Origin: Spirochaetaceae bacterium
GTDB taxonomy: Bacteria; Spirochaetota; Spirochaetia; DSM-2461
Length of the DNA stretch: 64,000 nucleotides
Direction: 5' to 3'
Assembly: GCA_051531975.1 (NCBI GenBank)
Contig: JAOPTT010000001.1
Location: forward strand, 1 to 64,000
The notes beneath the pieces were generated by a model. The model ran no database searches, had not been told where the DNA came from, and was given only the letters and a program-made list of their open reading frames with translations. This document shows positions 1 through 64,000 of this stretch, piece after piece; positions within the stretch are counted from its first letter, which is position 1; every line of letters starts with the position of its first letter. A program made the translations under genes and the position numbers.

Positions 1-1243
1 TATATAGATCTCCAATTGCTCCCTGAGAAGCAGGAGTATTTATTAAAATCCGACCAGTTTTCATTATGCTGCCAAAAGTATTTATTCTGTCCTGGTTCAT
101 TAAGTCAGTATATAAAACTGAAGTATGACCAAATCCACCTAGTTCTACTAATATCCTACCCTTATCAACAATCTCATCAAAATCTTTACCGCTATACATG
201 GCCAGTATTGGAGAGAGTTTTTCATGGGCAAATGCTTCACTTCTATCTGTTTTTGTCACTTCACCAATTAATACTTTTGCGTTTTGTTCAACTTTAAATC
301 CTGCTAAAGCTGCAATTTTAAATGCTGATTGACCAACAATTGCCGCATTTATTGTTCCTTTCTCTGTGAGAATAAGTTTAGCAATTTTATCTTTTTGTTC
401 TTTAGTTAAAATATGAGCTCCACGCTTTTTAAACTCATCCTTTACAGCTTTATATACATCCTTATGAACAATTACAGATTGTTCTGAAGCACAAATAACA
501 CCATTGTCAAATGTTTTACTTACAAGAATTGAAGATACAGCTGTTTTTATATCAGCACTTTCATCTATTACTGCAGGTGTATTTCCAGCACCTACACCAA
601 TAGCAGGTTTACCTGATGAGTAGGCAGCCTTTACCATTCCAGGTCCACCTGTTGCTAATATTAAATTTATTTTTGGATGTGTCATTAGGTGGTTTGATAG
701 ATCCATAGAAGGTTCCGTAACCCAACCTATTAGATCTTTTGGAGCACCAGCTTCTACTGCTGCATCTCTTATTATTCTTGCTGCCTGGATAGTAGCGTTT
801 TTTGCCCTTGGGTGAGGAGAAATAACTACAGCATTTCTTGTTTTTAATGCTATTAAACATTTAAATATCGCTGTGGAAGTTGGATTCGTAGTTGGAATAA
901 TTGCACAAATAACACCATATGGCTCAGCTATTTTCTTAATTCCGTATGCCTTATCTTCTTCGATGATTCCACAGGTTTTTGAATCTTTATACTGATGAAA
1001 TATAAACTCGGAAGCAAAGTGGTTTTTAATAACTTTATCCTCCATAATTCCCATTCCTGTCTCAGTTGCTGCAAGTTTAGCCAATGAAATACGCTGTTCA
1101 TTAGCTCGAATTGATGCAATTCTAAAAATCTCATCAACCTGAACCTGATCATAGTGGCTATATAACTTCTGTGCTTCGCTTACTTTATTAACTACAGAAT
1201 CCAATTCTTCGATACTCATTACAGTTTTTTTCTTTTCTTTCAT
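1..1243 (-). CDS. adhE: Bifunctional acetaldehyde-CoA/alcohol dehydrogenase, N-terminal part (runs off the left edge; absent from the ORF track)
   Basis: My translation from ATG at 1243 (GAGG RBS upstream): MKEKKKTVMSIEELD...ETGMGIMEDKVIKNHFASE...AEPYGVICAIIPTTNPTSTAIFK...LATGGPGMVKAAYSSGKPAIGVGAGNTP...KTFDNGVICASEQ...MKTGRILINTPASQGAIGDLY, the typical AdhE aldehyde dehydrogenase half. Confidence 0.93.
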   Translation of the reverse strand, partial: MKEKKKTVMSIEELDSVVNKVSEAQKLYSHYDQVQVDEIFRIASIRANEQRISLAKLAATETGMGIMEDKVIKNHFASEFIFHQYKDSKTCGIIEEDKAYGIKKIAEPYGVICAIIPTTNPTSTAIFKCLIALKTRNAVVISPHPRAKNATIQAARIIRDAAVEAGAPKDLIGWVTEPSMDLSNHLMTHPKINLILATGGPGMVKAAYSSGKPAIGVGAGNTPAVIDESADIKTAVSSILVSKTFDNGVICASEQSVIVHKDVYKAVKDEFKKRGAHILTKEQKDKIAKLILTEKGTINAAIVGQSAFKIAALAGFKVEQNAKVLIGEVTKTDRSEAFAHEKLSPILAMYSGKDFDEIVDKGRILVELGGFGHTSVLYTDLMNQDRINTFGSIMKTGRILINTPASQGAIGDLY

Positions 1244-1489
1244 TTTTTCCTCTTATATGCAATTATATTTATAAGTATAATTTTATCTATATTTAGATAT
1301 CGATAATAATTTAACCAATAAAATTATAGATGTCAATCGAATTTCATAAAAAATAAATTGAGTTTGATAGTCTTGTGAAGTTTGATAAGAATTAATATGA
1401 ACAATTTTAGGCTTATATTCAAAAGTTCGCAAATAGACATAATTAGTATATAATTTGAATCATAGATATTAAAAAATGGAGTTTTATTT

Positions 1490-2299
1490 ATGTCAAAATT
1501 TGATTTTATCAAGGGTGTATCATCTAATAAGATACCCTATACCAAGTGGGGTTGTGGTTCAAAAAATATGATTATTTTTTCTGGTGGTCCTGGGAACATG
1601 TTACCAAGTAAACCGGATATGATGACTAAACAATATAATCCTTTTCTAGAAGATTATACGATCCATATGGTTGCAAGAAAAGCAGGTCTAGTTAATGGAT
1701 ATACTACAGAAAATATTGCTGATGATTACGCTTCTATGATTAATAATGATTTGGGTGGCAAAGTCTCTGTTGTTATTGGTGAGTCTTATGGTGGTATGGT
1801 TATGCAGCACTTTGCATCAAAATATTCAGATTTAAGTGATAAATTTATAATATTAGTTGCAGCCAATAAAATAAGTGAAATTGGCCGGGATGTTGATTAT
1901 ACTTTCAGCCGTTTACTGAGCCTGGGAAAACCTAGAAAAGCAGCGGCAAAAATAGCTGAAGCCTTAGTGAATCCTGGGTTAGGACAAATACTATTAAAAG
2001 GAATGATGTGGTTAATTGGTGGTTCTATTGTTGATACATCCCAGGTTACATTTACTCAGGATATTATGATAGAAGCTGAAGCTGAATTAAATCATGATGC
2101 AACCGATGCACTAAAAAAAATAACTGTTCAGGTTCTTATTATCTGTGGTGATTCTGATATTTATTTTCCTATTGAATTTGTAGAAGAAACAGCAAATCTT
2201 ATACCAAATAGTTTATTAAAGATATATGAAGGTAAAGGACATATGAGTACTATTAGTGACAAAAGGTTAATTAAAGATATTCAGGAGTTTATAAATTGA
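1490..2299 (+). CDS. Alpha/beta fold hydrolase
   Basis: GESYGG nucleophile elbow, ICGDSD, C-terminal GKGH. Confidence 0.85.
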   Translation: MSKFDFIKGVSSNKIPYTKWGCGSKNMIIFSGGPGNMLPSKPDMMTKQYNPFLEDYTIHMVARKAGLVNGYTTENIADDYASMINNDLGGKVSVVIGESYGGMVMQHFASKYSDLSDKFIILVAANKISEIGRDVDYTFSRLLSLGKPRKAAAKIAEALVNPGLGQILLKGMMWLIGGSIVDTSQVTFTQDIMIEAEAELNHDATDALKKITVQVLIICGDSDIYFPIEFVEETANLIPNSLLKIYEGKGHMSTISDKRLIKDIQEFIN

Positions 2300-2413
2300 C
2301 TAAATCAGCTAATACACATTCATAAACTGAAAGAAATAAGCTGTGTAAAATTATATGAATAATAAAAAAAATTATGATGGAATAATTGATTATATAAAAT
2401 TATAATTTTATAT

Positions 2414-2797
2414 ATGAAAGATTCAATTGATGACTTAGAAAAAGAATTAGTAGATTATAGAAAACAAAAAGAGAAGGTTGAAAAAATTGTAAACCTTATA
2501 GGTGGCAAGAAAGGTTTTAAGAGAATGATTGTAATAGATACAATTTTAATTATATCCTTAGTTGTTATATTCCTTTTAGACTTAGCCCATCATATATTTG
2601 GGCTCGCAATTGCTCCAGGGTTATTAACTCTTGAAGTAGGTGTATTACTAATATCAGTAAAAGTACTTTGGATAGCCCATAAGAGAAATCAATCAGAGCA
2701 CTTTATGTTTTGGTTCCTATCATCATTAGATTCAAAACTTAATTTAACTATAGATGAGATTCGTGAGCTTAAAGATGAACTAAAGAGCAAGAAATGA
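2414..2797 (+). CDS. Hypothetical membrane protein (two TM segments, coiled-coil ends)
   Basis: 127-aa ORF with two hydrophobic stretches and charged termini. Confidence 0.7.
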   Translation: MKDSIDDLEKELVDYRKQKEKVEKIVNLIGGKKGFKRMIVIDTILIISLVVIFLLDLAHHIFGLAIAPGLLTLEVGVLLISVKVLWIAHKRNQSEHFMFWFLSSLDSKLNLTIDEIRELKDELKSKK

Positions 2798-2857
2798 CCC
2801 ATATTTACAATAAGAAATATTTCTGTGTACAATAATAGGTGTGATTTTGTATATTTA

Positions 2858-5800
2858 TTACGATATATCAACAAGTATATTTTCTAATTCTTGAATTGCA
2901 TCCTTCATTTTATACTTTAATAGAAGTGCATTTGATTTTTTAAGTCCCGCTAAACTAATTGAATTTATATTACTTGTTAAAATGGTATTGATTATTTCAA
3001 TTGCAGGTTTTGGCTTTCTTTTAGAAAGAGAGTCTATGGCTGAATAAATTTTATTTTTTATCTCATCTGATGTAAAAGTTATACTGGATTCATTAGTTGA
3101 AGTTTCTTCCATAAGTATATTACTAGATATTATGCGTTTTATAAGTGTATCCATTATTCTACTAACTTCTGACAATGAGACTTTAATATCCTCTCCACTT
3201 TTTAGTTTTTTCTCTACGATTTCAATATTCTTATGAACATCATCAGCACCTAAATTCCCAGCTACTCCTTTAAGGGTATGGGCTTCTCTTATAGCTTCAG
3301 AAACATTATTATTTTCTAATAGTTGTATTTTAGAACTTATATCCTTAAAATCTGTCACAAAACTTTTAATCAACTTTTTATATAATTTTCTATTATTTCC
3401 AACCCTTTTTAATCCTGTAGTTATATCAAGGCCATCAATTATTGGAATATCAATATCATTTATATTTTTTTTATCTTTTGAATAGTTTAATGGTAATTCA
3501 CGCTTCTTTGGTTTTATATGTTTAACTAGAGTAACCCATAAATTGTTTGTATCTATTGGTTTTGTTATATAATCATCCATTCCAACTTTAAGAACTGTCT
3601 CTTTTACACCCGACATTGCGTCTGCAGTCATGGCAACTATTGGAAGTTTATCAAACTCTTCTAATTTTCTAATTTCAAGGGTAGCTTCAGCACCACCCAT
3701 AACAGGCATTTGTAAATCCATTAGAACTATATCGTAATCTTTACTTTTAACCATCTGGATTGATATTTCTCCATTATCTGCAATATCAACATAAAATCCT
3801 TCCGCTTCTAATAACTCCTTAGCAACTTGTTGATTTATAATGTTATCTTCTACAAGTAGAACGTTAGCACCACGTATATTATCAAAATCAACAGGATACT
3901 TACTTATCTCTATCTCTTTAATATCTTGGGATTCATAATCCAAAGCCTGAAGAATTGTATTTAATAAAAGATCCTGATTAATAGGTTTTAAAACAAATCC
4001 TGAAAAATTATGCTTTCTAATTCCACTTATAATTTCATCCCTACCATAACTTGTAACAAGTATAAACTTAGGGCAATTCTCTGGACCAACTATAGATTTA
4101 ATCTTTTCAAATGTTTGAAATCCATTTAGTCCCGGCATACTATAGTCAATTAAAACTATGTCAAATTGATCTCTGTTATTACTTTGTAGATTTTCAAATA
4201 ATTGGATTGCTTCTTGGCCATTATCCACAGCCGTGGGATTTAATGAGAAATCCTTTGTATACTCTATTAATACTTCTCTACTCGTTGGATTATCATCGAT
4301 TATTAAAACATTCATTTTATTTAGTTCTTCTGGTATTATTTTCCTTTGTTGATCCTCTCTTATTTCAAACTTTCCAGAAAAATAGAATGTTGATCCTTCA
4401 CCTAAAATACTATTCACACCAATAGTACCACCCATTAATTCGGAAAGTGTTTTGCTTATTGAAAGACCTAATCCAGTACCTCCATACTTTCTTGTAGTAG
4501 TACTATCCGCTTGGGTAAATGCTTTAAATAATTTCCCTGACTGTTCTAGAGATAACCCTATGCCACTATCCCTTACCATAAATCTTAATTCTGCATATAT
4601 ATTATTAATTTGGACTAATTCTACAATTACAGAAATCTCCCCATTATCAGTAAATTTTATAGCATTATTTGTTAAATTAAGTAGAATCTGACCTAATCTT
4701 AATGGATCTCCAATTAACATTTTAGGTACATCTCTATTAATATTAAATACAAGTTCTAGTCCCTTATCTTTAACCTTTTCAGCAATCATATTTCCCAAAT
4801 TATCAAAAACATCTGTTAAGTTAAAGCTTATTAACTCCATTTCAAGTTTGCCTGCTTCAATCTTAGAAAAATCTAAAATATCATTTATTATACCTAATAG
4901 ACTATATGACGAGGAGTATATTTTATTAATGTAATCATCTTGTTTTGAATTCAAATTAGTTTTTTGCATTAAATGTGATAAGCCAATAATTGCGTTCATA
5001 GGTGTTCTTATTTCATGGCTCATATTAGCAAGAAACTCAGATTTACTCTTATTAGCTTGTTCTGCATCTTTCCTAGCAACAATTAGATCTTTTGTTGCGA
5101 TTTCAACCTTATGAGCAATTGAAGAGTTCTGTTTCAATAAAATATTAAATACAATTAGAATTAAAATAATTAGAAATATTCCACCAAATAGGACAACACG
5201 ACTTAAAGTTAAATCCGGTCCATTATTATAAGAGTTAAGAATTTGCCATGTAAATATTAGTTCAGAATGAGCTAAAGAGATACGATAATCTACAGTATCA
5301 ATATATTCATTATTACTGCGACCAGAAATATCAACATCTCTGCTACCAGGTATACTCTCACGACTTTTTAAAATAAGGTTTAAACCTTTTGGGACATATA
5401 GCTGATTCATAGAGTCTACAATAGTTGCTATATCTAAGAAACCTAAAATGACTAGTTTCTCTTTTTCTGTAGGTACATTGTATGCTATTGATAAATAATA
5501 TTTAGATGGATCTGATTTATCATAGGATAAAGACCCTAATATAATACTACCCTTTAACTGAAGTGATCGATCTAGTACATTTTCTATACCAACCCAATCA
5601 GATACTTTTGAGTTCATATCCCATTCACCATCATTACTTGAAACTAAAGATGTTAACCAGGGATCTATTGAACGTTCTCTTTTTATAGATACTATCTGTT
5701 TTAGAAAGTTAGCTGACTCTCTTTTATCTAACCTACCCGCTATACCATAAAACTCGTTTGGCGATACGTATTCGGAATATTCAAAAAAACTACCTACGCC

Positions 5801-5995
5801 ATACATAATTGCAAAATTTTCTTCAAGCCAACCTACCATTGTATTTGTTAGATTTGAACTCTCAACCAGAGCTCTATCCAACCAAACATCATTGGAATTT
5901 TTTGATATATTTATGCTTAAAAAAATAATACCTAAAATAAATATGACTGCAGTTATTATTAAAGCTATAGCAGATTTTAAGGTTTCTATTTTCAT
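2858..5995 (-). CDS. Hybrid sensor histidine kinase (periplasmic sensor, HisKA, HATPase, two REC, HPt)
   Basis: FLANMSHEIRTPMN H-box, GDPLRLGQILLNL, DSGIG, GGTGLGL, two receiver domains (LIDYSMP, LMDLQMP), AHTLKGVAGNLG HPt. Confidence 0.95.
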   Translation of the reverse strand: MKIETLKSAIALIITAVIFILGIIFLSINISKNSNDVWLDRALVESSNLTNTMVGWLEENFAIMYGVGSFFEYSEYVSPNEFYGIAGRLDKRESANFLKQIVSIKRERSIDPWLTSLVSSNDGEWDMNSKVSDWVGIENVLDRSLQLKGSIILGSLSYDKSDPSKYYLSIAYNVPTEKEKLVILGFLDIATIVDSMNQLYVPKGLNLILKSRESIPGSRDVDISGRSNNEYIDTVDYRISLAHSELIFTWQILNSYNNGPDLTLSRVVLFGGIFLIILILIVFNILLKQNSSIAHKVEIATKDLIVARKDAEQANKSKSEFLANMSHEIRTPMNAIIGLSHLMQKTNLNSKQDDYINKIYSSSYSLLGIINDILDFSKIEAGKLEMELISFNLTDVFDNLGNMIAEKVKDKGLELVFNINRDVPKMLIGDPLRLGQILLNLTNNAIKFTDNGEISVIVELVQINNIYAELRFMVRDSGIGLSLEQSGKLFKAFTQADSTTTRKYGGTGLGLSISKTLSELMGGTIGVNSILGEGSTFYFSGKFEIREDQQRKIIPEELNKMNVLIIDDNPTSREVLIEYTKDFSLNPTAVDNGQEAIQLFENLQSNNRDQFDIVLIDYSMPGLNGFQTFEKIKSIVGPENCPKFILVTSYGRDEIISGIRKHNFSGFVLKPINQDLLLNTILQALDYESQDIKEIEISKYPVDFDNIRGANVLLVEDNIINQQVAKELLEAEGFYVDIADNGEISIQMVKSKDYDIVLMDLQMPVMGGAEATLEIRKLEEFDKLPIVAMTADAMSGVKETVLKVGMDDYITKPIDTNNLWVTLVKHIKPKKRELPLNYSKDKKNINDIDIPIIDGLDITTGLKRVGNNRKLYKKLIKSFVTDFKDISSKIQLLENNNVSEAIREAHTLKGVAGNLGADDVHKNIEIVEKKLKSGEDIKVSLSEVSRIMDTLIKRIISSNILMEETSTNESSITFTSDEIKNKIYSAIDSLSKRKPKPAIEIINTILTSNINSISLAGLKKSNALLLKYKMKDAIQELENILVDIS

Positions 5996-7077
5996 GGAGC
6001 TTTTATGCTCATATTTATCCTAAAGCCAGCTGGTGCTAAGGAAGTTGTGGAATCAAAAGTTGCAATATTTGTAGTATCAACAATCTGTATTTGAGGTTCT
6101 ATATGTTTATAATACTCTTTTCTTTCAATTATCCGAATAATTGTATCAATTGCTATCCTTGATTGTAAAACTTGTAGATCAGTAGCGGCTGCGGAGATAT
6201 CTTTTCTAGTAATTCCTTTATGAATTCCCGCTGTATAATAGAACGAAGAAACATCAACTTTTTCTTTCAAACCCAAGTCCCTAATAACAGAAACAGCGAC
6301 TTCAGCAGTTACTGCAGTCCCAGAAATATATCTAATGTTTGGAAAATCTTGAAAAGCTTTCTTCATTAATTTTTCTTGAGTATTATGTCCAGTATCACCA
6401 TAATATGGACCATGAACAATTATATCTGAGTTTTTTATACTGTTATTAAATCCAGTATTTGCAGCTTCAACCCAACCTGCACCATCTGGTCCTGGAAACC
6501 AGCCAACTTCTAGTTTATCTATTTCTTTAGATTTGTTAAGGATTTTATCTCCTACAATTTTACCATTATCAACAAAATTAGAAGCTATTCTACACGAGAT
6601 ATATTCTGATCCAATGCCATTTATCAGATCAATTACTGGTATTTTTTTATCAGATGCTAATTCGACTAGATCATTTAAACCATCATAGGATACTGATGAT
6701 ATTATGATTCCATCTGGTTGCACATCTTCTATTAATCTTAAAAGCTGGGCTCTTTGCACTTCTAAGTTTTCGTAACCTCCAGCTTCTAAAATATCTAACT
6801 GTATCCCCATATTTTTAGCTTCATCAGTTAATCCATAAACAACACCTGTCCAATAATCATCTTTTAGATGTGGGATTACAACTGCAATTTTCCAAGGCTT
6901 TTTAGCTTCATTTAACATTTGATAAGTAGCTTCTTCTCTTAATAACTCAGTATTAAAAGGTGGATCTACTACATAAATTGCATAACTTTCTCCATATTGT
7001 TCTTTGTTTTCACAACTTACAAATAGAGATAATATAATAATTAATGTTATATTTGAAATAATTGTTTTAATTTTCAT
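5992..7077 (-). CDS. torT: TorT-like periplasmic binding lipoprotein (ORF track start 7107; likely start 7077)
   Basis: KPWKIAVVIPHLKDDYW...LDILEAGGY, GWFPGPDGAGWV, YYGDTG, GTAVTAE and SLAPAGFR match TorT hallmarks; lipobox-like LFVSC; overlaps the kinase start by 4 nt. Confidence 0.75.
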   Translation of the reverse strand: MKIKTIISNITLIIILSLFVSCENKEQYGESYAIYVVDPPFNTELLREEATYQMLNEAKKPWKIAVVIPHLKDDYWTGVVYGLTDEAKNMGIQLDILEAGGYENLEVQRAQLLRLIEDVQPDGIIISSVSYDGLNDLVELASDKKIPVIDLINGIGSEYISCRIASNFVDNGKIVGDKILNKSKEIDKLEVGWFPGPDGAGWVEAANTGFNNSIKNSDIIVHGPYYGDTGHNTQEKLMKKAFQDFPNIRYISGTAVTAEVAVSVIRDLGLKEKVDVSSFYYTAGIHKGITRKDISAAATDLQVLQSRIAIDTIIRIIERKEYYKHIEPQIQIVDTTNIATFDSTTSLAPAGFRINMSIKAP

Positions 7078-7242
7078 TAGTTTGCCTCTAATTATATTAT
7101 AATCCATTTAATGTAAATAAATCCTCTATTAATTTTTATTTCATAAAATGATAAAATTTAGATTTTTTAATAAATAGACGAACTTAGAAGATCAAAGTTT
7201 TAATTAAGATGAAGTTTTCTTAAATGAGTATATAAATATCAT

Positions 7243-8316
7243 TTATTTTTTAAGTAAAATATTCCAAAGCTTTACAGTGTAATATATAGGCATGTGACTT
7301 TCTATATTAGGGCTGAGTTCTTCATAGACCTCCTCTAAGTATTCAGACCAATCTTTTAAGCTGCTTTTCATATGATGTCTTATCTGTTTTATGTTCTGAT
7401 CAAGTTCATTAAAACTTTTAGGTAGAGACTTCCAGGACTCGACAATTTCTAACTCTCTTTTTTTCTCATCACTCTTTATCTCATCTTCGTCTATTAGACC
7501 ATTCCAATTATTTAAACTGTTTCTGCTGGATAGTGGAGCTCCATTTTTATCTAAATAAGTAAGCTCCCCTGTATCAACAAAATTAAAATTGATACTTGGT
7601 ATTTTAGGAGGAACAAGTGGGATTGGATCTCCAGAGTTTTCAATCCTAAATACAGGACGATTGTTTAGTAGTTTATTAAACTCCTCGTCTCCAACTCTAG
7701 GAGCACCAAAAATATATAGACCTGTTGCCTGTGGAATTTTAGCAAAACAGAGAGTTGCTAATGCTCCTCCAAGACTGTGCCCACAGATCCATATAGGTCT
7801 ATCTTCTGCTTCAGAAATCAACTTTTCTATATAGAGTCTAAGACCTGTGTTATGTTTAGGATTTTTTTTACTATAATCTTTACCTTTTTCTTCCCACACT
7901 TCGTTTAATGCATCTAAAAAACCATTATGGACTTTGCCTCCCTGGGGAAATGGTACAGGAAAGGTATTAAGATCTGTTGCAAGTTCATGGAAAAAAGAGA
8001 AACTACTGGTCTCTGTCCCTCTAAAAGCTATAATTACTGCATCGGCAGAAGATGTTACCATACACTCTGTTCCTGGACCATTAAAAAAATTAAACACAGG
8101 GAAATTAGCTAATTGGAAAGCCATCCTAACAAAACCTGGATGACAGTAGGCTAATAATGAGGCTTCGGATAACCACCAAGCATTAACTTCGGAGTAGCAT
8201 TGTTCGTTAGGTAAAAATGGGTATTTATCAATATTATTAAAATAGATATAGTCCATATTTGGTACATCACTTTCTTCTTTTAAAGGATCTGGTATAGTTT
8301 TTTTTAGAAGTTTCAT
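7243..8316 (-). CDS. Lipase class 3 family protein
   Basis: IAFRGTE, VHNGF, GHSLGGALA, FGAPRVG, DPIPLVP, terminal H. Confidence 0.9.
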   Translation of the reverse strand: MKLLKKTIPDPLKEESDVPNMDYIYFNNIDKYPFLPNEQCYSEVNAWWLSEASLLAYCHPGFVRMAFQLANFPVFNFFNGPGTECMVTSSADAVIIAFRGTETSSFSFFHELATDLNTFPVPFPQGGKVHNGFLDALNEVWEEKGKDYSKKNPKHNTGLRLYIEKLISEAEDRPIWICGHSLGGALATLCFAKIPQATGLYIFGAPRVGDEEFNKLLNNRPVFRIENSGDPIPLVPPKIPSINFNFVDTGELTYLDKNGAPLSSRNSLNNWNGLIDEDEIKSDEKKRELEIVESWKSLPKSFNELDQNIKQIRHHMKSSLKDWSEYLEEVYEELSPNIESHMPIYYTVKLWNILLKK

Positions 8317-8425
8317 AATATCTCCATCATACTTTATTAAATACTATATCTATAAAAATGCTTCTAATAAATAGTTCAAGTCACTCCCATCTCTTAATAT
8401 AATGTTATGCCACTATTTCATTTTA

Positions 8426-9400
8426 TTAAAACTTCACTTTACCAACAGCCACTTCACAGTTCTGCCAGAAGATTTCCATATTTTCTTTAGTTATAAGATC
8501 AGCTTCTGGTGTTAAGTTTTTTGGATAACCTCCCCATCCTTCAGGGCCAAAGAAGTCACCACTCTTAGCATTTTTATCCATTGATGCTCTAATAATACCT
8601 GTCGCACCATCTTCAGATGATTGAGCACTTTTCATAATTTCACTTTCAATATCCATACCACCTGTTTCAGCAGTTGTGATCTGTAGATTGGTTGCGGCTA
8701 ACCCGGGATGTGCAGCTAAAGACTTTATATTTGTTATATTCTTTTGAGCCAATTTTTCTTTTAAAGCATAGGTAAATACAAAGTTCGCTAATTTTGTTTG
8801 ATGATAACGTTCCCATCTAGGACCCTGAAAACTTGAATTATCTTCATCAGTTCCATTTCCACCAAGATTCCCTCCATTTTTACCAAAGTATTTAGATTGA
8901 AGAGGGCCTCCACGTCTTGCACCTGAAGTGTGACTTATAACCCTAGCTTCTTTACTAGCAACTAAAAGTGGTAATAAACCTTTAAATAATTGAAAATGTG
9001 AAATGACATTAGTTTGTATCTGAACATCATATCCATCAGCAGTTGCATAATCCTCAAATGCCATTACTCCAGCATTATTACATAAGATATCTATCACCTT
9101 GTATTTTGAATTAATTTCATCTATAGCGTTATTTACACTAACCAAACTTTGTAGATCACACTCTATTTGAGTAAACTTCCCATCTGGAACATCATTTTTT
9201 AGTTTACTTAAAGAGGCAGTTGCTCTACCACTGATACGATTAAGAAGTATAACTTCGGCACCTTTATCTGCTAATACTCGAGCTGCGACATAACCTGTAC
9301 CACTAGTTGTCCCTGTGATGGCTACAACTTGCCCATTCATGTTTTGTGAATAATTTTCAATTACAGTTGATAAATGAACTGTTTCAATTATTTTTGACAT
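8426..9400 (-). CDS. SDR family oxidoreductase (retinol dehydrogenase-like)
   Basis: TGTTSGTG, NNAGVM, YHQTKLAN, AHPG. Confidence 0.92.
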   Translation of the reverse strand: MSKIIETVHLSTVIENYSQNMNGQVVAITGTTSGTGYVAARVLADKGAEVILLNRISGRATASLSKLKNDVPDGKFTQIECDLQSLVSVNNAIDEINSKYKVIDILCNNAGVMAFEDYATADGYDVQIQTNVISHFQLFKGLLPLLVASKEARVISHTSGARRGGPLQSKYFGKNGGNLGGNGTDEDNSSFQGPRWERYHQTKLANFVFTYALKEKLAQKNITNIKSLAAHPGLAATNLQITTAETGGMDIESEIMKSAQSSEDGATGIIRASMDKNAKSGDFFGPEGWGGYPKNLTPEADLITKENMEIFWQNCEVAVGKVKF

Positions 9401-9560
9401 AGTTTCTCCTAAAATATTTAATTTTATATTCTTTATAATATGACAGCAAAAATCATAAATGAAGGCATAATAACGGCATATTCATGCCTATTCCTCTAAA
9501 AGATATTATTTATAGACAAATATTAAATTGTTATGTTAGAGTATATCATGAGGCAAACCG

Positions 9561-10424
9561 TTGAAAAAAATTATAGACATAGTAGATAAATTATCTCCTA
9601 ATGAAGGTTACAATTCTACAAATTTGAGTGAAATAGGTATCTACAGGGCTAGTTCTACCCAAGAAAGAGCTCCACTTTTATATAATCAGGGGGTACTTAT
9701 TTGTGTCCAAGGTGAAAAAAATATTTACTTAGAAGAGTCACTCTATAAATATGATAAAGATAACTATCTTGTAGTTACAGTACCTCTCCCAATTGAATAT
9801 GAAATTATTCTTGATGATAATAAACCTCTCTTGGCTATTAATGTGGATATTAATATTCAACTATTAAATAAAATCATACACCTGATGGGACAATCCATCG
9901 ATTATAATAAATTCAGTTATAATGAAAAAGAATCTGGATTATATACTTCTAGAGTTAATACTGAATTTCAAGAAATAGTTTATAGATTATTAAAAGTGCT
10001 TCAAAGTAAAGAAGAGACAAATGTCCTAGGTAAAGGTATCTACCAAGAGTTAATATATTACATTTTAAAATCAAGAAAATCAGCTCCACTTTATGCACTG
10101 ACAGCAAAAAACTCTAAATTATCTAAAGTAGAAATGGCCTTAAAAGAAATACATAATAACTTTTCACAAACAATACAGGTTGAAGATTTAGCTAAAATAG
10201 TAAGTATGAGTACTTCATCTTTTCACTATGCTTTTAAAGAGGTTACTTCTTCTACTCCTATTCAATACATTAAGAAGATAAGGCTTAATAAAGCCCGTAA
10301 TTATATTATCCAAGATGGATTGAGAGTTAATGAAGCTGCGAGTAAAGTAGGATATGAAAGTGTTAGCCAATTTTCTAGAGAATTTAAACGATACTATGGA
10401 GCTTCCCCTAAAGAGTTTTCGTAA
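9561..10424 (+). CDS. AraC family regulator (AraC_N type), divergent from the SDR
   Basis: MSTSSFHYAFKEVT...VGYESVSQFSREFKRYYG double HTH. Confidence 0.92.
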   Translation: MKKIIDIVDKLSPNEGYNSTNLSEIGIYRASSTQERAPLLYNQGVLICVQGEKNIYLEESLYKYDKDNYLVVTVPLPIEYEIILDDNKPLLAINVDINIQLLNKIIHLMGQSIDYNKFSYNEKESGLYTSRVNTEFQEIVYRLLKVLQSKEETNVLGKGIYQELIYYILKSRKSAPLYALTAKNSKLSKVEMALKEIHNNFSQTIQVEDLAKIVSMSTSSFHYAFKEVTSSTPIQYIKKIRLNKARNYIIQDGLRVNEAASKVGYESVSQFSREFKRYYGASPKEFS

Positions 10425-10464
10425 TTTGGTCATCCACAATATATTATTTTCAACAATTGTAGTA

Positions 10465-10572
10465 TCTAAACCTTGGGGAGCAAACAGAACTGTCTATGTT
10501 TACAAAACTGAGTTTGGTGTTATATGTGGTTTTACAGCTAAGATAATACAAGAGGTGCTGAAATCTCTTTAG
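10465..10572 (+). pseudogene. Possible 3' remnant of a Nudix CoA pyrophosphatase
   Basis: KPWGANRTVYVYKTEFGVICGFTAKIIQEVLKSL resembles the Y...IWGxTAxI C-terminus of CoA pyrophosphatases; no Nudix box upstream. Confidence 0.4.
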
Positions 10573-10579
10573 TCTGCTT

Positions 10580-13126
10580 TCACTGTCTTCCCATCCTAGG
10601 ACTAGCTAATGGCATATATCTCAACCATATTCTAACCCAATCAGTTTGAGAACTAGTTACTGATTTAGAAACATGTTCTAAAATAATATCTGAAAACGGT
10701 GCAAGCTTTATATTAATTTTTCCATTATCATTATTTAACACCTGTTGCCTTGCAACAAAACCTTCAGGGGCTGATTCAAAATAATTTGCAATCCAATTAC
10801 CATCTCCGGAACACATTTTTATCACTCTTTCCTGATTACTAAAATTACTCATTAAAATCACCTGCTCATTATCAACATTATTAGGATTTGCTCTTGTTAT
10901 AGTAACAACCTTGCTGTTTTTATCAATATTTATTTTATCACCAATTGAATCATTTGGGCCTAACCATGGATATCTATTAATCAATTCCCTTTCAAGATGA
11001 CATGCATACTTATAAGTCTCAGGTGCTGGATTAAAATTTTTATCACTATTTAAATTTGATATCAATTCCATATAAGTTACAAACATCATTTTAGCAGCAT
11101 CTATACAAGATTGATTAATCATTAATGTATGTTCTATTTTTTTAATAATTTGCTCATAATTTCCTCCATATAAACAATATTCTTTGTGGAAAAATTCGAT
11201 AAATTTCTTAAACTGGTTAAAATCCACTATATTTGTAATGTTTGGTATGATCACACTGTTTTTACTTAAAATATCAATAGCTTTATTAAAGCCAGAAATA
11301 GTTTCAGGATATGTTTCTACAATGTAAAACCAATTATCATTATCAAATTCTGGAGATAAAAAAAGTCCAGATTTTTGTGCAAAAAGTGCAAGGTCTGCTG
11401 CAACATTCCCCCAGGTATCTCTAGTAAAATGCCAAAATCCTTTATCAAAAGTCATTCTTGTTCCCCGACCAAAAATTAGCATTAGAGCTATTTTAACCTG
11501 ACGTAGTTGCCATCCACTATGATTGCCCTGTTCATCATGTGATTGTCCATATAGTACGGAATGTTCATTATCAAAAAGTTTATATGTTAATTTTTCAACT
11601 ATATCCATATTAATATTTCCACTGGATGAATAATTATTAAATAACTCTTCAATACTGTGTACATAATCAAAGTCCCATCTTGCTGATACAGGTGTTGCTG
11701 GTCTTCTATTGCCAAAAGGATCCATAGTTCTACTAATACTCTCCCGTTCATCTTCTGCAATAGAAAATATTGGCTGGGGTTCTATAAATGTTCCATTTAT
11801 CACATAAGCCGGTGTTATCTCTGCCAACTCAAAAACCATAGAATCATCACCAAATTTACTAGTCTGATCCATTCTTACAAAGTCGATATGATATAATTCG
11901 ACAAAGCGTTTTAAACTCTCTTTTATCCACTCCCTAACATATAAGTCTGAAAAGTTTATTCCTGGACCCCACTCTGTACTTTTATGGATATCTGTAATAT
12001 TGAAAAAGTTATTTCTGGTACTTCCATCAGGACCAAGATGATTAAAAACTACATCGATTCCAACTTTTTTACCAAGAGAATGCATATTAGCAATAAACTT
12101 CTTAAGAACATCTGCCGAGCCATAATCTGCATTTATTGATAGATAATAATCTAGAATATCATAGCCCCAACCCTGTATTGCTTTTTGTGGTTTTTTACTA
12201 ATAGTCAAAACACCATCGTCAATAGAAACAATTAGGTTAGATGAACCTGATATTTCATGAATAGGCATAAACTCGATACTATCAAAATCTAATAATTCTG
12301 CTGATTCTAATGCTTTATCAAATAGGGTTATTATTGAAAAAATATACTTCTCTGATGTTATGTTTATAATTTCTTCACAATAAAAGTTCTCTAATAATAG
12401 TAGAAATTCTTCAAGATGAGTGATTTTTTCATATCGATACTTACTTGTAACGATACCATCCTGTGTTAAATAACCATTTTTAACTAATCTTGTAAAAAGT
12501 TCATTTGCTGAAATAAGAGGATATATAATCTCTAATAATTTATCATTAGTAATTATCATATTTTCAAACTGTGCATTTAATCCAGCAAAGGTACCTTCTG
12601 ATGTAGCAGAGCCAACATGGATTTTGTTAATATGTCTGGGAATTTTCATACCACTCAAAAGATAATCCAGTTCAGTTTCCGGCCATTTAAAAGAATCATG
12701 GTTAACAATTTTTGCAATGTTTCCCATATAACCAGCGGTTAAACATTCATCATATGGAGTTGTTGTGATTTCTCCAGTTGTTCTATCTACAAGTTGGTAG
12801 AAGCAGTTTAAAGGTAGACCTTTTAATGAAGAATAAAAATGATCTGCAATAAATGACAAAGGATAATCACAACTAAGATAAGTATTATTGTTTTGTCCCG
12901 ATGGCAACCAGATACGAATTTCTAGTTCATGTCCATTTTTATTTGGTGCATAAAATACAAAATCAGTAATTTCTGAAAGTGCATGATAATGAATCCCATG
13001 AATAGAAACTAATTTTTGTGGTTTCTCACTAGATAAAGAGATTTTTAATTTTTTTAAAGACTCTATATTTATAGAAATATCTGTAAATAAGTCACTGGAA
13101 ATTTTCCGGTCTTGTATGATAATCAT
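10580..13126 (-). CDS. Divergent GH13 glycoside hydrolase, TreZ (malto-oligosyltrehalose trehalohydrolase)-like
   Basis: IEFMPIHE, WGYD, GIDVVFNHLGPDG, TEWGPGINF, FVRMDQ (nucleophile), IAED (acid/base), SHDEQGN. Confidence 0.8.
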   Translation of the reverse strand: MIIIQDRKISSDLFTDISINIESLKKLKISLSSEKPQKLVSIHGIHYHALSEITDFVFYAPNKNGHELEIRIWLPSGQNNNTYLSCDYPLSFIADHFYSSLKGLPLNCFYQLVDRTTGEITTTPYDECLTAGYMGNIAKIVNHDSFKWPETELDYLLSGMKIPRHINKIHVGSATSEGTFAGLNAQFENMIITNDKLLEIIYPLISANELFTRLVKNGYLTQDGIVTSKYRYEKITHLEEFLLLLENFYCEEIINITSEKYIFSIITLFDKALESAELLDFDSIEFMPIHEISGSSNLIVSIDDGVLTISKKPQKAIQGWGYDILDYYLSINADYGSADVLKKFIANMHSLGKKVGIDVVFNHLGPDGSTRNNFFNITDIHKSTEWGPGINFSDLYVREWIKESLKRFVELYHIDFVRMDQTSKFGDDSMVFELAEITPAYVINGTFIEPQPIFSIAEDERESISRTMDPFGNRRPATPVSARWDFDYVHSIEELFNNYSSSGNINMDIVEKLTYKLFDNEHSVLYGQSHDEQGNHSGWQLRQVKIALMLIFGRGTRMTFDKGFWHFTRDTWGNVAADLALFAQKSGLFLSPEFDNDNWFYIVETYPETISGFNKAIDILSKNSVIIPNITNIVDFNQFKKFIEFFHKEYCLYGGNYEQIIKKIEHTLMINQSCIDAAKMMFVTYMELISNLNSDKNFNPAPETYKYACHLERELINRYPWLGPNDSIGDKINIDKNSKVVTITRANPNNVDNEQVILMSNFSNQERVIKMCSGDGNWIANYFESAPEGFVARQQVLNNDNGKINIKLAPFSDIILEHVSKSVTSSQTDWVRIWLRYMPLASPRMGRQ

Positions 13127-13164
13127 ATTTGAACCTCCAAATCGGTATCATATATGAAATATGT

Positions 13165-13181
13165 TGCAAAATTCATGCCAA
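13165..13181 (-). promoter_or_regulatory. Sigma54 (-24/-12) promoter of the GH13 gene
   Basis: Minus strand TTGGCATG-AATT-TTGCA matches TGGCACG-N4-TTGC with exact spacing, about 40 nt upstream of the ATG, with a GGAGG RBS between. Confidence 0.75.
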
Positions 13182-13337
13182 TAAATGGGAAGGGGCTGAG
13201 GTGACTCTTAACAGCAAAGATTAAGGATTTTGTGCAATTTTTGGTTTATTTTACTATAATAACGTAATCTAACCGAATCAATCGAGGAATCATAATAGAA
13301 TAAGATATATTTACAGCTGTTAAATAAAGTTTATTTT

Positions 13338-14177
13338 TTGTATCATTTAGTCATGATAAATATTGAAATTAACAAAAAAAAGTGTACCCAGTGTAGCTTC
13401 TGTATATTAGATTGTCCCTCCCATGCAATTGACCAGGACAAGGATGGATTTCCCCAGTTATTAAGGGATAGCTGCTTAGAGTGCCAACACTGTTTAGCCA
13501 TATGTCCAGAGGCGGCATTATCATTTTCTGGTTATAAACCAGAGAATAGTCTACCTATATCAAAAGACAGACTACCAAACATAGAACAACTAGAAGTTTT
13601 GGCAAAGGGTAGACGATCAATAAGATCCTATAAAAAAGCTGATATTCCTAGGGAAGAAATCGATAAAATATTGGATATAGCATACCATGCTCCAACGGGG
13701 AAAAATGCTAAGGGAATCTCTTTTAAAGTCATTTATAAAGGGAAAGAGATGGATAGGTTTATCTCTCTGTTTTATAATGCAATCGAAGATGCTGTTAATG
13801 ATGGAAAATTAACTAAAGGAAATGAATTTTTAGAACAGCTACTAAATAGCTATAAAAACAATAACAATGATGTCTTTTTTAGAAATGCTCCCCACATCTT
13901 TTTTGCAATAGCAGAAGAGGATACTCCCCTAATGTTTACCGATTCTATTATTTCTGGTTCCTACTTTGAACTAGCCCTAACAGCTGCAGGTTATGGTGGA
14001 TTATGGAATGGATTTGTTAGCCACGCTGTAAAAACTATTCCCCAGATAAACGAGCTTCTTAAATTAAAGGATAGTGAGACATTTTGTTACGCCATATCTT
14101 TTGGGATACCAGATGTTACATATTCTAGAACAGTACAACGTGGAAATACTAAGGTTGAAGAGATAAATTTTATTTAA
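13338..14177 (+). CDS. Nitroreductase with N-terminal 4Fe-4S ferredoxin domain
   Basis: CTQCSFCILDCP, CLECQHCLAICP, RRSIRSY, APTGKN. Confidence 0.93.
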   Translation: MYHLVMINIEINKKKCTQCSFCILDCPSHAIDQDKDGFPQLLRDSCLECQHCLAICPEAALSFSGYKPENSLPISKDRLPNIEQLEVLAKGRRSIRSYKKADIPREEIDKILDIAYHAPTGKNAKGISFKVIYKGKEMDRFISLFYNAIEDAVNDGKLTKGNEFLEQLLNSYKNNNNDVFFRNAPHIFFAIAEEDTPLMFTDSIISGSYFELALTAAGYGGLWNGFVSHAVKTIPQINELLKLKDSETFCYAISFGIPDVTYSRTVQRGNTKVEEINFI

Positions 14178-14202
14178 TATAAACTGTAATATAGGAGATA
14201 TT

Positions 14203-15162
14203 ATGATTTCAGATAAATGTATGACTATTTTAGATAAAACAAGGAACTTCCCACCATGTTATGCAGATAGATTAGCTAATCACCTACCTATGGTTCTTAT
14301 ATCTCTAGATAAAATTGGGGCAAATAAAAATCAGTTAGAGGCTTTTTCAAATCACTACTCTAAAAGGTTTCTTAAAAAAGATGTTTCTTCAATCTACTTA
14401 GAGAACTATAACAAAGAGATTAAAATCGTAAAAACTTCTATTGATAATATTGGATTAAACCAAACAATTACCCAATATATTGATAGGTTAATTAATGGAG
14501 TAACTGCTTCTGCTTTTCACTGTCTAATTAGATTGGCTTATGCTGTAGAAAGTGAAATCCAAGATGAGATTATTAACGCTTTGGCATATTGGGTTATAGA
14601 ATATGAACCAATAGAGCTATCTGAAATAAACAGTGATGATAGCCTAGATTTTATTGTTTCAAAAGTTGAACAGATTAGACAAAAAAACTCTTTTAAAGAT
14701 GGTATTATTATAGACAGAGTATTAGAGGCATATAAAATAGATGTATTTAATGGTTTTAGAATACAGCCAAGTAGTATTAGTTTAGATGCAATATCCAAGT
14801 TATGCTTAGATCTATTTTATACATCTAATAATTTTACTATCCTACATACAGTTACTGCTTGCCATGCACTAAGATTATTACAACCATTTTTTAATAACCA
14901 AGAGAATATTCTACGTCACTTCTTCCAGGGCATTATTTTTGCATATATTACTACTGATCATGAGATGCAAATAAAAGAGGAAATAGATACCCATAGGTTA
15001 ACTTGGGATAATCTTTTAGATAGTATTAAGGATTCTAAGAATGATCACCAGATTAAACTAATGTATAGTTTATTCTCAGAATACAAACATTATAACGATA
15101 AAGACTATTTAAGAGTTGCTAAAAAAGTCTCAGAAAACGGTTGGATACCTAACTTTTTGTGA
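14203..15162 (+). CDS. Questin oxidase family (DUF4243-like) protein
   Basis: LANHLPMVL, AFHCLIRLAY, FTILHTVTACHAL and DHQIKL His motifs. Confidence 0.75.
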   Translation: MISDKCMTILDKTRNFPPCYADRLANHLPMVLISLDKIGANKNQLEAFSNHYSKRFLKKDVSSIYLENYNKEIKIVKTSIDNIGLNQTITQYIDRLINGVTASAFHCLIRLAYAVESEIQDEIINALAYWVIEYEPIELSEINSDDSLDFIVSKVEQIRQKNSFKDGIIIDRVLEAYKIDVFNGFRIQPSSISLDAISKLCLDLFYTSNNFTILHTVTACHALRLLQPFFNNQENILRHFFQGIIFAYITTDHEMQIKEEIDTHRLTWDNLLDSIKDSKNDHQIKLMYSLFSEYKHYNDKDYLRVAKKVSENGWIPNFL

Positions 15163-15188
15163 TTTGCTAAATGGTTGGTTTATCTTAA

Positions 15189-15800
15189 CTATCTTTTAAT
15201 AATTCCACTTAAAATAATATCTTTAAAAAGTTGCTGGAAATCTACCTGATCACAATATTCATTTTTAAGATGTTTTTCTCTTAATATGAGTCTTTGGAAC
15301 ATTGCAAAAAAATTCTGACTTATAAAGTGATAGATATCATCACCACTTATATCATTCCTTATGGAACCATCTTCTGTACCTTTAATAATATATTGATATA
15401 ACTGATCCTTAGAAGGTTCCATTGTTACTACAAAAGATTCTTCAAGCTGAGGGGTTGGATAATCATCCTGAAAATAACGGTCAAACTCAGCTGTAAACTT
15501 CATCTGACGTTTTATATCCTCAAAGTTAACATTATCAAAATATATTTCAACCATCTCAAAACCGGTTTTAGCACTTATGTCCTCAAGATCAACAAACATA
15601 TAATCCTGTATCTGTTTCATAATGATCATTTCAATCTCAAAGGCTAGTTCATCTTTTGTCTTAAAATATCGGTATAGAGTTCGTCTGTTAATTTCAACAG
15701 AAGCAGCAATATCTTTCATTTGTGTATTAGCTATACCAAAATCAATAAATTGCTTCTCTGCCTCTGCTATTATACGCTCTTTAGTTGTAATTTTTTTCAT
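15189..15800 (-). CDS. TetR/AcrR family regulator
   Basis: N-terminal HTH DIAASVEINRRTLYRYFKTKDEL. Confidence 0.93.
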   Translation of the reverse strand: MKKITTKERIIAEAEKQFIDFGIANTQMKDIAASVEINRRTLYRYFKTKDELAFEIEMIIMKQIQDYMFVDLEDISAKTGFEMVEIYFDNVNFEDIKRQMKFTAEFDRYFQDDYPTPQLEESFVVTMEPSKDQLYQYIIKGTEDGSIRNDISGDDIYHFISQNFFAMFQRLILREKHLKNEYCDQVDFQQLFKDIILSGIIKR

Positions 15801-15826
15801 ATATAATTCCAGTAATTACATTATCA

Positions 15827-17428
15827 TTACTCAGCTGAATTATCAAGAATGTTATAACTGTTTAAGGTATTCCCCTCTTCATCAATATATTTTATATTCA
15901 TATAACCGCCGTTAACTTCAACTTTTAATCCCTCAAAACCACTATGTGCATCAACATATCCACCTCCTACAATTATAGGGAAATGATTATATTCCTCTTC
16001 AGGTTCAATCAGATCAGAAGAGTGTGTATGTCCTGAAAATGCAACATCAATATCCATACTGTTTAGAAGATCTACCCACTGTTTTTCTGTTGATTTTAGT
16101 TCAGATCCATCCTGCAATTCCCTATACATATTTAGTGGCACATGATTAAAAACAATTTTATATTCTGCATTTTTATATTCATCACTTTCTGCAACTTCTT
16201 TTAGCCACTGGGTCTCTTCTTTTCTATACCCTTTAAAATCAACTAGTCCACCATACTCAATGTGTGTATCGGGTTTATCCTCACCTGCATCTAATACTAT
16301 AGCAAAAATGGGTCCATATTTAAATGTATAATAATAACGGCCCCCTGGAAGAGCTAAATAATTAGGTAGCTGTCTTGCTAATACACCCCTTGTTTCGTGG
16401 TTCCCTCGCACAAAATAAAAAGGTTTAAATCCCTTTGAATACTCTGTAATTGGCTTAAGCATCTCATCGATTATAATCTCTTCACTATCTATAGAAGAGA
16501 TTATATCCCCATTTAATACAAGAAAATTATAATCTCCATCCCCTAAATATTTTTTATATATATCTTCTCTCTCATGAACATCACTTAAAATGTAAAAAGA
16601 GATATTTTCATCATTTCTACTGTCTTCGGTTAATATAAAGTTACTATAAACACTATTCCCATATACAACATTGTTCTGGAAAATATTTTTAATATATCTA
16701 CTTCCAACTCTTAATATTAAACCGTCACTTGTTATGGGTAATAAAACTTTGTGTGTTTTACTGTTAGCCTGTTTAAACCCATTATTTGACATGTATTTTA
16801 TTGATAACTGCTCTTCATCCGGGCCATATTCAACCCACCCAGTACTTCTTTTATTTGTAGTCCAAAGTACAGCAAAATTATCATCATCTACATATTGGAA
16901 ATATGGGCCTGATGTTATTTGAACACTACCAGAATCTACAAAGATATAATAAAGAGAGATTATAAATATCGATGCCACTAAGACTCGTACCTTAATATTG
17001 TTTGAAATATTTAATTTAGGAAAAAATATAATAAAAAATAAAACAGAGGCAGTTATAACAATACCCGGTATTAGTGCCAGTAAATTTCTTATCAGGACTT
17101 GTTTCTCTGAACCCAACATAGTAACCAGATATATATTTAATCCCATAAATATAGCATTAAAAAGTATAACTATAGTTTTATTTAAAATTAGTTTTTTCCT
17201 ACTCTTTACTACAGAATAATTCATACTTATTAATAATGAAATTTGGGAATAGAGAGATATTAATATAAAAATAACCATAATAAATGTGGTCCAAAAATTA
17301 TTAAATCCCATAAACGAACCCAATTCTTGATCTATATATATCCAAATAGGTCTTATTGACCAATAAATTGCACTATTAATCATTGCTATTAAAGCTATAA
17401 TACTAAAAAACACTCTATTTTTATTCAC
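15827..17428 (-). CDS. Membrane-anchored metallophosphoesterase (purple acid phosphatase-like)
   Basis: About five N-terminal TM helices, GPY/WTT FN3-like segment, SDVHE, NGDII, RGNHE, HVP and SGHTH calcineurin-like motifs. Confidence 0.88.
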   Translation of the reverse strand: MNKNRVFFSIIALIAMINSAIYWSIRPIWIYIDQELGSFMGFNNFWTTFIMVIFILISLYSQISLLISMNYSVVKSRKKLILNKTIVILFNAIFMGLNIYLVTMLGSEKQVLIRNLLALIPGIVITASVLFFIIFFPKLNISNNIKVRVLVASIFIISLYYIFVDSGSVQITSGPYFQYVDDDNFAVLWTTNKRSTGWVEYGPDEEQLSIKYMSNNGFKQANSKTHKVLLPITSDGLILRVGSRYIKNIFQNNVVYGNSVYSNFILTEDSRNDENISFYILSDVHEREDIYKKYLGDGDYNFLVLNGDIISSIDSEEIIIDEMLKPITEYSKGFKPFYFVRGNHETRGVLARQLPNYLALPGGRYYYTFKYGPIFAIVLDAGEDKPDTHIEYGGLVDFKGYRKEETQWLKEVAESDEYKNAEYKIVFNHVPLNMYRELQDGSELKSTEKQWVDLLNSMDIDVAFSGHTHSSDLIEPEEEYNHFPIIVGGGYVDAHSGFEGLKVEVNGGYMNIKYIDEEGNTLNSYNILDNSAE

Positions 17429-17451
17429 AAACTTCCTCCATAACCCTCAAA

Positions 17452-17468
17452 GCCTCACGCGTGGCATG
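17452..17468. promoter_or_regulatory. Putative TetR operator 1
   Basis: Reverse complement CATGCCACGCGTGAGGC, an imperfect palindrome 15/17 identical to the site at 17593. Confidence 0.6.
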
Positions 17469-17551
17469 GATTTAATATAAATCATAATCTTTTACATGAC
17501 AAGCTTTAAATAGACAAATTAAATAATTGAGTTATTAAGATTGAGTTATGC

Positions 17552-17581
17552 TTGACAATATATTATTTGTGAATATATACT
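17552..17581 (+). promoter_or_regulatory. Sigma70-type promoter for the GH2-GH36-MFS operon
   Basis: TTGACA (17552)-N18-TATACT (17576). Confidence 0.5.
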
Positions 17582-17592
17582 CAAAACATACA

Positions 17593-17609
17593 CATGCCAC
17601 ACATGAGGC
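17593..17609. promoter_or_regulatory. Putative TetR operator 2
   Basis: CATGCCACACATGAGGC between the -10 box and the GH2 RBS. Confidence 0.6.
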
Positions 17610-17627
17610 ATTTAGGTAGGAATAACA

Positions 17628-20042
17628 ATGAATAAAAAAATAGATATAAACTTTGACTGGAAATACAGTCCATCTTTTAATGAGGAATATTTATCCCCAA
17701 ACTTTGATGATACATCATTTAAAACTGTACAGATTCCACATGCAAATATTGAGACACCATATAATAACTTTGATGAAAAAATGTACCAATTTGAAAGTTG
17801 TTACAGAAAGAGTATATGGATAGATGAAGTTAAAAACAGTGAAAGAGTTTCTATAAACTTTGAAGGTGTTATGACATATGCAAAGGTTTACCTAAATGGA
17901 TCTTATGTTGGCGAACATAAAGGTGGATATACCCCTTTTAAAATAGACCTAACTGACACTGCAATAACTAATGCAGAGAACCTCTTAGTAGTGTATGTTG
18001 ACTCTAATGAACGGGAAGATATTCCACCATTTGGTTTTGTAGTTGATTATTTAACATATGGTGGTATTTATAGAGAAGTAAGCCTTGAATATAGTAACCA
18101 ACTTCATATTGAGAACTTAGGTATTAAAACTAAAAATGTTTTAACAAACTCACCTTCACTAGATGTGGATATCTATCTGTCTAATCTGGGTAAAGAAATA
18201 AAAGATGTTACATTCCAGTTCGACTTAATATTTAAAAACAAAACAGTTAAATCTTTTAGTAAATCAATTAAATTAAACGGTGGATTTAATGAAATAGTTA
18301 ATATTAAAGAAGATTTAAAACAAGTTCACCTATGGGATACAGATAACCCAAACCTATATTTTCTAAACTTAACTTTAGCCCAGGCTAATAAAAATATAGA
18401 TAACCATACTGTTCGATTTGGTTTCAGGGAAATAGCTTTTAAAGAGTCCGGTTTTTATCTTAACGGTAATAATATAAAAATACAGGGGCTAAACCGTCAC
18501 CAGTCATTTCCATATGTTGGTTACGCAATGCCTAAGAGTGCACAGTATAAAGATGCGGATATATTAAAAGAAGATCTTGGAGTTAATACTGTACGACTCT
18601 CCCATTATCCACAAAGTGATCATTTTATGGATAGATGTGATGAGATTGGACTTCTTGTATTTGATGAAATCCCAGGTTGGCAACATATTGGTGATAAAAA
18701 GTGGCAGGATGTAGCACTTCAAAATGTCCGGGAAATGATTTTAAAAGATATGAATCACCCAAGTGTTATAATATGGGGTGTAAGAATTAACGAATCCCAG
18801 GATGATGATGAATTTTACACAAAAACCAATGAGCTTGCCAGATCTATTGATGATTCAAGACCTACAGGCGGGGTTAGATGTATTACGAAGAGTAATCTAT
18901 TAGAGGACGTTTATACCTATAATGATTTTTCACATACCGGGGGAAACAGTGGTGTTGATAAAAAAAGAAAGGTAACATCAACTAAGAAACCCTACCTTAT
19001 TACAGAATATAACGGGCATATGTTTCCAACTAAAAAGTTTGATGATGAATCCCACAGATTAGAACACGCCTTAAGACATATGAATGTTATTGATGCCATG
19101 AGGGGGGAAGACAGTATATCCGGAGCAATCGGTTGGTGTATGTTTGATTATAATACCCACAAAGATTTTGGTAGTGGTGATAAAATATGTTATCACGGTG
19201 TTATGGATATGTTTAGAATCCCTAAACATGCGACCTACGTATACCAGTCACAGAGTGATTTAAAACCTGTAATGCATATTTCAAGTCCTCTGAATATTGG
19301 TGAATTTGAAGGTTCACTTTTAGAGGATATATATATTTTCACAAATTGTGATTATGTAAAGCTCTATAGACATGGGAAGTATATTAATACATTTTATCCT
19401 GATAAAAAGAAGTATAAAAATGTTAAACACGCCCCTATTATTGTTGATGATTTTATTGGGGATGCAATTAAAGATAATGAACAATTTTCACCAAAAGATG
19501 CTCAAATCATTAAAAATCTTTTAACAAGTGTAAGTAAAAATGGTGTAAATCTCTCAATTTTAGACACACTTAAAATGGGTTGGATGTTCCTTAAATATAA
19601 AATGAACCAGAGAGACGCAGAAGACCTTTATACAAAGTATTTTGGTGGCTGGGGTGGAGCAGCAATAGACTACAGATTTGAGGGTTATATTAATGATAAA
19701 TGTGTATTAGAAACTACAAAAAGCCAGGTTTTTAATCCTATACTAAAAATGACTCCGGATTGTAATATCTTATTGGAGAAAGAGACTTATGATACTACCA
19801 GGGTTCTACTAAATTTAGTTGATGACTATGGTAATGATATCGTTTATGCCCATGATACTGTAATAATAGAAACAGAGGGTCCCATCGAAATAATTGGTCC
19901 AAAAGTAATATCTCTTATTGGTGGTTCAGTAGGTTTTTGGGTAAAAACAACAGGCGAATCCGGAACAGGTAGAGTTATAATAAAGTCTGAAAGGTTTGGA
20001 GTTTTAGAAGATACATTCAGTGTAACCAAGGAAATTTTATGA
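17628..20042 (+). CDS. GH2 beta-galactosidase
   Basis: GLNRHQSFPYVG, VRLSHYP, NHPSVIIWGVRINES (acid/base), LITEYNGH (nucleophile), GWCMFDYNTH. Confidence 0.93.
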   Translation: MNKKIDINFDWKYSPSFNEEYLSPNFDDTSFKTVQIPHANIETPYNNFDEKMYQFESCYRKSIWIDEVKNSERVSINFEGVMTYAKVYLNGSYVGEHKGGYTPFKIDLTDTAITNAENLLVVYVDSNEREDIPPFGFVVDYLTYGGIYREVSLEYSNQLHIENLGIKTKNVLTNSPSLDVDIYLSNLGKEIKDVTFQFDLIFKNKTVKSFSKSIKLNGGFNEIVNIKEDLKQVHLWDTDNPNLYFLNLTLAQANKNIDNHTVRFGFREIAFKESGFYLNGNNIKIQGLNRHQSFPYVGYAMPKSAQYKDADILKEDLGVNTVRLSHYPQSDHFMDRCDEIGLLVFDEIPGWQHIGDKKWQDVALQNVREMILKDMNHPSVIIWGVRINESQDDDEFYTKTNELARSIDDSRPTGGVRCITKSNLLEDVYTYNDFSHTGGNSGVDKKRKVTSTKKPYLITEYNGHMFPTKKFDDESHRLEHALRHMNVIDAMRGEDSISGAIGWCMFDYNTHKDFGSGDKICYHGVMDMFRIPKHATYVYQSQSDLKPVMHISSPLNIGEFEGSLLEDIYIFTNCDYVKLYRHGKYINTFYPDKKKYKNVKHAPIIVDDFIGDAIKDNEQFSPKDAQIIKNLLTSVSKNGVNLSILDTLKMGWMFLKYKMNQRDAEDLYTKYFGGWGGAAIDYRFEGYINDKCVLETTKSQVFNPILKMTPDCNILLEKETYDTTRVLLNLVDDYGNDIVYAHDTVIIETEGPIEIIGPKVISLIGGSVGFWVKTTGESGTGRVIIKSERFGVLEDTFSVTKEIL

Positions 20043-22396
20043 TTAAAATCAATGAGGATAAGCTTGAATTCCACCTGTATACAAAAAATACAAGCTACTT
20101 GATGACAGTTATCCCATCTAAACATCTTGTAAACCTTCACTATGGTGGGCGTTTTGCCCATCAGGATAACTTTAGTCATCTTTACCAGAATTTCAGTTCA
20201 TCCTTAGGAAGTTCAACTAATTATGATTCTACAGATGATGTATTTACATTGGATTCAACTAGACTTGAAGTTGGAACCAATGGTAAAGGGGATTATAGGG
20301 AACCTTCACTTCATATTAAATATAAAGATCATTCTAGAGTAAGTGATTTTAAATACTTCTCATATAAGGTTATTAACGGGAAACCTGACCTTGATGGATT
20401 GCCTAATACATTTGGTACTGAGGGTGTTAAGACATTAATTATTACACTGTATGATGATATAAAAGATGTCTATCTTCACCTCTCTTATTGTGTTTTTTAT
20501 GAAACAGATATAATTACAAGAAGTCTGCAGATAGAAAATGGGAACCATGCAACGATAACTCTTCAAAAAATAATGAGTATGAATATCGATTTTATGGATA
20601 GCGATTACGAACTATTAACCCTTGAGGGTAAGTGGATTAGAGAGGGACAAATAAACTGCAGAGAACTCAATAAAGGTGTTTTTTATATAGACTCTAAAAA
20701 GGGTGTTAGTGGTGCTAATCATAATCCATTTATCTGCCTTAAAAGAAAACATACAACCGAGGAAAATGGGGAATGTTACGGCTTTGGTCTTGTTTATAGT
20801 GGTAATCACCAGGGTTTAGTAGAAGTTAATCCTCATAATTTAACCCGTTTACATATTGGGATAAATCCATTTGACTTCAGCTGGACTTTAGATAAGGGTA
20901 ATACTTTTCAAACCCCTGAAGTAGTTATGACCTATTCAAACTCAGGTCTTAGTAAGATGAGTAGTAACTTTCATAATATGATTAATCACAACCTGATTCC
21001 TTTAAAATGGCAAAATAGAGAACGGCCAATACTTTTTAATAATTGGGAAGCAACTTACTTCGGTTTTAATGAAAAGAAACTGTTAAACTTAGCAAAGTCC
21101 GCTAAAAACTTAGGTATAGAACTTTTTGTATTAGATGATGGTTGGTTTGGAAATAGGGACGATGATAGAAGCAGTTTAGGAGACTTTACTGAACACTCAA
21201 AAAAACTGCCTAATGGATTAGCAGGATTAAGTAAAAAAATAAATAAGTTAGGTCTTGATTTTGGAATTTGGGTTGAACCTGAGATGGTATCCATTAAAAG
21301 TAATCTATATAAAAAACACCCTGAATGGGCTGTAAAGTTACCAGGACGTGAACCATCCCTTGGGCGACATCAGTTAATACTTGATCTATCAAATCCAGAT
21401 GTTATTCAATATCTTTATGACTCGTTAAAAGAAGTTTTAATTAATTCAAATGCAAAATATGTAAAATGGGATATGAATAGAAATTTCAGTGACTGTTATT
21501 CTAACTATCTTGGGGTAGAACAACAGGAAGAGTTTTCCCATCGATATGTTCTTGGTTTATACGGTCTATTAAACCGTTTAACTACTGAATTTGAAGATGT
21601 ACTTTTTGAATCTTGCAGTAGTGGTGGAAATAGGTTTGATCTTGGAATGCTGAATTATATGCCCCAAACATGGATTAGTGATAACACTGATGCCACAGAG
21701 AGGCAAAGTATCCAGTATGGAATGTCTATGTTATATCCAATAAGTAGTATGTGTGCCCATGTTAGTGGAGAACCATCACACCAGGTTCTACGAAATACAC
21801 CTATAGAAAGTAGATTTAATGTAGCCGCATTTGGAATCCTCGGTTATGAAATGGATATAACTAAACTTTCAGATTTTGAAAAAAAGGTTATTAAGAAACA
21901 GATTGAATTTTATAAAGAGCACCGTAAATTACTTCAGTTTGGAACTTTTAGACGTTTAAAATCACCATTTGATAATAATCAGTCCCTATGGATGGTAATA
22001 AATGAGGACAAATCAGAAGTTCTTATTGGTTATTACCAGAAACTACAGGAGAGTAACGGTGGATTTGAGTCGATAAAAACTCCAGGTCTAATACCTGACG
22101 GAACCTATACTATAAGAAACAGGGATCAATTTATTAATATTAGACATTTTGGTGCACTTGTAAACGATGAACTACCTATAGACTTAAAAATTAACGGTAT
22201 AATCCACAGTTTAGTAAGTGAACGTTATATGTATCAATTAGAAGTTCAAAGTACAACAATTAAGGGTGACCAGATTATGAATGCTGGATTTCTACCCTAT
22301 CATCAATTTGTAGGAACAGAGCTAACAGCAAAAACCAGATTCATAGGTGACTTCGGGTCACGTATTTATCATATGAAACTAGAAGAGGAAAAATAA
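20039..22396 (+). CDS. GH36 alpha-galactosidase
   Basis: NNWEATYF, LFVLDDGWFG, FGIWVEPEM, YVKWDMNR, ESCSSGGNRFD, WISDNTD. Confidence 0.95.
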   Translation: MIKINEDKLEFHLYTKNTSYLMTVIPSKHLVNLHYGGRFAHQDNFSHLYQNFSSSLGSSTNYDSTDDVFTLDSTRLEVGTNGKGDYREPSLHIKYKDHSRVSDFKYFSYKVINGKPDLDGLPNTFGTEGVKTLIITLYDDIKDVYLHLSYCVFYETDIITRSLQIENGNHATITLQKIMSMNIDFMDSDYELLTLEGKWIREGQINCRELNKGVFYIDSKKGVSGANHNPFICLKRKHTTEENGECYGFGLVYSGNHQGLVEVNPHNLTRLHIGINPFDFSWTLDKGNTFQTPEVVMTYSNSGLSKMSSNFHNMINHNLIPLKWQNRERPILFNNWEATYFGFNEKKLLNLAKSAKNLGIELFVLDDGWFGNRDDDRSSLGDFTEHSKKLPNGLAGLSKKINKLGLDFGIWVEPEMVSIKSNLYKKHPEWAVKLPGREPSLGRHQLILDLSNPDVIQYLYDSLKEVLINSNAKYVKWDMNRNFSDCYSNYLGVEQQEEFSHRYVLGLYGLLNRLTTEFEDVLFESCSSGGNRFDLGMLNYMPQTWISDNTDATERQSIQYGMSMLYPISSMCAHVSGEPSHQVLRNTPIESRFNVAAFGILGYEMDITKLSDFEKKVIKKQIEFYKEHRKLLQFGTFRRLKSPFDNNQSLWMVINEDKSEVLIGYYQKLQESNGGFESIKTPGLIPDGTYTIRNRDQFINIRHFGALVNDELPIDLKINGIIHSLVSERYMYQLEVQSTTIKGDQIMNAGFLPYHQFVGTELTAKTRFIGDFGSRIYHMKLEEEK

Positions 22397-22397
22397 T

Positions 22398-23762
22398 ATG
22401 CAAAAACTACCAAAAAAATTAAGAATCATTTACGCCCTGGGTCAACTTGGTTGGTCACTACTAGCTTCAATTATTGGAACCTGGTTAATTTATTTTTATT
22501 TACCTCCTGAAGGTTCAGGAATCGATATAGTAGTTCCCCAGGGTTCAATTTTTCTTGGAATTACACTAATTGGTATAATAATAGCTTTTGCTACATCTAT
22601 AGATGCATTAACAGACCCTTGGATAGCCAATAAAAGTGATAAGTGTAAACATAAACTAGGTAGAAGAATTCCATTTATGAGAAAAAGTGCATTTCCATTT
22701 GCTCTTCTGCTTGTATTGGTTTTTATGGTTCCCTACCAAGGGGAAATACATATTCTTAATTCACTCTGGTTATTAATTATTTTCACTCTTTATATAGTAG
22801 CTTACACAGCTTATGTTGTCCCTTATACAGCCCTATTAAGTGAGCTTGGAAGTACCAGTGAAGAGAGAATAGATCTCTCTACTTATATATCTGTAACATG
22901 GTTTTTAGGACTTGTAATAGCAACTTTTGCACCATCCATATGGGAAGTTATTATGAATACTTTTCATCTTTCTAAAACTCTATCGATGCAGATTACGTTT
23001 GGTATACTTGGACTAATTGCTTTTATATTAATGTTAATTCCGGCATATGGAATAGATGAAAAAAAATACTGTAAGGCAAGTTCAACAACCCTTGATATGA
23101 AGTCCTCAATTAAGTCTGTTTTTAAAAATATAAACTTCAGATATTTTTTACTTAGTGAGCTTGGTTATTGGTTATCAAACGGTTTTTTCCAGGCAACACT
23201 TGTATATTATATTACAATTTTAGCCCTTCAAAAAGAGAGCAGTGTTGGTCTAATTGTTACAGCCACCGGAATTATATCATTCCTTCTCTACCCTGCTGTT
23301 AATAAATTAAGTAAAAAATATGGTAAAAAGAAGTTAATGATAATTTCATTTTTATTCCTTATGATCTCTTTTATATACATAGTTTTTCTTGGGAAACTTC
23401 CATTTAGCGGTATTATTCAGATGATCCCAGTTATTGTTTTCTTTGCAGTTCCAAGTGCTATATCCGGTGTTTTACCAAATGCAATAATTGCAGATTGTGC
23501 AGTTTATGATGCTTATGAGACTGGTGAAAATAAAGAGGCTCTATACTTTGGAGTTAGATCTTTTTTAAGTAAAGTTGGTATCGCTTTATCAACACTAATC
23601 CTTCCATCAGTTTTAGCCATGGGTAAGTCTACAGATAATGATATTGGTATAAGAATATCAGTTATTATTGCTGCTGTTGTTGCACTATTTTCACTTCTTA
23701 TTTTCCTAAAATATGATGAGAAAAAAATAATGTCAAAAATAGAAAATATGGTTACAGCATAA
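22398..23762 (+). CDS. MFS transporter, GPH/MelB-like
   Basis: About 12 TM; DALTDPWIANKSD, GRRIPF, PYTALLSEL, IADCAVYD. Confidence 0.9.
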   Translation: MQKLPKKLRIIYALGQLGWSLLASIIGTWLIYFYLPPEGSGIDIVVPQGSIFLGITLIGIIIAFATSIDALTDPWIANKSDKCKHKLGRRIPFMRKSAFPFALLLVLVFMVPYQGEIHILNSLWLLIIFTLYIVAYTAYVVPYTALLSELGSTSEERIDLSTYISVTWFLGLVIATFAPSIWEVIMNTFHLSKTLSMQITFGILGLIAFILMLIPAYGIDEKKYCKASSTTLDMKSSIKSVFKNINFRYFLLSELGYWLSNGFFQATLVYYITILALQKESSVGLIVTATGIISFLLYPAVNKLSKKYGKKKLMIISFLFLMISFIYIVFLGKLPFSGIIQMIPVIVFFAVPSAISGVLPNAIIADCAVYDAYETGENKEALYFGVRSFLSKVGIALSTLILPSVLAMGKSTDNDIGIRISVIIAAVVALFSLLIFLKYDEKKIMSKIENMVTA

Positions 23763-23769
23763 TTTTTAA

Positions 23770-23793
23770 AGGGTGAAGATAAAATATCACCCT
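23770..23793. terminator. Hairpin between convergent genes (probably bidirectional terminator)
   Basis: AGGGTGA...TCACCCT stem between the MFS and oxidoreductase stops. Confidence 0.55.
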
Positions 23794-23810
23794 CTAAATT
23801 ATTTATCAAA

Positions 23811-24851
23811 TTAGTGTATTAACACCGGTTTTCCAGTTTCTGCACTTTCATAAAGGGCATCAAGAAGCTTCATAACAACAACTCCTTCCTTTGCAGAGGC
23901 AGGATGTTCCCTATTATTTAAGATAGCATCTGCAAAATAATACATAGAAGAATACTCCTTATTAGCTGAATTATTTAACTTCATATCAAAATGAGAACCA
24001 TCCTGCTCAGTAAATATTTCAGCTTCAAATTCATAACCACCATTTAAGTTTCGTTGAACTAGACCTCCCGAGGTACCCCAAAGCCTGGTTTCCATTAATT
24101 CTGCTTCTTTTATATTTCCAGCCCAGGAAGCTTCAACTGTAAGTGATGTACCATTTTTAAATTTAATCATCCCTGATGCAAAATCTTCAACTGTAAATTC
24201 TTTATCCTGCTTAACTGCTTCCACCCTGGCAATATGATCACTTGTTGAACATAAAACCCACTCTGGTTCAGGATAATCCATAAGCCATAAAGCAAGGTCC
24301 AGCCGATGTACACCTAAATCAATTAATGGGCCTCCACCTGCAAGTTCCTTCTTTCCAAACCAACCGCCAAAACCCGGTAACCCACGTCTTCTATGCCAAC
24401 TTGTTCTCCCATTATAGATATCACCAAGGACTCCATTCTCTACCTGTTTTTTCAAGGCCTGGGATTGTGCATTAAAACGATATGAAAAATTAATCATAAG
24501 CCTTTTACCGGTTTTTATACTGACTCTTTCCATTTCCAATGCTTCTTCCCTATTCATAGCCATAGGTTTTTCACATAATACATGACAGCCGTGTTCAAGG
24601 GCATATATAGAAAGGTTTTTATGGAACTTATTAGGTACTGCAATACTAATAATATCCAGTTTTTCTTTATCTATCATCTCTTGCCCTGAGGTATATTGGC
24701 CCAGAATATTAAACTCTTTACCAATTTTATCTAGTTTTTTTTGGTCTAAGTCTGCAATAGCAACTACTTCAACATCTTTATGTTGACGATATCCTTTAAT
24801 ATGGACTTTCCCTATTCCTAAACCAATTATTCCTACTCGTAACTTTTTCAT
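23811..24851 (-). CDS. Gfo/Idh/MocA family oxidoreductase
   Basis: [30 protein letters not shown]. Confidence 0.93.
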
Positions 24852-25666
24852 CTGTGTTCTCCTGCTACATCCTGGGAACTCTGACGAACACCGGTTTTAA
24901 CAAAGTTGACATCTTTTTTTGATAACAGTTCCAATGGTTCTACCTCCGGACATATATCCTCGATACAAACACTGGCTGCGGCCCACAATGCAGCATTTTT
25001 TAATACCTTAAGTATTTGAGGATTATAAAATATAGGATAACTTTCATGTCCCGGACGGAAATAAAATATTCGCCCATGTCCCCTCTCCCAGACACAACCA
25101 CTTCTAAAAACTTCCCCTCCTTCAAACCATGAAAGAAAAATTAGTTTATCAGGCTCGGGAATATCAAAACGCTCTCCATACATTTCTGCATTAGGTAGTT
25201 CAATAAATTCTCCTATACCTTTAGTTATTGGATGTGATGGGGCAATATTCCACAATCGCTCTTTTTCCGCGACTTCTCTCCATTTAAGAGAACAGTTAGT
25301 ACCTAACATTCTTCTAAATATCTTAGAAAAGTGTCCTGAATGTAATACTATAAGTCCCATACCTTCAAGAACTCTTTTTTGAACTCGTAGAATTATTTCT
25401 TCCTCTACTTTATCATGGGCAATATGACCCCACCAAAATAGTACGTCTGTATTATCAAGTACATCCTGGGTTAATCCATGTTCAGGTTCTTGTAATGTAG
25501 CTGTTCGTATATTGAATAACTCTTTATCTTCAAGTCCTTTAGCTATAGCCATATGTAATCCATCAGGATACAGTAATTTAACACCTTCCTGCTCTTTTTC
25601 ATGAATAAATTCATTCCAAATTGTTATATTTATCTTTTTCATATCAACCTCCAACTGGTAACACAT
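24848..25666 (-). CDS. thuA: ThuA domain (trehalose utilisation) protein; likely start at 25642
   Basis: [58 protein letters not shown]. Confidence 0.88.
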
Positions 25667-25765
25667 ATTAATATATTAGTCCTTGATAATCTAGAAATCA
25701 ATATTCATATGTGTTAAGATTCTTAGAAGTATTGTACATATCTTAGATTACAGGAAATTAACCCA

Positions 25766-26617
25766 ATGGACATATCTTTTAACTTAGATAAATTTATTAG
25801 AACAATATCCGATGGAAATTTCAAAATCCATATCCCAATATTATTACAAAACCAACTTTTAATATCCGATAGCCATTTCCACCACCATCCTGAAATGTTT
25901 CTACAATGCTCTGGAAGTTGTCTGTTTACTTTTCCATCTGAAGAAATAATATTAAATGAAGGTGAAATATTAATTATACCCCCGTTTTTCCCCCATAAAG
26001 AGACTGTTCTAAATACTGATAATGAATTTAAAAACATAGTTATCTTTGAGAATCAAAGAGGTTTTGGAATTCATATTGGGGTATTAGGAGAAAACAGTAG
26101 ACCTATTATAAACGATGCTATAATAATAGATACGAATCATATGGGATATTCTAAACACCTGGATAAAATATTAAATGAAACTAGGATTACTGATGGGTTA
26201 AATAATATAATTACAAACAACAGACTTCTAGTGATTATATATGATGTTTTATTGGCATTAAAGAAACCTGTAGAGCCTCTTTATAATAATGATAAAGTGG
26301 TAAAATGCACTAATTTAATTCAGGCACAAATAAGTGATCCCTACCTATCAGTTGCTGCTTTAGCAGATCAGCTTCAAATTAATCCTGATTATCTCTCAAA
26401 TATTTTTAGTTCAAATGTAGGTCTAACTATTATATCTTTTATTAATGGACAAAGAATTAATCTAGCAAAATATCTACTTGTAGGATCACAGTTAAACAGT
26501 TCCGAAGTAGCATGGGCCTGTGGTTATAGGAATCCAGGTTATTTCAACAGAATTTTTAAAGAAGCCTGTGGAGTTTCACCTTTAAACTTTCGAAAAAAGC
26601 AGACTATTAAAAATTAG
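25766..26617 (+). CDS. AraC family regulator with cupin sensor domain
   Basis: HFHHHPE cupin motif, C-terminal ACGYRNPGYFNRIFK. Confidence 0.9.
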   Translation: MDISFNLDKFIRTISDGNFKIHIPILLQNQLLISDSHFHHHPEMFLQCSGSCLFTFPSEEIILNEGEILIIPPFFPHKETVLNTDNEFKNIVIFENQRGFGIHIGVLGENSRPIINDAIIIDTNHMGYSKHLDKILNETRITDGLNNIITNNRLLVIIYDVLLALKKPVEPLYNNDKVVKCTNLIQAQISDPYLSVAALADQLQINPDYLSNIFSSNVGLTIISFINGQRINLAKYLLVGSQLNSSEVAWACGYRNPGYFNRIFKEACGVSPLNFRKKQTIKN

Positions 26618-26684
26618 ATGACATTTCTAGAATCTATATCTTCACTATTTCCTATAAACTAAAATAGGAATACATAACTTTTGT

Positions 26685-27680
26685 CTATTCAGTAAGTTTA
26701 ATCTTTAAACATAACCAAGGCCAAATAAATGTAATAAAAAAACCTAGCATAAAAGATCGACTATATTGCAGAACATAGGATAGAACTAAATTATCAAACA
26801 TCTTTACGACATTCCCTAGTCCATACCATAGGGTTAAGGTTAAAGCTATTCCTACTAAAAACCTAAAAACTCTTTTCCATACATTACCACCAGCATTAAA
26901 CTTAAAATATTTATCTAAAATTAGGAATCCTGATAAAAATCCAAACAGGATTGCTGAATCCCTTATTGGACTTAACAGTGATAGTGGGGTTATTAAAGAG
27001 TGATCTTCATGGGCAATAACTGCTCTACTTATCCACTCTTCAGGAACCTGCCAATCTGCCTGACTTAACCGAATAATTAATATTAAACAGAGTCCAAATA
27101 TTGAAGTAATAAAAACTATAACGAACTGAAAAGAGATTCTTTTTGTTTTAAACCAATTCATAAATGGACTCTCTAGCCTATTTATAAGTAAAAGAATAAA
27201 AAATCCAAGCACCCAACCTACAACTATTTGCGATGGAAAATGAACTCCTAAAAAAGATCTAGATAATCCTGTAAAAAATATAAATATAATTGATATTAAC
27301 CAAAACCAACTTTTCTTATTAAGAATTCCCCACATACCCCAAAAAGACATACTACCCTGAGCATGTCCCGATGGCATACCAAATGAGTGTTCAACACTAC
27401 CAGCAACAACATTTGAGTCTACCCAGTATGGACGAGGGGAACGTATTGAAATTTTTAGAATCGTATTCATTAAGCTACCAAAAAACACTGCTATCCCAAG
27501 TTTAATGGCATGTTTTTTATTCCATGACCAATAGATTGCAGCAATAACTATAAGATAAAACTCTCCATCTCCTAAACTAGTAAAAAAAGACATTAGAGGT
27601 ATAAATCTATCCCCTATATTTTGAAACAGATAGATTAATTCAATATCAAGATTACCCATATAATTATCTCCTATATGCAT
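26685..27680 (-). CDS. PAP2 family membrane phosphatase
   Basis: KISIRSPRP, PSGHAQ, SRSFLGVHFPSQ. Confidence 0.92.
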   Translation of the reverse strand: MHIGDNYMGNLDIELIYLFQNIGDRFIPLMSFFTSLGDGEFYLIVIAAIYWSWNKKHAIKLGIAVFFGSLMNTILKISIRSPRPYWVDSNVVAGSVEHSFGMPSGHAQGSMSFWGMWGILNKKSWFWLISIIFIFFTGLSRSFLGVHFPSQIVVGWVLGFFILLLINRLESPFMNWFKTKRISFQFVIVFITSIFGLCLILIIRLSQADWQVPEEWISRAVIAHEDHSLITPLSLLSPIRDSAILFGFLSGFLILDKYFKFNAGGNVWKRVFRFLVGIALTLTLWYGLGNVVKMFDNLVLSYVLQYSRSFMLGFFITFIWPWLCLKIKLTE

Positions 27681-27734
27681 TAATTAAGTAGGTTAACAAT
27701 ACCATTTCAGGTCATATAAAACAAACAAAAAATT

Positions 27735-29864
27735 CTAATTAGTTTTTTCACTTTTAAAGTATTTAGCTTTATTACTCACTAATTGTATAGAATCATGATT
27801 TGTAATAGTCATCTCCTGAATTGAGTATATAGACTGAGATATCTCAGTGATTCCTGTAGTTATCTCATCCATGCCATTATTAACCTGAGAAGTAATGCTT
27901 CGCAATGTTTCAATAGAGTCTAATATATTATTGTTACCTATAGACATCTCTTTAGAGCCAACTTTAACAGACTCTGATATCTGATTCATTTCCGTTAAAG
28001 CGTTTAAAATCTGAGTTGATCCCTCAGCTTGTTCTGACATAGCATATTCTGTCTCTTTATTTATCTGAGAAACTGTATTTATAATTGTTTGCATCTTATT
28101 ATATGAGGATTTAGAATCTTGAGATGCATTCATAATATTATTAACAGAAGCTTGCATATTATCTGATGTTAGTTTTACCATTTGAGACTGCTCTGATGTA
28201 CTAACAGCTAATTTTCTTATCTCATCTGCAACAACAGCAAATCCTTTCCCAGCTTCCCCTGCATGGGCAGCTTCTATTGCAGCATTCATAGCTAATAGAT
28301 TTGTTTGAGATGAGATATTATTAATCATTTCATTTGAGTCCTGTAAACGTGTAGACTTCTCCGATATTTCTTTAACTAATTCTGTTACGAGATCTTGTAT
28401 AATTGCTCCAGACTCTGATTCCTTCTCAAGATTAGTCATATGTTCAGATGATATTTTGGTGTTATTAGAAATTGACTTTATATTTCCCATCATCTCTTCT
28501 ATTGAGGCTGAAGATCCTGAGATACTTTGAAATTGATTCTCTATTGAACTATTTAAATTATCTAGACATACACCCATCTGCTCTACAATGCTAGCTGTAT
28601 CGTCTACATTTTTTTTTTGCTCATCCATTAGTGTTTGATTACTATTTATAGTTGAAGCAATTTGAGTCACCGAAGCACTTGTTTGTGTCATATTTGTTGC
28701 AAGAAATTGACCATTATCATTTAACAAATGAACTTGAGTCCTTAAGTCTTTAAAAAAATCTATAAGTTTTTGATTAAAAGAATTCAAGCTAATTTGAATT
28801 GCTGTGATTTCATCATTATTAGAACTATTTTCAGAGATTGTTAATAATTCACCTTCCTCCATCCTAGACATTGATTTTTGAATATTAATGACACGTTTTT
28901 TTAATATTTTATTCAAGAATATTATTATAGTCACAATACTTAATATAACCATTACAATATTTAAAAGTATAAGTACAGTTCTTACTTTTATTACTGGTTG
29001 TAGTAGAACAGATTTATCAATAATTGCAACAACTTTTAATCCATAATTATCCATTTGATAAAACCCTGAGACTTTTTCTATTCCATTTAGACTATAATTA
29101 TAATTCCCCTGTTCATTGGTGTCCTCAACAAGTGGTAAAGAAGATTCTTCTGAAGTTACATCAAATCCAATATAATTATCATCAGGATGGATTAAAATTC
29201 TACCTGAATTATCCATCATTAAAAGGTACGCACTTTCACCTAAATCATGTTCATAAAAGTGTTTTTTACCAAAATTATATAAATTTAAAGAAAACGTAAT
29301 AACTCCAATTAATTCACCTTGAGGATTCCTTATAGGGGCACCTACTAAATATACAAAATCACCATTTGTTAATAACTGTACAGGATTAGAACTGACTTTT
29401 ACTCCGAGTTTTTTATTATTTGAGAATGCAACTAAAAACTCTTCATTAGGAACTTTCTTTCCTATAATATTGCTGTTCGAAGATTCTGAAATATTTCCAG
29501 AGATATCATATATAAATACTTCTGAATATATATTACTAATATTTTTAAAAGACTCCAGAGTTGTAGTTATATCTGTTAAGTCCGGAGGTAGAGGAGTATC
29601 AGAGGGAAGATCTTTTGTTAGAGCGATCCATAAACTAGGATCTGAAGAAACTGATGATGTTAATATTTTTAATGATTCAATCTCTAGGTTAAATATTTCA
29701 GCAGATGATTTAGATATAACTAATTGCTTCTGACTTTGACCAAGAGTTACCTCATATTTAATAATATCATTAGTAATTATTGATATTATTGTTTGTAATA
29801 TAACAATTACTAATGTGAATATAGTACTTATTTTTACTGCTAATGGTATTTTATTTTTTTTCAT
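27735..29864 (-). CDS. Methyl-accepting chemotaxis protein with Cache domain
   Basis: Two TM, ILIHPD Cache motif, [34 protein letters not shown]. Confidence 0.95.
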
Positions 29865-29979
29865 TTAATTTTCCTTACATAAAATATTTCCATTTTTATT
29901 GTCTTAAAACAACAATTTTTATGTAAAAGAATTGTAAACTATGTAAAACTATACAAACTCGCCCATTTTTCGAACTTTA

Positions 29980-31593
29980 CTAAGTCACATATTTTATAAC
30001 AACTTGAAGACTACTACTAACCCTAACATCTTTCAAAAATTTACTTCTATTCAATTCATTTTGAACAGTAGAATTAACTTCTAATAGAATAACCTCTATT
30101 CCTGACTTATTTAATATCTTAATTATATCAGTTAGATTATGAAGTCCAGTAGAATCAATGAAGGGAACATGTCGCATACGTAAAATTAGAGTTTTGCACT
30201 TTAGATCTGAACTTAATATTAACTCCACATACTCTTTGGCTGTTCCAAAAAAAAGTGGTCCAGTAATTTCATAAATAGAAACATCTGATGGTAGACTTTT
30301 ATAGCTTTCAATATCATCAATATCAACATCATCTATAACAATTTTTGCTGAATCAGACATCCGTTTCATGAAAATAATAGAAGATAAAACAATTCCAACT
30401 TCTATTGCAACTGTAAGGTCAACAAAAACAGTTAATAAAAATGTTGATAGTAAAATAATAGAGTCAAACCATGAGCCTTTTAATATACTTCTAAATGTTC
30501 TCCATTCACTCATGTTATATGAAACTACAAGTAAAATACCTGCTAAGCAGGACATTGGTATTAGTTTTGCCCATGTTCCTAAAAAGACCATTATAAGCAG
30601 TAGAGTTATAGAATGTACAATTCCTGCTAGAGGTGTTCTCCCACCGTTTTTAACATTGGTAGCAGTTCTCGCAATTGCACCAGTAGCTGGTATTCCTCCA
30701 AAGAACGGAGTTACTATATTTGCAATACCTTGAGCTATTAGTTCAGTATTAGATCTATGATTACCACCTATCATTCCATCTGCAACTACAGCCGATAACA
30801 GTGATTCAATTCCACCTAAGAGTGCGATAGTTATTGCAGGTCTTATATAATATGGAATATCTGCCAAACTAAAAGATGGTATAGTGAAGCTAAAGTTATT
30901 AGGAATTTCACCAAAAAATGTTTTAATTGTAGATACAGGAATATTAAAAACATTAACAATCACTGTTATTAAAATAATAGCAATAAACGATCCTGGGATT
31001 TTCTTTATAATTTTACCTGAAAAGATTGTAATTAAAATAGTTATTATTGTTATTATCACAGCAGAAAAATTAATATCACCTATTTGAGAAAAATATGCAA
31101 ACCATTTACCAATAAAATCCGATGGTAATTTTTCTATATTCAGACCAAGGGCATCTTTAATCTGGGTAGAGAATATTATTAATGCTATACCACTTGTAAA
31201 ACCAACAATTAACGGATGAGGAATAAACTTAAGTAGAGATCCTAATTTTAATAAACCAAATATAATTAATATAAAACCAGCTATTATTGTAGAAATAATT
31301 AATCCATTAATTCCATAAAGTTCTACGATTCCATAAACTATAACTATAAAAGCCCCAGTGGGTCCTCCAATTTGAACCCGACTTCCACCTAATAGTGAGA
31401 TAATAAAACCTGCAACAATAGCTGCAATAAGACCTTTTTCAGGAGAAACTCCTGATGCAACAGCAAAAGCTATAGATAGTGGTAATGCAACAATACCAAC
31501 AACAATCCCGGCTAATATATCATCGATGATCCTCTGTCTATTCATTCCATTTTTTAACAAAGTAAAAAGTTTTGGTCTAAAAATATTTTTCAA
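29980..31593 (-). CDS. sulP: SulP family anion permease with STAS domain
   Basis: AGIVVGIVALPLSIAFA, QIGGPTGAF, ATGAIARTA, GPLFFG, VPFIDSTG. Confidence 0.93.
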   Translation of the reverse strand: MKNIFRPKLFTLLKNGMNRQRIIDDILAGIVVGIVALPLSIAFAVASGVSPEKGLIAAIVAGFIISLLGGSRVQIGGPTGAFIVIVYGIVELYGINGLIISTIIAGFILIIFGLLKLGSLLKFIPHPLIVGFTSGIALIIFSTQIKDALGLNIEKLPSDFIGKWFAYFSQIGDINFSAVIITIITILITIFSGKIIKKIPGSFIAIILITVIVNVFNIPVSTIKTFFGEIPNNFSFTIPSFSLADIPYYIRPAITIALLGGIESLLSAVVADGMIGGNHRSNTELIAQGIANIVTPFFGGIPATGAIARTATNVKNGGRTPLAGIVHSITLLLIMVFLGTWAKLIPMSCLAGILLVVSYNMSEWRTFRSILKGSWFDSIILLSTFLLTVFVDLTVAIEVGIVLSSIIFMKRMSDSAKIVIDDVDIDDIESYKSLPSDVSIYEITGPLFFGTAKEYVELILSSDLKCKTLILRMRHVPFIDSTGLHNLTDIIKILNKSGIEVILLEVNSTVQNELNRSKFLKDVRVSSSLQVVIKYVT

Positions 31594-31774
31594 ATTAGAA
31601 TCCTTATATATAAATTAACGCAATATAATATTATTTCTATTGTAAGAAACAATAAGAAGTAAATCCACCATGTTAGATCTTTTATATATATTTTTGCAGC
31701 CACTTAGCTATTTATATTGAGCAATTCTTGTATATATGGCATCAATCTGAGTATAACAATAAGTATTTGGATAT

Positions 31775-32647
31775 TTATATTTCTCCCACCAAAGGAATTG
31801 AGTCCATAGCTCCATATCTAGAAACTGTTATAGAAGAGGCCTTGGATGCTCTCTGCATTGATTCTCTGACTTCATACCCAGCAGTTCTAGATGCAAGATA
31901 ATAACCTAGGAACGTATCACCAGCTGCAGTTGTATCAACAGCTTTAGTTTTAGTTATAGGTACATACTCTCTAGTCTCATTTCTTCCGTAATAGGCTCCC
32001 GATTCACCAACTGTCATAATGATATCAGTATCTGAGAATTTCTCTGTTAAATGGTTTAAAACCTCTGTAAAACTACTTTTTATTCCCGCTAAACCCTCGG
32101 CTTCCAACTCATTAACAATTAGAATATCAACCATATCTAATGGCCAAGAATTTATGGATTCATCAAAAGGTGCTGGATTAAGACAAATTTTCATCCCTAT
32201 ATTTCTAGCTTCTTCTATAATTTTAGGAACAAGATTTATCTCATTTTGAAGAACCAGATAATCACCAGATTCAAAATGGGATATTGTATCCAGAATTTCT
32301 ACTTCTTTCATATTCTGGTTTCCCCCACCAAATAAAATAATAGAGTTTTCAGCTTTTGGAGTCACTTGAATAATAGCCTGCCCTGTAGAACCTTCATATT
32401 TTCTGATAAGGTCGGTTTTAACACCAAAAGAATTTAATTTCCCCATTAGCCACTCACCATCTTCTCCTATTTTACCACAATGCCAGACCTCTGAGCCGGC
32501 TTTCGCAAGAGCTACAGACTGATTGGCACCTTTACCACCGGCAAACTGCTGCATACTGCTACTAGAAATAGTTTCTCCTGGTCTTACTATGTTAGAAACG
32601 GTAAACACTATATCGATATTCATCGAACCATAATTCAGAATTTTCAT
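31775..32647 (-). CDS. rbsK: Ribokinase (PfkB family)
   Basis: GSMNID, GGKGANQSVALA, LQNEI, NPAP, DTTAAGDTF. Confidence 0.9.
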   Translation of the reverse strand: MKILNYGSMNIDIVFTVSNIVRPGETISSSSMQQFAGGKGANQSVALAKAGSEVWHCGKIGEDGEWLMGKLNSFGVKTDLIRKYEGSTGQAIIQVTPKAENSIILFGGGNQNMKEVEILDTISHFESGDYLVLQNEINLVPKIIEEARNIGMKICLNPAPFDESINSWPLDMVDILIVNELEAEGLAGIKSSFTEVLNHLTEKFSDTDIIMTVGESGAYYGRNETREYVPITKTKAVDTTAAGDTFLGYYLASRTAGYEVRESMQRASKASSITVSRYGAMDSIPLVGEI

Positions 32648-32904
32648 AAGTTATTTCTCCTAAGTATTATCTACCTATAACACTCCTCTCATATAATATA
32701 TAGATTAGAATTACTAATTCAGTTATTTACTACAGCTTAACAGTAACATCTTAGAAGATGAAGTACACTCTTTAAAATGAAATGAACAGAAGACAATTAT
32801 TATCTAATTCAAATATGAACAAATCGTTAATATAGTATTAATAATCTGTCTACTAAATAATTTCTTTTTAAATTCTAAACTCCTAATCAAGGAGATATTA
32901 CGAT

Positions 32905-34203
32905 ATGAAAAGAAATACTTTATTTACAATTTTATTACTTATATCAGTTAATATATTTAGTGAACCACTAATAATAAATCAAAATAAAGCTATTGAATTA
33001 ACATTACAAAATAGTTTGTCATTAAAAAAACAGAAATTAACACAGCTTAATGCAGAGCTAGATAAAAAGACTTCTTACAACGCCTTTTATCCAAAATTAA
33101 CTGGGACCACAGGGTTTAGCCATAATAATACGACCCAAACTACAGATATAGGAACTATGACCTTTGATATCCCTCCAACAAACTTTATTTTAGGATTTGA
33201 AACATCTCTAATGTTCTCTCCTGCAATAATTGATGGGATAAAACTGTTGAACTCAAATGTAGAATTGGAAGAAATTAATACATCTAAAAAAGAGATCGAG
33301 TTAGTTCGGGATATAAAAAAATCATTTTATACACTTATATTATTAGAAGAGCAGATTAAAGTACTTCAGTATAACCACGATGAACTAGAAAAGAGATATA
33401 AACAGTTACAAGAGAACTACAAAATGGGTTATGTAGATGAGTTACAACTGCTAGAAGTTCAGGTAGGTTTAGAAAATTTCAAACCTCAATTAAATAACCT
33501 TAAACAACTATACGATATCTCCATAAAAAGTTTTAAAAACAGTCTTGGTGTAAAATCAGATATTATTTTAGATGGAACAATAGAGATAACAGAGAATAGT
33601 ATTTCTGGAGATACAGATTTAGAAAATAGCATTGATGTAGCTTTATTAGATAAAAGTTTAGAATTCATTGATATTCAGATTGATCTTAAAAAGCACTCAT
33701 TTTACCCAGCTTTAGTCCTTTCATACTCAATGTCTACTGCCTTAAACGATCCATTTGAAACAGATAATTGGGATAGCGATAACTTCTTAGATGATATGGG
33801 AACTTTTTCTGCCATGTTAGCAATGAGTTTTGATTCTCTATTACCAAACTCTAAGACTAGAACTGAGATTAAAAAACTTGAAAATAGTAAAAAAATTGCT
33901 GCTATTGGTAGAGAAGAATTATTAGATGGCTTAGATCTAATGTTGACCCAGAAAATCCAGGTATTAGATAACTCTTTAGAACTACAAGATAGTTTACAAT
34001 CCACCATTAATTTAGCTAAGAGGCGAGTTGATTTAACAATACTTGCATATAACCAGGGAAGTAAAGAACTTCTTGAAGTTGAAAGTGCTGAAAATGAACT
34101 TAGAAAGGCACAACTAGAGCTATTAAGTGAAAAATATAATTACTTAGCAGCAACATTTGATATTGAATATATGATCGGACAAGGACAAGGAAAAGGAGAA
34201 TAA
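32905..34203 (+). CDS. TolC-like outer membrane efflux protein
   Basis: Signal peptide, two OEP repeats (FYPKL / FYPAL; YKMGY / YNQGS). Confidence 0.85.
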   Translation: MKRNTLFTILLLISVNIFSEPLIINQNKAIELTLQNSLSLKKQKLTQLNAELDKKTSYNAFYPKLTGTTGFSHNNTTQTTDIGTMTFDIPPTNFILGFETSLMFSPAIIDGIKLLNSNVELEEINTSKKEIELVRDIKKSFYTLILLEEQIKVLQYNHDELEKRYKQLQENYKMGYVDELQLLEVQVGLENFKPQLNNLKQLYDISIKSFKNSLGVKSDIILDGTIEITENSISGDTDLENSIDVALLDKSLEFIDIQIDLKKHSFYPALVLSYSMSTALNDPFETDNWDSDNFLDDMGTFSAMLAMSFDSLLPNSKTRTEIKKLENSKKIAAIGREELLDGLDLMLTQKIQVLDNSLELQDSLQSTINLAKRRVDLTILAYNQGSKELLEVESAENELRKAQLELLSEKYNYLAATFDIEYMIGQGQGKGE

Positions 34204-34204
34204 G

Positions 34205-35092
34205 ATGAAAAAGATATTATTTATAGGTTTATGTTTAGCCCTATTAACATCATGTAATAAAAAAGAGCAGAAGGAATTACTTGTTGAAGAAGTAAAACTA
34301 CCTATAGTAAAGATTCAAACCATAAAACCTGAAGCTATCAGAGAAACTATAAAATTAGCAGGAGATGTTGTTGCATCTAATAGTGTAGATATCTACCCAG
34401 ACGTTTCAGGTAAAGTTAGTTCTTTATTAGTATCAGAGGGAGACTATGTTAAAAAAGGAACTATTGTTGGATATATAGATAGAAATAAACCAGGTATGAA
34501 CTTTGCGTTAAGTCCTGTAGAGTCACCAATTACTGGAACTATAACCCAGGTAATAGGAAAAGTAGGTTCAATGTCAGCACCTAGTGCTCCACTATTTAAA
34601 ATAGGGACATTAGATGAGTTAGAAATAATAACAAATATATCAGAAAGAGATTTAAACAGAGTAAAAAAAGGTCTTAATGCTGTAATTACAACAGAGACTT
34701 ATGTAGATGAACTGTTTTTAGCTTCCATTTCAGAATTAAATCCAGTTGTTAACCCTATAACAAGGTCTCTTAAAATTAAGCTAAAACTACATGATACTAA
34801 AAAGGTCTTAAAACCTGGAATGTTTGTAAATATTACCCTAATAACAAAAAATATAAACAAAACAACAGTGGTTGATAGGGATAATATCGTAACAAGAAAT
34901 AACCAGAGTTATATTTGGAAATTTGTTGACGATAAAGTATTTTTTACCCCAGTGGAATTTGGATTACAAAATGAGAGTTCTGTAGAGATAACTAAAGGTT
35001 TAGAAGTTGGGGAATCCATTGTAACAGAAGGTTTCACATACCTTGAAGATGGTTCGGAAGTTAGAACAATAACTAGCAAGGAGAGTGAATAA
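34205..35092 (+). CDS. RND efflux membrane fusion (periplasmic adaptor) lipoprotein
   Basis: Lipobox LTSC, VSGKV..VSEGDYVKKG, SPITG, LKPGMF. Confidence 0.92.
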   Translation: MKKILFIGLCLALLTSCNKKEQKELLVEEVKLPIVKIQTIKPEAIRETIKLAGDVVASNSVDIYPDVSGKVSSLLVSEGDYVKKGTIVGYIDRNKPGMNFALSPVESPITGTITQVIGKVGSMSAPSAPLFKIGTLDELEIITNISERDLNRVKKGLNAVITTETYVDELFLASISELNPVVNPITRSLKIKLKLHDTKKVLKPGMFVNITLITKNINKTTVVDRDNIVTRNNQSYIWKFVDDKVFFTPVEFGLQNESSVEITKGLEVGESIVTEGFTYLEDGSEVRTITSKESE

Positions 35093-38000
35093 TGTTAAAA
35101 TCCTTACTTAAAAAACCCCTAACAGTTGTTGTTAGTTTTGTGGTTATTTCAGTTTTGGGATTAGCCCTACTAAAAGATGTGCCAGTAGACTTTTTCCCAT
35201 CCTTTGAAGTACCAATTATTGCAATTTCCACAGTATACCCTATGGCCACCCCAGGTGAAGTAGAAGAGAGTGTTACAAGAGTAATTGAAGAGAATATTGT
35301 AAATATCTCTGGACTTAAAAAGATCTCATCAACCTCTAGTGAGAGTTATTCCTTAGTTGTTATGGAGTTTAATTGGGGTGAAACCGTAGATGTAAAAGCC
35401 ACCGATGTTAGAGATCAGTTAGAGAGAGTTATTAGTAAGCTACCAGAGGAGTGTGATAAACCCCTTGTTCTAAAGTTTGATCCAGGTGCAATGCCCGTTA
35501 TGGAGTTAACCTTAAAAGGTAGCAGAGATATAGCAGAGTTATACGATATTGCAAAAGATAGTATAGCTTTAGAACTTGAAAAAATTGATGGTGTTGCCTC
35601 TGTAGATATTGCAGGTGGAACCACAGAGATTGTTAAGGTCGACTTTTTACAAAACAGAATGGAAGCATTAAACATTAGTATTAGCCAGGTAGCAGGAATA
35701 TTAAAAAGTCAGAATATTCAGTTAGGTTCTGGTGCTATAACAGAGGGAGATATTAACTATTTAATTAAAACTAAGGGTCAGTTTACATCTTTAGAAGAGA
35801 TTAAAAATACCTCTGTTAGAACAGTTGGAGCCACACGGACGATCTCAGGCCAAGAGATTTTACTTAAAGATATTGCTGACGTATATATGGGGTTTTCAGA
35901 TGAAAGTTCAAGGATATATGTAAATGGAGAACCAGGGATTACTCTTTCTGTGGTTAAAAGAACTGAAGCAAATACTGTAGATACAGCAAAAGATGTTTCA
36001 AATATAGTAGGACAACTTAATAAGCAACTACCTGGTGATATAGAGATTATGATATTAAGTGATAGCTCTGAAGCGATAACAAACGCACTATCTGAGGTTT
36101 TAACAAGTGCAGAGTTAGGTCTGATTTTTGCTGTAATAATACTATTTCTATTTTTAAGACAGTTAAGGTCTACAATAATTGTAGCAATATCACTTCCTGT
36201 TTCTCTATTAATTACAGTTGCAGGTATAGCTTTAACTGGGAATACAATTAATATGTTAACTCTAACTGGACTTTTAGTTGGTATAGGTATGATTGTAGAT
36301 GGCTCAATTGTTATGTTAGAGAATATATTTGTCTACCGTAATAAAGGTGTACTTTTAGAACCGTCTGCCCATTTAGGGGCAACTGAGATGGCGGCACCAA
36401 TAACAGGTTCAACTTTAACATCAATATTTGTATTTTTACCACTGTTAATTTTTGGAAAACAACTAGATATTTTTGGCATCCTTTTTAACTCAATGTCTAT
36501 AACAGTTATTATTGCCCTACTTTCATCTCTTGTAGTTGCAATATTTTTAATACCTGTTTTATCAGGAAAAGTGATAAAGATATATACAACAAAACAGAGA
36601 CCTATTAAAAATAGATTTTTTAAGTTTTTAGACGATGCCATGGAGAGAGCTTTAACATCTGTAGATAATTTTTATAAGAAAACACTAACCGTTGTTATCA
36701 AACACAGAGTTAAAACAATTCTATTTTTTGTAGTCTTACTAATCGCATCATTCATACAGATTAAAAATGTAGGATTTGTAATGATGGTTCAAACAGAGGC
36801 AGATAGTATATTACTAAATGTAGAGTTGCCTGTAGGTTCATCATTAGAAAAAACAGATAAAATCCTAATGGACTTTGAGAATCTAATAGATACTGAGTTC
36901 ACAGATATTAAAAATAGTGTAATTACAGTAGGTGTAGGACGGTTAGCAGGAAGCAGTAGTTACAAGGGTAAAATATTAATAACTCTAGCGGATAAAAATA
37001 TAAGAACTACATCGGAAACTATTGCTAAAGATAGGTTAAGATCATTATTTGATAAATACCCAGATTGTGATTTTGAGTTTCAGGCAACAGATCAGACATC
37101 TAGAATTACTGGAGGAAGTGGGCTAAATATCGATATTACCGGTGCAAACTTAGAAAAAGTTCAAGAAACAGCAATAGAGTTACAGGAACTTATAAAAAAT
37201 AGAGCAGAAACAGTTTCTGATGTTAACAGTGATTTTGATGGAGGATTACCACAGATAGAGATCCAGTTTGATAGGGCTAAAATATACGATTTAGGACTAA
37301 ACACCCAAACTTTGGCTGGGGAAATTAGAGCCATGTTAGCAGGAACAAATGCAAGTACATACTACGATGGAGAAGAGGAGTACGATATAGTTCTAAGATT
37401 AAAAGAACAGGATAGGAATGAGAGAATAAACCTAGATTCACTATTTATTTTAAATAGATCTGGAAATAGGATTCCACTTTCTAATATTGCAACTTTTACT
37501 GAACAGGACTCCCCTGCTGCTATTAAAAGAGAGAATCAGTCTAGAATTATTAAGGTAAACCTTACTCCAAAACAGGGGATACTTTCTGCTACAGTAAAAT
37601 CTGAAATTGAAGAGTTAATAGATAATGAACTACTAATACCTGATGGAGTAGATATTAAACTATCTGGAGATACTGAGCAGTTAATGGAGTATACGGAAGC
37701 TCTATTAATGATTATGGGCTTTGCAATACTTTTAGTATTTGCAGTTATGGTAAGCCAGTTTGAGTCTCTAAAAGCACCATTTATTATCTTTTTATCCATG
37801 CCAATGTTAGTTATAGGTATTGTATTAGCTTTTACAATAATGGGTATGCCATTAAGTATGTTTACTCTAATAGGGGTTCTGATGTTATTAGGAATTGTAG
37901 TAAATAACGGTATTGTATTAGTAGATCGAATAAACCTATTTGTAAAAAGAGGAATGCATATAAAAGAGGCTTCAATAGAAGCGTCAAAGACCAGGCTTAG

Positions 38001-38199
38001 ACCAATTTTAATGACAACATTAACTACTATTTGTGCAATGATACCAATGGCCTACTTTCCAACACCAGGAAGTGAAATGATGCAACCATTAGGAATTACA
38101 GTTACTGCAGGTTTAGCTGCGAATACAATTATTACACTATACCTAGTACCAACTTTATATACGTTATTAATTAAGAAAAAGGAGCTATCCGATGATTAG
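35092..38199 (+). CDS. RND efflux permease (AcrB family)
   Basis: 1035 aa; GMIVDGSIVMLENI, GIVVNNGIVLVD, RLRPILMTTLTT. Confidence 0.95.
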   Translation: MLKSLLKKPLTVVVSFVVISVLGLALLKDVPVDFFPSFEVPIIAISTVYPMATPGEVEESVTRVIEENIVNISGLKKISSTSSESYSLVVMEFNWGETVDVKATDVRDQLERVISKLPEECDKPLVLKFDPGAMPVMELTLKGSRDIAELYDIAKDSIALELEKIDGVASVDIAGGTTEIVKVDFLQNRMEALNISISQVAGILKSQNIQLGSGAITEGDINYLIKTKGQFTSLEEIKNTSVRTVGATRTISGQEILLKDIADVYMGFSDESSRIYVNGEPGITLSVVKRTEANTVDTAKDVSNIVGQLNKQLPGDIEIMILSDSSEAITNALSEVLTSAELGLIFAVIILFLFLRQLRSTIIVAISLPVSLLITVAGIALTGNTINMLTLTGLLVGIGMIVDGSIVMLENIFVYRNKGVLLEPSAHLGATEMAAPITGSTLTSIFVFLPLLIFGKQLDIFGILFNSMSITVIIALLSSLVVAIFLIPVLSGKVIKIYTTKQRPIKNRFFKFLDDAMERALTSVDNFYKKTLTVVIKHRVKTILFFVVLLIASFIQIKNVGFVMMVQTEADSILLNVELPVGSSLEKTDKILMDFENLIDTEFTDIKNSVITVGVGRLAGSSSYKGKILITLADKNIRTTSETIAKDRLRSLFDKYPDCDFEFQATDQTSRITGGSGLNIDITGANLEKVQETAIELQELIKNRAETVSDVNSDFDGGLPQIEIQFDRAKIYDLGLNTQTLAGEIRAMLAGTNASTYYDGEEEYDIVLRLKEQDRNERINLDSLFILNRSGNRIPLSNIATFTEQDSPAAIKRENQSRIIKVNLTPKQGILSATVKSEIEELIDNELLIPDGVDIKLSGDTEQLMEYTEALLMIMGFAILLVFAVMVSQFESLKAPFIIFLSMPMLVIGIVLAFTIMGMPLSMFTLIGVLMLLGIVVNNGIVLVDRINLFVKRGMHIKEASIEASKTRLRPILMTTLTTICAMIPMAYFPTPGSEMMQPLGITVTAGLAANTIITLYLVPTLYTLLIKKKELSDD

Positions 38200-38482
38200 G
38201 CTAGATATTTTTGCAAATCAGGCATTAAGTGATATAATTGAAAGAGATTTAAACAAATTAAACAGTATAAACTATACATTGTTAAGAGATTCCGCAGGTA
38301 AAGGGCATAAAGGTTTTTGCCTAGGAAACGATGTATGGCCAGAGCACAATGTAGTGTTTATTATATACTGTAATAAAGAACAGCTGCCAATAATAGAACA
38401 AGAGTTAAGGAGACTTAAAGAGAAGTTTCCAATTATTGGATTAAGCTGTTTTTGTACAGATAATGTTAAAGAACTAATTTAG
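38192..38482 (+). CDS. PII-like (PG0541-type) transporter-associated protein
   Basis: 96 aa, GKG..G...G..VWPE.N motif, overlaps the RND permease stop. Confidence 0.7.
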   Translation: MIRLDIFANQALSDIIERDLNKLNSINYTLLRDSAGKGHKGFCLGNDVWPEHNVVFIIYCNKEQLPIIEQELRRLKEKFPIIGLSCFCTDNVKELI

Positions 38483-38498
38483 AGTTAAGGGGAAAACA

Positions 38499-39194
38499 GT
38501 GCGTGGAAATATACTGATTATAGAAGATGAAGCAGAAATTGCCGAATTAATAACTCTGTACCTTGAAAATGATGGTATAACAACTTTCCATGCACCCTCT
38601 GGTGAAGAGGGGCTGAAACTTCTTTCTGAAAAAGAGATAGATCTAATCATTTTAGATATAAACTTACCAGGAATTGATGGTTTTGAAGTTCTACAAAAAC
38701 TAAGAGTAGACCACATAACTCCTGTTATAATTGTATCTGCTAGAACCGACGATTCAGATCTGATTATGGGTTTTGGTATAGGTGCAGATGATTTTGTATC
38801 TAAACCCTTCTCTCCAAAAGTATTAACGGCTAGGGTCAGAGCTCATTTAAGACGTATAAAACTAAATAGTGCTGTAAGTAAAAATATAATTAAATTTGGA
38901 AACTGCGTCTTAGACCTAGAATTTTATAGTCTTAAAAAAGACGACAAAGTAATAAATCTTAGTCCTAAAGAGATTGAGATTGTTATCTATTTGGTGAATA
39001 GCCGAGGTAAAAAAAGATCCCAGGAAGATATTTACGAAGCTGTCTGGGGCTCTACTTATGGAGATATATCTACAGTAACTGTACATATGCGTAGAATTAG
39101 GCAAAAAATAGAAGATGATCCACAAAAACCAAAGTTCTTTAAAACTTCCCACGGTTTTGGTTATTTTTTCGAGGCCCAAAACAATGACATTTAG
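38499..39194 (+). CDS. OmpR family response regulator
   Basis: LDINLPGIDG, GADDFVSKPF, TVHMRRIRQKIE. Confidence 0.95.
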   Translation: MRGNILIIEDEAEIAELITLYLENDGITTFHAPSGEEGLKLLSEKEIDLIILDINLPGIDGFEVLQKLRVDHITPVIIVSARTDDSDLIMGFGIGADDFVSKPFSPKVLTARVRAHLRRIKLNSAVSKNIIKFGNCVLDLEFYSLKKDDKVINLSPKEIEIVIYLVNSRGKKRSQEDIYEAVWGSTYGDISTVTVHMRRIRQKIEDDPQKPKFFKTSHGFGYFFEAQNNDI

Positions 39195-40518
39195 GAAAAG
39201 ATATATAATTATTTTATCTATAAATACCCTTCTCTCTCTACTTTTTATATGCGCAATACCTTTTGGTGCATATAACTTTTTTTCACCTTCAGAATATAAA
39301 AATACAGGTTTAGTATCCCAAAAAAAATTCCACAAAGAATTATATGCTAGGTTAACAAATAATACAGCACAAATAGATAAACTTAATAGACGACATATAA
39401 TAATGATATTTGAACAAAATAGTGGAATTACTTACTCTGCAGTTAAAACAGATGTAAACGACTTAAATATTAATACTACTATTACAAACCTAAAAATGTT
39501 TGAAAACAGTTCCTTTAGTTACAGAACTGAGCCATTTAAATTCAAAGATTCTTATGGTATTTTTGTATTTAGAATTGATAAATCTACAATTTTTGGATAT
39601 ATAAGACTCTACCTAATCCCTATACTATTAGTTTCAACTCTCATATTTTTTATAATACCAGCTCTTATCAATTTTAAACTTTTATACTCCCTTAAAATGT
39701 CATTTTTTAGTTTGGAAGAGGCTGCAGAGAAAGTATCTAAAGGAGAGTTTGATCTTAACCTTGTAAGGGATAATAAAGATGAACTCCACAGCTTTTATGA
39801 GTCTTTTAATAAGATGGGTTTAGTTTTAAAGGAAAACAGAGACCAGAAGGCTAGGATTTTAATGTCAATTTCCCACGATCTTAAAACACCTCTAACCAGT
39901 ATGAAGGGTTATATTGAAGCTTTTAATGACAAATTAGTACCTAAAGATAAAACAGAGAAATACTACAAAATAATAAAGGATAAATCTAATATATTAGAAG
40001 AGAGAATAAATACATTAGTAGACTATTCTAAAATGGAAACTACAGAATGGAAAAGAACGTTTACCACTATAAATATTAAGGAGTTTTTAACGGAACTAAC
40101 CATGGCATTTAAAGATGATTGTCTGATTTACAATAGAGTTTTTGACTATCAAATTGATATAAATGACAAAGAAACATTATCGTGCGATTCCATACTTTTA
40201 AATAGAGCAATAGAAAACATACTAGAGAATGCTAAAAGATATACAGCTGCTGAGGGGAATATTTCTTTAACAGCAACTATAAAACAAGGAAATCTTAAAA
40301 TTATTATTGATGACAATGGAAAAGGAATATCAGATAGTGATATAAAATACATTTTTGAGCCATTTTATAAGGTTGATAAAGGTCGGAACTCTAAAGGTAT
40401 GGGTATGGGTCTTTATACTGTAAAGTCAATTATCGAAAGCCATAGGGGATTTATAACCTGTAAATCTAGCGGTTCTGGTACAACTTTTACAATTGAATTA
40501 TTACTTTTAAATATATAA
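39184..40518 (+). CDS. Sensor histidine kinase with HAMP (likely start 39184; ORF track start 39115)
   Basis: ISHDLKTPL, NILENAKRY, DNGKGI, GMGMGL. Confidence 0.93.
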   Translation: MTFRKRYIIILSINTLLSLLFICAIPFGAYNFFSPSEYKNTGLVSQKKFHKELYARLTNNTAQIDKLNRRHIIMIFEQNSGITYSAVKTDVNDLNINTTITNLKMFENSSFSYRTEPFKFKDSYGIFVFRIDKSTIFGYIRLYLIPILLVSTLIFFIIPALINFKLLYSLKMSFFSLEEAAEKVSKGEFDLNLVRDNKDELHSFYESFNKMGLVLKENRDQKARILMSISHDLKTPLTSMKGYIEAFNDKLVPKDKTEKYYKIIKDKSNILEERINTLVDYSKMETTEWKRTFTTINIKEFLTELTMAFKDDCLIYNRVFDYQIDINDKETLSCDSILLNRAIENILENAKRYTAAEGNISLTATIKQGNLKIIIDDNGKGISDSDIKYIFEPFYKVDKGRNSKGMGMGLYTVKSIIESHRGFITCKSSGSGTTFTIELLLLNI

Positions 40519-40547
40519 AATGATGACAATTCTACATAAAATAATAT

Positions 40548-41912
40548 TCAGATTTCTCTAGTTATTCTTTTAACCTGACTGATCATATATAAGGGAAGAC
40601 TTATCAGTTTAAAATCTACAATTTTATTAACACCCCCCACTTGGATTTTATGGTTAGTATTTGTTACAGATGGTGAACTTAAATTGAACCTTACTGCAAA
40701 AGGGGAAGCCTTTCTAGAAGCCATAAAAACATGTAAGGATTTCAAGCTACCTGTAGTCCCTGCTTTTACTTCAATAGGAATAACTCTATTATTTACTGTT
40801 ATTAAATAATCAACTTCTGCATTAGCGTTTTTATTTTGTCTAATCCAGTAATACATTTCCCTATCTTCAAAAGGTAAAAAACACCCTATTAGCTCCTGAG
40901 CAGTGAACTGTTCTGCCAATAATCCCTCTCTGATTGTTAACATATCCATAGTATTAGTCAGTTCTAATCCGCAGATGCGATTACTTAAACCTATATCCAC
41001 AAAAGCAGTTTTAAAATGCTCTGGCTTTACCTCAGCCCCTAATGGAATGCCATCTCCACCAGAATGACAAATTTTATGAGAGATCCTTGCCATCACCAAA
41101 CTATTTATTGCATTTTTAACAACATTTGAACGAACATTTTTATTTATATTGCTGTATTTTATTTTTTTCCCTGTATTTCTTCCTAAATATAAAAAAGCTT
41201 CCGCTAGATAATGAAGTTCATCTCTATTTGCATATTTCAAAAAATCATGTTGTATAGAAGTAGTTAATGCAGTTTGAACACGCTGTACAGAGAGCAAATC
41301 CATAGAGCTAAAATATTCCTGTACTACTTCTGGCATACCTCCAATAAAATAGTAACTTCTGAGTGCTTCTAGTAATTGATTGTGTGTAACAGGGGGTATT
41401 TCTTCACTCAAATTATACCTCTCAATATAATTTCGAAGATTTTGTTTGCCCACCCCAGATAAAAATTCACAAAAAGTTAATGGATACATATACATGAACT
41501 CCACTCTGCCTACAGGCATGGGGTATTGTAACTCGTTTAGTGTAAAATCCAGTAGAGACCCCGCTGCTATGACATGCAGTCCCGATCTCTTCTCAAAAAA
41601 ATATCTTAAAGATTTTAAGAGTTCAGAGCAAAGTTGACATTCATCAAAAAAAAGTAAAGTTTTATTGTCGATAATTGGAATACCAGTTGCTAAAGTTATT
41701 TCATCTATAATTCTATTTATATTATTATCACGAAAATATGAAATAGCATCCCTATTTTCTTCAAAATCAATCTTAATATAATGAGTGAACGTTTTAGCAA
41801 AAACATCGACACTCCATGTTTTCCCAACTTGTCGTGCTCCACGAATTATAAGAGGTTTATGGGATTCCCTTTCTTTCCACTCTAATAAATAATTATCTAT
41901 ATTCCTGTCCAT
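40548..41912 (-). CDS. AAA_14 ATPase with C-terminal DUF4143 / PD-(D/E)xK-like domain
   Basis: Walker A GARQVGKT, FFDECQ, AAGSLL, GGMPE, EVDYL...IPIEVKAG. Confidence 0.9.
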   Translation of the reverse strand: MDRNIDNYLLEWKERESHKPLIIRGARQVGKTWSVDVFAKTFTHYIKIDFEENRDAISYFRDNNINRIIDEITLATGIPIIDNKTLLFFDECQLCSELLKSLRYFFEKRSGLHVIAAGSLLDFTLNELQYPMPVGRVEFMYMYPLTFCEFLSGVGKQNLRNYIERYNLSEEIPPVTHNQLLEALRSYYFIGGMPEVVQEYFSSMDLLSVQRVQTALTTSIQHDFLKYANRDELHYLAEAFLYLGRNTGKKIKYSNINKNVRSNVVKNAINSLVMARISHKICHSGGDGIPLGAEVKPEHFKTAFVDIGLSNRICGLELTNTMDMLTIREGLLAEQFTAQELIGCFLPFEDREMYYWIRQNKNANAEVDYLITVNNRVIPIEVKAGTTGSLKSLHVFMASRKASPFAVRFNLSSPSVTNTNHKIQVGGVNKIVDFKLISLPLYMISQVKRITREI

Positions 41913-41943
41913 ATAAACATAATATCATAGAAACATTCTATTT

Positions 41944-42021
41944 ACCATTGGATTATGACAGCAGACTCAACAAAACACCATTGGATTATAGCTAACAATA
42001 GGATGAATCACCATTGGATTA
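41944..42021. repeat. Three exact 12-bp direct repeats ACCATTGGATTA at a 33-bp period
   Basis: Copies start at 41944, 41977 and 42010, separated by unrelated 21-bp spacers. Confidence 0.9.
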
Positions 42022-42054
42022 CAACTAAAACTTTTGCAAAAATACACGTTATAT

Positions 42055-42116
42055 GGGGTAGTGGAAGCGAAGCTGTCACCAGGGGCCACGGGATTAGTGT
42101 CAACTAACTTTTATAG
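42055..42116 (+). repeat. Left terminal inverted repeat of the Tn3-family element
   Basis: Reverse complement of 44994-45055 with 4 mismatches in 62 bp; contains the tnpA stop codon. Confidence 0.93.
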
Positions 42117-44839
42117 GAATCCTTTTGTCCATGTTTAGATTGAAATTACTATAGGGATTTACATGCTGGTAAATGAGAGGTGTTAATGCCCTGTAATCTT
42201 CAATCTGCATTTTATTCTGCCAATCATTTTTGGATAGGACTTCCTGGATCATCAGTGTATTTATATAAACTAAGCAGTTTTGTAATAGATGTAATGAAAG
42301 AACTGACAGTTCCTGATCTTCAAGATTGTTACTCTGAATTTCTCCGGACTTTCCATAAAATATAAAACTATTCGCAGAATTCCAATTTTCAACAACATTT
42401 AATCCTTCATGAATTTCTATCCTTAGTTCTTCTGACATGAGATATTCACAAAGGAATATTGTTTTGACAACTTTCCCTAACTCCTGGAGAGCTTTGTATG
42501 TTGGATGTTGAAGATTGTTTCTGGTAAACCTCTTCATTATTGCTTCTGTTTCAGCAGTGCCTAATCTAAGAGCAGTAGTATATTTAATCATTTGATCGTA
42601 TTGTTCTTTTATAATATTCCAGTCAATTTGTCGTGTAAGAACAGGTGTAATATTTGTAAGATCATTTCTAATAGAATTATTAGGAAGATACAGTTTTTGT
42701 CTGTTTATATTCTTGAATCTTGGCATTAATGAGAAATTCAGGAGATGCGAGAATGCAAAAGCAACTTCACTCTGTCCATGAGTATCTACATAATTTCTAT
42801 CAATATTCAATTTTGTACAGTGCCTCAAAACTCCTTCTATCATAGATGCGACTTCTGAAGATGAGCAGCTTTTTAATTGGGAATATATACATGTTGAGTT
42901 CTTTTCAACATGCCAGTAAATCATCAAAAGTCTCAGAACTATTACTTGCCTTGGCAATCCTTTTAAGTCCAGTATTTGTTCCGAGTCCATATAAAGTAAT
43001 TAACAATCTTCTTTGTATGTTTTCCCGATCAAGAGTTTCTCTTACCGCCGTTGATTTAAAATTATCTGTAAAACTAGTGTAATAATCCGTTTCTTTGAGA
43101 ATATCTAAAAGATTGATCATCGGCCACTTTCTCATTAATTCTGACTTCAATATTGATAAGTTCAATGGCTCATTCTGTGGATCTGACGGAGTAACAGAAA
43201 TCCGACCTCCTTTAAATGTTGTAATTTTAACCTTGGGATTTTTTGGAATATTATTATTTAATCTCTGTAATGCATCATCCATTTCATTTTTAAGTTTTTC
43301 AATAAAAATCATTGCATCATTTGGTTGTTTCAATGCCTCATAATATTCATCTCTTTTTATGTCAAAATCATCTGGTAAATCATCCTCTGGATTTCTATAC
43401 TTATCAGCTCCTGTTATCCAGACTTCTTTGCATCTCAGTTTTGCTCTAAGAGCTTGAAGAACACATATCTCATAATTAAATCGTTCAATTACATCTTTTC
43501 CATGTTCATTTTTCTGAATTATAGCACTTTTCCATTTTGACTTAATAATTCCAGAAATTGGGAAAGTATCATCAATTTGTAGATATCTTGCTGATGAGTC
43601 GATATTTTCTTTCACAATTTTTAATGCTTCAAGGACCGGTTTATGGATATCGTTATTTGATTTGAATTCAATAATATTTAGAAGTTTAGGAAGCATTCTT
43701 CGATAATGTCTTGAATAAGAATTTTTCATTACAGTACGCACTTTCCCTGTGAATGCGCTGTTATTCATTTTTAAATCTTGAATGAGATCTTGCAAGAGCT
43801 TTTTATTAAATGATGGATAAATTACATCTTTAATAATTCCTTCCGGATTTTCTATAGATAATTCAGCTATACCTTTTAAGATATTATATTTACCATGAAC
43901 TTTTTTAATTTCCTTAATTATTTCTCGTTCTACTTTTTTAACAGCCTTAGAATCGATCTTATGTATAATAGATATTAATAAATCAGCCAGGTTATCAGTA
44001 ATCTCCCTACCTCTTTCCCAGAAAAAGATAGCAAGAAGAGAATATCTGATTTCATCAGGATGTCGTTTTATTTCTCCTAATAATTCTGATGAAATTCTTT
44101 GTTTATATTCCTTCAATATTTTTTGCGGAATATCATCAAAAATATTTTCTGGTATTTTAAGATTTCTGATAACTTGAAGTTTTTTAACTTCGTCAAGAAT
44201 ACTTTCTAGGCCAATTCGTCCAGGATCACTTCTCAGTTTATTAAAAGTTATAATATCATCTGTATTATCATAATTTTCATATTGTGCAAATTCATGAATA
44301 AGGTGATCAATTAAATAAAGTGTTTCATCTGCCAATCGTTCTTTTATTGAAAGGAAAAGTCTTCTCTCATATTTTATCGTAGCGGAAGATGAAATTCTAT
44401 CCATTCTATCAGATGTTGGAGGCTCAAGTTTAAGTTCCCTGAGACGCTTTAAAGCTATTGTTGTAACAATTTCCTTTTTGTAGCAATTATTATTTTTATA
44501 AAGCCATTCGATAAGGTTTTCTGTATCTTGTAGAGTCATTTCTTTGAAATCAAAAAATTCTCTGATTTCAGCACGATGTCTTTTTATAGTTCTACTATTC
44601 CAGTCATATTGTTTAAAAATATCTATGGTAATATTGAGTTGTTTTGCAATAAAAAGAATGACCTGATGGGGAATTTCAAGCTGGTTTATTGGAAATCTTG
44701 CTTCTAATTTAAAAAACTTATACAAACAAGCAAAGCCCAATCTATTTGTGTCATTACTTTTTTTATATATGAATTCTAAATCAGATTTAATCAATGTAAA
44801 TAAATCTATCAGTTCATCAGTCTCCCAAACTCTTTTCAT
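42100..44839 (-). pseudogene. tnpA: Tn3-family transposase with internal deletion and frameshift at ~42920
   Basis: N-part MKRVWETDEL...NRLGFA...[11 protein letters not shown]...ETFDDL and C-part MIYWHVEK...[12 protein letters not shown]...GLNVVENWN lie in different frames; the usual intervening segment carrying the first DDE Asp is missing. Confidence 0.9.
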
Positions 44840-44993
44840 TACCGCCTCTTTATATGAATTATTTCCTTTAATAAGGAATAGCACATGATTAATATTTTTC
44901 TTTGGTCAAAGAGGTTCGAACTTCTTCAGCAGAGATATGCGTATAAATCTGTCAGAGCGGTATGTCTTCGTAGGTGATTGTAAATATCCTTTT

Positions 44994-45055
44994 CTATTAA
45001 AGTTAGTTTATACTAATTCCGTGGCCCCTGGTGACAGCTTCGCTTCCACTACCCC
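44994..45055 (-). repeat. Right terminal inverted repeat of the Tn3-family element
   Basis: ...CCGTGGCCCCTGGTGACAGCTTCGCTTCCACTACCCC. Confidence 0.93.
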
Positions 45056-45230
45056 TATTAACAATTATAGGAATAAAAAAAATTATTACATATATTTACA
45101 CATTATTTATTAAAAAATAAATAAACTTTGGGAAAAATTTAAATACATAAAAAATGGTCTAGTTCTAACTTCTTATTGTAGGTATTCTGTCTAGTGCTTA
45201 ACGTTTGTGTAGGTAAAAATGATATTTATT

Positions 45231-46571
45231 TTATGAATACTTTTTATTTTCAATCACTTCTAGAAAATCATTAATTGTTTCAAACCTATTTATATTCTGT
45301 ACTAGAATGGTATAAAAAACCCATACAACATGTAAAAACTCATCTAAAACCTCCATTTGGTCAATTGGTTGCTTTCCATGGTGTACATATCTTGAACGTA
45401 ATCCATATATCTTTTTTATAAGTTTAACAATTTTTACTCTTTCATCAGCTGTATTACCAACAATAAATGCTATTCGTTCAGATATATTTTGAGTTAATGG
45501 TTCTGTTTCATTTTTTATAATTAGACTTTCAAGACTAACAAGAACATATAGTAATTTATCATATATTTCTTTTTGTATTGTGTGTTTAGAGTAAATCTGT
45601 AGTGAATCGTATAACTTAGATTGATAATTATTTTTGTTTTCTATTCTTATTAAATCACTAAAGGATGATAAAGATGAATTTGTAAGATAATGTATAGTTT
45701 CATTTGCAATTGGGTCAACATTTACATTATTAACAATAGAAGTTTTATTGGAAACTAATTCTTGTGTATTTTTATCAATAATCAAAGTATGATTTACTTC
45801 TGATAATTTCCAAGAATTCAAATCTATATATGACTTTACAGTAATTTTTAAATTACTCATTGAAAATATTCTTAGAACCATAAATGCATCATTAATTTTA
45901 TCATATGCCATTTCCATAGCCTTATTTTTTTCTGCTTTGACTGAATATGCTGCAGCAATATAACCTTGATGATCTTTTTTAAATTTTTCAATATGATTTA
46001 AAATATTTTCATCTGATTTATCACTTTCTGAAAACCATTTGTCGATAATTGTTGGTGACATATTATATATTTGAATATTCCCTAATTTAAAGTTCGATTC
46101 AGTAAACATATTATGAATAGGTACAATAATCGTATACTCTTTTATTTCTTTTTCAAATAAATTATTCAGATATTCTAAATATGTTTCATTTGAGTTTGTT
46201 CTAATAGATATTTCTATCCAATCTTTATATATTTCAGTTAAATATTTAATGCTTAACAATTTATATTCAATCTCATTATTTAATTTTAATAAAATATTAA
46301 TTAAATCATTAAATGAATCTCTTAGTAATTGATATTTACAATTATCAAAAATAAAATAAAATCCAATTTCATTACCTAAATAATCTGAATATGAGATTTT
46401 TAATGATTGAATATCTTTAGCTGTTATTACCCCAGATACATAACAATCATTAGTTTTGGGTTTGGGTTTGGGTTTGGGATTGTTATCAATTGGTTCCATT
46501 TTAATTACTTCTATTTTTTGAGATATGTGTATTAATTTAGTATTATAATTATCAAGTGCTTTTGGGTGCAT
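45231..46571 (-). CDS. HEPN (ApeA-like) domain protein, putative RNase
   Basis: C-terminal LVSLESL...ISERIAF...IYGLRSRYVHHG contains the HEPN RxxxxH motif. Confidence 0.75.
   Translation of the reverse strand: MHPKALDNYNTKLIHISQKIEVIKMEPIDNNPKPKPKPKTNDCYVSGVITAKDIQSLKISYSDYLGNEIGFYFIFDNCKYQLLRDSFNDLINILLKLNNEIEYKLLSIKYLTEIYKDWIEISIRTNSNETYLEYLNNLFEKEIKEYTIIVPIHNMFTESNFKLGNIQIYNMSPTIIDKWFSESDKSDENILNHIEKFKKDHQGYIAAAYSVKAEKNKAMEMAYDKINDAFMVLRIFSMSNLKITVKSYIDLNSWKLSEVNHTLIIDKNTQELVSNKTSIVNNVNVDPIANETIHYLTNSSLSSFSDLIRIENKNNYQSKLYDSLQIYSKHTIQKEIYDKLLYVLVSLESLIIKNETEPLTQNISERIAFIVGNTADERVKIVKLIKKIYGLRSRYVHHGKQPIDQMEVLDEFLHVVWVFYTILVQNINRFETINDFLEVIENKKYS
46455..46478 (+). repeat. (TTTGGG)4 hexamer repeat encoding PKPKPKPK
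   Basis: Four exact copies, in frame in the HEPN gene. Confidence 0.9.
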
Positions 46572-46658
46572 GGTTTCTCCAATATATGTTTATTTAAATT
46601 GCTACGAGAAGGAATTTAAATTATTTGTTTTTATATAATCTAAAAAACCTTTAAACAA

Positions 46659-48341
46659 CTATGTTTTAGTATATTCATGGTATAACTTTTTTTGAATTTC
46701 TTTATCTCCATAAAAAAATCTTTCTGCTGCTAGTTCATGTTTTTTCTCTTCAGAATAATTTAAAATATTTTGCTCTAATAATTTTCTAGCACTCCATGAT
46801 CCTAAATTCGCGATAGTGTTAATTTCATTATTAAATTTCTTTAAAGCATACTCTTCCCATTCTGGAAATTTTTTAATAATAACTAATGCATAATGACCTA
46901 AATAATCATGACTAACACTACAGTGTTCTGTAGGAAACATTTCACCAAGATTTAGCTCTTTTCTCAAGGAATTATAGTTTTTTAGTTCTGTAAGAATCTT
47001 TAGTTCAAATGACCATAATGATTTTAATTTTTCAATTGCTAAATGTACTTTAAAAGATTTATCATCTTGATAGTTACGTGTAAACTTTGTTACTGCTTCT
47101 AAAGTTAATAGGTCAATTTTTCTTAGAATATTTCTATTAGAAGAAGATAATATTTGTTCCCATGAAAACTCATCATACATGTATCTAGTTGATAAATGTT
47201 CAATTTTCCCTAAATTTAGTTTTTGTGAATTAGCAATACATAAGACTTTATTTATTCTTCTATATGTATCAGAAGCTAAAAGGATAACTTTCTTATTAGG
47301 ATCATTATCAGAAAAATTTAATGTTAATTCAATTAAATACTTAATAAATACTTTTAGATCATTTTTGTCTGTCTTTGGTAAATATTGGAATTTAATATTA
47401 TTTTGATCTGCTTTCATATAATATAATAGTGAATGACAAATATAATTAGCATTATAATCTCTTTCTAATCTTGGAAACATTTTATATGGTATGAAAAATA
47501 ATTCTTTATTTATTGATAGTTCAATTAATCTATTATTCATGCTATCTAGAGAAGGGTTTGTTGGAGTTATGAAATATAGAATATCTATAATATCATCAAG
47601 AGTTTCATTGCTTTTATCATTCCAATTATCTTGTTTTATTAAACCTTTTTGTTGGAAATTTTTTAATACAAGTGACCTTTTTGATAATAATTTATCTTTA
47701 ATCAAATCAGAAAATTCATTAACTCTTTGCTGGTTGAATTCCTTATCAAATGCTTTATCAAGAACTTTCAAAACTCTTCTTTTGTAGTAAAACCATGATT
47801 GTAATGGAGATAATAAGATTTGTAACATTTCAAATGATTCTAATAGATCAGAGATTTGTATATGTAGAACAGGTTCAGTAAGGCTTTCTTCCCTATCAAA
47901 GATTTCTAGTTTTTGACCATCGCAAAGCACAATTAAAACAGAATTAATATTAGGGTGTACAGAATATTCTACTGCTTGACTAAGATCTGCATACCTAAAG
48001 TTTTTAGGTTTAATTGGTTTTTTAGCCTCAATCAACCAAAAATTTTCCTCCCATAAGAGTATTGAATAATCAATATACTTGTTCTTTTTTCCTAAAAACT
48101 GGATATTCTTTTCTCTTTTTACTGATGAGTATGTACCATGTTTATACCCTAAATGTTTTATTATTGGATCAATTATTTCTGCTCTTACATCAGCTTCTGA
48201 AAACCCTTCGACATTAATAGTTTGAATAAATTTAATTTCTTCTATTTGTGATTCACTCAATGGCTCAGGTTTTTTATATGTAAGACTAAATTGTATTAAT
48301 TCCTTTAAGGTTCTTATCTCTTTCATTTCATAATTTTCCAT
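46659..48341 (-). CDS. Protein with an HsdR-N-like PD-(D/E)xK nuclease domain and a long uncharacterised C-terminus
   Basis: SEADVRAEIIDPIIKHLGY...IDY...WLIEAKK...QAVEYS...VLCDG. Confidence 0.72.
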   Translation of the reverse strand: MENYEMKEIRTLKELIQFSLTYKKPEPLSESQIEEIKFIQTINVEGFSEADVRAEIIDPIIKHLGYKHGTYSSVKREKNIQFLGKKNKYIDYSILLWEENFWLIEAKKPIKPKNFRYADLSQAVEYSVHPNINSVLIVLCDGQKLEIFDREESLTEPVLHIQISDLLESFEMLQILLSPLQSWFYYKRRVLKVLDKAFDKEFNQQRVNEFSDLIKDKLLSKRSLVLKNFQQKGLIKQDNWNDKSNETLDDIIDILYFITPTNPSLDSMNNRLIELSINKELFFIPYKMFPRLERDYNANYICHSLLYYMKADQNNIKFQYLPKTDKNDLKVFIKYLIELTLNFSDNDPNKKVILLASDTYRRINKVLCIANSQKLNLGKIEHLSTRYMYDEFSWEQILSSSNRNILRKIDLLTLEAVTKFTRNYQDDKSFKVHLAIEKLKSLWSFELKILTELKNYNSLRKELNLGEMFPTEHCSVSHDYLGHYALVIIKKFPEWEEYALKKFNNEINTIANLGSWSARKLLEQNILNYSEEKKHELAAERFFYGDKEIQKKLYHEYTKT

Positions 48342-48353
48342 CCCAATGTTTAG

Positions 48354-50135
48354 TTATATTTTAATTTTTTTATGTTTTATATTAAAATATTGGAGTATTT
48401 CATCTCCAAACTGATTATATTCATCTTTGTTCATATAAGAAGGATAGTTATAATTTTCATCTATAAAATCGACAAATTTAATTGTGCTATCATTTATAAT
48501 AGAATCGCAATATTTTTGTAAACAATCACTTAGACTTATATTACCTGTATAAATCTTGGAAAAGTCACTTATATTACATATTATTGGAGCATGATATTTT
48601 ATATCTTTAACAGATATTTCATTAACATATTCTTTATTATATTTATGTATTAACAAATTTAAAAAATTAATAGAAAGAGATGATTCTTGGGTTATCACTA
48701 AATTGTATATATTTTTAATTCCACTTAAAGTACTTGAATGATCTTCCCATAAGTCTTCTGAGATACCTTTAGAGATTTTTCCATTTAGATGTAATAATTG
48801 TAATGTTCCTTTTCTTTCATTTGGAGGTAATTTGTAATAGTCTTCTTCTCCAGGATAATATAATCCATATTTAGACAAAATTTTCATTAAAATTTCTTCA
48901 TTAAAATAAGATGATAATAATCTTATTGGTAAATACCCTGCCTTTATTTCAATAAAAATAAGGCTATCATCTATTTTTATAATTAAATCAGTTATTTCTT
49001 GGCCATCAGTATATTTATTATTTAACAAATTTAGTTTCAATTTATTCTTGAAAAAATCTTCTACTGATTTCTCGAAGCAATGCCCTAAAGCATTTGATCT
49101 TAGGTCTACATTTCTTTTTTGTTCTTTTAATTCTTTATTATTTAGAAATTTATCCTCTAAATCTAGAAAAGTATTTCTAAAACATCGTTCAATAAGAATT
49201 CCTACATCTAAAATTCTATATTTGTCTTTTGATAATTTTTCTATAGGATGACACCATACAGAATAGTTATTATTTAATTGTAATTTATCTATATTTGAGA
49301 CAGTTAAATTTAAATCAAACGATTCAAAAAATGTCCTTAAATGAGTAATAAGTGTAGTACTATCATCTTTGAATTCATTAAAATCAGAGTTTAAATCGAT
49401 AATATTACTATAATCATTGGCTTTATATCTAATAATTAAACATAAATTTAAGATATAACAAGTTTTTATTTTATCTAGAATATGTATTCCAGTTTCTGAA
49501 AATAAGAGCTCATTTGCTTGCTTTCCTTCTGCTGTTTCCAAAATATCAACCATCAAATAATAATTTCTTTTAATTTCTGACAAAATTATTTTTGACTTTT
49601 CTAAATGAAAATTCGATCTAAAAAGATCCGTGAGAAGTTTTAATATATTTTCAATTGATAAATCACCATTATATTCACCATCTGTTGAAACATCCTCAAA
49701 ACAATTAATCTTAGATAACTCCTTATGTAATTGACTTATATCTATAAGTTTTTTATCAGTTTTAGATTCTACAAAACTGTTTTTCAGAATAAATAATAAG
49801 TTTTGTCTAGTTACTATAGTTGCTAATCCGTATTCTCTTTTATATTTAGAATATAGAGAACCAAATGATTTACGGCTAGTTTCATCTAGTAAATTATAAT
49901 AAAGTTGAGGATCACTTAACTGAGAGTAATAATTTAATTTAGCTAAGTATTCAATGATTGTATCACGTAATAAAGAGGGATTATAATTCTCTACAATTTC
50001 TAATAATGGTTGTTCGATATTGGATGGTGGTGATATTCCTTCATATAAATCTGTATATGCTAGCCTAGTTATTAACATTGTACTCATACAGTATCTCCTT
50101 TTAAAGATGTAACTATTAAATATAAACCTTAGCAT
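48354..50135 (-). CDS. Hypothetical protein with a C-terminal PD-(D/E)xK (NERD-like) domain; start may be the internal MSTML after a GGAG RBS
   Basis: GHCFEKSV...EITDLII...LIFIEIKAG nuclease-like motif. Confidence 0.6.
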   Translation of the reverse strand: MLRFIFNSYIFKRRYCMSTMLITRLAYTDLYEGISPPSNIEQPLLEIVENYNPSLLRDTIIEYLAKLNYYSQLSDPQLYYNLLDETSRKSFGSLYSKYKREYGLATIVTRQNLLFILKNSFVESKTDKKLIDISQLHKELSKINCFEDVSTDGEYNGDLSIENILKLLTDLFRSNFHLEKSKIILSEIKRNYYLMVDILETAEGKQANELLFSETGIHILDKIKTCYILNLCLIIRYKANDYSNIIDLNSDFNEFKDDSTTLITHLRTFFESFDLNLTVSNIDKLQLNNNYSVWCHPIEKLSKDKYRILDVGILIERCFRNTFLDLEDKFLNNKELKEQKRNVDLRSNALGHCFEKSVEDFFKNKLKLNLLNNKYTDGQEITDLIIKIDDSLIFIEIKAGYLPIRLLSSYFNEEILMKILSKYGLYYPGEEDYYKLPPNERKGTLQLLHLNGKISKGISEDLWEDHSSTLSGIKNIYNLVITQESSLSINFLNLLIHKYNKEYVNEISVKDIKYHAPIICNISDFSKIYTGNISLSDCLQKYCDSIINDSTIKFVDFIDENYNYPSYMNKDEYNQFGDEILQYFNIKHKKIKI

Positions 50136-50184
50136 ATAAATAATATTTAATTTGTATAGATTAGACTTCTATTTCGTTTTGCTA

Positions 50185-52674
50185 CTAGTAAATCTTTTTA
50201 GTTACTAATTGTAAATTAAATTCTTTTTTCTTTTTAGTTTGATATAATTCAATCGGAGGTAAAAATACAGACCTAGTTTTATTTTTACTTTGAATTATTG
50301 GAAGTAATATTTTGATGTATTCATCTGGAAACTTGTAACCAAGCGTAATTTTTGTAATATAAGCCCCAATTAATTTATTTTTTTCATTTGGTTTCAGTGG
50401 ATAATTATAATTGATTTTAGGATTACTAGGCTTGTATGCAAAGAGCCTATATTCATTTTCATATTTCCATGAATTATGTTTAACAAAAATTCCAGCATCA
50501 AATAGACCATATTCTTCAATTATTTTATTCTTATCAATATGGGGTGACACATATTTTACATTATTCCAACCAATATTATTTGGTAAAGATGTAATTTTAT
50601 ATGATATGCAAATACCATTGTGACTGTCTCCATAATGAGACCACATAAGAGTATTATTTTGTTCTGTTGTTAATGCGACAATACGAATATCTTTAGATTT
50701 TAATTTCCATAAATCATAATCTCCTTCATCAACCATTGTAGGTAAAGGTATATCCATTGGATCATTTAATTGATTTATTTCAGAAAAATATAGAAAATCA
50801 TTAGATATTGAATCAAGGATATTATTGTCAAACGCTTTAAATTTATGTAGTTCCCTATTTAATGTTGTAAAGCCAGATCCAATTCTATAAAAATCTTTAT
50901 ATTGAGTTTTTGTTATTGATTCAGATAGTTCTTCATATGATTGACTAATAGAATTTTCTAATGCCTCTAGTTCAACTTTTTCAATACCACGAGCTTTTAG
51001 TTTTTCTTTTTCAATATTTAATTTATTTTGTTCTCTAGTTAATCGACCTGTATCTAAAAATCCAAGCTTTAAGCTTTTTTCAATATATTCTTCTTCTAAT
51101 TTGTGGTTTTCTAAAATTCCATAACACACTCCTATATTATTTAAAGTTATAGGATTATTTGAATCATTTACTAATAATTTATCATATGTTTTAACAGCCT
51201 CTTCATACATATCTAGATCCATGAATGAACTTGCTAATCTATTCAAAAAATTAGTATCTTCTATATTATGATTTTTTGATATTTCAATAACCTTCTTATT
51301 TAATTCTGTACTTAATTTGTTTTCAATTTTATTTAATCTTTTATGTATTTCATCGTAACATTCTGACCTATAATCATTACCATCTAATAATTCTTTTGCT
51401 AATTTCTTAGCTTTAGATGTAGTGCTAAAGTTAATAGCCTCTTCAGAATATATGTTGTTGATAAAGTCTTTGGATATAACTATATCCTCAAGGTTTATTT
51501 CATTTATTTTTTTAATCTTTGAATTTATTTTATAAATAGATGCTTCAAGGTTTGCATTTAAATAAAAATATAAGCTATCTTTTATAATAGTATGATTTTT
51601 TTGAATATCTTCTTCTTTAGCAATATAGTAAGCAAAGCGACTATTCTTAATTGCATTATGATAATCATTCTGTTTCATATTTATTTTAGATTTAATAATA
51701 TATGCATATATAACTGAAATATTATCATATACATAGAAGCCAATATTTGTACTTTCTAGGATTTCATTTACAATATCAAGTGCTTTTATATTTTGATTAA
51801 GATTTTCAAGACAATCTGCAATTTGGTATCTATATTGACTAATTATTTTCTTTTGATGAATTCCTGTTTCTATACAGTTTTTTGCTAATTCATAATTATT
51901 ATTTCTATAATAATATTCATATTGATCACTATGAGAGAGGGTCTTTAAATATATATGAGCTTTTTCAATGTTGTTAATTTTTTCATAATATTTTAAATAT
52001 AACCTATTATAATTATAGCTAACATTTTTAGTTTCAATATGTTCTATATCTAGTATTATTTTCTTAGATATATCTAGGTTTTCTAAATAAATAGATATTT
52101 CAAGCAACTGCAATTTATGTCTTACTGTTGCAACATTGTCATTTATTAATTTTTGGTATTCTAGAGATAAAAATTCTAAATCAGCATTAGAATAATGTCT
52201 ATCTTCGATTTTATACAAAAATGGATTATCCATAAGATATTTAATTTTTCTTTCTAATAAATTATTATCTAAGTTTATAGCATCATTAATATACGTAAGA
52301 CCTTGAATTATATTACTTTCGATTTTGATTGTATAAACCCCTAAATAGAAGAGAGTAACTGAAGTTTTAGGGTTTAATTCTAATGAAGTGATTAAAAATT
52401 CTTTAATATCATTATGTGTATAATATGAATTTATACTATTTTGCAGCTGTTCACATGTTAGGGCTAATTGATAATAAACTAAAGATTCATTATTGCTATT
52501 CTCAAGTAAATTATTCAGAGATTCTAGTTTTTTTGATGATTGACCTGTAACATCAAATAAGAAATACCAAATATATTCTTTGTCTTTTAATATTAGGTTT
52601 TTATCATTTAGATTGAGTTTTACTTTATCATAATTCTTATCACGAAAATATTTATAAATATCTTTTTTTGCCAA
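50185..52674 (-). CDS. TPR-repeat protein fused to C-terminal DUF2971
   Basis: TPR-like helices (LNNIGVCYG); LYFS...NDPMD, LMWSHYGDSHNGICISY, K...WKYENEYR, ITLG. Confidence 0.8.
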   Translation of the reverse strand: MAKKDIYKYFRDKNYDKVKLNLNDKNLILKDKEYIWYFLFDVTGQSSKKLESLNNLLENSNNESLVYYQLALTCEQLQNSINSYYTHNDIKEFLITSLELNPKTSVTLFYLGVYTIKIESNIIQGLTYINDAINLDNNLLERKIKYLMDNPFLYKIEDRHYSNADLEFLSLEYQKLINDNVATVRHKLQLLEISIYLENLDISKKIILDIEHIETKNVSYNYNRLYLKYYEKINNIEKAHIYLKTLSHSDQYEYYYRNNNYELAKNCIETGIHQKKIISQYRYQIADCLENLNQNIKALDIVNEILESTNIGFYVYDNISVIYAYIIKSKINMKQNDYHNAIKNSRFAYYIAKEEDIQKNHTIIKDSLYFYLNANLEASIYKINSKIKKINEINLEDIVISKDFINNIYSEEAINFSTTSKAKKLAKELLDGNDYRSECYDEIHKRLNKIENKLSTELNKKVIEISKNHNIEDTNFLNRLASSFMDLDMYEEAVKTYDKLLVNDSNNPITLNNIGVCYGILENHKLEEEYIEKSLKLGFLDTGRLTREQNKLNIEKEKLKARGIEKVELEALENSISQSYEELSESITKTQYKDFYRIGSGFTTLNRELHKFKAFDNNILDSISNDFLYFSEINQLNDPMDIPLPTMVDEGDYDLWKLKSKDIRIVALTTEQNNTLMWSHYGDSHNGICISYKITSLPNNIGWNNVKYVSPHIDKNKIIEEYGLFDAGIFVKHNSWKYENEYRLFAYKPSNPKINYNYPLKPNEKNKLIGAYITKITLGYKFPDEYIKILLPIIQSKNKTRSVFLPPIELYQTKKKKEFNLQLVTKKIY

Positions 52675-52777
52675 AATAAGCTCCTAATGATATAATATTA
52701 GTAGATAATGTTTAATTAATAAATATTATGTTTAAAATACCTATAAAGCATTAAATAATCCTTAAATCCTAAGTTCA

Positions 52778-52881
52778 ATAGAGTTATATAGAATTACGAA
52801 TTTTCCATATAACTCTATAAAGTACCCAAACCATAATCTAATTAAAAATTCTATGTTATCCAAAAACATTATAACTCTATA
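52778..52881. repeat. ATAACTCTAT motif cluster: a perfect 12-bp inverted pair (52778-52789 / 52807-52818) plus a direct copy at 52871
   Basis: ATAGAGTTATAT-N17-ATATAACTCTAT, then TTATAACTCTATA. Confidence 0.6.
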
Positions 52882-52968
52882 CAAACCAGTCTCGCCCATA
52901 ACCCCCAATCTGTATACATAACTAAAGTTATATTTTTGGCTATAAACACCCTCTTTTTACGAGTATTA

Positions 52969-53559
52969 CTAAGATTTAAGGAATTTATACAAAGTAGTCC
53001 GACTAATACCAACAGCACTAGCAACAACACTCTTTTGTTCCCCTAATGATAACAAAGCATTTATTTGTAATGCCTTTTGCTTTGTTATCTTTGTGGATCC
53101 TTTTGGCCTGCCAAGAATGACACCTCTCTCTTTAGCTCGTTGAATACCTAGCTTTGTTCTTTCACCTAACAGTTTAACTTCTCTTTTAGCTAAAGAGAGC
53201 TGCAGATCGAATATAAACTCTTCTTCTGCAGACATACCTTTCTTGATTGTTAGATTAGACATAACTACATAGATCTCAAGATCTTCTCTTACATCTGTTA
53301 TATGTCTTAGCAGCTTTAAACCATCCCTGGTGTTTCTACCTATCCTGGATATCTCTGTTACAACTATCTTTTTAACTTCAGGATTTATTATATGATCCCA
53401 GAGTTTCCGGTTCTCTAACTTGGTTTTAGATGCTGATACTTGCTCTAGAATAATGTCATTGAATTTCATATTCATCATCTCTTCGTATCGCTTAAAAAAA
53501 GTGCTATATTTATCTTTGTCCTGGTCTACAGAACTTACTCTACTGTATGCAATTATCAT
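52969..53559 (-). CDS. Small serine recombinase (resolvase/invertase family)
   Basis: MIIAYSRVSSVDQ catalytic Ser, EISRIGRN, ERTKLG...GRPKG, C-terminal HTH GISRTTLYKFL. Confidence 0.95.
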   Translation of the reverse strand: MIIAYSRVSSVDQDKDKYSTFFKRYEEMMNMKFNDIILEQVSASKTKLENRKLWDHIINPEVKKIVVTEISRIGRNTRDGLKLLRHITDVREDLEIYVVMSNLTIKKGMSAEEEFIFDLQLSLAKREVKLLGERTKLGIQRAKERGVILGRPKGSTKITKQKALQINALLSLGEQKSVVASAVGISRTTLYKFLKS

Positions 53560-53704
53560 ATGTTTTTAATTGTATAGCTGTTTTATTTACATGTATATTA
53601 CTATTTTGTTTAATTTAATCTCATGTCAGCTTATTTTTCTTACATGTTTCGGTGGTTTGACTCTGTTTGTTGTGTGTTCAGAAAAACGAACGATTATTTG
53701 GACA
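53560..53704 (-). promoter_or_regulatory. res-like site, copy A (putative crossover site 53675-53704 plus accessory sites)
   Basis: Minus strand TGTCCAAATAATCG-TT-CGTTTTTCTGAACA, an imperfect 14+2+14 palindrome ending 116 nt upstream of the resolvase ATG. Confidence 0.72.
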
Positions 53705-53763
53705 CTATTTATAAATAAAAAAGGCTATGTTCAGATAGCCTATAAATTAACTGATATTTTTTC

Positions 53764-53799
53764 ATAAGGATAAGGTCACCTGACCTACAAAGTAGGTCC
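53764..53799 (-). repeat. Conserved 36-bp hairpin element, copy A (3' end of module A)
   Basis: GGACCTACTTTGTAGGTCAGGTGACCTTATCCTTAT, 26/36 identical to 57430-57465. Confidence 0.5.
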
Positions 53800-53839
53800 A
53801 CAGTTATATTATGGTTTCTCTAGTTTTTAATATTGATAT

Positions 53840-54229
53840 TTATTTAAAATATTTCTTTCTTCTTAAGTTGTTTAAAAACAGTAATATAATAAAAACAATG
53901 AAATACTGAATATAGTTAATAATATAACCTTGACTTAACTCTTGCATTTTAAATTGATTAACTAACTTTGGAATCAATGCTAATAAAAGGTAAACAATGA
54001 TTGGGAGAATTCCGAATAGCTTCTTTTTAGAAACAGCAATTGCAGCTATCAGCAATAAGAGACCTAAACTAAATGATCTTACTTTAAAGAATAATGGCAT
54101 TGATTCAAAATAACTTGTAATTGGTTCAATTCCTAAATGAAACATAATAATCGTTGCTAAATTAGCAACAATATAAATCGAACTCATTATAAATAATAAC
54201 ACTATTGCTAGGCATGCTTTATTCCTCAT
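53840..54229 (-). CDS. Small 4-TM membrane protein, candidate immunity protein
   Basis: 129 aa, four hydrophobic helices, GGAG RBS; the immunity role is inferred from context. Confidence 0.65.
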   Translation of the reverse strand: MRNKACLAIVLLFIMSSIYIVANLATIIMFHLGIEPITSYFESMPLFFKVRSFSLGLLLLIAAIAVSKKKLFGILPIIVYLLLALIPKLVNQFKMQELSQGYIINYIQYFIVFIILLFLNNLRRKKYFK

Positions 54230-54449
54230 ATTTAATTTATTCTCCTATAAGACCAAATCCTTTAAACTTAGATTGATTTTCATCTTCAATTTTTGATTAG
54301 TACTTCTCACTTATTGGTGTTAGTTTTTCAATAGCAACTTCTTGAGATTCTATATTTTCATCATAATATTTATTACTACAATCATTCCCAGTTGCCGAAT
54401 CCAATCCGACTATTATTATTAATTGAACTTCATATGAAGTTTTTGTTTT

Positions 54450-54632
54450 TTATTTTTCTTTGGATTTATTTTTTTTAATATCAATAATAGATGTAATTAA
54501 TAAGCCAACTCCCAAAACAGCAAAAAAAATAGGTAAAGTATAATCTTTTAATTTAAAAATACTTATAGAAATAGCCGTTAATAATGCAACCTCTAATAAT
54601 ATTAGTAATATAATTCTATAAGCTTTCTTCAT
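54450..54632 (-). CDS. Small 2-TM protein, candidate immunity protein
   Basis: 60 aa; ATG overlaps the stop of an upstream headless frame (TAATG). Confidence 0.6.
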   Translation of the reverse strand: MKKAYRIILLILLEVALLTAISISIFKLKDYTLPIFFAVLGVGLLITSIIDIKKNKSKEK

Positions 54633-54746
54633 TATTTATTATTGAACCTCCTTTTCAATGATGATACTGCTTGTGTTAGGTATAATTTGTCCTTCAAGAA
54701 TCGTAATATTGGATCTACGGCACCAGCACCTGATAGATTCTTATTT

Positions 54747-55055
54747 TTAATCTGCAATTGCTGATAAACCCCGATTCATTTCTAAAGCTTTATTACATAA
54801 ATCAATTAAATTTGTAGTAATTAAATGCAAATTATTTTCTTTATAACTTTTTCCTAAAATCTGGATTTCATCTTTGAAAGTTTGTACTTCAGATGGTGTT
54901 ATATTCACATCTTCATAATATTCACTTAACTGAAGAAATATATTTAACTTAATTTCTTTTGCTTTTTGAATTAAATCATAGTGCTCATTGGAATTCATTC
55001 CAACTTGAACTTCTGGTTTTCCTTCGTTATCTAAAATAGCAATATCAAATGACAT
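54747..55055 (-). CDS. Small soluble acidic protein, candidate immunity protein
   Basis: 102 aa directly downstream of the Rhs-motif mini-ORF. Confidence 0.65.
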   Translation of the reverse strand: MSFDIAILDNEGKPEVQVGMNSNEHYDLIQKAKEIKLNIFLQLSEYYEDVNITPSEVQTFKDEIQILGKSYKENNLHLITTNLIDLCNKALEMNRGLSAIAD

Positions 55056-55094
55056 TTATTTTCTCACTTAGACTATATCTGCTGCCAATCATCA

Positions 55095-55184
55095 CTAAAT
55101 TTCCTCAATAAGTCCAGTAGGATCAATAAAATTAATAGGATTGTTTTCTATATATTTATCAAAGACGCAACCATACTTAATCAT
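55095..55184 (-). CDS. Unannotated 29-aa Rhs core-end mini-ORF (truncated Rhs tip), copy A
   Basis: MIKYGCVFDKYIENNPINFIDPTGLIEEI* contains the Y..NNP....DPxGL Rhs junction motif. Confidence 0.7.
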   Translation of the reverse strand: MIKYGCVFDKYIENNPINFIDPTGLIEEI

Positions 55185-55282
55185 TTAATATCTTAACCTT
55201 TTATTATTATCTGAGCTACCAATTTAAATTTATCAAGATTTAAATTCCGAGATGAGGTAGACAGAGTGATAATTATCGGAAG
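55185..55282 (-). repeat. Conserved ~98-nt leader of the Rhs mini-ORF, copy A
   Basis: About 88/99 identical by my alignment to 56759-56857 in inverted orientation. Confidence 0.9.
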
Positions 55283-55425
55283 TTAAGCTTCTCAATTGAA
55301 ATAAGACAATAGGATTGAGGGATATCCATTATTTAAATTAGAACATGTAGGGAAGAAAAGGATTCTATGGAATATTACCTTTGAAGGTAATGTGTTAGCT
55401 GATTCCAGAATATTAGGCATAGTTT

Positions 55426-56172
55426 TTATTCACTAATGTATTTTTCATTAATAATTACTCCTTGTCTAATTCCTATACTAATATTGTTTCCATTATCAAT
55501 TACATGACCAAAACTTTTTGTAGAGCCTATAAATTTACCTATGAATATGGATCTATTAGATTTAATAATTTCAGACCAAATTCCCGTAGTTACCATAAAG
55601 TCAGTATTATCTTCATTTAAATTAATAGATTCTAAAAAATCTTTTTTAAAGTTGATAAAATTTTTATTGTCAAAATTTGCAAATGGGTATATTTTATTGC
55701 CATTTAAATTGAGAAATAGCATTAGTAAATGTTTTAATGATTCTTCTCCTATTTTCTGAATAACTTTAGAAGAGTTATCATCTAATTGTAGTATCTCTAT
55801 ATCATTATTATTATACATAAATGATATAGAAATATTCTCTATAAGCGACAATGAAGATCTTGATTGTATTGGAATGTTAAGTAAATCATTATGAATATTG
55901 TTTAATTCATGAGGGATGTCATTTTCTTTTATATTTCTAGAAATATTTTCCATTGTTAAAGTATATTCTTTTTCATCATTTTCAATGATATTAACATTCC
56001 AACTGACTTTATGTTGTTCAAATGGATGTGTAAAAGGGGATATATTTAAACTAATGTAATACGCATCTTTTATAGATAATATATATGAGTTTTCGTGTGA
56101 ATCTCTTGTATTAAGTGTAGTACAAGATGAAATTACTAATATAAATATGGTTATAATATAACTTTTTCTCAT
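55426..56172 (-). CDS. Hypothetical lipoprotein
   Basis: MRKSYIITIFILVISSC lipobox; 248 aa. Confidence 0.7.
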   Translation of the reverse strand: MRKSYIITIFILVISSCTTLNTRDSHENSYILSIKDAYYISLNISPFTHPFEQHKVSWNVNIIENDEKEYTLTMENISRNIKENDIPHELNNIHNDLLNIPIQSRSSLSLIENISISFMYNNNDIEILQLDDNSSKVIQKIGEESLKHLLMLFLNLNGNKIYPFANFDNKNFINFKKDFLESINLNEDNTDFMVTTGIWSEIIKSNRSIFIGKFIGSTKSFGHVIDNGNNISIGIRQGVIINEKYISE

Positions 56173-56758
56173 TTACTTTTATTCCTTCATTAACCTACCC
56201 TGAGAAATAATTTAATATCAAAAATTCTGATGTGTTAGAACCTTAATAGGGTTGATCATGTTTATGTATTTTTTCTCACAAATCAATAAAAATTATTATA
56301 GCCCGTATAGTCTGCTCTGAATATACAAATAATTGCTTCTATTTTTTATTATATTCAAAATCGCATAATATAATGTAGCATCTATATATTGCGTTGAAGG
56401 CAATAAAGCTCCTTAAGATGAGTTTAAGTTTAACGTTGAAAGACTTGGACTTTAAGGAATTCAGTTTAAAGAAGTGTGTTCTAACGAATCTTAATCTTTA
56501 GGTTACTATAAAACAAAAAGTTTTAGCCTTACCCAGTAGAACAGAAGACTGGTTCTTTTGTGAAATTTTACCGAACTATTGACTTCGTTTATTGTCTTAA
56601 TTGCTAATCGTTTGGGTTATTTATACATAGGGCTGTTATACCTTCAACTAAACTAAGTTCACAACGAATAAACCGTATTCTGATCTTTCCCAAAGGGCAT
56701 TCCCTCGCTATGTGGGGTAATAGCTATACAACATACACATGCAGCAGTGAGACAGTTG

Positions 56759-56857
56759 CTTCCGATAATTATCATTCTGTCTACCTCTGATCGGAATTTA
56801 AACCTTGATAAATCTAATTAAGTAGCTCAGATAATAATTAAAGGTTAAGATATTAGA
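56759..56857 (+). repeat. Conserved ~99-nt leader of the Rhs mini-ORF, copy B
   Basis: CTTCCGATAATTATC...GTAGCTCAGATAATAATTAAAGGTTAAGATATTAGA. Confidence 0.9.
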
Positions 56858-56917
56858 ATGCTTAAATATGGTTGCATCTTGGATAAGTACATAGAAAATA
56901 ATCCGATTAACTATTAG
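56858..56917 (+). pseudogene. Rhs core-end mini-ORF, copy B (stops before DPxG)
   Basis: MLKYGCILDKYIENNPINY*. Confidence 0.65.
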
Positions 56918-56952
56918 ATTCATTTTAAGTTTTAGGCGCAGTACGCTAGGAG

Positions 56953-57387
56953 GTGAAAATGATACAACGACTGAATGTGAGTAATTTACTAGCTTTATTG
57001 ATGTTACTTTACTGTCTATTTATACCAACATTTAAATTAAATGCTTTGAACTTTGAGAAGGAAGCAATAGATAAGATTCATGTTGTATTTAGTAATGATT
57101 ATGAGAATGGTGAATCATATGAGTTTGATATAGAAGGATATGCCAAAGATGGATTTCTTTATATTCTAACGAAATCTAAGGAAACAGATTATTTACCATT
57201 AATGGAGTTAGATGAAGGTAGTTATATAATTAGTCTAATTTCTGAAGGTGAAATTATAGAAGTTTTTAGTTTAAAATTAATTGATACTTTTCATAGGAAA
57301 AGTAATAATATCTTTTATGAGAATCTTAATCTTACAAGCGTTTTGAGAAAGCATGTAATCAAAGTTTTGACAAATAAAAAACAATAA
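56953..57387 (+). CDS. Secreted or periplasmic hypothetical protein, candidate immunity protein
   Basis: AGGAG RBS, N-terminal hydrophobic signal, 144 aa. Confidence 0.65.
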   Translation: MKMIQRLNVSNLLALLMLLYCLFIPTFKLNALNFEKEAIDKIHVVFSNDYENGESYEFDIEGYAKDGFLYILTKSKETDYLPLMELDEGSYIISLISEGEIIEVFSLKLIDTFHRKSNNIFYENLNLTSVLRKHVIKVLTNKKQ

Positions 57388-57429
57388 TGATTTAATATAA
57401 CAATTTTACTATAAGAGTCCGGTGGAATA

Positions 57430-57465
57430 GAACCTACTCAATAGGTCAGTTAGCCTTGCCTTTAT
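57430..57465 (+). repeat. Conserved 36-bp hairpin element, copy B (3' end of module B)
   Basis: GAACCTACTCAATAGGTCAGTTAGCCTTGCCTTTAT. Confidence 0.5.
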
Positions 57466-57483
57466 AGCTTTGAATTAAGTTTA

Positions 57484-58020
57484 CTATCTAAATTGCAGTC
57501 TATATGGTTTATTTAAATCCTTAATATAATATTTGATTGATGTAATCCTATGATTTTTTATTATAAAACTTTTTGTTGTTTTTCTTTCTTTAATTGAATA
57601 CGACATACCTTCATTATTAAGTTTGTTTAGGATAAAATTCCAACTAGAATCTGTTGAAATATTAAATTCATCAATAAGAAAATCGAATTCAAAATCATCA
57701 TTTGTGTTATAGAATTGAAACATAACTGAACCTATTTTTTTAGTACCTTCTGGAACATAAAAATTTAATCTATAATCATCAAAGTAATAACCAATAGATT
57801 TTGGAATAGATTCAATTTCGTATCCAATATCAATTGATTTACAAACCTCTTCGATGTCAGAACCTAATAATATAGTCTTCTCTTGATAAGTAAAGTTCTC
57901 ACCTTCAACTTTAAAGTCATACTTTTCATTACAACTTACTGTTGAGATAAATACTATAGTAATTAATAATCCACCTAAAACTCTTTTTAATTCCACATAT
58001 AACTCCTTTATTTGGGACAA
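57484..58020 (-). CDS. Hypothetical lipoprotein (likely GTG start near 57996)
   Basis: AAGGAG RBS, then VELKRVLGGLLITIVFISTVSC lipobox. Confidence 0.65.
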   Translation of the reverse strand: MSQIKELYVELKRVLGGLLITIVFISTVSCNEKYDFKVEGENFTYQEKTILLGSDIEEVCKSIDIGYEIESIPKSIGYYFDDYRLNFYVPEGTKKIGSVMFQFYNTNDDFEFDFLIDEFNISTDSSWNFILNKLNNEGMSYSIKERKTTKSFIIKNHRITSIKYYIKDLNKPYRLQFR

Positions 58021-58084
58021 TCACTATTGTCATATTCTTTTAAACTTCTTTGGAAGATTCCTGTAGTAAAAATCTTTTATATTA

Positions 58085-59116
58085 TTAGTCTAGTATTCCA
58101 AATTCCTCATTATCCTCAGTAAGACTAATAGTCTCAGTAGACTTAAAATCATTATAGTACTTTTTATCAAATTCAATTTCAGGATTATTGCCTTCTTTAA
58201 TCCAGGTAATTTCACTCTCAAAAATATTATTTATATATTTATTTGCTTTTACTAGTTCTTTATTTAACTCTTTATTTATTCTTTTTAGTTTATCATCATT
58301 ATTACCATTCACTTTTACACCTGTAACTTTTTGCATAGATAATGTTAGAGCTGCAATTTCTTTATAGTATTCTTTTATTTTACTTTTGTTACTATAATTA
58401 CTTGCCATTAAATAACTTCTAGCAGAAAGTAAGAAAGCTCCTTTTTCATATAACAAATCACCTAAAGCAGATAGTAAAATTGGAGAATTATAAAACCCAA
58501 ATTTTAACATTCCAGAGATTCCTATAATTGCCTTATTTCGCTCCTTTGAGTCATATTTAATACCATTTGAAACATAAATATCTTTTAAATATGAATTAAA
58601 ACTATGTTCTTTAAAATAATCATAAGTTATAACATTTGTATAATTAGTTTTTACTGAGAGAATATATTCGATAAGAAATATTTGGAATTGTTCTCTCCCA
58701 AAATGCGCATCAGGATTAATCTTTATTGATTCTTTTAGATACTTTAAACCTTCTTTTAATTGACCAGAATGTATATATATAGTCCCTAAGTTAGCTAAGG
58801 TTTCATATCTATTATTATAATCTATTAGTTGTTTATTTTGTAAATTTAGAGCTAATTGACTCTTCCCAACTTTATCATATGCAATGGCTAAATCATCTAT
58901 ATCATGCTGTGTATAAATCCCTGAACCAATTTTCTTTTTCCTATCATTAATTCTCCATTCATAAAATTCTGTAGAATGTCTTAAGAATTGTCCTGTTATA
59001 AGTTCTTGTAAACCTGGGAATGTTTGCTTTTCCATTTTAATTGTATCGTAATCCCAAGCACATGAGAAAATATTCATGGCTTTGAATAACAGTGTAATAA
59101 TCATAATTTTTTTCAT
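58085..59116 (-). CDS. Exported TPR-containing protein
   Basis: Signal peptide then CAWDYDT; TPR motifs DDLAIAYDKVG, YETLANLGTIYIH, INPDAHFGRE. Confidence 0.75.
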   Translation of the reverse strand: MKKIMIITLLFKAMNIFSCAWDYDTIKMEKQTFPGLQELITGQFLRHSTEFYEWRINDRKKKIGSGIYTQHDIDDLAIAYDKVGKSQLALNLQNKQLIDYNNRYETLANLGTIYIHSGQLKEGLKYLKESIKINPDAHFGREQFQIFLIEYILSVKTNYTNVITYDYFKEHSFNSYLKDIYVSNGIKYDSKERNKAIIGISGMLKFGFYNSPILLSALGDLLYEKGAFLLSARSYLMASNYSNKSKIKEYYKEIAALTLSMQKVTGVKVNGNNDDKLKRINKELNKELVKANKYINNIFESEITWIKEGNNPEIEFDKKYYNDFKSTETISLTEDNEEFGILD

Positions 59117-59136
59117 ATTTTGATTATATATTGTAA

Positions 59137-59281
59137 TGTAAAATTAATCGTTCGTTTTTCTGAACACCGAACTCAATAAGTTCGGGAGACAATATATGTA
59201 ATAAAAAACAATTACTATAAGATTAAACTAAACAAAAATCTAATATACATGTAAATAAAACAGTTATACAATTAAAAACAT
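59137..59281 (+). promoter_or_regulatory. res-like site, copy B (inverted relative to copy A)
   Basis: TGTAAAATTAATCG-TT-CGTTTTTCTGAACA; same 30-bp spacer length and same 116-nt distance to the ATG as copy A. Confidence 0.72.
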
Positions 59282-59380
59282 ATGATAATTGCATACAGTA
59301 GAGTAAGTTCTGTGGATAAAATACTAAAGATATATTTACATGGTAAATTTTATTTTGATTTTTATATGTATATTACTTAA
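59282..59380 (+). pseudogene. Truncated second copy of the serine resolvase
   Basis: MIIAYSRVSSVD is identical to the first 12 residues of 52969-53559, then unrelated sequence to TAA. Confidence 0.88.
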
Positions 59381-59516
59381 ACGAGACGCCTTCTTAGATA
59401 TTACTTAAAAAACTATATTATTTATTTTGTATATAACTAAGTATATTATCCAAAAACAGTTCTAAATGTGTGTATAAATACCGTCCATATTAATAGAATA
59501 TTATTAAGAGGTTATT

Positions 59517-59773
59517 ATGGCTACTAAAACTACATGAATAGAATTCAGGACAGATGTTAATAATAAAAAAATAATAGAAAAGCTGCAATACTAACCGGCC
59601 AAACATTATCATCATATATTTTGAATAAAACACTTGATTCTGCTAAAAAAGATATTGAAGAAATTGAATCTCTTCATTTAGCTGATAAAGATAGAGATGT
59701 CTTTTATTCTTTAATAACTAATCCTCCTGCTCAAAATGAAAATCTTAAAAATTTATTTAATTTAGAACTGTAA
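59517..59773 (+). pseudogene. DUF1778 (TacA/AtaR-type) antitoxin pseudogene
   Basis: MATKTT*IEFRTD..K.IIE/AAILTGQTLSSYIL...LHLADKDRDVFYSLITNPPAQNENLK; in-frame TGA plus a frameshift. Confidence 0.8.
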
Positions 59774-59775
59774 TA

Positions 59776-59978
59776 ATGCCATTAAATATAGAAATTGTAC
59801 CTGTATCTAAAAAGCTTAGAGCTATTAGGATTTCTTCTGATGTTGCTATAAAATTTATTATTGTAGATGCTTGAATGAAAAATCTAAAGATTTTTATCTA
59901 AGATATGACTTTATAGCATTAGAAGATAATCCATTAATATTTGTTATTTCTATAGATACAATTAAAAATGCAATATAA
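59776..59978 (+). pseudogene. GNAT acetyltransferase toxin pseudogene (internal deletion plus frameshift)
   Basis: MPLNIEIVPVSKK joined to ...VAIKFIIVDA/NEKSKDFYLRYDF..LEDNPL, the C-terminus of TacT/AtaT-type toxins. Confidence 0.72.
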
Positions 59979-60180
59979 TTACCCTCCTAATCAGTTACTA
60001 AATAGAAATCAATAACAGTAAGATCTACATTATTATCAAATTACATATTATACCTAAAGAATAATTATCTTAAATACAAATATTCACTGTCCAAATATAA
60101 CTAATATATAACTTTATTTAATTATAATATTAGTTTTTTTATATTAAAATATACTTATATTCTTATAAAAAGGGAGATAA

Positions 60181-60459
60181 ATGAGTTATATAATAATTAA
60201 TAATAAAAATGCTACCTCAGACAACACCCCACCGTCACAACATAAAAGTTGGCTAGAGTTTTGGGAAAGTAAAAAAGGTTGTAGTGCAGATAAATGTGAA
60301 GTTGAGAACTGTAGTGCAAATGCAGAATTAGGGGGACATGTTATAACGTATGGTAAAGGTGCCAAAGAATATATTTTACCCATGTGTTCTTCATGCCATA
60401 ATAAACCTAGTGGAGAGAAATTTAAAGCATGGGAAAGTTATTTAATATCTGTAAATTAA
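60181..60459 (+). CDS. Small Cys/His-rich putative zinc-binding protein
   Basis: GGGAG RBS; SWLEFWE...CEVENC...GGHV...ILPMCSSCHN. Confidence 0.75.
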   Translation: MSYIIINNKNATSDNTPPSQHKSWLEFWESKKGCSADKCEVENCSANAELGGHVITYGKGAKEYILPMCSSCHNKPSGEKFKAWESYLISVN

Positions 60460-60626
60460 TATTAATGAAAATAATAATTAAAGCTAGAGATTATATTTAT
60501 TAACAGAATAACTATTACTTCTCTTCGTATATTTTTCTTTCATCAGAAAAATATAAATTGCTTGTTATCATAAATGATCTCCCTTAAATTTAATAAAGTA
60601 ACTACATATTTAAAAAGAGGATTATC

Positions 60627-61643
60627 ATGAAGAAAATAGTATTTATATCAATTTTTCTTATATCTGTGACACTATACTCAGCAGAGTTACCAAGAATTGT
60701 AATATTAGAAACAATGACTCTTGAATCTCTACAGGATAGAACAAACAGCCTGATAAGACATCTATCTGACAATGGATATATAGATGGAGAAACTGTTACA
60801 ATTGAAATATATAATGCAGAAAAAGATAGAAACAAAGCTAGGTCACTTTTAAAAGAGGCGTTAAAAATAGGAAAACCTGATCTTGTAATATCTGTGGCAA
60901 CTATTGCATCACAGGAAACTTATAAACTATTAAAAGATACGGAAATACCTCAGCTCTTCTTTTATGTTACTGATCCTGTCAAAGCCGGAATAATAGAAAA
61001 GATGGATGTTGTTACTAATAAAAATATTACTGGATTTGCCCATGTTTTAAAAAATGAAATGTTAATGGAAATTACTCTTAGAATTTTAGAAACTAATGGT
61101 GATAAAAAACCCTACAATATAGGTTTTTTTTATACATCTTATCCTTCGTCAAACTCTGACTTTTTAAATATTCAGAGGGTAGATAAAAACAATACCAAGA
61201 TTAACATTATCCCTTTGTTTATAGAACAACTACCAATGCCTGAAGGATTTGCAAAAATGTTTAAAAGCACCGAGAAAGTACTAAAGGCCAATAGAGAAAA
61301 ATATGATTATATTTGGCTTTCCACAGGACCCCACAGTCTAAATTCAATTTTTTTGGATAAATTAGTAAATTTAATAGAGGTCCCGATTATTTTTGGAGCT
61401 AATATGTTGGCTGTTAAAAAAGGTGCTCTGTTATCAGTAGTATCAACTGCAAATCAAGATGGCCGTTATGCAGGAGAAATTGCCATACAAATTCTTCAAG
61501 GAATACCTGCAGGAGACATTCCTGTTACAAGATCTAAACATTTTGAGGTTGGGGTTAATTTATTAACAGCAGATAAGTTGGGGTCAATTGTTCCATCGGA
61601 TATTTTAGATCTAGCAAGGAATAATATTATATATGAAGATTAG
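60627..61643 (+). CDS. ABC_sub_bind-type periplasmic binding protein
   Basis: Signal peptide, KPDLVISVATIASQ, FFYVTDPVKAGI, NITG, GIPAGDIPV, VNLLTADKLG. Confidence 0.85.
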   Translation: MKKIVFISIFLISVTLYSAELPRIVILETMTLESLQDRTNSLIRHLSDNGYIDGETVTIEIYNAEKDRNKARSLLKEALKIGKPDLVISVATIASQETYKLLKDTEIPQLFFYVTDPVKAGIIEKMDVVTNKNITGFAHVLKNEMLMEITLRILETNGDKKPYNIGFFYTSYPSSNSDFLNIQRVDKNNTKINIIPLFIEQLPMPEGFAKMFKSTEKVLKANREKYDYIWLSTGPHSLNSIFLDKLVNLIEVPIIFGANMLAVKKGALLSVVSTANQDGRYAGEIAIQILQGIPAGDIPVTRSKHFEVGVNLLTADKLGSIVPSDILDLARNNIIYED

Positions 61644-63876
61644 AAATAAAATTCTACTACTTTTATTGCCTCCAATATTTATAGGATTTTTGACTTTAAC
61701 ACTATGGGCCGGACAGTTGGCAAAAAAAAATGTATATACAAATAGTAAAGAGCTAATTTCTCTATACTTAGATAGTGCAATTAAAGATAATATAAATAGG
61801 CGTATAGAGCTATTATCTACCACTGGGTTAGATAAAGTTGAAAACTATGTAAATCATTATCAGATGGAAGTTCTAAATGAATTTAAGGATATCAGTGCAA
61901 ATACTAATCGTAATTATTTTGTTATTGATGGTAATAATAAAGTATTAGAACCTACAAAATGCCCAGAAGGAACAGATTGTTTAGATTGGGGAAATGTCAG
62001 TGCCGAGTATGGTTTAAAGAAATCAGATAATGACAATATTTATTATGGATACAGATACGTAGAAAACTGGAACTGGTTTGTATTTGTTACAATCCCTGAA
62101 AAGCATTTAATAATTAATATAGATGAAATTAGAGGTTGGGGTCTTCTAATTGGAATAATTATATTAATTCTTATTTTTTTAATGATATATTTTTTATCTT
62201 TTAAGATACTGTCTGAGCCTATTCAAAAACTAATAAGTGCATCAAAAACGGTCAAATCCCACCAACATCTTCTTAAGCTAAATATCAATAGTCATGATGA
62301 ATTTAACGTTCTGGCTAGATCAATAGAAGATATGGCTCAATCTATAGAAGTTAATTCGAAAGAATTAAAAGATAGAGAAAAAAAATATCGACAGGTAATA
62401 GCAACAACTTCAGACGGATTCTGTTTTGTTGATCAAACTGGAAACATTATTGATGTTAATGATTCATATATTAAACTCTCTAGATTTACCCGGGATGAAC
62501 TTTTAAATACAAAAATATGGGAACTTGAATCAATTTCTGATGGTAATAGTTTAAAAAATAGACTGTTTGAACTGCCACTTAATGGGAATGTGCTCTTTAT
62601 ATCAAAACAGAAAGATAAGGATGGAAATGAGTGGATTGCTGAGATTAATCTAAGTTCAAATTCTGATGGGGATAACTCTTATTATATTTTTTTCAGAGAT
62701 ATAAGTAAAAGGATTTTAGAAGGATTGGAAAAAGAAAAATTACTAAAACAGCTGGCTCAAAAAAATAAGATGGACGCTGTTGGTCTATTGGCAGGTGGAA
62801 TCGCCCACGATTTTAATAATATTCTAGGAGTTATCATTAATTCTGCAGAACTATTAAAAGATAAAAATAATAATGAAGACTGTAATGTAATAGATCTTAT
62901 TTTAAAATCATCTTTTAAGGCATCAGATTTAACCAAAAAATTAATGGCTTTTGGTAAAAAAAGTAAAATAAAATCATCAAGTATCGATATGCATATTATT
63001 TTAACAGATCTTATTGGAATATTAGATAGTACTATCGATAAAAAAATAAATTTAAAAGCAAATCCAGATGCAAAACAACACATAATTTATGGTGATTTAT
63101 CAGATATTCAAAATGCTATTATGAATATATCAATCAATTCCTCCCACGCTATGGAACAGGGAGGATGCATTGAATATACAACTGGTAATAAGATCTTTAA
63201 AAATATATATACATTAAACAATGATTTTGATTTAAATGCTGGAGAGTATTTTGTTTTAGAAATCAAAGATAATGGAAAAGGAATATCTAAAGAAAATATT
63301 GGAAAAATATTTGAACCATTTTTTACAACTAAAGAACAGGGGAAAGGAACTGGACTTGGTTTAGCAGCTGTATATGGAATAATGAAAGATCATGGTGGAG
63401 GTCTTAATGTTCAGAGTGAATTAGGAGTAGGAACAACTTTTACTCTGTATCTTCCATCTACTACTGGAGAAGTCATTATCGAAAAGAAAAACGGAGATAA
63501 GATTCTTGGTAAAGGAACAATACTTTTAGCTGAGGATGAAGAGTTATTAAGAGAAATAAGTAAGGCTGTTCTTGAAAACCTGGGATATAGAGTGATATTA
63601 GCAAAAAATGGAAAAGAAGCAACAGAAATATATAAAGAAAAAAAAGATGAAATTGATCTTGTTTTATTGGATATGACAATGCCTATTATGAATGGGAAAG
63701 AAGCTTTAATTATAATAAAAAAGATAAATCCTGGGTCTAAAATAATTATGGCGTCAGGATTCATGAGAGATGAAAGTCTAGATGAATTAAAAGAATTAGG
63801 TTTGGCAGCATTTATACCAAAACCATATAAGTTAACAGAACTAAGTTTGCTTCTAAGTGAACAAATGAAAAGTTAG
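61633..63876 (+). CDS. Hybrid sensor kinase (HAMP, PAS, HisKA, HATPase, REC)
   Basis: LAGGIAHDFNNIL, IFEPFFTTKEQGKGTGLGL, LLDMTMP. Confidence 0.95.
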   Translation: MKIRNKILLLLLPPIFIGFLTLTLWAGQLAKKNVYTNSKELISLYLDSAIKDNINRRIELLSTTGLDKVENYVNHYQMEVLNEFKDISANTNRNYFVIDGNNKVLEPTKCPEGTDCLDWGNVSAEYGLKKSDNDNIYYGYRYVENWNWFVFVTIPEKHLIINIDEIRGWGLLIGIIILILIFLMIYFLSFKILSEPIQKLISASKTVKSHQHLLKLNINSHDEFNVLARSIEDMAQSIEVNSKELKDREKKYRQVIATTSDGFCFVDQTGNIIDVNDSYIKLSRFTRDELLNTKIWELESISDGNSLKNRLFELPLNGNVLFISKQKDKDGNEWIAEINLSSNSDGDNSYYIFFRDISKRILEGLEKEKLLKQLAQKNKMDAVGLLAGGIAHDFNNILGVIINSAELLKDKNNNEDCNVIDLILKSSFKASDLTKKLMAFGKKSKIKSSSIDMHIILTDLIGILDSTIDKKINLKANPDAKQHIIYGDLSDIQNAIMNISINSSHAMEQGGCIEYTTGNKIFKNIYTLNNDFDLNAGEYFVLEIKDNGKGISKENIGKIFEPFFTTKEQGKGTGLGLAAVYGIMKDHGGGLNVQSELGVGTTFTLYLPSTTGEVIIEKKNGDKILGKGTILLAEDEELLREISKAVLENLGYRVILAKNGKEATEIYKEKKDEIDLVLLDMTMPIMNGKEALIIIKKINPGSKIIMASGFMRDESLDELKELGLAAFIPKPYKLTELSLLLSEQMKS

Positions 63877-63926
63877 ATTCGATATGAAAAAAATAATAGT
63901 ATTAACTTTCAATTATAAAACAGAAA

Positions 63927-63950
63927 AACCCCTGCTTTAAACCAGGGGTT
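63927..63950. terminator. Rho-independent terminator hairpin
   Basis: AACCCCTG-N8-CAGGGGTT after the kinase stop, with an A-tract on the 5' side. Confidence 0.7.
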
Positions 63951-64000
63951 AACTAATATATTAACTAGTTAGAAATCATAACTTGCTGTAAACAAGTTTC

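Follow-up and report, generated by a model that had tools for sequence, protein, structure and literature searches.

Candidate Xer recombination sites at the borders of Rhs-tip and immunity-like cassettes in a putatively plasmid-derived island of a marine spirochaete

Results

A segment of about 5.4 kb in the genome of a marine spirochaete (5426 nt between facing repeat arms) is best explained, with a probability that we set at about 0.58, as the accessory part of a partly decayed plasmid-like island, in which two kinds of site-specific recombination site, R and L, mark off the modules. R would serve a small serine recombinase, and L would be an Xer site forming the cassette borders as in the dif modules of Acinetobacter, since its arms are those of dif, its spacer is private and Xer genes are present. 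The earlier note on this DNA had proposed a recombination-bounded array of Rhs-tip and immunity cassettes, and that part stands; the cassette borders are, however, neither serine-recombinase sites nor Rhs junction homology but dif-like XerC/XerD sites, and R brackets only the whole array.

Every R and L of the genome lies in three paralogous loci (C1, the one in the window, C3 and C10) on contigs of 244-301 kb; a confinement of this kind is beyond chance. In the window, the whole 64,000-nt stretch that was analysed, an intact serine recombinase gene (rec; 196 aa, 52969-53559, minus strand; PF00239, E 1.1e-16, and HTH_7, E 3.3e-6) and a truncated inverted copy, each with a res-like 30-bp dyad, enclose the segment as the earlier note had described. 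Their flanks match as two pairs of inverted arms, 53525-53645/59196-59316 (121 nt, 88% identity) and 53669-53707/59134-59172 (39 nt, 85%). Rec is 79% identical to the recombinase of the Thiospirochaeta perfilievii plasmid pSpe, and a second copy on C10, intact like the first, has 94% amino acid identity to it. The region upstream of rec (53560-53674) comprises the promoter and possible accessory sites and has homologous copies at C1 left, C1 right and C10 (z 52, 115 and 42, respectively), with a weak one at C3 left (z 10); two ~21-bp TGTA..TACA dyads, spotted by eye only, may lie within it. The inverted copy of this region (59167-59316, plus strand) includes the remnant of rec, its first 12 codons at 59282-59316, within an ORF of 59282-59380. 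Beyond the right R site, outside the array, lies a TacA-like antitoxin fragment (59621-59773, plus strand; PF08681, E 1.5e-6), a toxin-antitoxin relic.

The left R site (53675-53704, plus strand) is a 30-bp dyad (13 + 4 + 13) and the putative crossover site of Rec; the right one (59137-59166, minus strand) is inverted. The R core ACGAACGATT occurs six times in the genome, exclusively in the three related loci, where inverted pairs of R bracket each ~5-kb array at its outer ends only; the C10 site at 282041 carries 4 mismatches, and a homologous dyad precedes the recombinase gene of pSpe by ~135 nt. At C10 an outer flank of the "rec promoter" class abuts an inner element, alpha, at R, while at C3 that flank abuts another inner flank and alpha is found at the other R site (z 10-11). 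Such mosaics attest to earlier recombination exactly at R, on which Rec probably acts and at which whole arrays would have been flipped or exchanged in the past. Inversion at R would swap no coding ends, since no gene spans the R sites (the start codon of the nearby TPR gene is 20 nt from the right one), and in the window it would change little because both outer flanks are the same sequence.

L comprises the opening 26 nt of what the earlier note called the leader. It has the same two arms as the chromosomal dif of the family, with the 6-bp spacer TTATCA instead of TATATA. Site C1a (55257-55282, minus strand) has arms CTTCCGATAA and CTCTGTCTAC, and both arms of C1b (56759-56784, plus strand) are identical to those of dif at C6:356278. 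The spacer is TTATCA in all eight L copies and both arms equal dif (20/20 arm positions) in two; over the eight copies, mismatches fall on 21 of 160 arm positions and on 0 of 48 spacer positions (P about 1e-3, by hand estimate). Three copies, C3a, C10c and C10d, have 5-6 arm mismatches each and may be dead. The XerC and XerD arms were assigned by aligning them to dif sequences given in PMC3025954.

The identity of dif itself was supported by the motif CTTCYGATAATRTATATTCTGTCTAC: of the 38 family genomes, 29 hold exactly one copy, among them 21 of the 23 of high quality, and none holds two, the reversed control giving 0 hits. The spirochaete's own copy sits where the cumulative GC skew of its contig levels off and peaks (350-380 kb), and it agrees at 22 of 28 positions with the B. 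subtilis dif given in PMC3025954 (hand count). Genes for an XerC-like (305.8 bits) and an XerD-like protein (299.1 bits) are on contig C17, consistent with Xer acting on L.

As the earlier note had seen, the bracket encloses two opposed modules, each made of a leader, an Rhs mini-ORF with the core-end motif and one or more small genes. The leader repeat, 55186-55282/56759-56855 (97 nt, 90%), extends to 152 nt at 87.5%. About 70 nt separate L from the ATG in leader A (55185-55256, minus strand), which is homologous in four copies (z 33-49), leader B (56785-56857, plus strand) among the homologous copies; compensatory change was found in 0 of 24 predicted pairs of a leader fold. Mini-ORF A (55095-55184, minus strand) consists of an ATG, the last ~24 Rhs core codons (..YIENNPINFIDPTGL) and a stop, 29 aa (55184->55098) without a toxin domain, and mini-ORF B (56858-56917, plus strand; MLKYGCILDKYIENNPINY*) is truncated to 19 aa (56858->56914). 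The segment between the inverse L sites, with XerC-type arms inside (55283-56758), is referred to as the C module and includes an antisense Rhs core-start relic (56659-56758). The 36-bp end element that the earlier note saw in both modules is indeed conserved: 53764-53800 on the minus strand (core 53780-53797) and 57420-57465 on the plus strand (core 57432-57449). A third copy of its core, ACCTACTnnGTAGGTCAG, is on another contig, only two of the three contexts being independent; no further good copy was found in the 5.46 Mb genome, and in folding the element does not exceed shuffled sequences (z -0.4 to -0.8). A terminator-like hairpin with a T-run follows module A (53722-53741, minus strand).

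Homology ends at L: a homologous leader and tip follow four of the eight L copies and are absent after the other four, and no pair of XerC-side flanks is significantly alike. Two L pairs are direct instead of inverse, and modules A and B each have L on one side only.

The cargo consists mostly of remnants of toxin tips and antidotes, some of it immunity-like. Directly after mini-ORF A, a 102-aa acidic protein (54747-55055, minus strand), with homologues in at least 150 representative clusters, gave an AF2 model with a mean pLDDT of 92.4; in VIA-align the model matched DMP12 (3w1o, Z 9.7), YfbM (1ryl, Z 8.2) and 5j4a_D, a chain of a CdiA-CT/CdiI complex (Z 7.3; following hit 5.5), which makes the fold DMP12/YfbM/CdiI-like and the protein immunity-like. 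Further along lie a 60-aa hydrophobic ORF (54450-54632, minus strand) and, as the last gene of module A, a 129-aa membrane protein (53840-54229, minus strand), both without a Pfam family; the region 53755-54253 has 84% nucleotide identity to C3 107377-107874. Module B encodes a 144-aa protein of no family with an N-terminal hydrophobic segment (56953-57387, plus strand), which matched only itself among 5.8 billion proteins and was found in 0 of 37 family genomes. The minus strand also encodes three lipobox proteins, of 248 aa in the C module (55426-56172), of 178 aa without a Pfam family (57484-58020) and of 343 aa with TPRs (58085-59116). The proposed match of cargo to immunity families is thus partly borne out, by the 102-aa fold, an Imm-NTF2-2 protein at C3 (E 3e-16) and a complete 194-aa toxin tip at C10 that shares 43% identity with the C-terminal part of an actual Rhs protein, although most of the cargo could be assigned no function and none of the eight small cargo ORFs of the window has a Pfam family. 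No Rhs shell, PAAR, T6SS sheath (VipB) or full-length rhs gene was found in this genome.

The recurrence of the array near this recombinase clade, which the earlier note had named as support, holds in that three loci share the design; the loci are paralogues, hence not three independent associations, and L with spacer TTATCA is present in 0 of the 37 other family genomes. Genome and metagenome collections gave matches to it at chance level only, so mobility between hosts is unsupported. Extra dif-like sites with private spacers occur in 10 of 38 family genomes (2-11 per genome; control, 1 hit). One set is carried by a contig of 13.4 kb that also encodes ParA, RepA_C and a BrnT toxin and looks like a live plasmid, and genome G007 has two loci with the same two site types and unrelated DNA between the sites. 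Rep_3 is absent from the genome studied here. Around the C3 and C10 islands, gene ends are duplicated over 78, 119 and 144 nt, apparently as traces of old integrations. The Logan contigs of the only run that contains this DNA span both R and both L without a break and list no joints, so that no rearrangement was seen there; as such contigs drop rare variants, this speaks only weakly against activity.

Discussion

We propose that host XerC and XerD would recombine L sites with one another, the differing spacer keeping them from recombining with dif; as the cassette borders are dif-like, this housekeeping pair is the likely shuffling enzyme. The inverse pair at 55257/56759 would invert the segment between, while direct pairs, and L sites across the three loci, would allow deletion, insertion or exchange. 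On the XerD-arm side, four L sites each have a ~70-nt leader, a remnant of the C-terminal tip of an Rhs protein that begins with an ATG, and then small genes, some of them probably immunity proteins, and the C10 copy with its full toxin/immunity pair would behave like a toxin-antitoxin module. Since the genome lacks the Rhs shell, PAAR and T6SS sheath, the cassettes can be only orphan immunity genes, addiction genes or relics. The island is probably plasmid-derived, and some recombination at the locus may still be active today.

Unlikely, yet the most serious rival, is that one plasmid-like element integrated, was duplicated three times and is now inert debris, L and R being fossils with no present shuffling or expression as a system. 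The truncated rec copy and mini-ORFs, the toxin deleted from the window modules, the degenerate L sites and R site at C10, the apparent old integrations, the missing Rhs and T6SS parts and the unvaried Logan contigs are as such debris would leave them; against it, two rec copies are intact, the spacer is constant in 8/8 L sites despite 21 arm changes, two L sites still equal dif in both arms, immunity-like ORFs are intact, and relatives carry similar sites on an apparently live plasmid. Far less probable is the earlier note's model, in which the serine recombinase together with Rhs junction homology acquires or shuffles immunity cassettes: all three arrays are R-bracketed with mosaic flanks, and the ~24 core-end codons could recombine homologously with the rhs genes of relatives (present in 30 of 37), but L is unlike R by eye, R is restricted to outer ends, the genome has no main rhs gene, and 12 rhs loci of relatives hold no L-like sequence at up to 7 mismatches. 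That L is a promoter or operator of a tip/immunity operon, with a -10 box in its palindromic core GATAATTATC and a merely convergent likeness to dif, is the least probable reading, for although an ATG lies ~70 nt downstream in four copies and GTGAGA-17-TATCAT over 56747-56775 is promoter-like, such matches are not enriched (33 observed, 49.7 expected), TATCAC in 4/8 copies (2/4 of those bearing leaders) loses the final T of the box, four copies lack the downstream gene, and 20/20 arm positions equal a single-copy dif.

The Xer reading brings the locus closest to the dif modules of Acinetobacter Rep_3/OrfX plasmids (PMC13141974, PMC6449649). In the account of PMC13141974, a 6-bp spacer separates the XerC and XerD sites of pdif, sites of identical spacer give rise to inversions and deletions, toxin-antitoxin modules are near universal and a serine recombinase module is known. 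Shared here are host-dif arms with a 6-bp spacer, identical spacers in partner sites, small accessory modules whose homology stops at the sites, inverse pairs (the C module measures 1.5 kb here and 2.0 kb on C10), cargo of toxin-antitoxin type and, nearby, a gene for a serine recombinase. In contrast to those plasmids, the host is a spirochaete without Rep_3 and the contigs are large, several sites are direct or degenerate where C and D modules there alternate strictly, the cargo is of Rhs tips and immunity genes, serine-recombinase sites additionally bracket the array, and rearrangement was not seen in the single run's contigs. Orphan Rhs toxin/immunity arrays (PMC3150448, PMC3967940) likewise have ..NNPxxxxDPxGL before a variable tip and an immunity gene directly behind, and the full C10 tip is akin to the end of a real Rhs protein; unlike them, the present cassettes keep only ~24 core codons in a genome without full-length rhs, every tip starts at an ATG of its own behind a non-coding leader, and the border is an Xer site, on whose far side lies an antisense core-start relic.

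With res/resolvase systems and serine invertases (Tn3/gamma-delta, Sin, Hin/Gin/Min, Mpi) the locus shares a small serine recombinase that ends in an HTH, a dyad crossover site ahead of the recombinase gene and inverted site pairs around a ~5-kb segment; Rec differs in scoring under all family cut-offs, its top NCBIfam match being the Mpi-family invertase model (74.8 of 272 bits). Ross et al. reportedly described in 2019 the rAID orphan-immunity islands of Bacteroidales, with repeated boundary elements and a tyrosine recombinase. The analogy with rAID/AID islands (PMC10470768, 10.1101/2025.05.03.651265) that the earlier note drew is tightened in that arrays, boundary elements and, via Xer, tyrosine-recombinase chemistry are alike, and fails as a serine-recombinase device. 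In contrast to those islands, this one contains no dedicated recombinase gene, its sites mimic dif for the housekeeping Xer pair, and a serine recombinase comes along with sites of its own. For IMEX elements, the place of integration is the chromosomal dif. The CTX, TLC and VGJ phages among them exploit Xer at dif (PMC3025954) and have in common with the present modules dif-like sites and the host XerCD, whereas our modules are on other contigs, remote from dif, and differ from it in spacer.

A 2026 paper calls the dif-module system "found uniquely in Acinetobacter species" (PMC13141974). Dif modules, so far reported from Acinetobacter plasmids only, would here be present in a spirochaete and carry Rhs immunity cassettes.

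Results

The genome, assembled from a marine metagenome (5.46 Mb, 31% G+C, 29 contigs), is placed in the same genus as Thiospirochaeta perfilievii, and the G+C content of the window is 24–27% from about 44 to 60 kb against 30–33% elsewhere. Every structure that an earlier note had named was found where that note had placed it. The intact small serine recombinase gene (rec, 52969–53559, minus strand) encodes 196 aa matching PF00239 (E 1.1e-16) and HTH_7; its inverted remnant, in which the first 12 codons and about 150 nt of upstream sequence recur, lies at 59134–59316 (arms of 121 nt, 88%, and 39 nt, 85%), and the inverted arms surround 5.4 kb of short genes. Between them a conserved leader forms an inverted repeat (55186–55282/56759–56855, 97 nt, 90%) that runs into two ATG-started mini-ORFs, A and B, whose translations (MIKYGCVFDKYIENNPINFIDPTGLIEEI and MLKYGCILDKYIENNPINY, each read to its stop codon) represent the end of an Rhs core, and a conserved end element closes each of modules A and B.

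BLAST and motif searches across the genome revealed two more loci of the same design, on contigs C10 and C3 (the window lies on C1). The C10 locus has an intact rec, and the C3 island has no recombinase gene. When the leader was compared by BLAST with the 38 genomes of the spirochaete family (this one included), only its first 26 nt matched, once per genome, at the dif site; the presence of a dif mimic at the start of the leader, hereafter the L site, changes the reading of the locus.

The low-G+C island of the window (44000–60500) holds four large ORFs (446, 560, 593 and 829 aa) to the left of rec; no direct repeats bounding it were found, nor any tRNA gene in 38–64 kb. In PADLOC the 829-aa protein (TPR + DUF2971) hits PDC-S31, a candidate defence family (E 3.8e-27), and the neighbours of rec on C10 match DpdB and PDC-S33, so that in both loci rec borders on defence-type gene clusters. 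A 92-aa Cys-rich ORF (60181–60459) with no Pfam or PADLOC family lies between the toxin-antitoxin (TA) relic and an ABC substrate-binding gene.

The rec product, which begins MIIAYSRVSSVDQ, is a small serine recombinase by its architecture, with a catalytic domain (PF00239, residues 2–147) bearing the YxRVSxxxQ serine motif and a C-terminal HTH (HTH_7, residues 157–194). Against the Mpi-family master invertase model NF009949 it scored 74.8 bits, under the equivalog cut-off of 272. The second intact gene, on C10, shares 90% nucleotide and 94% amino acid identity and the same upstream region, and the closest homologue (79%) is carried by the 32.8-kb plasmid pSpe of T. perfilievii. The clade is rare, occurring in two of 401 sampled genomes of the class (this one and T. 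perfilievii), and eight of 32 database homologues (E ≤ 1e-10) are at least 67% identical to rec.

A 30-bp dyad termed R, reading TGTTCAGAAAAAC-GAAC-GATTATTTGGACA in the window, is the putative crossover site of rec and is present at the window, C10 and C3 loci, with a homologous dyad about 135 nt upstream of the pSpe recombinase gene. Its core, ACGAACGATT, has six copies in the genome, all within the three loci, and a seventh, degenerate R lies on C10; each locus has an inverted R pair about 5 kb apart with L copies between. The R pattern had no matches in viral contigs, and pSpe has a single R-like dyad and no dif-like site at up to four mismatches. The 300 nt on each side of the seven R sites were compared against shuffles and by alignment. 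The rec upstream region forms the outer flank of the left and right window sites and of site C10-a (z 42–115), and weakly of the left C3 site (z 10). On the inner side, C10-a shares flank homology with the right C3 site and not with the left one (z 11). The order rec promoter–R–alpha on C10 matches rec promoter–R–beta ... alpha–R–other on C3. On the evidence of these flanks R is a recombination junction, and the mosaic the predicted product of inversion or other exchange exactly at R. Inversion in the window would have little effect, as both outer flanks are the same sequence; just 20 nt separate the start of the TPR gene from the right R site. Outside the rec-distal R, each of the three loci carries TA genes, namely a TacA fragment (window), a Gp49/HTH pair (C3) or HEPN/nucleotidyltransferase genes (C10).

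The alpha element is a conserved non-coding stretch of about 110 nt (GGYTATACSGCAATG...TAAATCAGGATAA...), found 110–230 nt inside one R site on C10 (9440–9560 of extracted stretch L001) and C3 (13250–13370 of stretch L002) and absent from the window.

The family matches to the leader read CTTCCGATAATATATATTCTGTCTAC or close variants. By pattern search this motif occurs in exactly one copy in 29 of the 38 family genomes (21 of the 23 high-quality ones) and in two copies in none of the 38, and the reversed control gave no hits. The copy in this genome (C6:356278) lies where the cumulative GC skew of the 728-kb contig levels and turns (350–380 kb), and it matches the B. subtilis dif printed in PMC3025954 at 22 of 28 positions by hand count. 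Single copy number, skew position and the B. subtilis match together indicate that the motif is the chromosomal dif site.

Eight L sites in the three loci, away from dif and flanking discrete gene modules, carry the dif arms CTTCCGATAA and TTCTGTCTAC around the spacer TTATCA, against TATATA in dif. Two copies agree with the genome's own dif at all 20 arm positions and three more differ by one or two changes. The 6-bp spacer is the same in all eight, as in sites that can be partners: 21 of 160 arm positions have changed and none of 48 spacer positions (P about 1e-3, estimated by hand). A homologous leader and tip follow four of the L sites (z 33–49) and are absent after the other four, and among the XerC-side flanks no two are significantly alike; homology between modules therefore ends at L. 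Two pairs are inverse (C1 55257/56759; C10 278407/280446) and two direct (one on C3; C10 286140/287213). The window pair has its XerC-type arms inside, enclosing 1476 bp with a gene for a 248-aa lipobox protein, and the inverse C10 pair is arranged likewise, with 2013 bp inside. Contig C17 carries two full-length genes, one XerC-like and the other XerD-like; their best-scoring models differ, and both fall below the equivalog cut-offs.

A further dif-like site (C10:266090–266115; two arm mismatches, spacer TAGGTA) stands at the start of a series of small accessory genes, some 11 kb to the left of rec on C10, and may form the border of a larger Xer-bounded island. A 21-nt perfect match in opposite orientation, another small mosaic junction, joins window 53827–53847, just past the 3′ end of a 129-aa gene, with C3:107903–107923, which immediately follows the L site preceding the homologous gene.

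Several other readings of these elements were tried. Antisense to three L sites is an Rhs core-start relic (..GRYY..YNP..RFITEDPI; Rhs_assc_core E 7.2e-4), and L in reverse complement occupies the expected core-start position in the C10c relic; L as decayed core-start coding was dropped, as 12 rhs loci of relatives have no L-like sequence at up to seven mismatches. The leader as a structured RNA was rejected because none of 24 predicted pairs was compensatory across four copies, and an Rfam scan of 50–62 kb gave one sub-threshold snoRNA-type hit (E 0.28). The end element is not a stable hairpin (z −0.4 to −0.8 against shuffles) and gave no convincing alignment with an Xer site by eye.

Dif arms with any spacer were surveyed in all 38 family genomes. 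Ten have extra dif-like sites, with 2–11 sites each (7 in this genome, 11 in G005, 6 in G011 and 5 in G007), and the reversed-pattern control yielded a single hit in total. The same spacers recur within and between genomes, for example ACCAAT in G005 and G007. A 13.4-kb contig of G005 that encodes ParA, a RepA_C replication protein and a BrnT toxin carries three of that genome's sites, and ParA-RepA is flanked by two of these; in G007 the DNA between one pair of site types includes a NUDIX gene at one locus and is unrelated at another. The TTATCA type occurs in none of the 37 relatives; its pattern matched one locus in the genome_contigs collection and three in metagenome_contigs, in PS1-clade or unrelated contigs without flanking homology, which is chance level.

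Four mini-ORFs or tips in the loci combine the Rhs core-end motif with a variable C-terminal domain. One C10 module is whole, with L and leader followed by a 194-aa ORF opening with the core-end motif and then a 64-aa ORF; from the motif onward the 194-aa tip shares 43% identity (E 6e-50) with the C-terminus of a YD-repeat Rhs protein from a metagenome. On C3 an Imm-NTF2-2 immunity protein (E 3e-16) stands behind the mini-ORF, with a DUF2711 protein nearby. The 102-aa protein behind mini-ORF A (54747–55055) belongs to a family of about 102–104 aa with at least 150 representative clusters at 50% identity, no Pfam or NCBIfam model, no homologue in the 37 relatives, and invariant H25, Y47, A90 and D102. 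Its predicted fold (pLDDT 92.4) most resembles that of the DNA mimic DMP12 (Z 9.7, rmsd 2.7, 94 residues), then YfbM (Z 8.2) and, from a CdiA-CT/CdiI complex, chain D (Z 7.3), with a gap to a further match at 5.5; the modelled fold is immunity-like, which is not proof of immunity. The 144-aa protein behind mini-ORF B has no relative in the 37 family genomes or among 5.8 billion proteins, neither it nor the C10 64-aa product has a family, and the Protein atlas gave weak leads only for cargo homologues.

Rhs core domains occur in 30 of the 37 relatives (1–20 each), including all three of the same genus, often in long orphan arrays such as the 20 domains in one 65-kb array of G036. This genome (98.5% complete) gave no PF05593 or PF25023 match, and hence no full-length rhs gene with YD repeats, and no Rhs core domain above threshold, YD shell, PAAR or T6SS sheath. 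Since shell, PAAR and sheath are missing, the Rhs-tip/immunity cassettes can only protect or addict, not attack.

Two island edges carry duplications of gene ends. A 78-nt direct repeat (C3:106239–106315/112477–112554; L002 8240–8316/14478–14555) frames the C3 island with its R pair and Gp49/HTH pair; it duplicates an aldose-epimerase-like gene from the promoter through codon 11, and the left copy is frameshifted. The C10 acylphosphatase gene has both ends duplicated around two inserted blocks (stretch L004 of C10: 2211–2329/4845–4963, 119 nt, 96.6%; 5063–5203/6780–6923, 144 nt, 89.6%). One of the blocks contains the full Rhs-tip module; in the other are HEPN/nucleotidyltransferase genes, a lipoprotein gene, 37 nt of a recombinase gene and, at 289716, a dif-like site (spacer TATAAT).

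Discussion

From the anatomy of the loci we infer that L sites would be substrates of XerC/XerD, same-spacer sites recombining together and not with dif. L × L recombination would invert the 1.5-kb module in the window and delete, insert or exchange modules elsewhere. The leader, with its own ATG, would drive tip and immunity pairs as toxin-antitoxin-like units, and rec would act on R, inverted R pairs leading to whole-array inversion. The original role of rec was probably plasmid multimer resolution, and the islands look plasmid-derived in view of the resolvase, the TA modules and the duplicated gene ends on C3 (78 nt) and C10 (119 and 144 nt). We tentatively propose, with a probability of roughly 0.3, a dif-module system of the family's own, in which the housekeeping XerC/XerD pair moves small modules, bordered by private-spacer dif mimics, between plasmids and chromosomes, recruited here as an acquired interbacterial-defence platform that stores self-expressed Rhs-tip/immunity cassettes nested in a rec-invertible or exchangeable block.

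The modules might instead be inert debris, a less likely reading. The window modules lack their toxin parts and no rearrangement was seen in the contigs of a single run, probably that of the source sample; against this reading stand the invariant spacer and the two intact copies of rec. Those contigs cross R and L unbroken with no joints listed, and as contigs are blind to rare variants this decides nothing on rearrangement; one loose contig end at 59166 belongs to the paralogous C3 locus. The earlier note had proposed a device in which the serine recombinase acquires or shuffles immunity cassettes. The repetition of the design in three loci and the immunity-like cargo agree with it, so that it is partly supported, but the cassette edges are dif mimics and not rec sites; we regard rec as the shuffling enzyme as improbable. 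Among the papers that a literature search listed, none combined a serine recombinase with orphan immunity. Also improbable is L as a promoter or operator at the head of the leader, weakened by the loss of the final T of the −10 box in four of eight copies and by a promoter scan in which matches were not enriched, being fewer than in shuffles.

The rAID systems of Bacteroidales, which Ross et al. are said to have described in 2019, reportedly have a tyrosine recombinase gene of their own beside the immunity array, whereas the C1, C3 and C10 loci have none and the Xer genes lie on C17. The spirochaete loci are best filed with the dif modules of Acinetobacter, as a variant. According to PMC13141974 (2026), a pdif site has an XerC and an XerD binding site with a 6-bp spacer between, dif modules are flanked by inversely oriented sites, TA modules are almost universal among them, a serine recombinase gene occurs among them, and the system is 'found uniquely in Acinetobacter species'. 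At the level of sites the present loci agree in their arms, 6-bp spacer, shared spacer, end of homology and host XerC/XerD-like genes. They differ in host phylum, in Rhs/immunity cargo, in the added serine-recombinase sites and in their setting on contigs of 244, 301 and 297 kb, whereas Acinetobacter modules are borne on Rep_3/OrfX plasmids (no Rep3_N match was found in this genome); and with two inverse and two direct L pairs, the alternation of C and D modules is at most partial here.

That 2026 paper (PMC13141974) treats dif modules as an Acinetobacter peculiarity. If the proposed reading is true, this spirochaete family, with extra sites in ten of its 38 genomes and on a plasmid-like contig, would represent a second, phylogenetically remote lineage with modules bounded by dif mimics, and Xer-driven module exchange would be a general route of gene flow. 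Host dif arms with any 6-bp spacer would offer a simple computational handle for module searches in any phylum. Xer exchange would also be tied to interbacterial warfare, immunity genes being hoarded without a dedicated recombinase.

Follow-up and report, generated by a model that had tools for sequence, protein, structure and literature searches.

The inverted res-like sites A and B, which flank a 5.46-kb segment of the 64,000-nucleotide window (the whole stretch of DNA that we analysed, on contig C1 of this Spirochaetaceae genome), are probably a side product of gene-swapping islands that two recombinases assembled and not an on/off switch. From the sequence, we find it reasonably probable that XerCD joined two related arms across a central module, which set the res sites head to head, and that cargo was swapped at site I; the evidence base of this reading is one genome. 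A preliminary description had proposed either phase-variable inversion or cargo exchange at site I. Cargo exchange fits, because homology between related loci ends at site I, whereas inversion as a switch is not supported.

Table 1 Features of the A-B segment and its surroundings (window coordinates)
Feature	Position	Strand	Remarks
Tn3-family transposase gene	42055..45055	minus	two pieces; own 65-bp GGGG-ended inverted repeats
Degenerate dif-like site, spacer TAGGTA	45168..45195	plus	far end of left module; 25/28 identical to C10:270055
Four defence-like genes	45231..52674	minus	446, 560, 593 and 829 aa; from TAGGTA site to recombinase
Small serine recombinase, tnpR-like	52969..53559	minus	196 aa; intact Y-S-R-V-S catalytic motif, C-terminal HTH
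res A putative subsite III	53571..53591	minus	limits presumed from TGT...ACA ends
res A putative subsite II	53607..53644	minus	centre about 64 bp from site I centre; limits presumed
res A site I	53675..53704	minus	14-2-14, core TT at 53689-53690
Terminator-like hairpin	53722..53741	minus	between left cargo and site A; weak, 2 found vs 1.5 expected in shuffles
Left-arm cargo	53840..55055	minus	129-aa membrane ORF, split membrane ORF (54297-54635), 102-aa ORF
Left leader	55132..55255	minus	about 120 bp conserved, XerD side of dif-like site; ATG into NPINFIDPTG motif, then stop
Left dif-like site	55256..55283	minus	ACTTCCGATAA-TTATCA-CTCTGTCTACC; XerC arm facing inward
Central C-type module	55284..56757		1.47 kb; 248-aa ORF at 55426-56172, minus strand
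Right dif-like site	56758..56785	plus	GCTTCCGATAA-TTATCA-TTCTGTCTACC; spacer as in left site, orientation inverted
Right leader	56786..56910	plus	with dif-like site 87.5% identical to left over 152 bp
Right-arm cargo	56953..59116		144-aa ORF (+), 178-aa ORF (-), 343-aa TPR protein (-)
res B site I	59137..59166	plus	core TT at 59151-59152
res B putative subsites II and III	59197..59270	plus	II 59197-59234, III 59250-59270; limits presumed
Truncated recombinase copy behind site B	59282..59380	plus	11 codons match, then unrelated; 32-aa ORF
Broken TacA-like antitoxin and toxin remnant	59517..59978	plus	PF08681, 49.9 bits

Results

Core to core, A and B lie 5461 bp apart. The minus strand at site A is TGTCCAAATAATCG-TT-CGTTTTTCTGAACA and the plus strand at site B is TGTAAAATTAATCG-TT-CGTTTTTCTGAACA, and their 32-mers agree at 28 of 32 positions, against at most 23 (mean 19.3) in 300 doublet shuffles of 54001-64000 compared on both strands, which bears out the inverted pair claimed in the preliminary description. 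The finer details given there also hold: the resolvase-proximal arm CGTTTTTCTGAACA is identical and the TT core is common to both, the next spacer measures 30 bp in each site and differs in sequence (ungapped 15-nt windows match at 8/15 and 4/15), both sites end 116 nt from the ATG in that 115 nt intervene and the A of the ATG is base 116, and similarity ceases past the distal arm (3-6/15 identity). Outward, the repeat extends over 183 bp at 80% identity, spanning subsites II and III and recombinase codons 1-11. The conserved geometry applies to A and B but is not peculiar to them, since the core-to-ATG offset is 131 bp on contig C10 and 132 bp on contig C2 of the related genome G001, where a single res has the same geometry, which makes the geometry a family trait.

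The assignment as serine recombinase crossover sites with a 2-bp core is upheld, and on sequence grounds A and B are each site I of a complete Tn3-type res (site I, 30 bp, II, III). The predicted array has the layout of a three-subsite res of about 120 bp, lying upstream of the gene with site III proximal and the I-II spacing phased; conserved II/III blocks recur at 46 and 99 bp (+/-1) from the core in five of the eight sites compared, and subsite III is kept in register in A, B, C10_L, C3_L and the G001 site. By consensus scan only, a promoter-like TATACA-17-TACAAT (53597-53569) overlaps putative subsite III of res A, in a scan that was uninformative overall (34 found vs 47.7 expected).

The adjoining recombinase matches PF00239 (61.7 bits) and PF02796, both above cut-off, and the residues of its catalytic motif are conserved in the alignment, as expected of a serine recombinase with a C-terminal HTH. 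Its best PDB sequence matches are Sin/bin3 and Tn3 resolvase, and its subfamily is narrow and distant, comprising only nine proteins at E<=1e-20. The paralog on C10 is 94% identical in amino acids, with 45 synonymous vs 11 non-synonymous codon changes; judged by its sequence, the recombinase is under purifying selection.

Within the A-B segment lie two inverted dif-like (XerC/XerD) sites with identical spacers, absent from the preliminary description, and these mirrored sites would explain the symmetry of the A-B layout. The names of the XerC and XerD arms are ones that we assume from likeness to known dif sites. Both sites copy the XerC and XerD arms of the host dif around a different 6-bp spacer, the arms matching a single-copy chromosomal dif (G000:C6:356277, spacer TATATA) that lies near the GC-skew peak of contig C6; two Xer-like genes are on contig C17. 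The pattern of this dif is present in 27 of the 37 other genomes of the order. Most of the order has the TATATA/TGTATA form as a single copy, with one control match over 38 genomes; this, the place near the GC-skew peak and the Xer-like genes all support its identity. Inverse dif-like sites alternate on C1 (45168(+), 55283(-), 56758(+)) and on C10 (270055(+), 278433(-), 280445(+), 286166(-)); the alternation is absent from C3 and from direct-repeat arrays on C10 (266089-270055), which have degenerate XerC arms, as do the TAGGTA sites. Right of site B, no closing dif-like site was found at a score >8.

Each arm has the order dif-like site (TTATCA), leader, cargo, res I-II-III and recombinase gene, and the leader motif NPINFIDPTG is presumably Rhs-core-like. 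Similarity between the arms is confined to the dif-like site with its leader and to the res with the recombinase start, the two cargoes showing none. No Pfam or NCBIfam family above cut-off was found for the left-arm cargo ORFs, nor any family match for the 248-aa ORF of the central module. Past the recombinase, the left arm continues through the defence-like genes to the TAGGTA site. Among these, the 829-aa protein matches PADLOC PDC-S31 (E 4e-27) and the 560-aa protein weakly an REase, the 446-aa and 593-aa proteins gave no match in the same defence and family searches, and none of the four is homologous to the genes at the same C10 position. The toxin of the broken pair beyond site B we take to be GNAT/TacT; an unbroken pair, 90% identical, lies on C3 near 194.8-195.5 kb.

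The Tn3-family transposase is probably a separate insertion. A single Tn3-family transposon with tnpA and res/tnpR was rejected because its inverted repeats (42055-45055) exclude the recombinase. An integron cassette array or CALIN was rejected for want of any attC copy in the three segments (the attC family of this genome is located on C8, C22, C3 near 197-205 kb, and C5), and a res-hunter (Tn552/Tn5053) insertion was rejected as no transposase family appeared among the segment ORFs scanned.

Seven site-I copies occur in the genome, six of which form three inverted pairs 4.7-5.5 kb apart. Their core dinucleotide varies between TT, TA and AC: inverted sites with matching cores are found on C1 and C3 (both TT/TT), the C10 pair is TT/TA, and the C1 pair is the only one with two full res and matching cores. 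The single direct pair, C10_L/C10_x, includes one site with a 1-nt deletion and no II/III, and no intact direct pair of res sites, the arrangement that Tn3-type resolvases normally require, on supercoiled DNA, is left in the genome. Between the C1 and C10 modules, matches are limited to three places: 34 nt at the TAGGTA site, 784 nt (87%) of recombinase and res that end at site I, and 27 nt at the TTATCA site; tblastx between the modules detects the recombinase only. The same three fixed points, a dif-res-dif scaffold, recur on C10 with different genes between them, and an identical module was found nowhere else in five genomes. Six of the seven site-I copies share the strand of the nearest dif-like site on their distal side, an agreement that is no statistical test because the copies are related; the C3 island has no right-hand inverted dif-like site, and one of three islands and one of seven sites are off the pattern. 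A four-way flank test for crossovers gave a clear signal at the inner flanks and at II/III, and at the spacers one marginal pair of 28 (at 1/300 shuffles), which is weak spacer-level support for crossovers at site I.

In G001, the 32.8-kb contig C2 carries a 79% recombinase ortholog at its lone res, with the same spacing and no inverted partner, together with a ParA-like gene and a weak dif-like match (3 mismatches), and in G003 only a degenerate site I was found, the recombinase gene being deleted. An alignment search gave one hit among the 37 other genomes of the order and one, at 33% identity, in a sample of 400 from the phylum, and a recombinase search of the genome contig collection returned one locus with a broken gene. 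No recombinase relative was found by protein in metagenome or viral contigs. The site pattern had 11 matches in metagenome contigs, none with a recombinase homolog or likeness to this genome, and none in viral contigs, and the strict pattern occurred in none of three same-genus genomes. Genome, metagenome and viral contigs, the genomes of the order and the phylum sample yielded no other genome in which the scaffold is complete.

Discussion

In module assembly with cargo swapping, the reading that we prefer, dif modules would alternate, such that two arms sharing a TTATCA end could flank a module with inward XerC arms only in opposite orientation, which would leave the res sites inverted. The recombinase would be a resolvase of the ordinary kind, with direct repeats as its substrate. 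If XerCD fused two molecules at dif-like sites that match, their two res would come to lie as direct repeats; resolving the fusion at site I would then exchange whatever genes lie between that point and the dif-like site, which would be why homology ends at site I. Compatible direct pairs would then be deleted and inverted pairs would persist. The shared site I can also reflect a binding constraint, as well as crossover. According to the accessible parts of the sources, dif modules alternate and matching spacers recombine (PMC13141974), they can contain small serine recombinase genes (PMC12907356), Tn3 elements exchange at res site I (PMC7157771) and res recombination works on direct repeats (PMC12217951, PMC2428073).

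A broader version, which we offer only tentatively, is a gene-exchange scaffold in marine spirochaetes with TAGGTA, res and TTATCA as fixed sites and two slots between them (one for defence genes, one for immunity-like or membrane genes), in which XerCD fuses, the resolvase resolves at site I, each slot is swapped separately and the scaffold needs no integrase of its own. Back-to-back copies would then be res-bounded islands, and these may flip.

Both mirrored blocks are 12-20% diverged, the transposase and the right recombinase are broken, and so are the leaders and the toxin-antitoxin pair. This would suit a dead relic of an old inverted duplication, or of rearrangement through homologous recombination or the Tn3-family element close by, in which neither site-specific system shaped the cargo junctions. 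We regard this as unlikely: independent comparisons (C1 left vs right, C1 vs C10) place the homology breaks at the same site-specific sequences, the transposase is bounded by ends of its own, 8.6 kb from site A, and purifying selection acts on the recombinase.

The similar size of the three segments would also agree with non-autonomous cassettes, bounded by inverted site I copies and exchanged as units between loci through double crossover, the resolvase acting in trans. Two near-perfect site I copies persist on C3, where no recombinase gene is close by; a gene at the same end is common to C1 and C3 (an 84% nucleotide homolog of the 129-aa membrane ORF adjoins the left site of the C3 island); and one and the same inner flank borders a full res on C10 and, on C3, a bare site I (300 bp, z 12.4). 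Such swapping would, however, require intermolecular res recombination, which the synapse disfavours according to the accessible text of PMC12217951; one C10 core is mismatched, and the mirrored inner dif-like sites and leaders would be left unexplained, so we consider it decidedly unlikely.

Least likely of the three is phase variation in which the recombinase flips the A-B segment, in the manner of Bin resL/resR, or serves several pairs in trans like Mpi. The matching TT cores, two full res with an intact recombinase adjoining, and three inverted pairs in one genome are in its favour, the best NCBIfam match of the recombinase is the Mpi family NF009949 (74.8 bits vs a cut-off of 272), and the 343-aa gene has its ATG 20 bp from site B, where a new upstream spacer could alter expression. 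Yet contigs of run X1 (about 33x; possibly the source sample) span site A (53547-53898) and site B (56826-59294) in the assembled orientation only, at 31-40x and with no joint, although contigs drop rare forms. The C10 cores mismatch, subsites II/III are conserved, the G001 ortholog sits at a lone res, and inversion would move whole genes between two near-identical flanks, with identical proximal arms and the same promoter-like sequence on both, so that little would be switched. Run X2 contributed one 167-nt contig, outside the segment, which has no bearing on expression. Inversion at the Tn2501 res and inversion by beta recombinase have each reportedly been the subject of a study. Under the reading that we prefer, the 5.46-kb segment may still invert at low frequency as a resolvase side reaction, since the C1 pair alone combines two full res with matching cores and staphylococcal Bin inverts a segment between inverted res sites, as described in the available part of PMC3276174; of the two possible flips, that of the inner 1.47 kb by XerCD is the likelier.

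Should module assembly with cargo swapping be correct, dif modules, best known for Acinetobacter resistance genes, would also build chromosomal islands in free-living spirochaetes, a res inside a dif module would form a second exchange point, and host XerCD plus a plasmid resolvase would suffice for an integron-like turnover of defence and immunity genes. An inverted res pair in an assembly is not necessarily a phase-variation switch, and the A/B pair is a natural substrate for asking how strict a three-subsite resolvase is on orientation. Dif modules in Acinetobacter and res shuffling in Tn3 are already known, and resolvase-mediated shuffling of plasmid segments was reportedly treated by Kholodii in 2001. 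A spirochaete dif-module case or a joint dif-res three-site scaffold was not found in the literature searched (main texts, mostly open access).

Comparison with known systems

The Hin/Gin and Mpi invertases use short crossover sites without res-type subsites II/III. Inverted crossover sites, an asymmetric 2-bp core and, as in Bacteroides Mpi, several pairs with one enzyme are common to these systems and ours; here, in contrast, II/III are conserved, the score is far below the Mpi cut-off and an ortholog sits at a lone site, and we do not place the recombinase with them.

The closest likeness on the resolvase side is to Tn3/gamma-delta resolvase-res systems, including stand-alone plasmid and SGI1 systems, as far as described in the accessible parts of PMC12217951, PMC7157771 and PMC2428073: a serine recombinase of about 196 aa with HTH, a res of about 134 bp in three subsites, of which site III adjoins the gene, a site I-II spacing of about six helical turns (4-7 reported), and homology between related elements that switches at site I. 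Unlike those, ours belongs to a narrow, distant subfamily with TT, TA and AC cores, has no tnpA linked at site I and has its sites in head-to-head arrangement; the toxin-antitoxin genes here are placed outside site I, whereas in the available text of PMC7157771 they are on the side of site I away from tnpR.

With the staphylococcal Bin/resL-resR region (PMC3276174, in its accessible part) it shares a segment between two inverted res, with the recombinase genes outside, that a resolvase-type enzyme could invert. That region was created by Tn552 insertion at the sin res site, i.e. res-hunting transposition; ours, by contrast, contains no transposase but mirrored dif-like sites, and inversion was not seen in the X1 contigs.

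Acinetobacter dif (pdif) modules, including the dif-ser module (PMC13141974, PMC12907356, available parts), likewise have 28-bp XerC-6bp-XerD sites with host dif arms and other spacers, an inverted pair with inward XerC arms and identical spacers, toxin-antitoxin genes and a serine recombinase as cargo, and a place in chromosomal islands. Here, unlike there, the host is a spirochaete, the modules measure 8-10 kb with a res as internal fixed point, a conserved leader lies on the XerD side, and the direct-repeat arrays on C10 have degenerate XerC arms. DNA is exchanged between elements at res sites also in CinH-RS2 resolvase-mediated shuffling of plasmid segments (PMC9501444); the accessible text of that review treats res exchange and dif modules as separate routes, whereas in this genome they apparently belong to one scaffold.

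Sites A and B and their resolvase site layout

Sites A and B (Table) are present as the preliminary description had them, inverted and with TT cores, their 32-mers agreeing at 28 of 32 positions against at most 23 when the 10 kb on the right-hand side was shuffled 300 times, and the equal 30-bp spacer and equal distance to the recombinase start codon claimed for them both hold (gap to the ATG 115 nt at each). Similarity was also said to stop at the distal arm: identity beyond it is indeed at background level, however the repeat restarts outward of the spacer and runs for 183 bp (80%) into recombinase codons 1-11. The recombinase gene behind B is truncated.

The gene at 52969-53559 encodes a small serine recombinase (matches to PF00239 and PF02796) of a family rare in the collections searched, with its catalytic motif kept across 10 aligned sequences and with Sin/bin3 and Tn3 resolvase as its nearest solved relatives by sequence, all remote. 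Two TGT...ACA blocks, at distances of 46 and 99 bp (+/-1) from the core, are conserved at A, at B, at the left site-I copies of contigs C10 and C3 of the same genome (C10_L, C3_L) and at a lone resolvase site (res) on G001:C2. Read from the sequence, sites of the A/B type have a I-II-III res layout with site III adjoining the gene, as described for Tn3 in the available text of PMC7157771; the I-to-II spacing of about 6 helical turns lies within the 4-7 range given in the accessible part of PMC12217951. G001:C2, a 32.8-kb contig of a relative, carries a ParA-like gene, a 79% ortholog of the recombinase and one res with core AC, for which PWM and self-BLAST found no partner site; the protein P0003, a 79% homolog, is annotated at source as a plasmid recombinase of Thiospirochaeta perfilievii. 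Because the block spacing is fixed at this lone res too, the 'conserved geometry' of the preliminary description is a trait of the resolvase family and no sign that A and B belong together.

Site-I copies across the genome

Genome G000, to which the window belongs, has six full site-I copies by PWM (scores 41.7-49.1; next best 15.4) and a seventh, with a 1-nt deletion, by BLAST. These six make up three inverted pairs facing outward, one each on C1 (the contig of the window), C3 and C10; the sole direct pair involves the damaged site. Two full res and matching cores occur together in the C1 pair only. C10_L is adjoined by another intact recombinase gene, whose product is 94% identical (45 synonymous against 11 non-synonymous codon changes), and no recombinase gene was found near the C3 pair. 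Toxin-antitoxin genes (TacA-like, Gp49/HTH, HEPN/nucleotidyltransferase) follow each right-hand site. C3_R and C10_L have 300 bp of inner flank in common (z 12.4), with II/III and the gene only at C10_L, and C1 and C3 have a 129-aa gene in common near the left site.

Coordinates and arrangement of site-I copies and dif-like sites
Feature	Location	Strand	Core or spacer	Geometry
Site A	53675-53704	minus	TT	14-2-14
Site B	59137-59166	plus	TT	14-2-14
Dif-like site	55256-55283	minus	TTATCA	
Dif-like site	56758-56785	plus	TTATCA	
Inverted site-I pair (A and B)	C1			5461 bp, core to core
Inverted site-I pair	C3			4803 bp
Inverted site-I pair	C10		TT and TA	4730 bp

At G000:C10:282055-282938, a nucleotidyltransferase/HEPN pair is all that lies between two site-I copies that converge across 883 bp; one copy stands some 90 bp ahead of the first gene, in an operator-like position. 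The island G000:C3:106239-112554 is bounded by 78-bp direct repeats (92%; L001:7240-7316 and 13478-13555) with no integrase nearby; the repeat duplicates the start of a downstream 291-aa gene, and the island carries an NTF2-fold immunity gene (PF15631). Another island, G000:C3:194779-206286, holds an unbroken copy of the window toxin-antitoxin pair, two attC sites and a 3' fragment of the window recombinase. Two metagenome contigs (L024:2230-2254, L028:2182-2206) share a site-I-like site and downstream sequence without a recombinase homolog, possibly another recombination site, or chance.

Dif-like sites

Each of the segments on C1, C3 and C10 contains two copies of a 28-bp motif whose arms match a single-copy site with spacer TATATA at G000:C6:356277-356304, which stands on a broad plateau of the cumulative GC skew of C6, 32 kb away from its maximum. 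Of 37 other genomes of the order, 27 have the pattern of this site, mostly as one copy with spacer TATATA or TGTATA (control: 1 match). Contig C17 carries two Xer-like genes, which the XerD model scores at 299 and 286 bits, under its cut-off; the one scanned against NF001399 exceeds the cut-off of that model. The C6 site is thus likely the chromosomal dif of G000, and the arm match suggests that the segment motifs are dif-like sites, whose XerC and XerD arms we name by likeness to known dif sites.

In the window the XerC arms of the TTATCA pair point into the 1.47-kb module between them. An inverted pair of this kind recurs on C10, and both C3 sites lie on the minus strand. Further sites, with spacer TAGGTA and degenerate in sequence, came up at window 45168 and C10 267863-270055 when the PWM was iterated; as its own hits trained it, it is circular in part, and the reversed genome scored as high as 21.0. 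Independent of it, 45168 against C10:270055 gave a local score of 47, where 500 shuffles reached no more than 42.

G000:C10:266089-270082 resembles an integron array: its five dif-like sites lie on one strand, all with spacer TAGGTA and four with a degenerate XerC arm, and set off 1-3 small genes each. Same-strand sites with varied spacers also stand between single genes at L080:9713-12103, L081:8895-10235, L082:1236-10432, L083:6570-7754 and L084:8364. These arrays, of genomes G006, G042 and G011, lie away from the chromosomal dif, with serine recombinase absent from the stretches examined. Dif-like cassettes arrayed in this way could be widespread in the family, and since the stretches examined in these three genomes have them without a resolvase, the Xer side is wider than G000.

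Shared scaffold and cargo

Between the left and right arms of the segment, the only parts in common are 152 bp of dif-like site and leader (87.5%) and the res with the gene start. Similarity between the C1 module (10.1 kb) and the C10 module (8.4 kb) is likewise confined to three points: the TAGGTA site, the TTATCA site, and the recombinase with its res as far as site I. Between these fixed points lie defence-like genes (4 of the 16 proteins put to PADLOC matched) and small ORFs, both sets unrelated between the modules. Six of the seven site-I copies, C3_R being the exception, share the strand of the nearest distal-side dif-like site, and no copy of the G000 attC family lies within the C1, C3 and C10 segments.

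Four dif-like sites have the conserved leader on their XerD side (window 55132-55255 and 56786-56910; G000:C3:109173-109310; G000:C10:287077-287211), where it supplies an ATG and an NPINFIDP motif, which we take to be Rhs-core-like. It is in frame with a 194-aa ORF in C10 and stops early in the window; it may express orphan toxin tips. The Tn3-family transposase gene at window 42055-45055 is split in two and bordered by inverted repeats of 65 bp, with no resolvase inside and no clear target duplication around it; we assume the element to be IS1071-like.

Origin of the layout

Dif modules of C and D types alternate, and those with matching spacers recombine to inversions, deletions and cointegrates (available text of PMC13141974); direct repeats are the substrate of resolvases (PMC12217951 and PMC2428073, as far as accessible), and arms are exchanged between related elements at site I (available text of PMC7157771). 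We consider it rather probable that XerCD joining of arms and resolution at res, with loss of direct pairs, explains the layout. Joining of two same-family arms at their TTATCA ends would leave them facing opposite ways with inverted res sites, XerCD fusion followed by res resolution would exchange cargo over the stretch from dif-like site to site I, and direct res pairs would be purged.

That the structure is an inert relic appears unlikely. Exchange of whole cassettes at the inverted site I is marginally less likely still. Phase-variable inversion, one of the two readings first proposed, is unsupported: contigs of one run (31-40x) span A, B and the pair of dif-like sites, all in the orientation of the assembly, and none of the run contig pieces listed shows an inversion joint, contigs being blind to rare forms. 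The run is the one containing this DNA, perhaps its source, and this check, which covers the window sites, argues against a balanced orientation mixture and against misassembly at A, B and the dif-like sites. Promoter-like sequence is identical on both flanks of the segment. Because the proximal arms are identical, inversion would give each cargo end back an unchanged site I, leaving the spacer and subsites ahead of the 343-aa TPR protein gene beside B as the sole change. A Bin-like switch at A/B, for which the accessible part of PMC3276174 offers a precedent, is the least likely reading.

Comparison with known systems

The window structure falls outside the Tn3 transposons, the res-hunter insertions, the invertase switches (Mpi model 74.8 bits, cut-off 272) and the integron arrays (G000 attC family absent from the segments). 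Neither spirochaete dif modules nor the three-site scaffold were found in the literature searched, which leaves out most subscription papers. In its working the window structure resembles an Acinetobacter dif-module island with plasmid resolvase modules; in Acinetobacter, serine recombinase genes occur within dif modules, chromosomes included (PMC12907356, in the text available), and res shuffling is reviewed in PMC9501444, likewise accessible in part. Overall, the two inverted sites are real, the switch reading lacks support, and the structure is a variation on known dif-module and resolvase systems.
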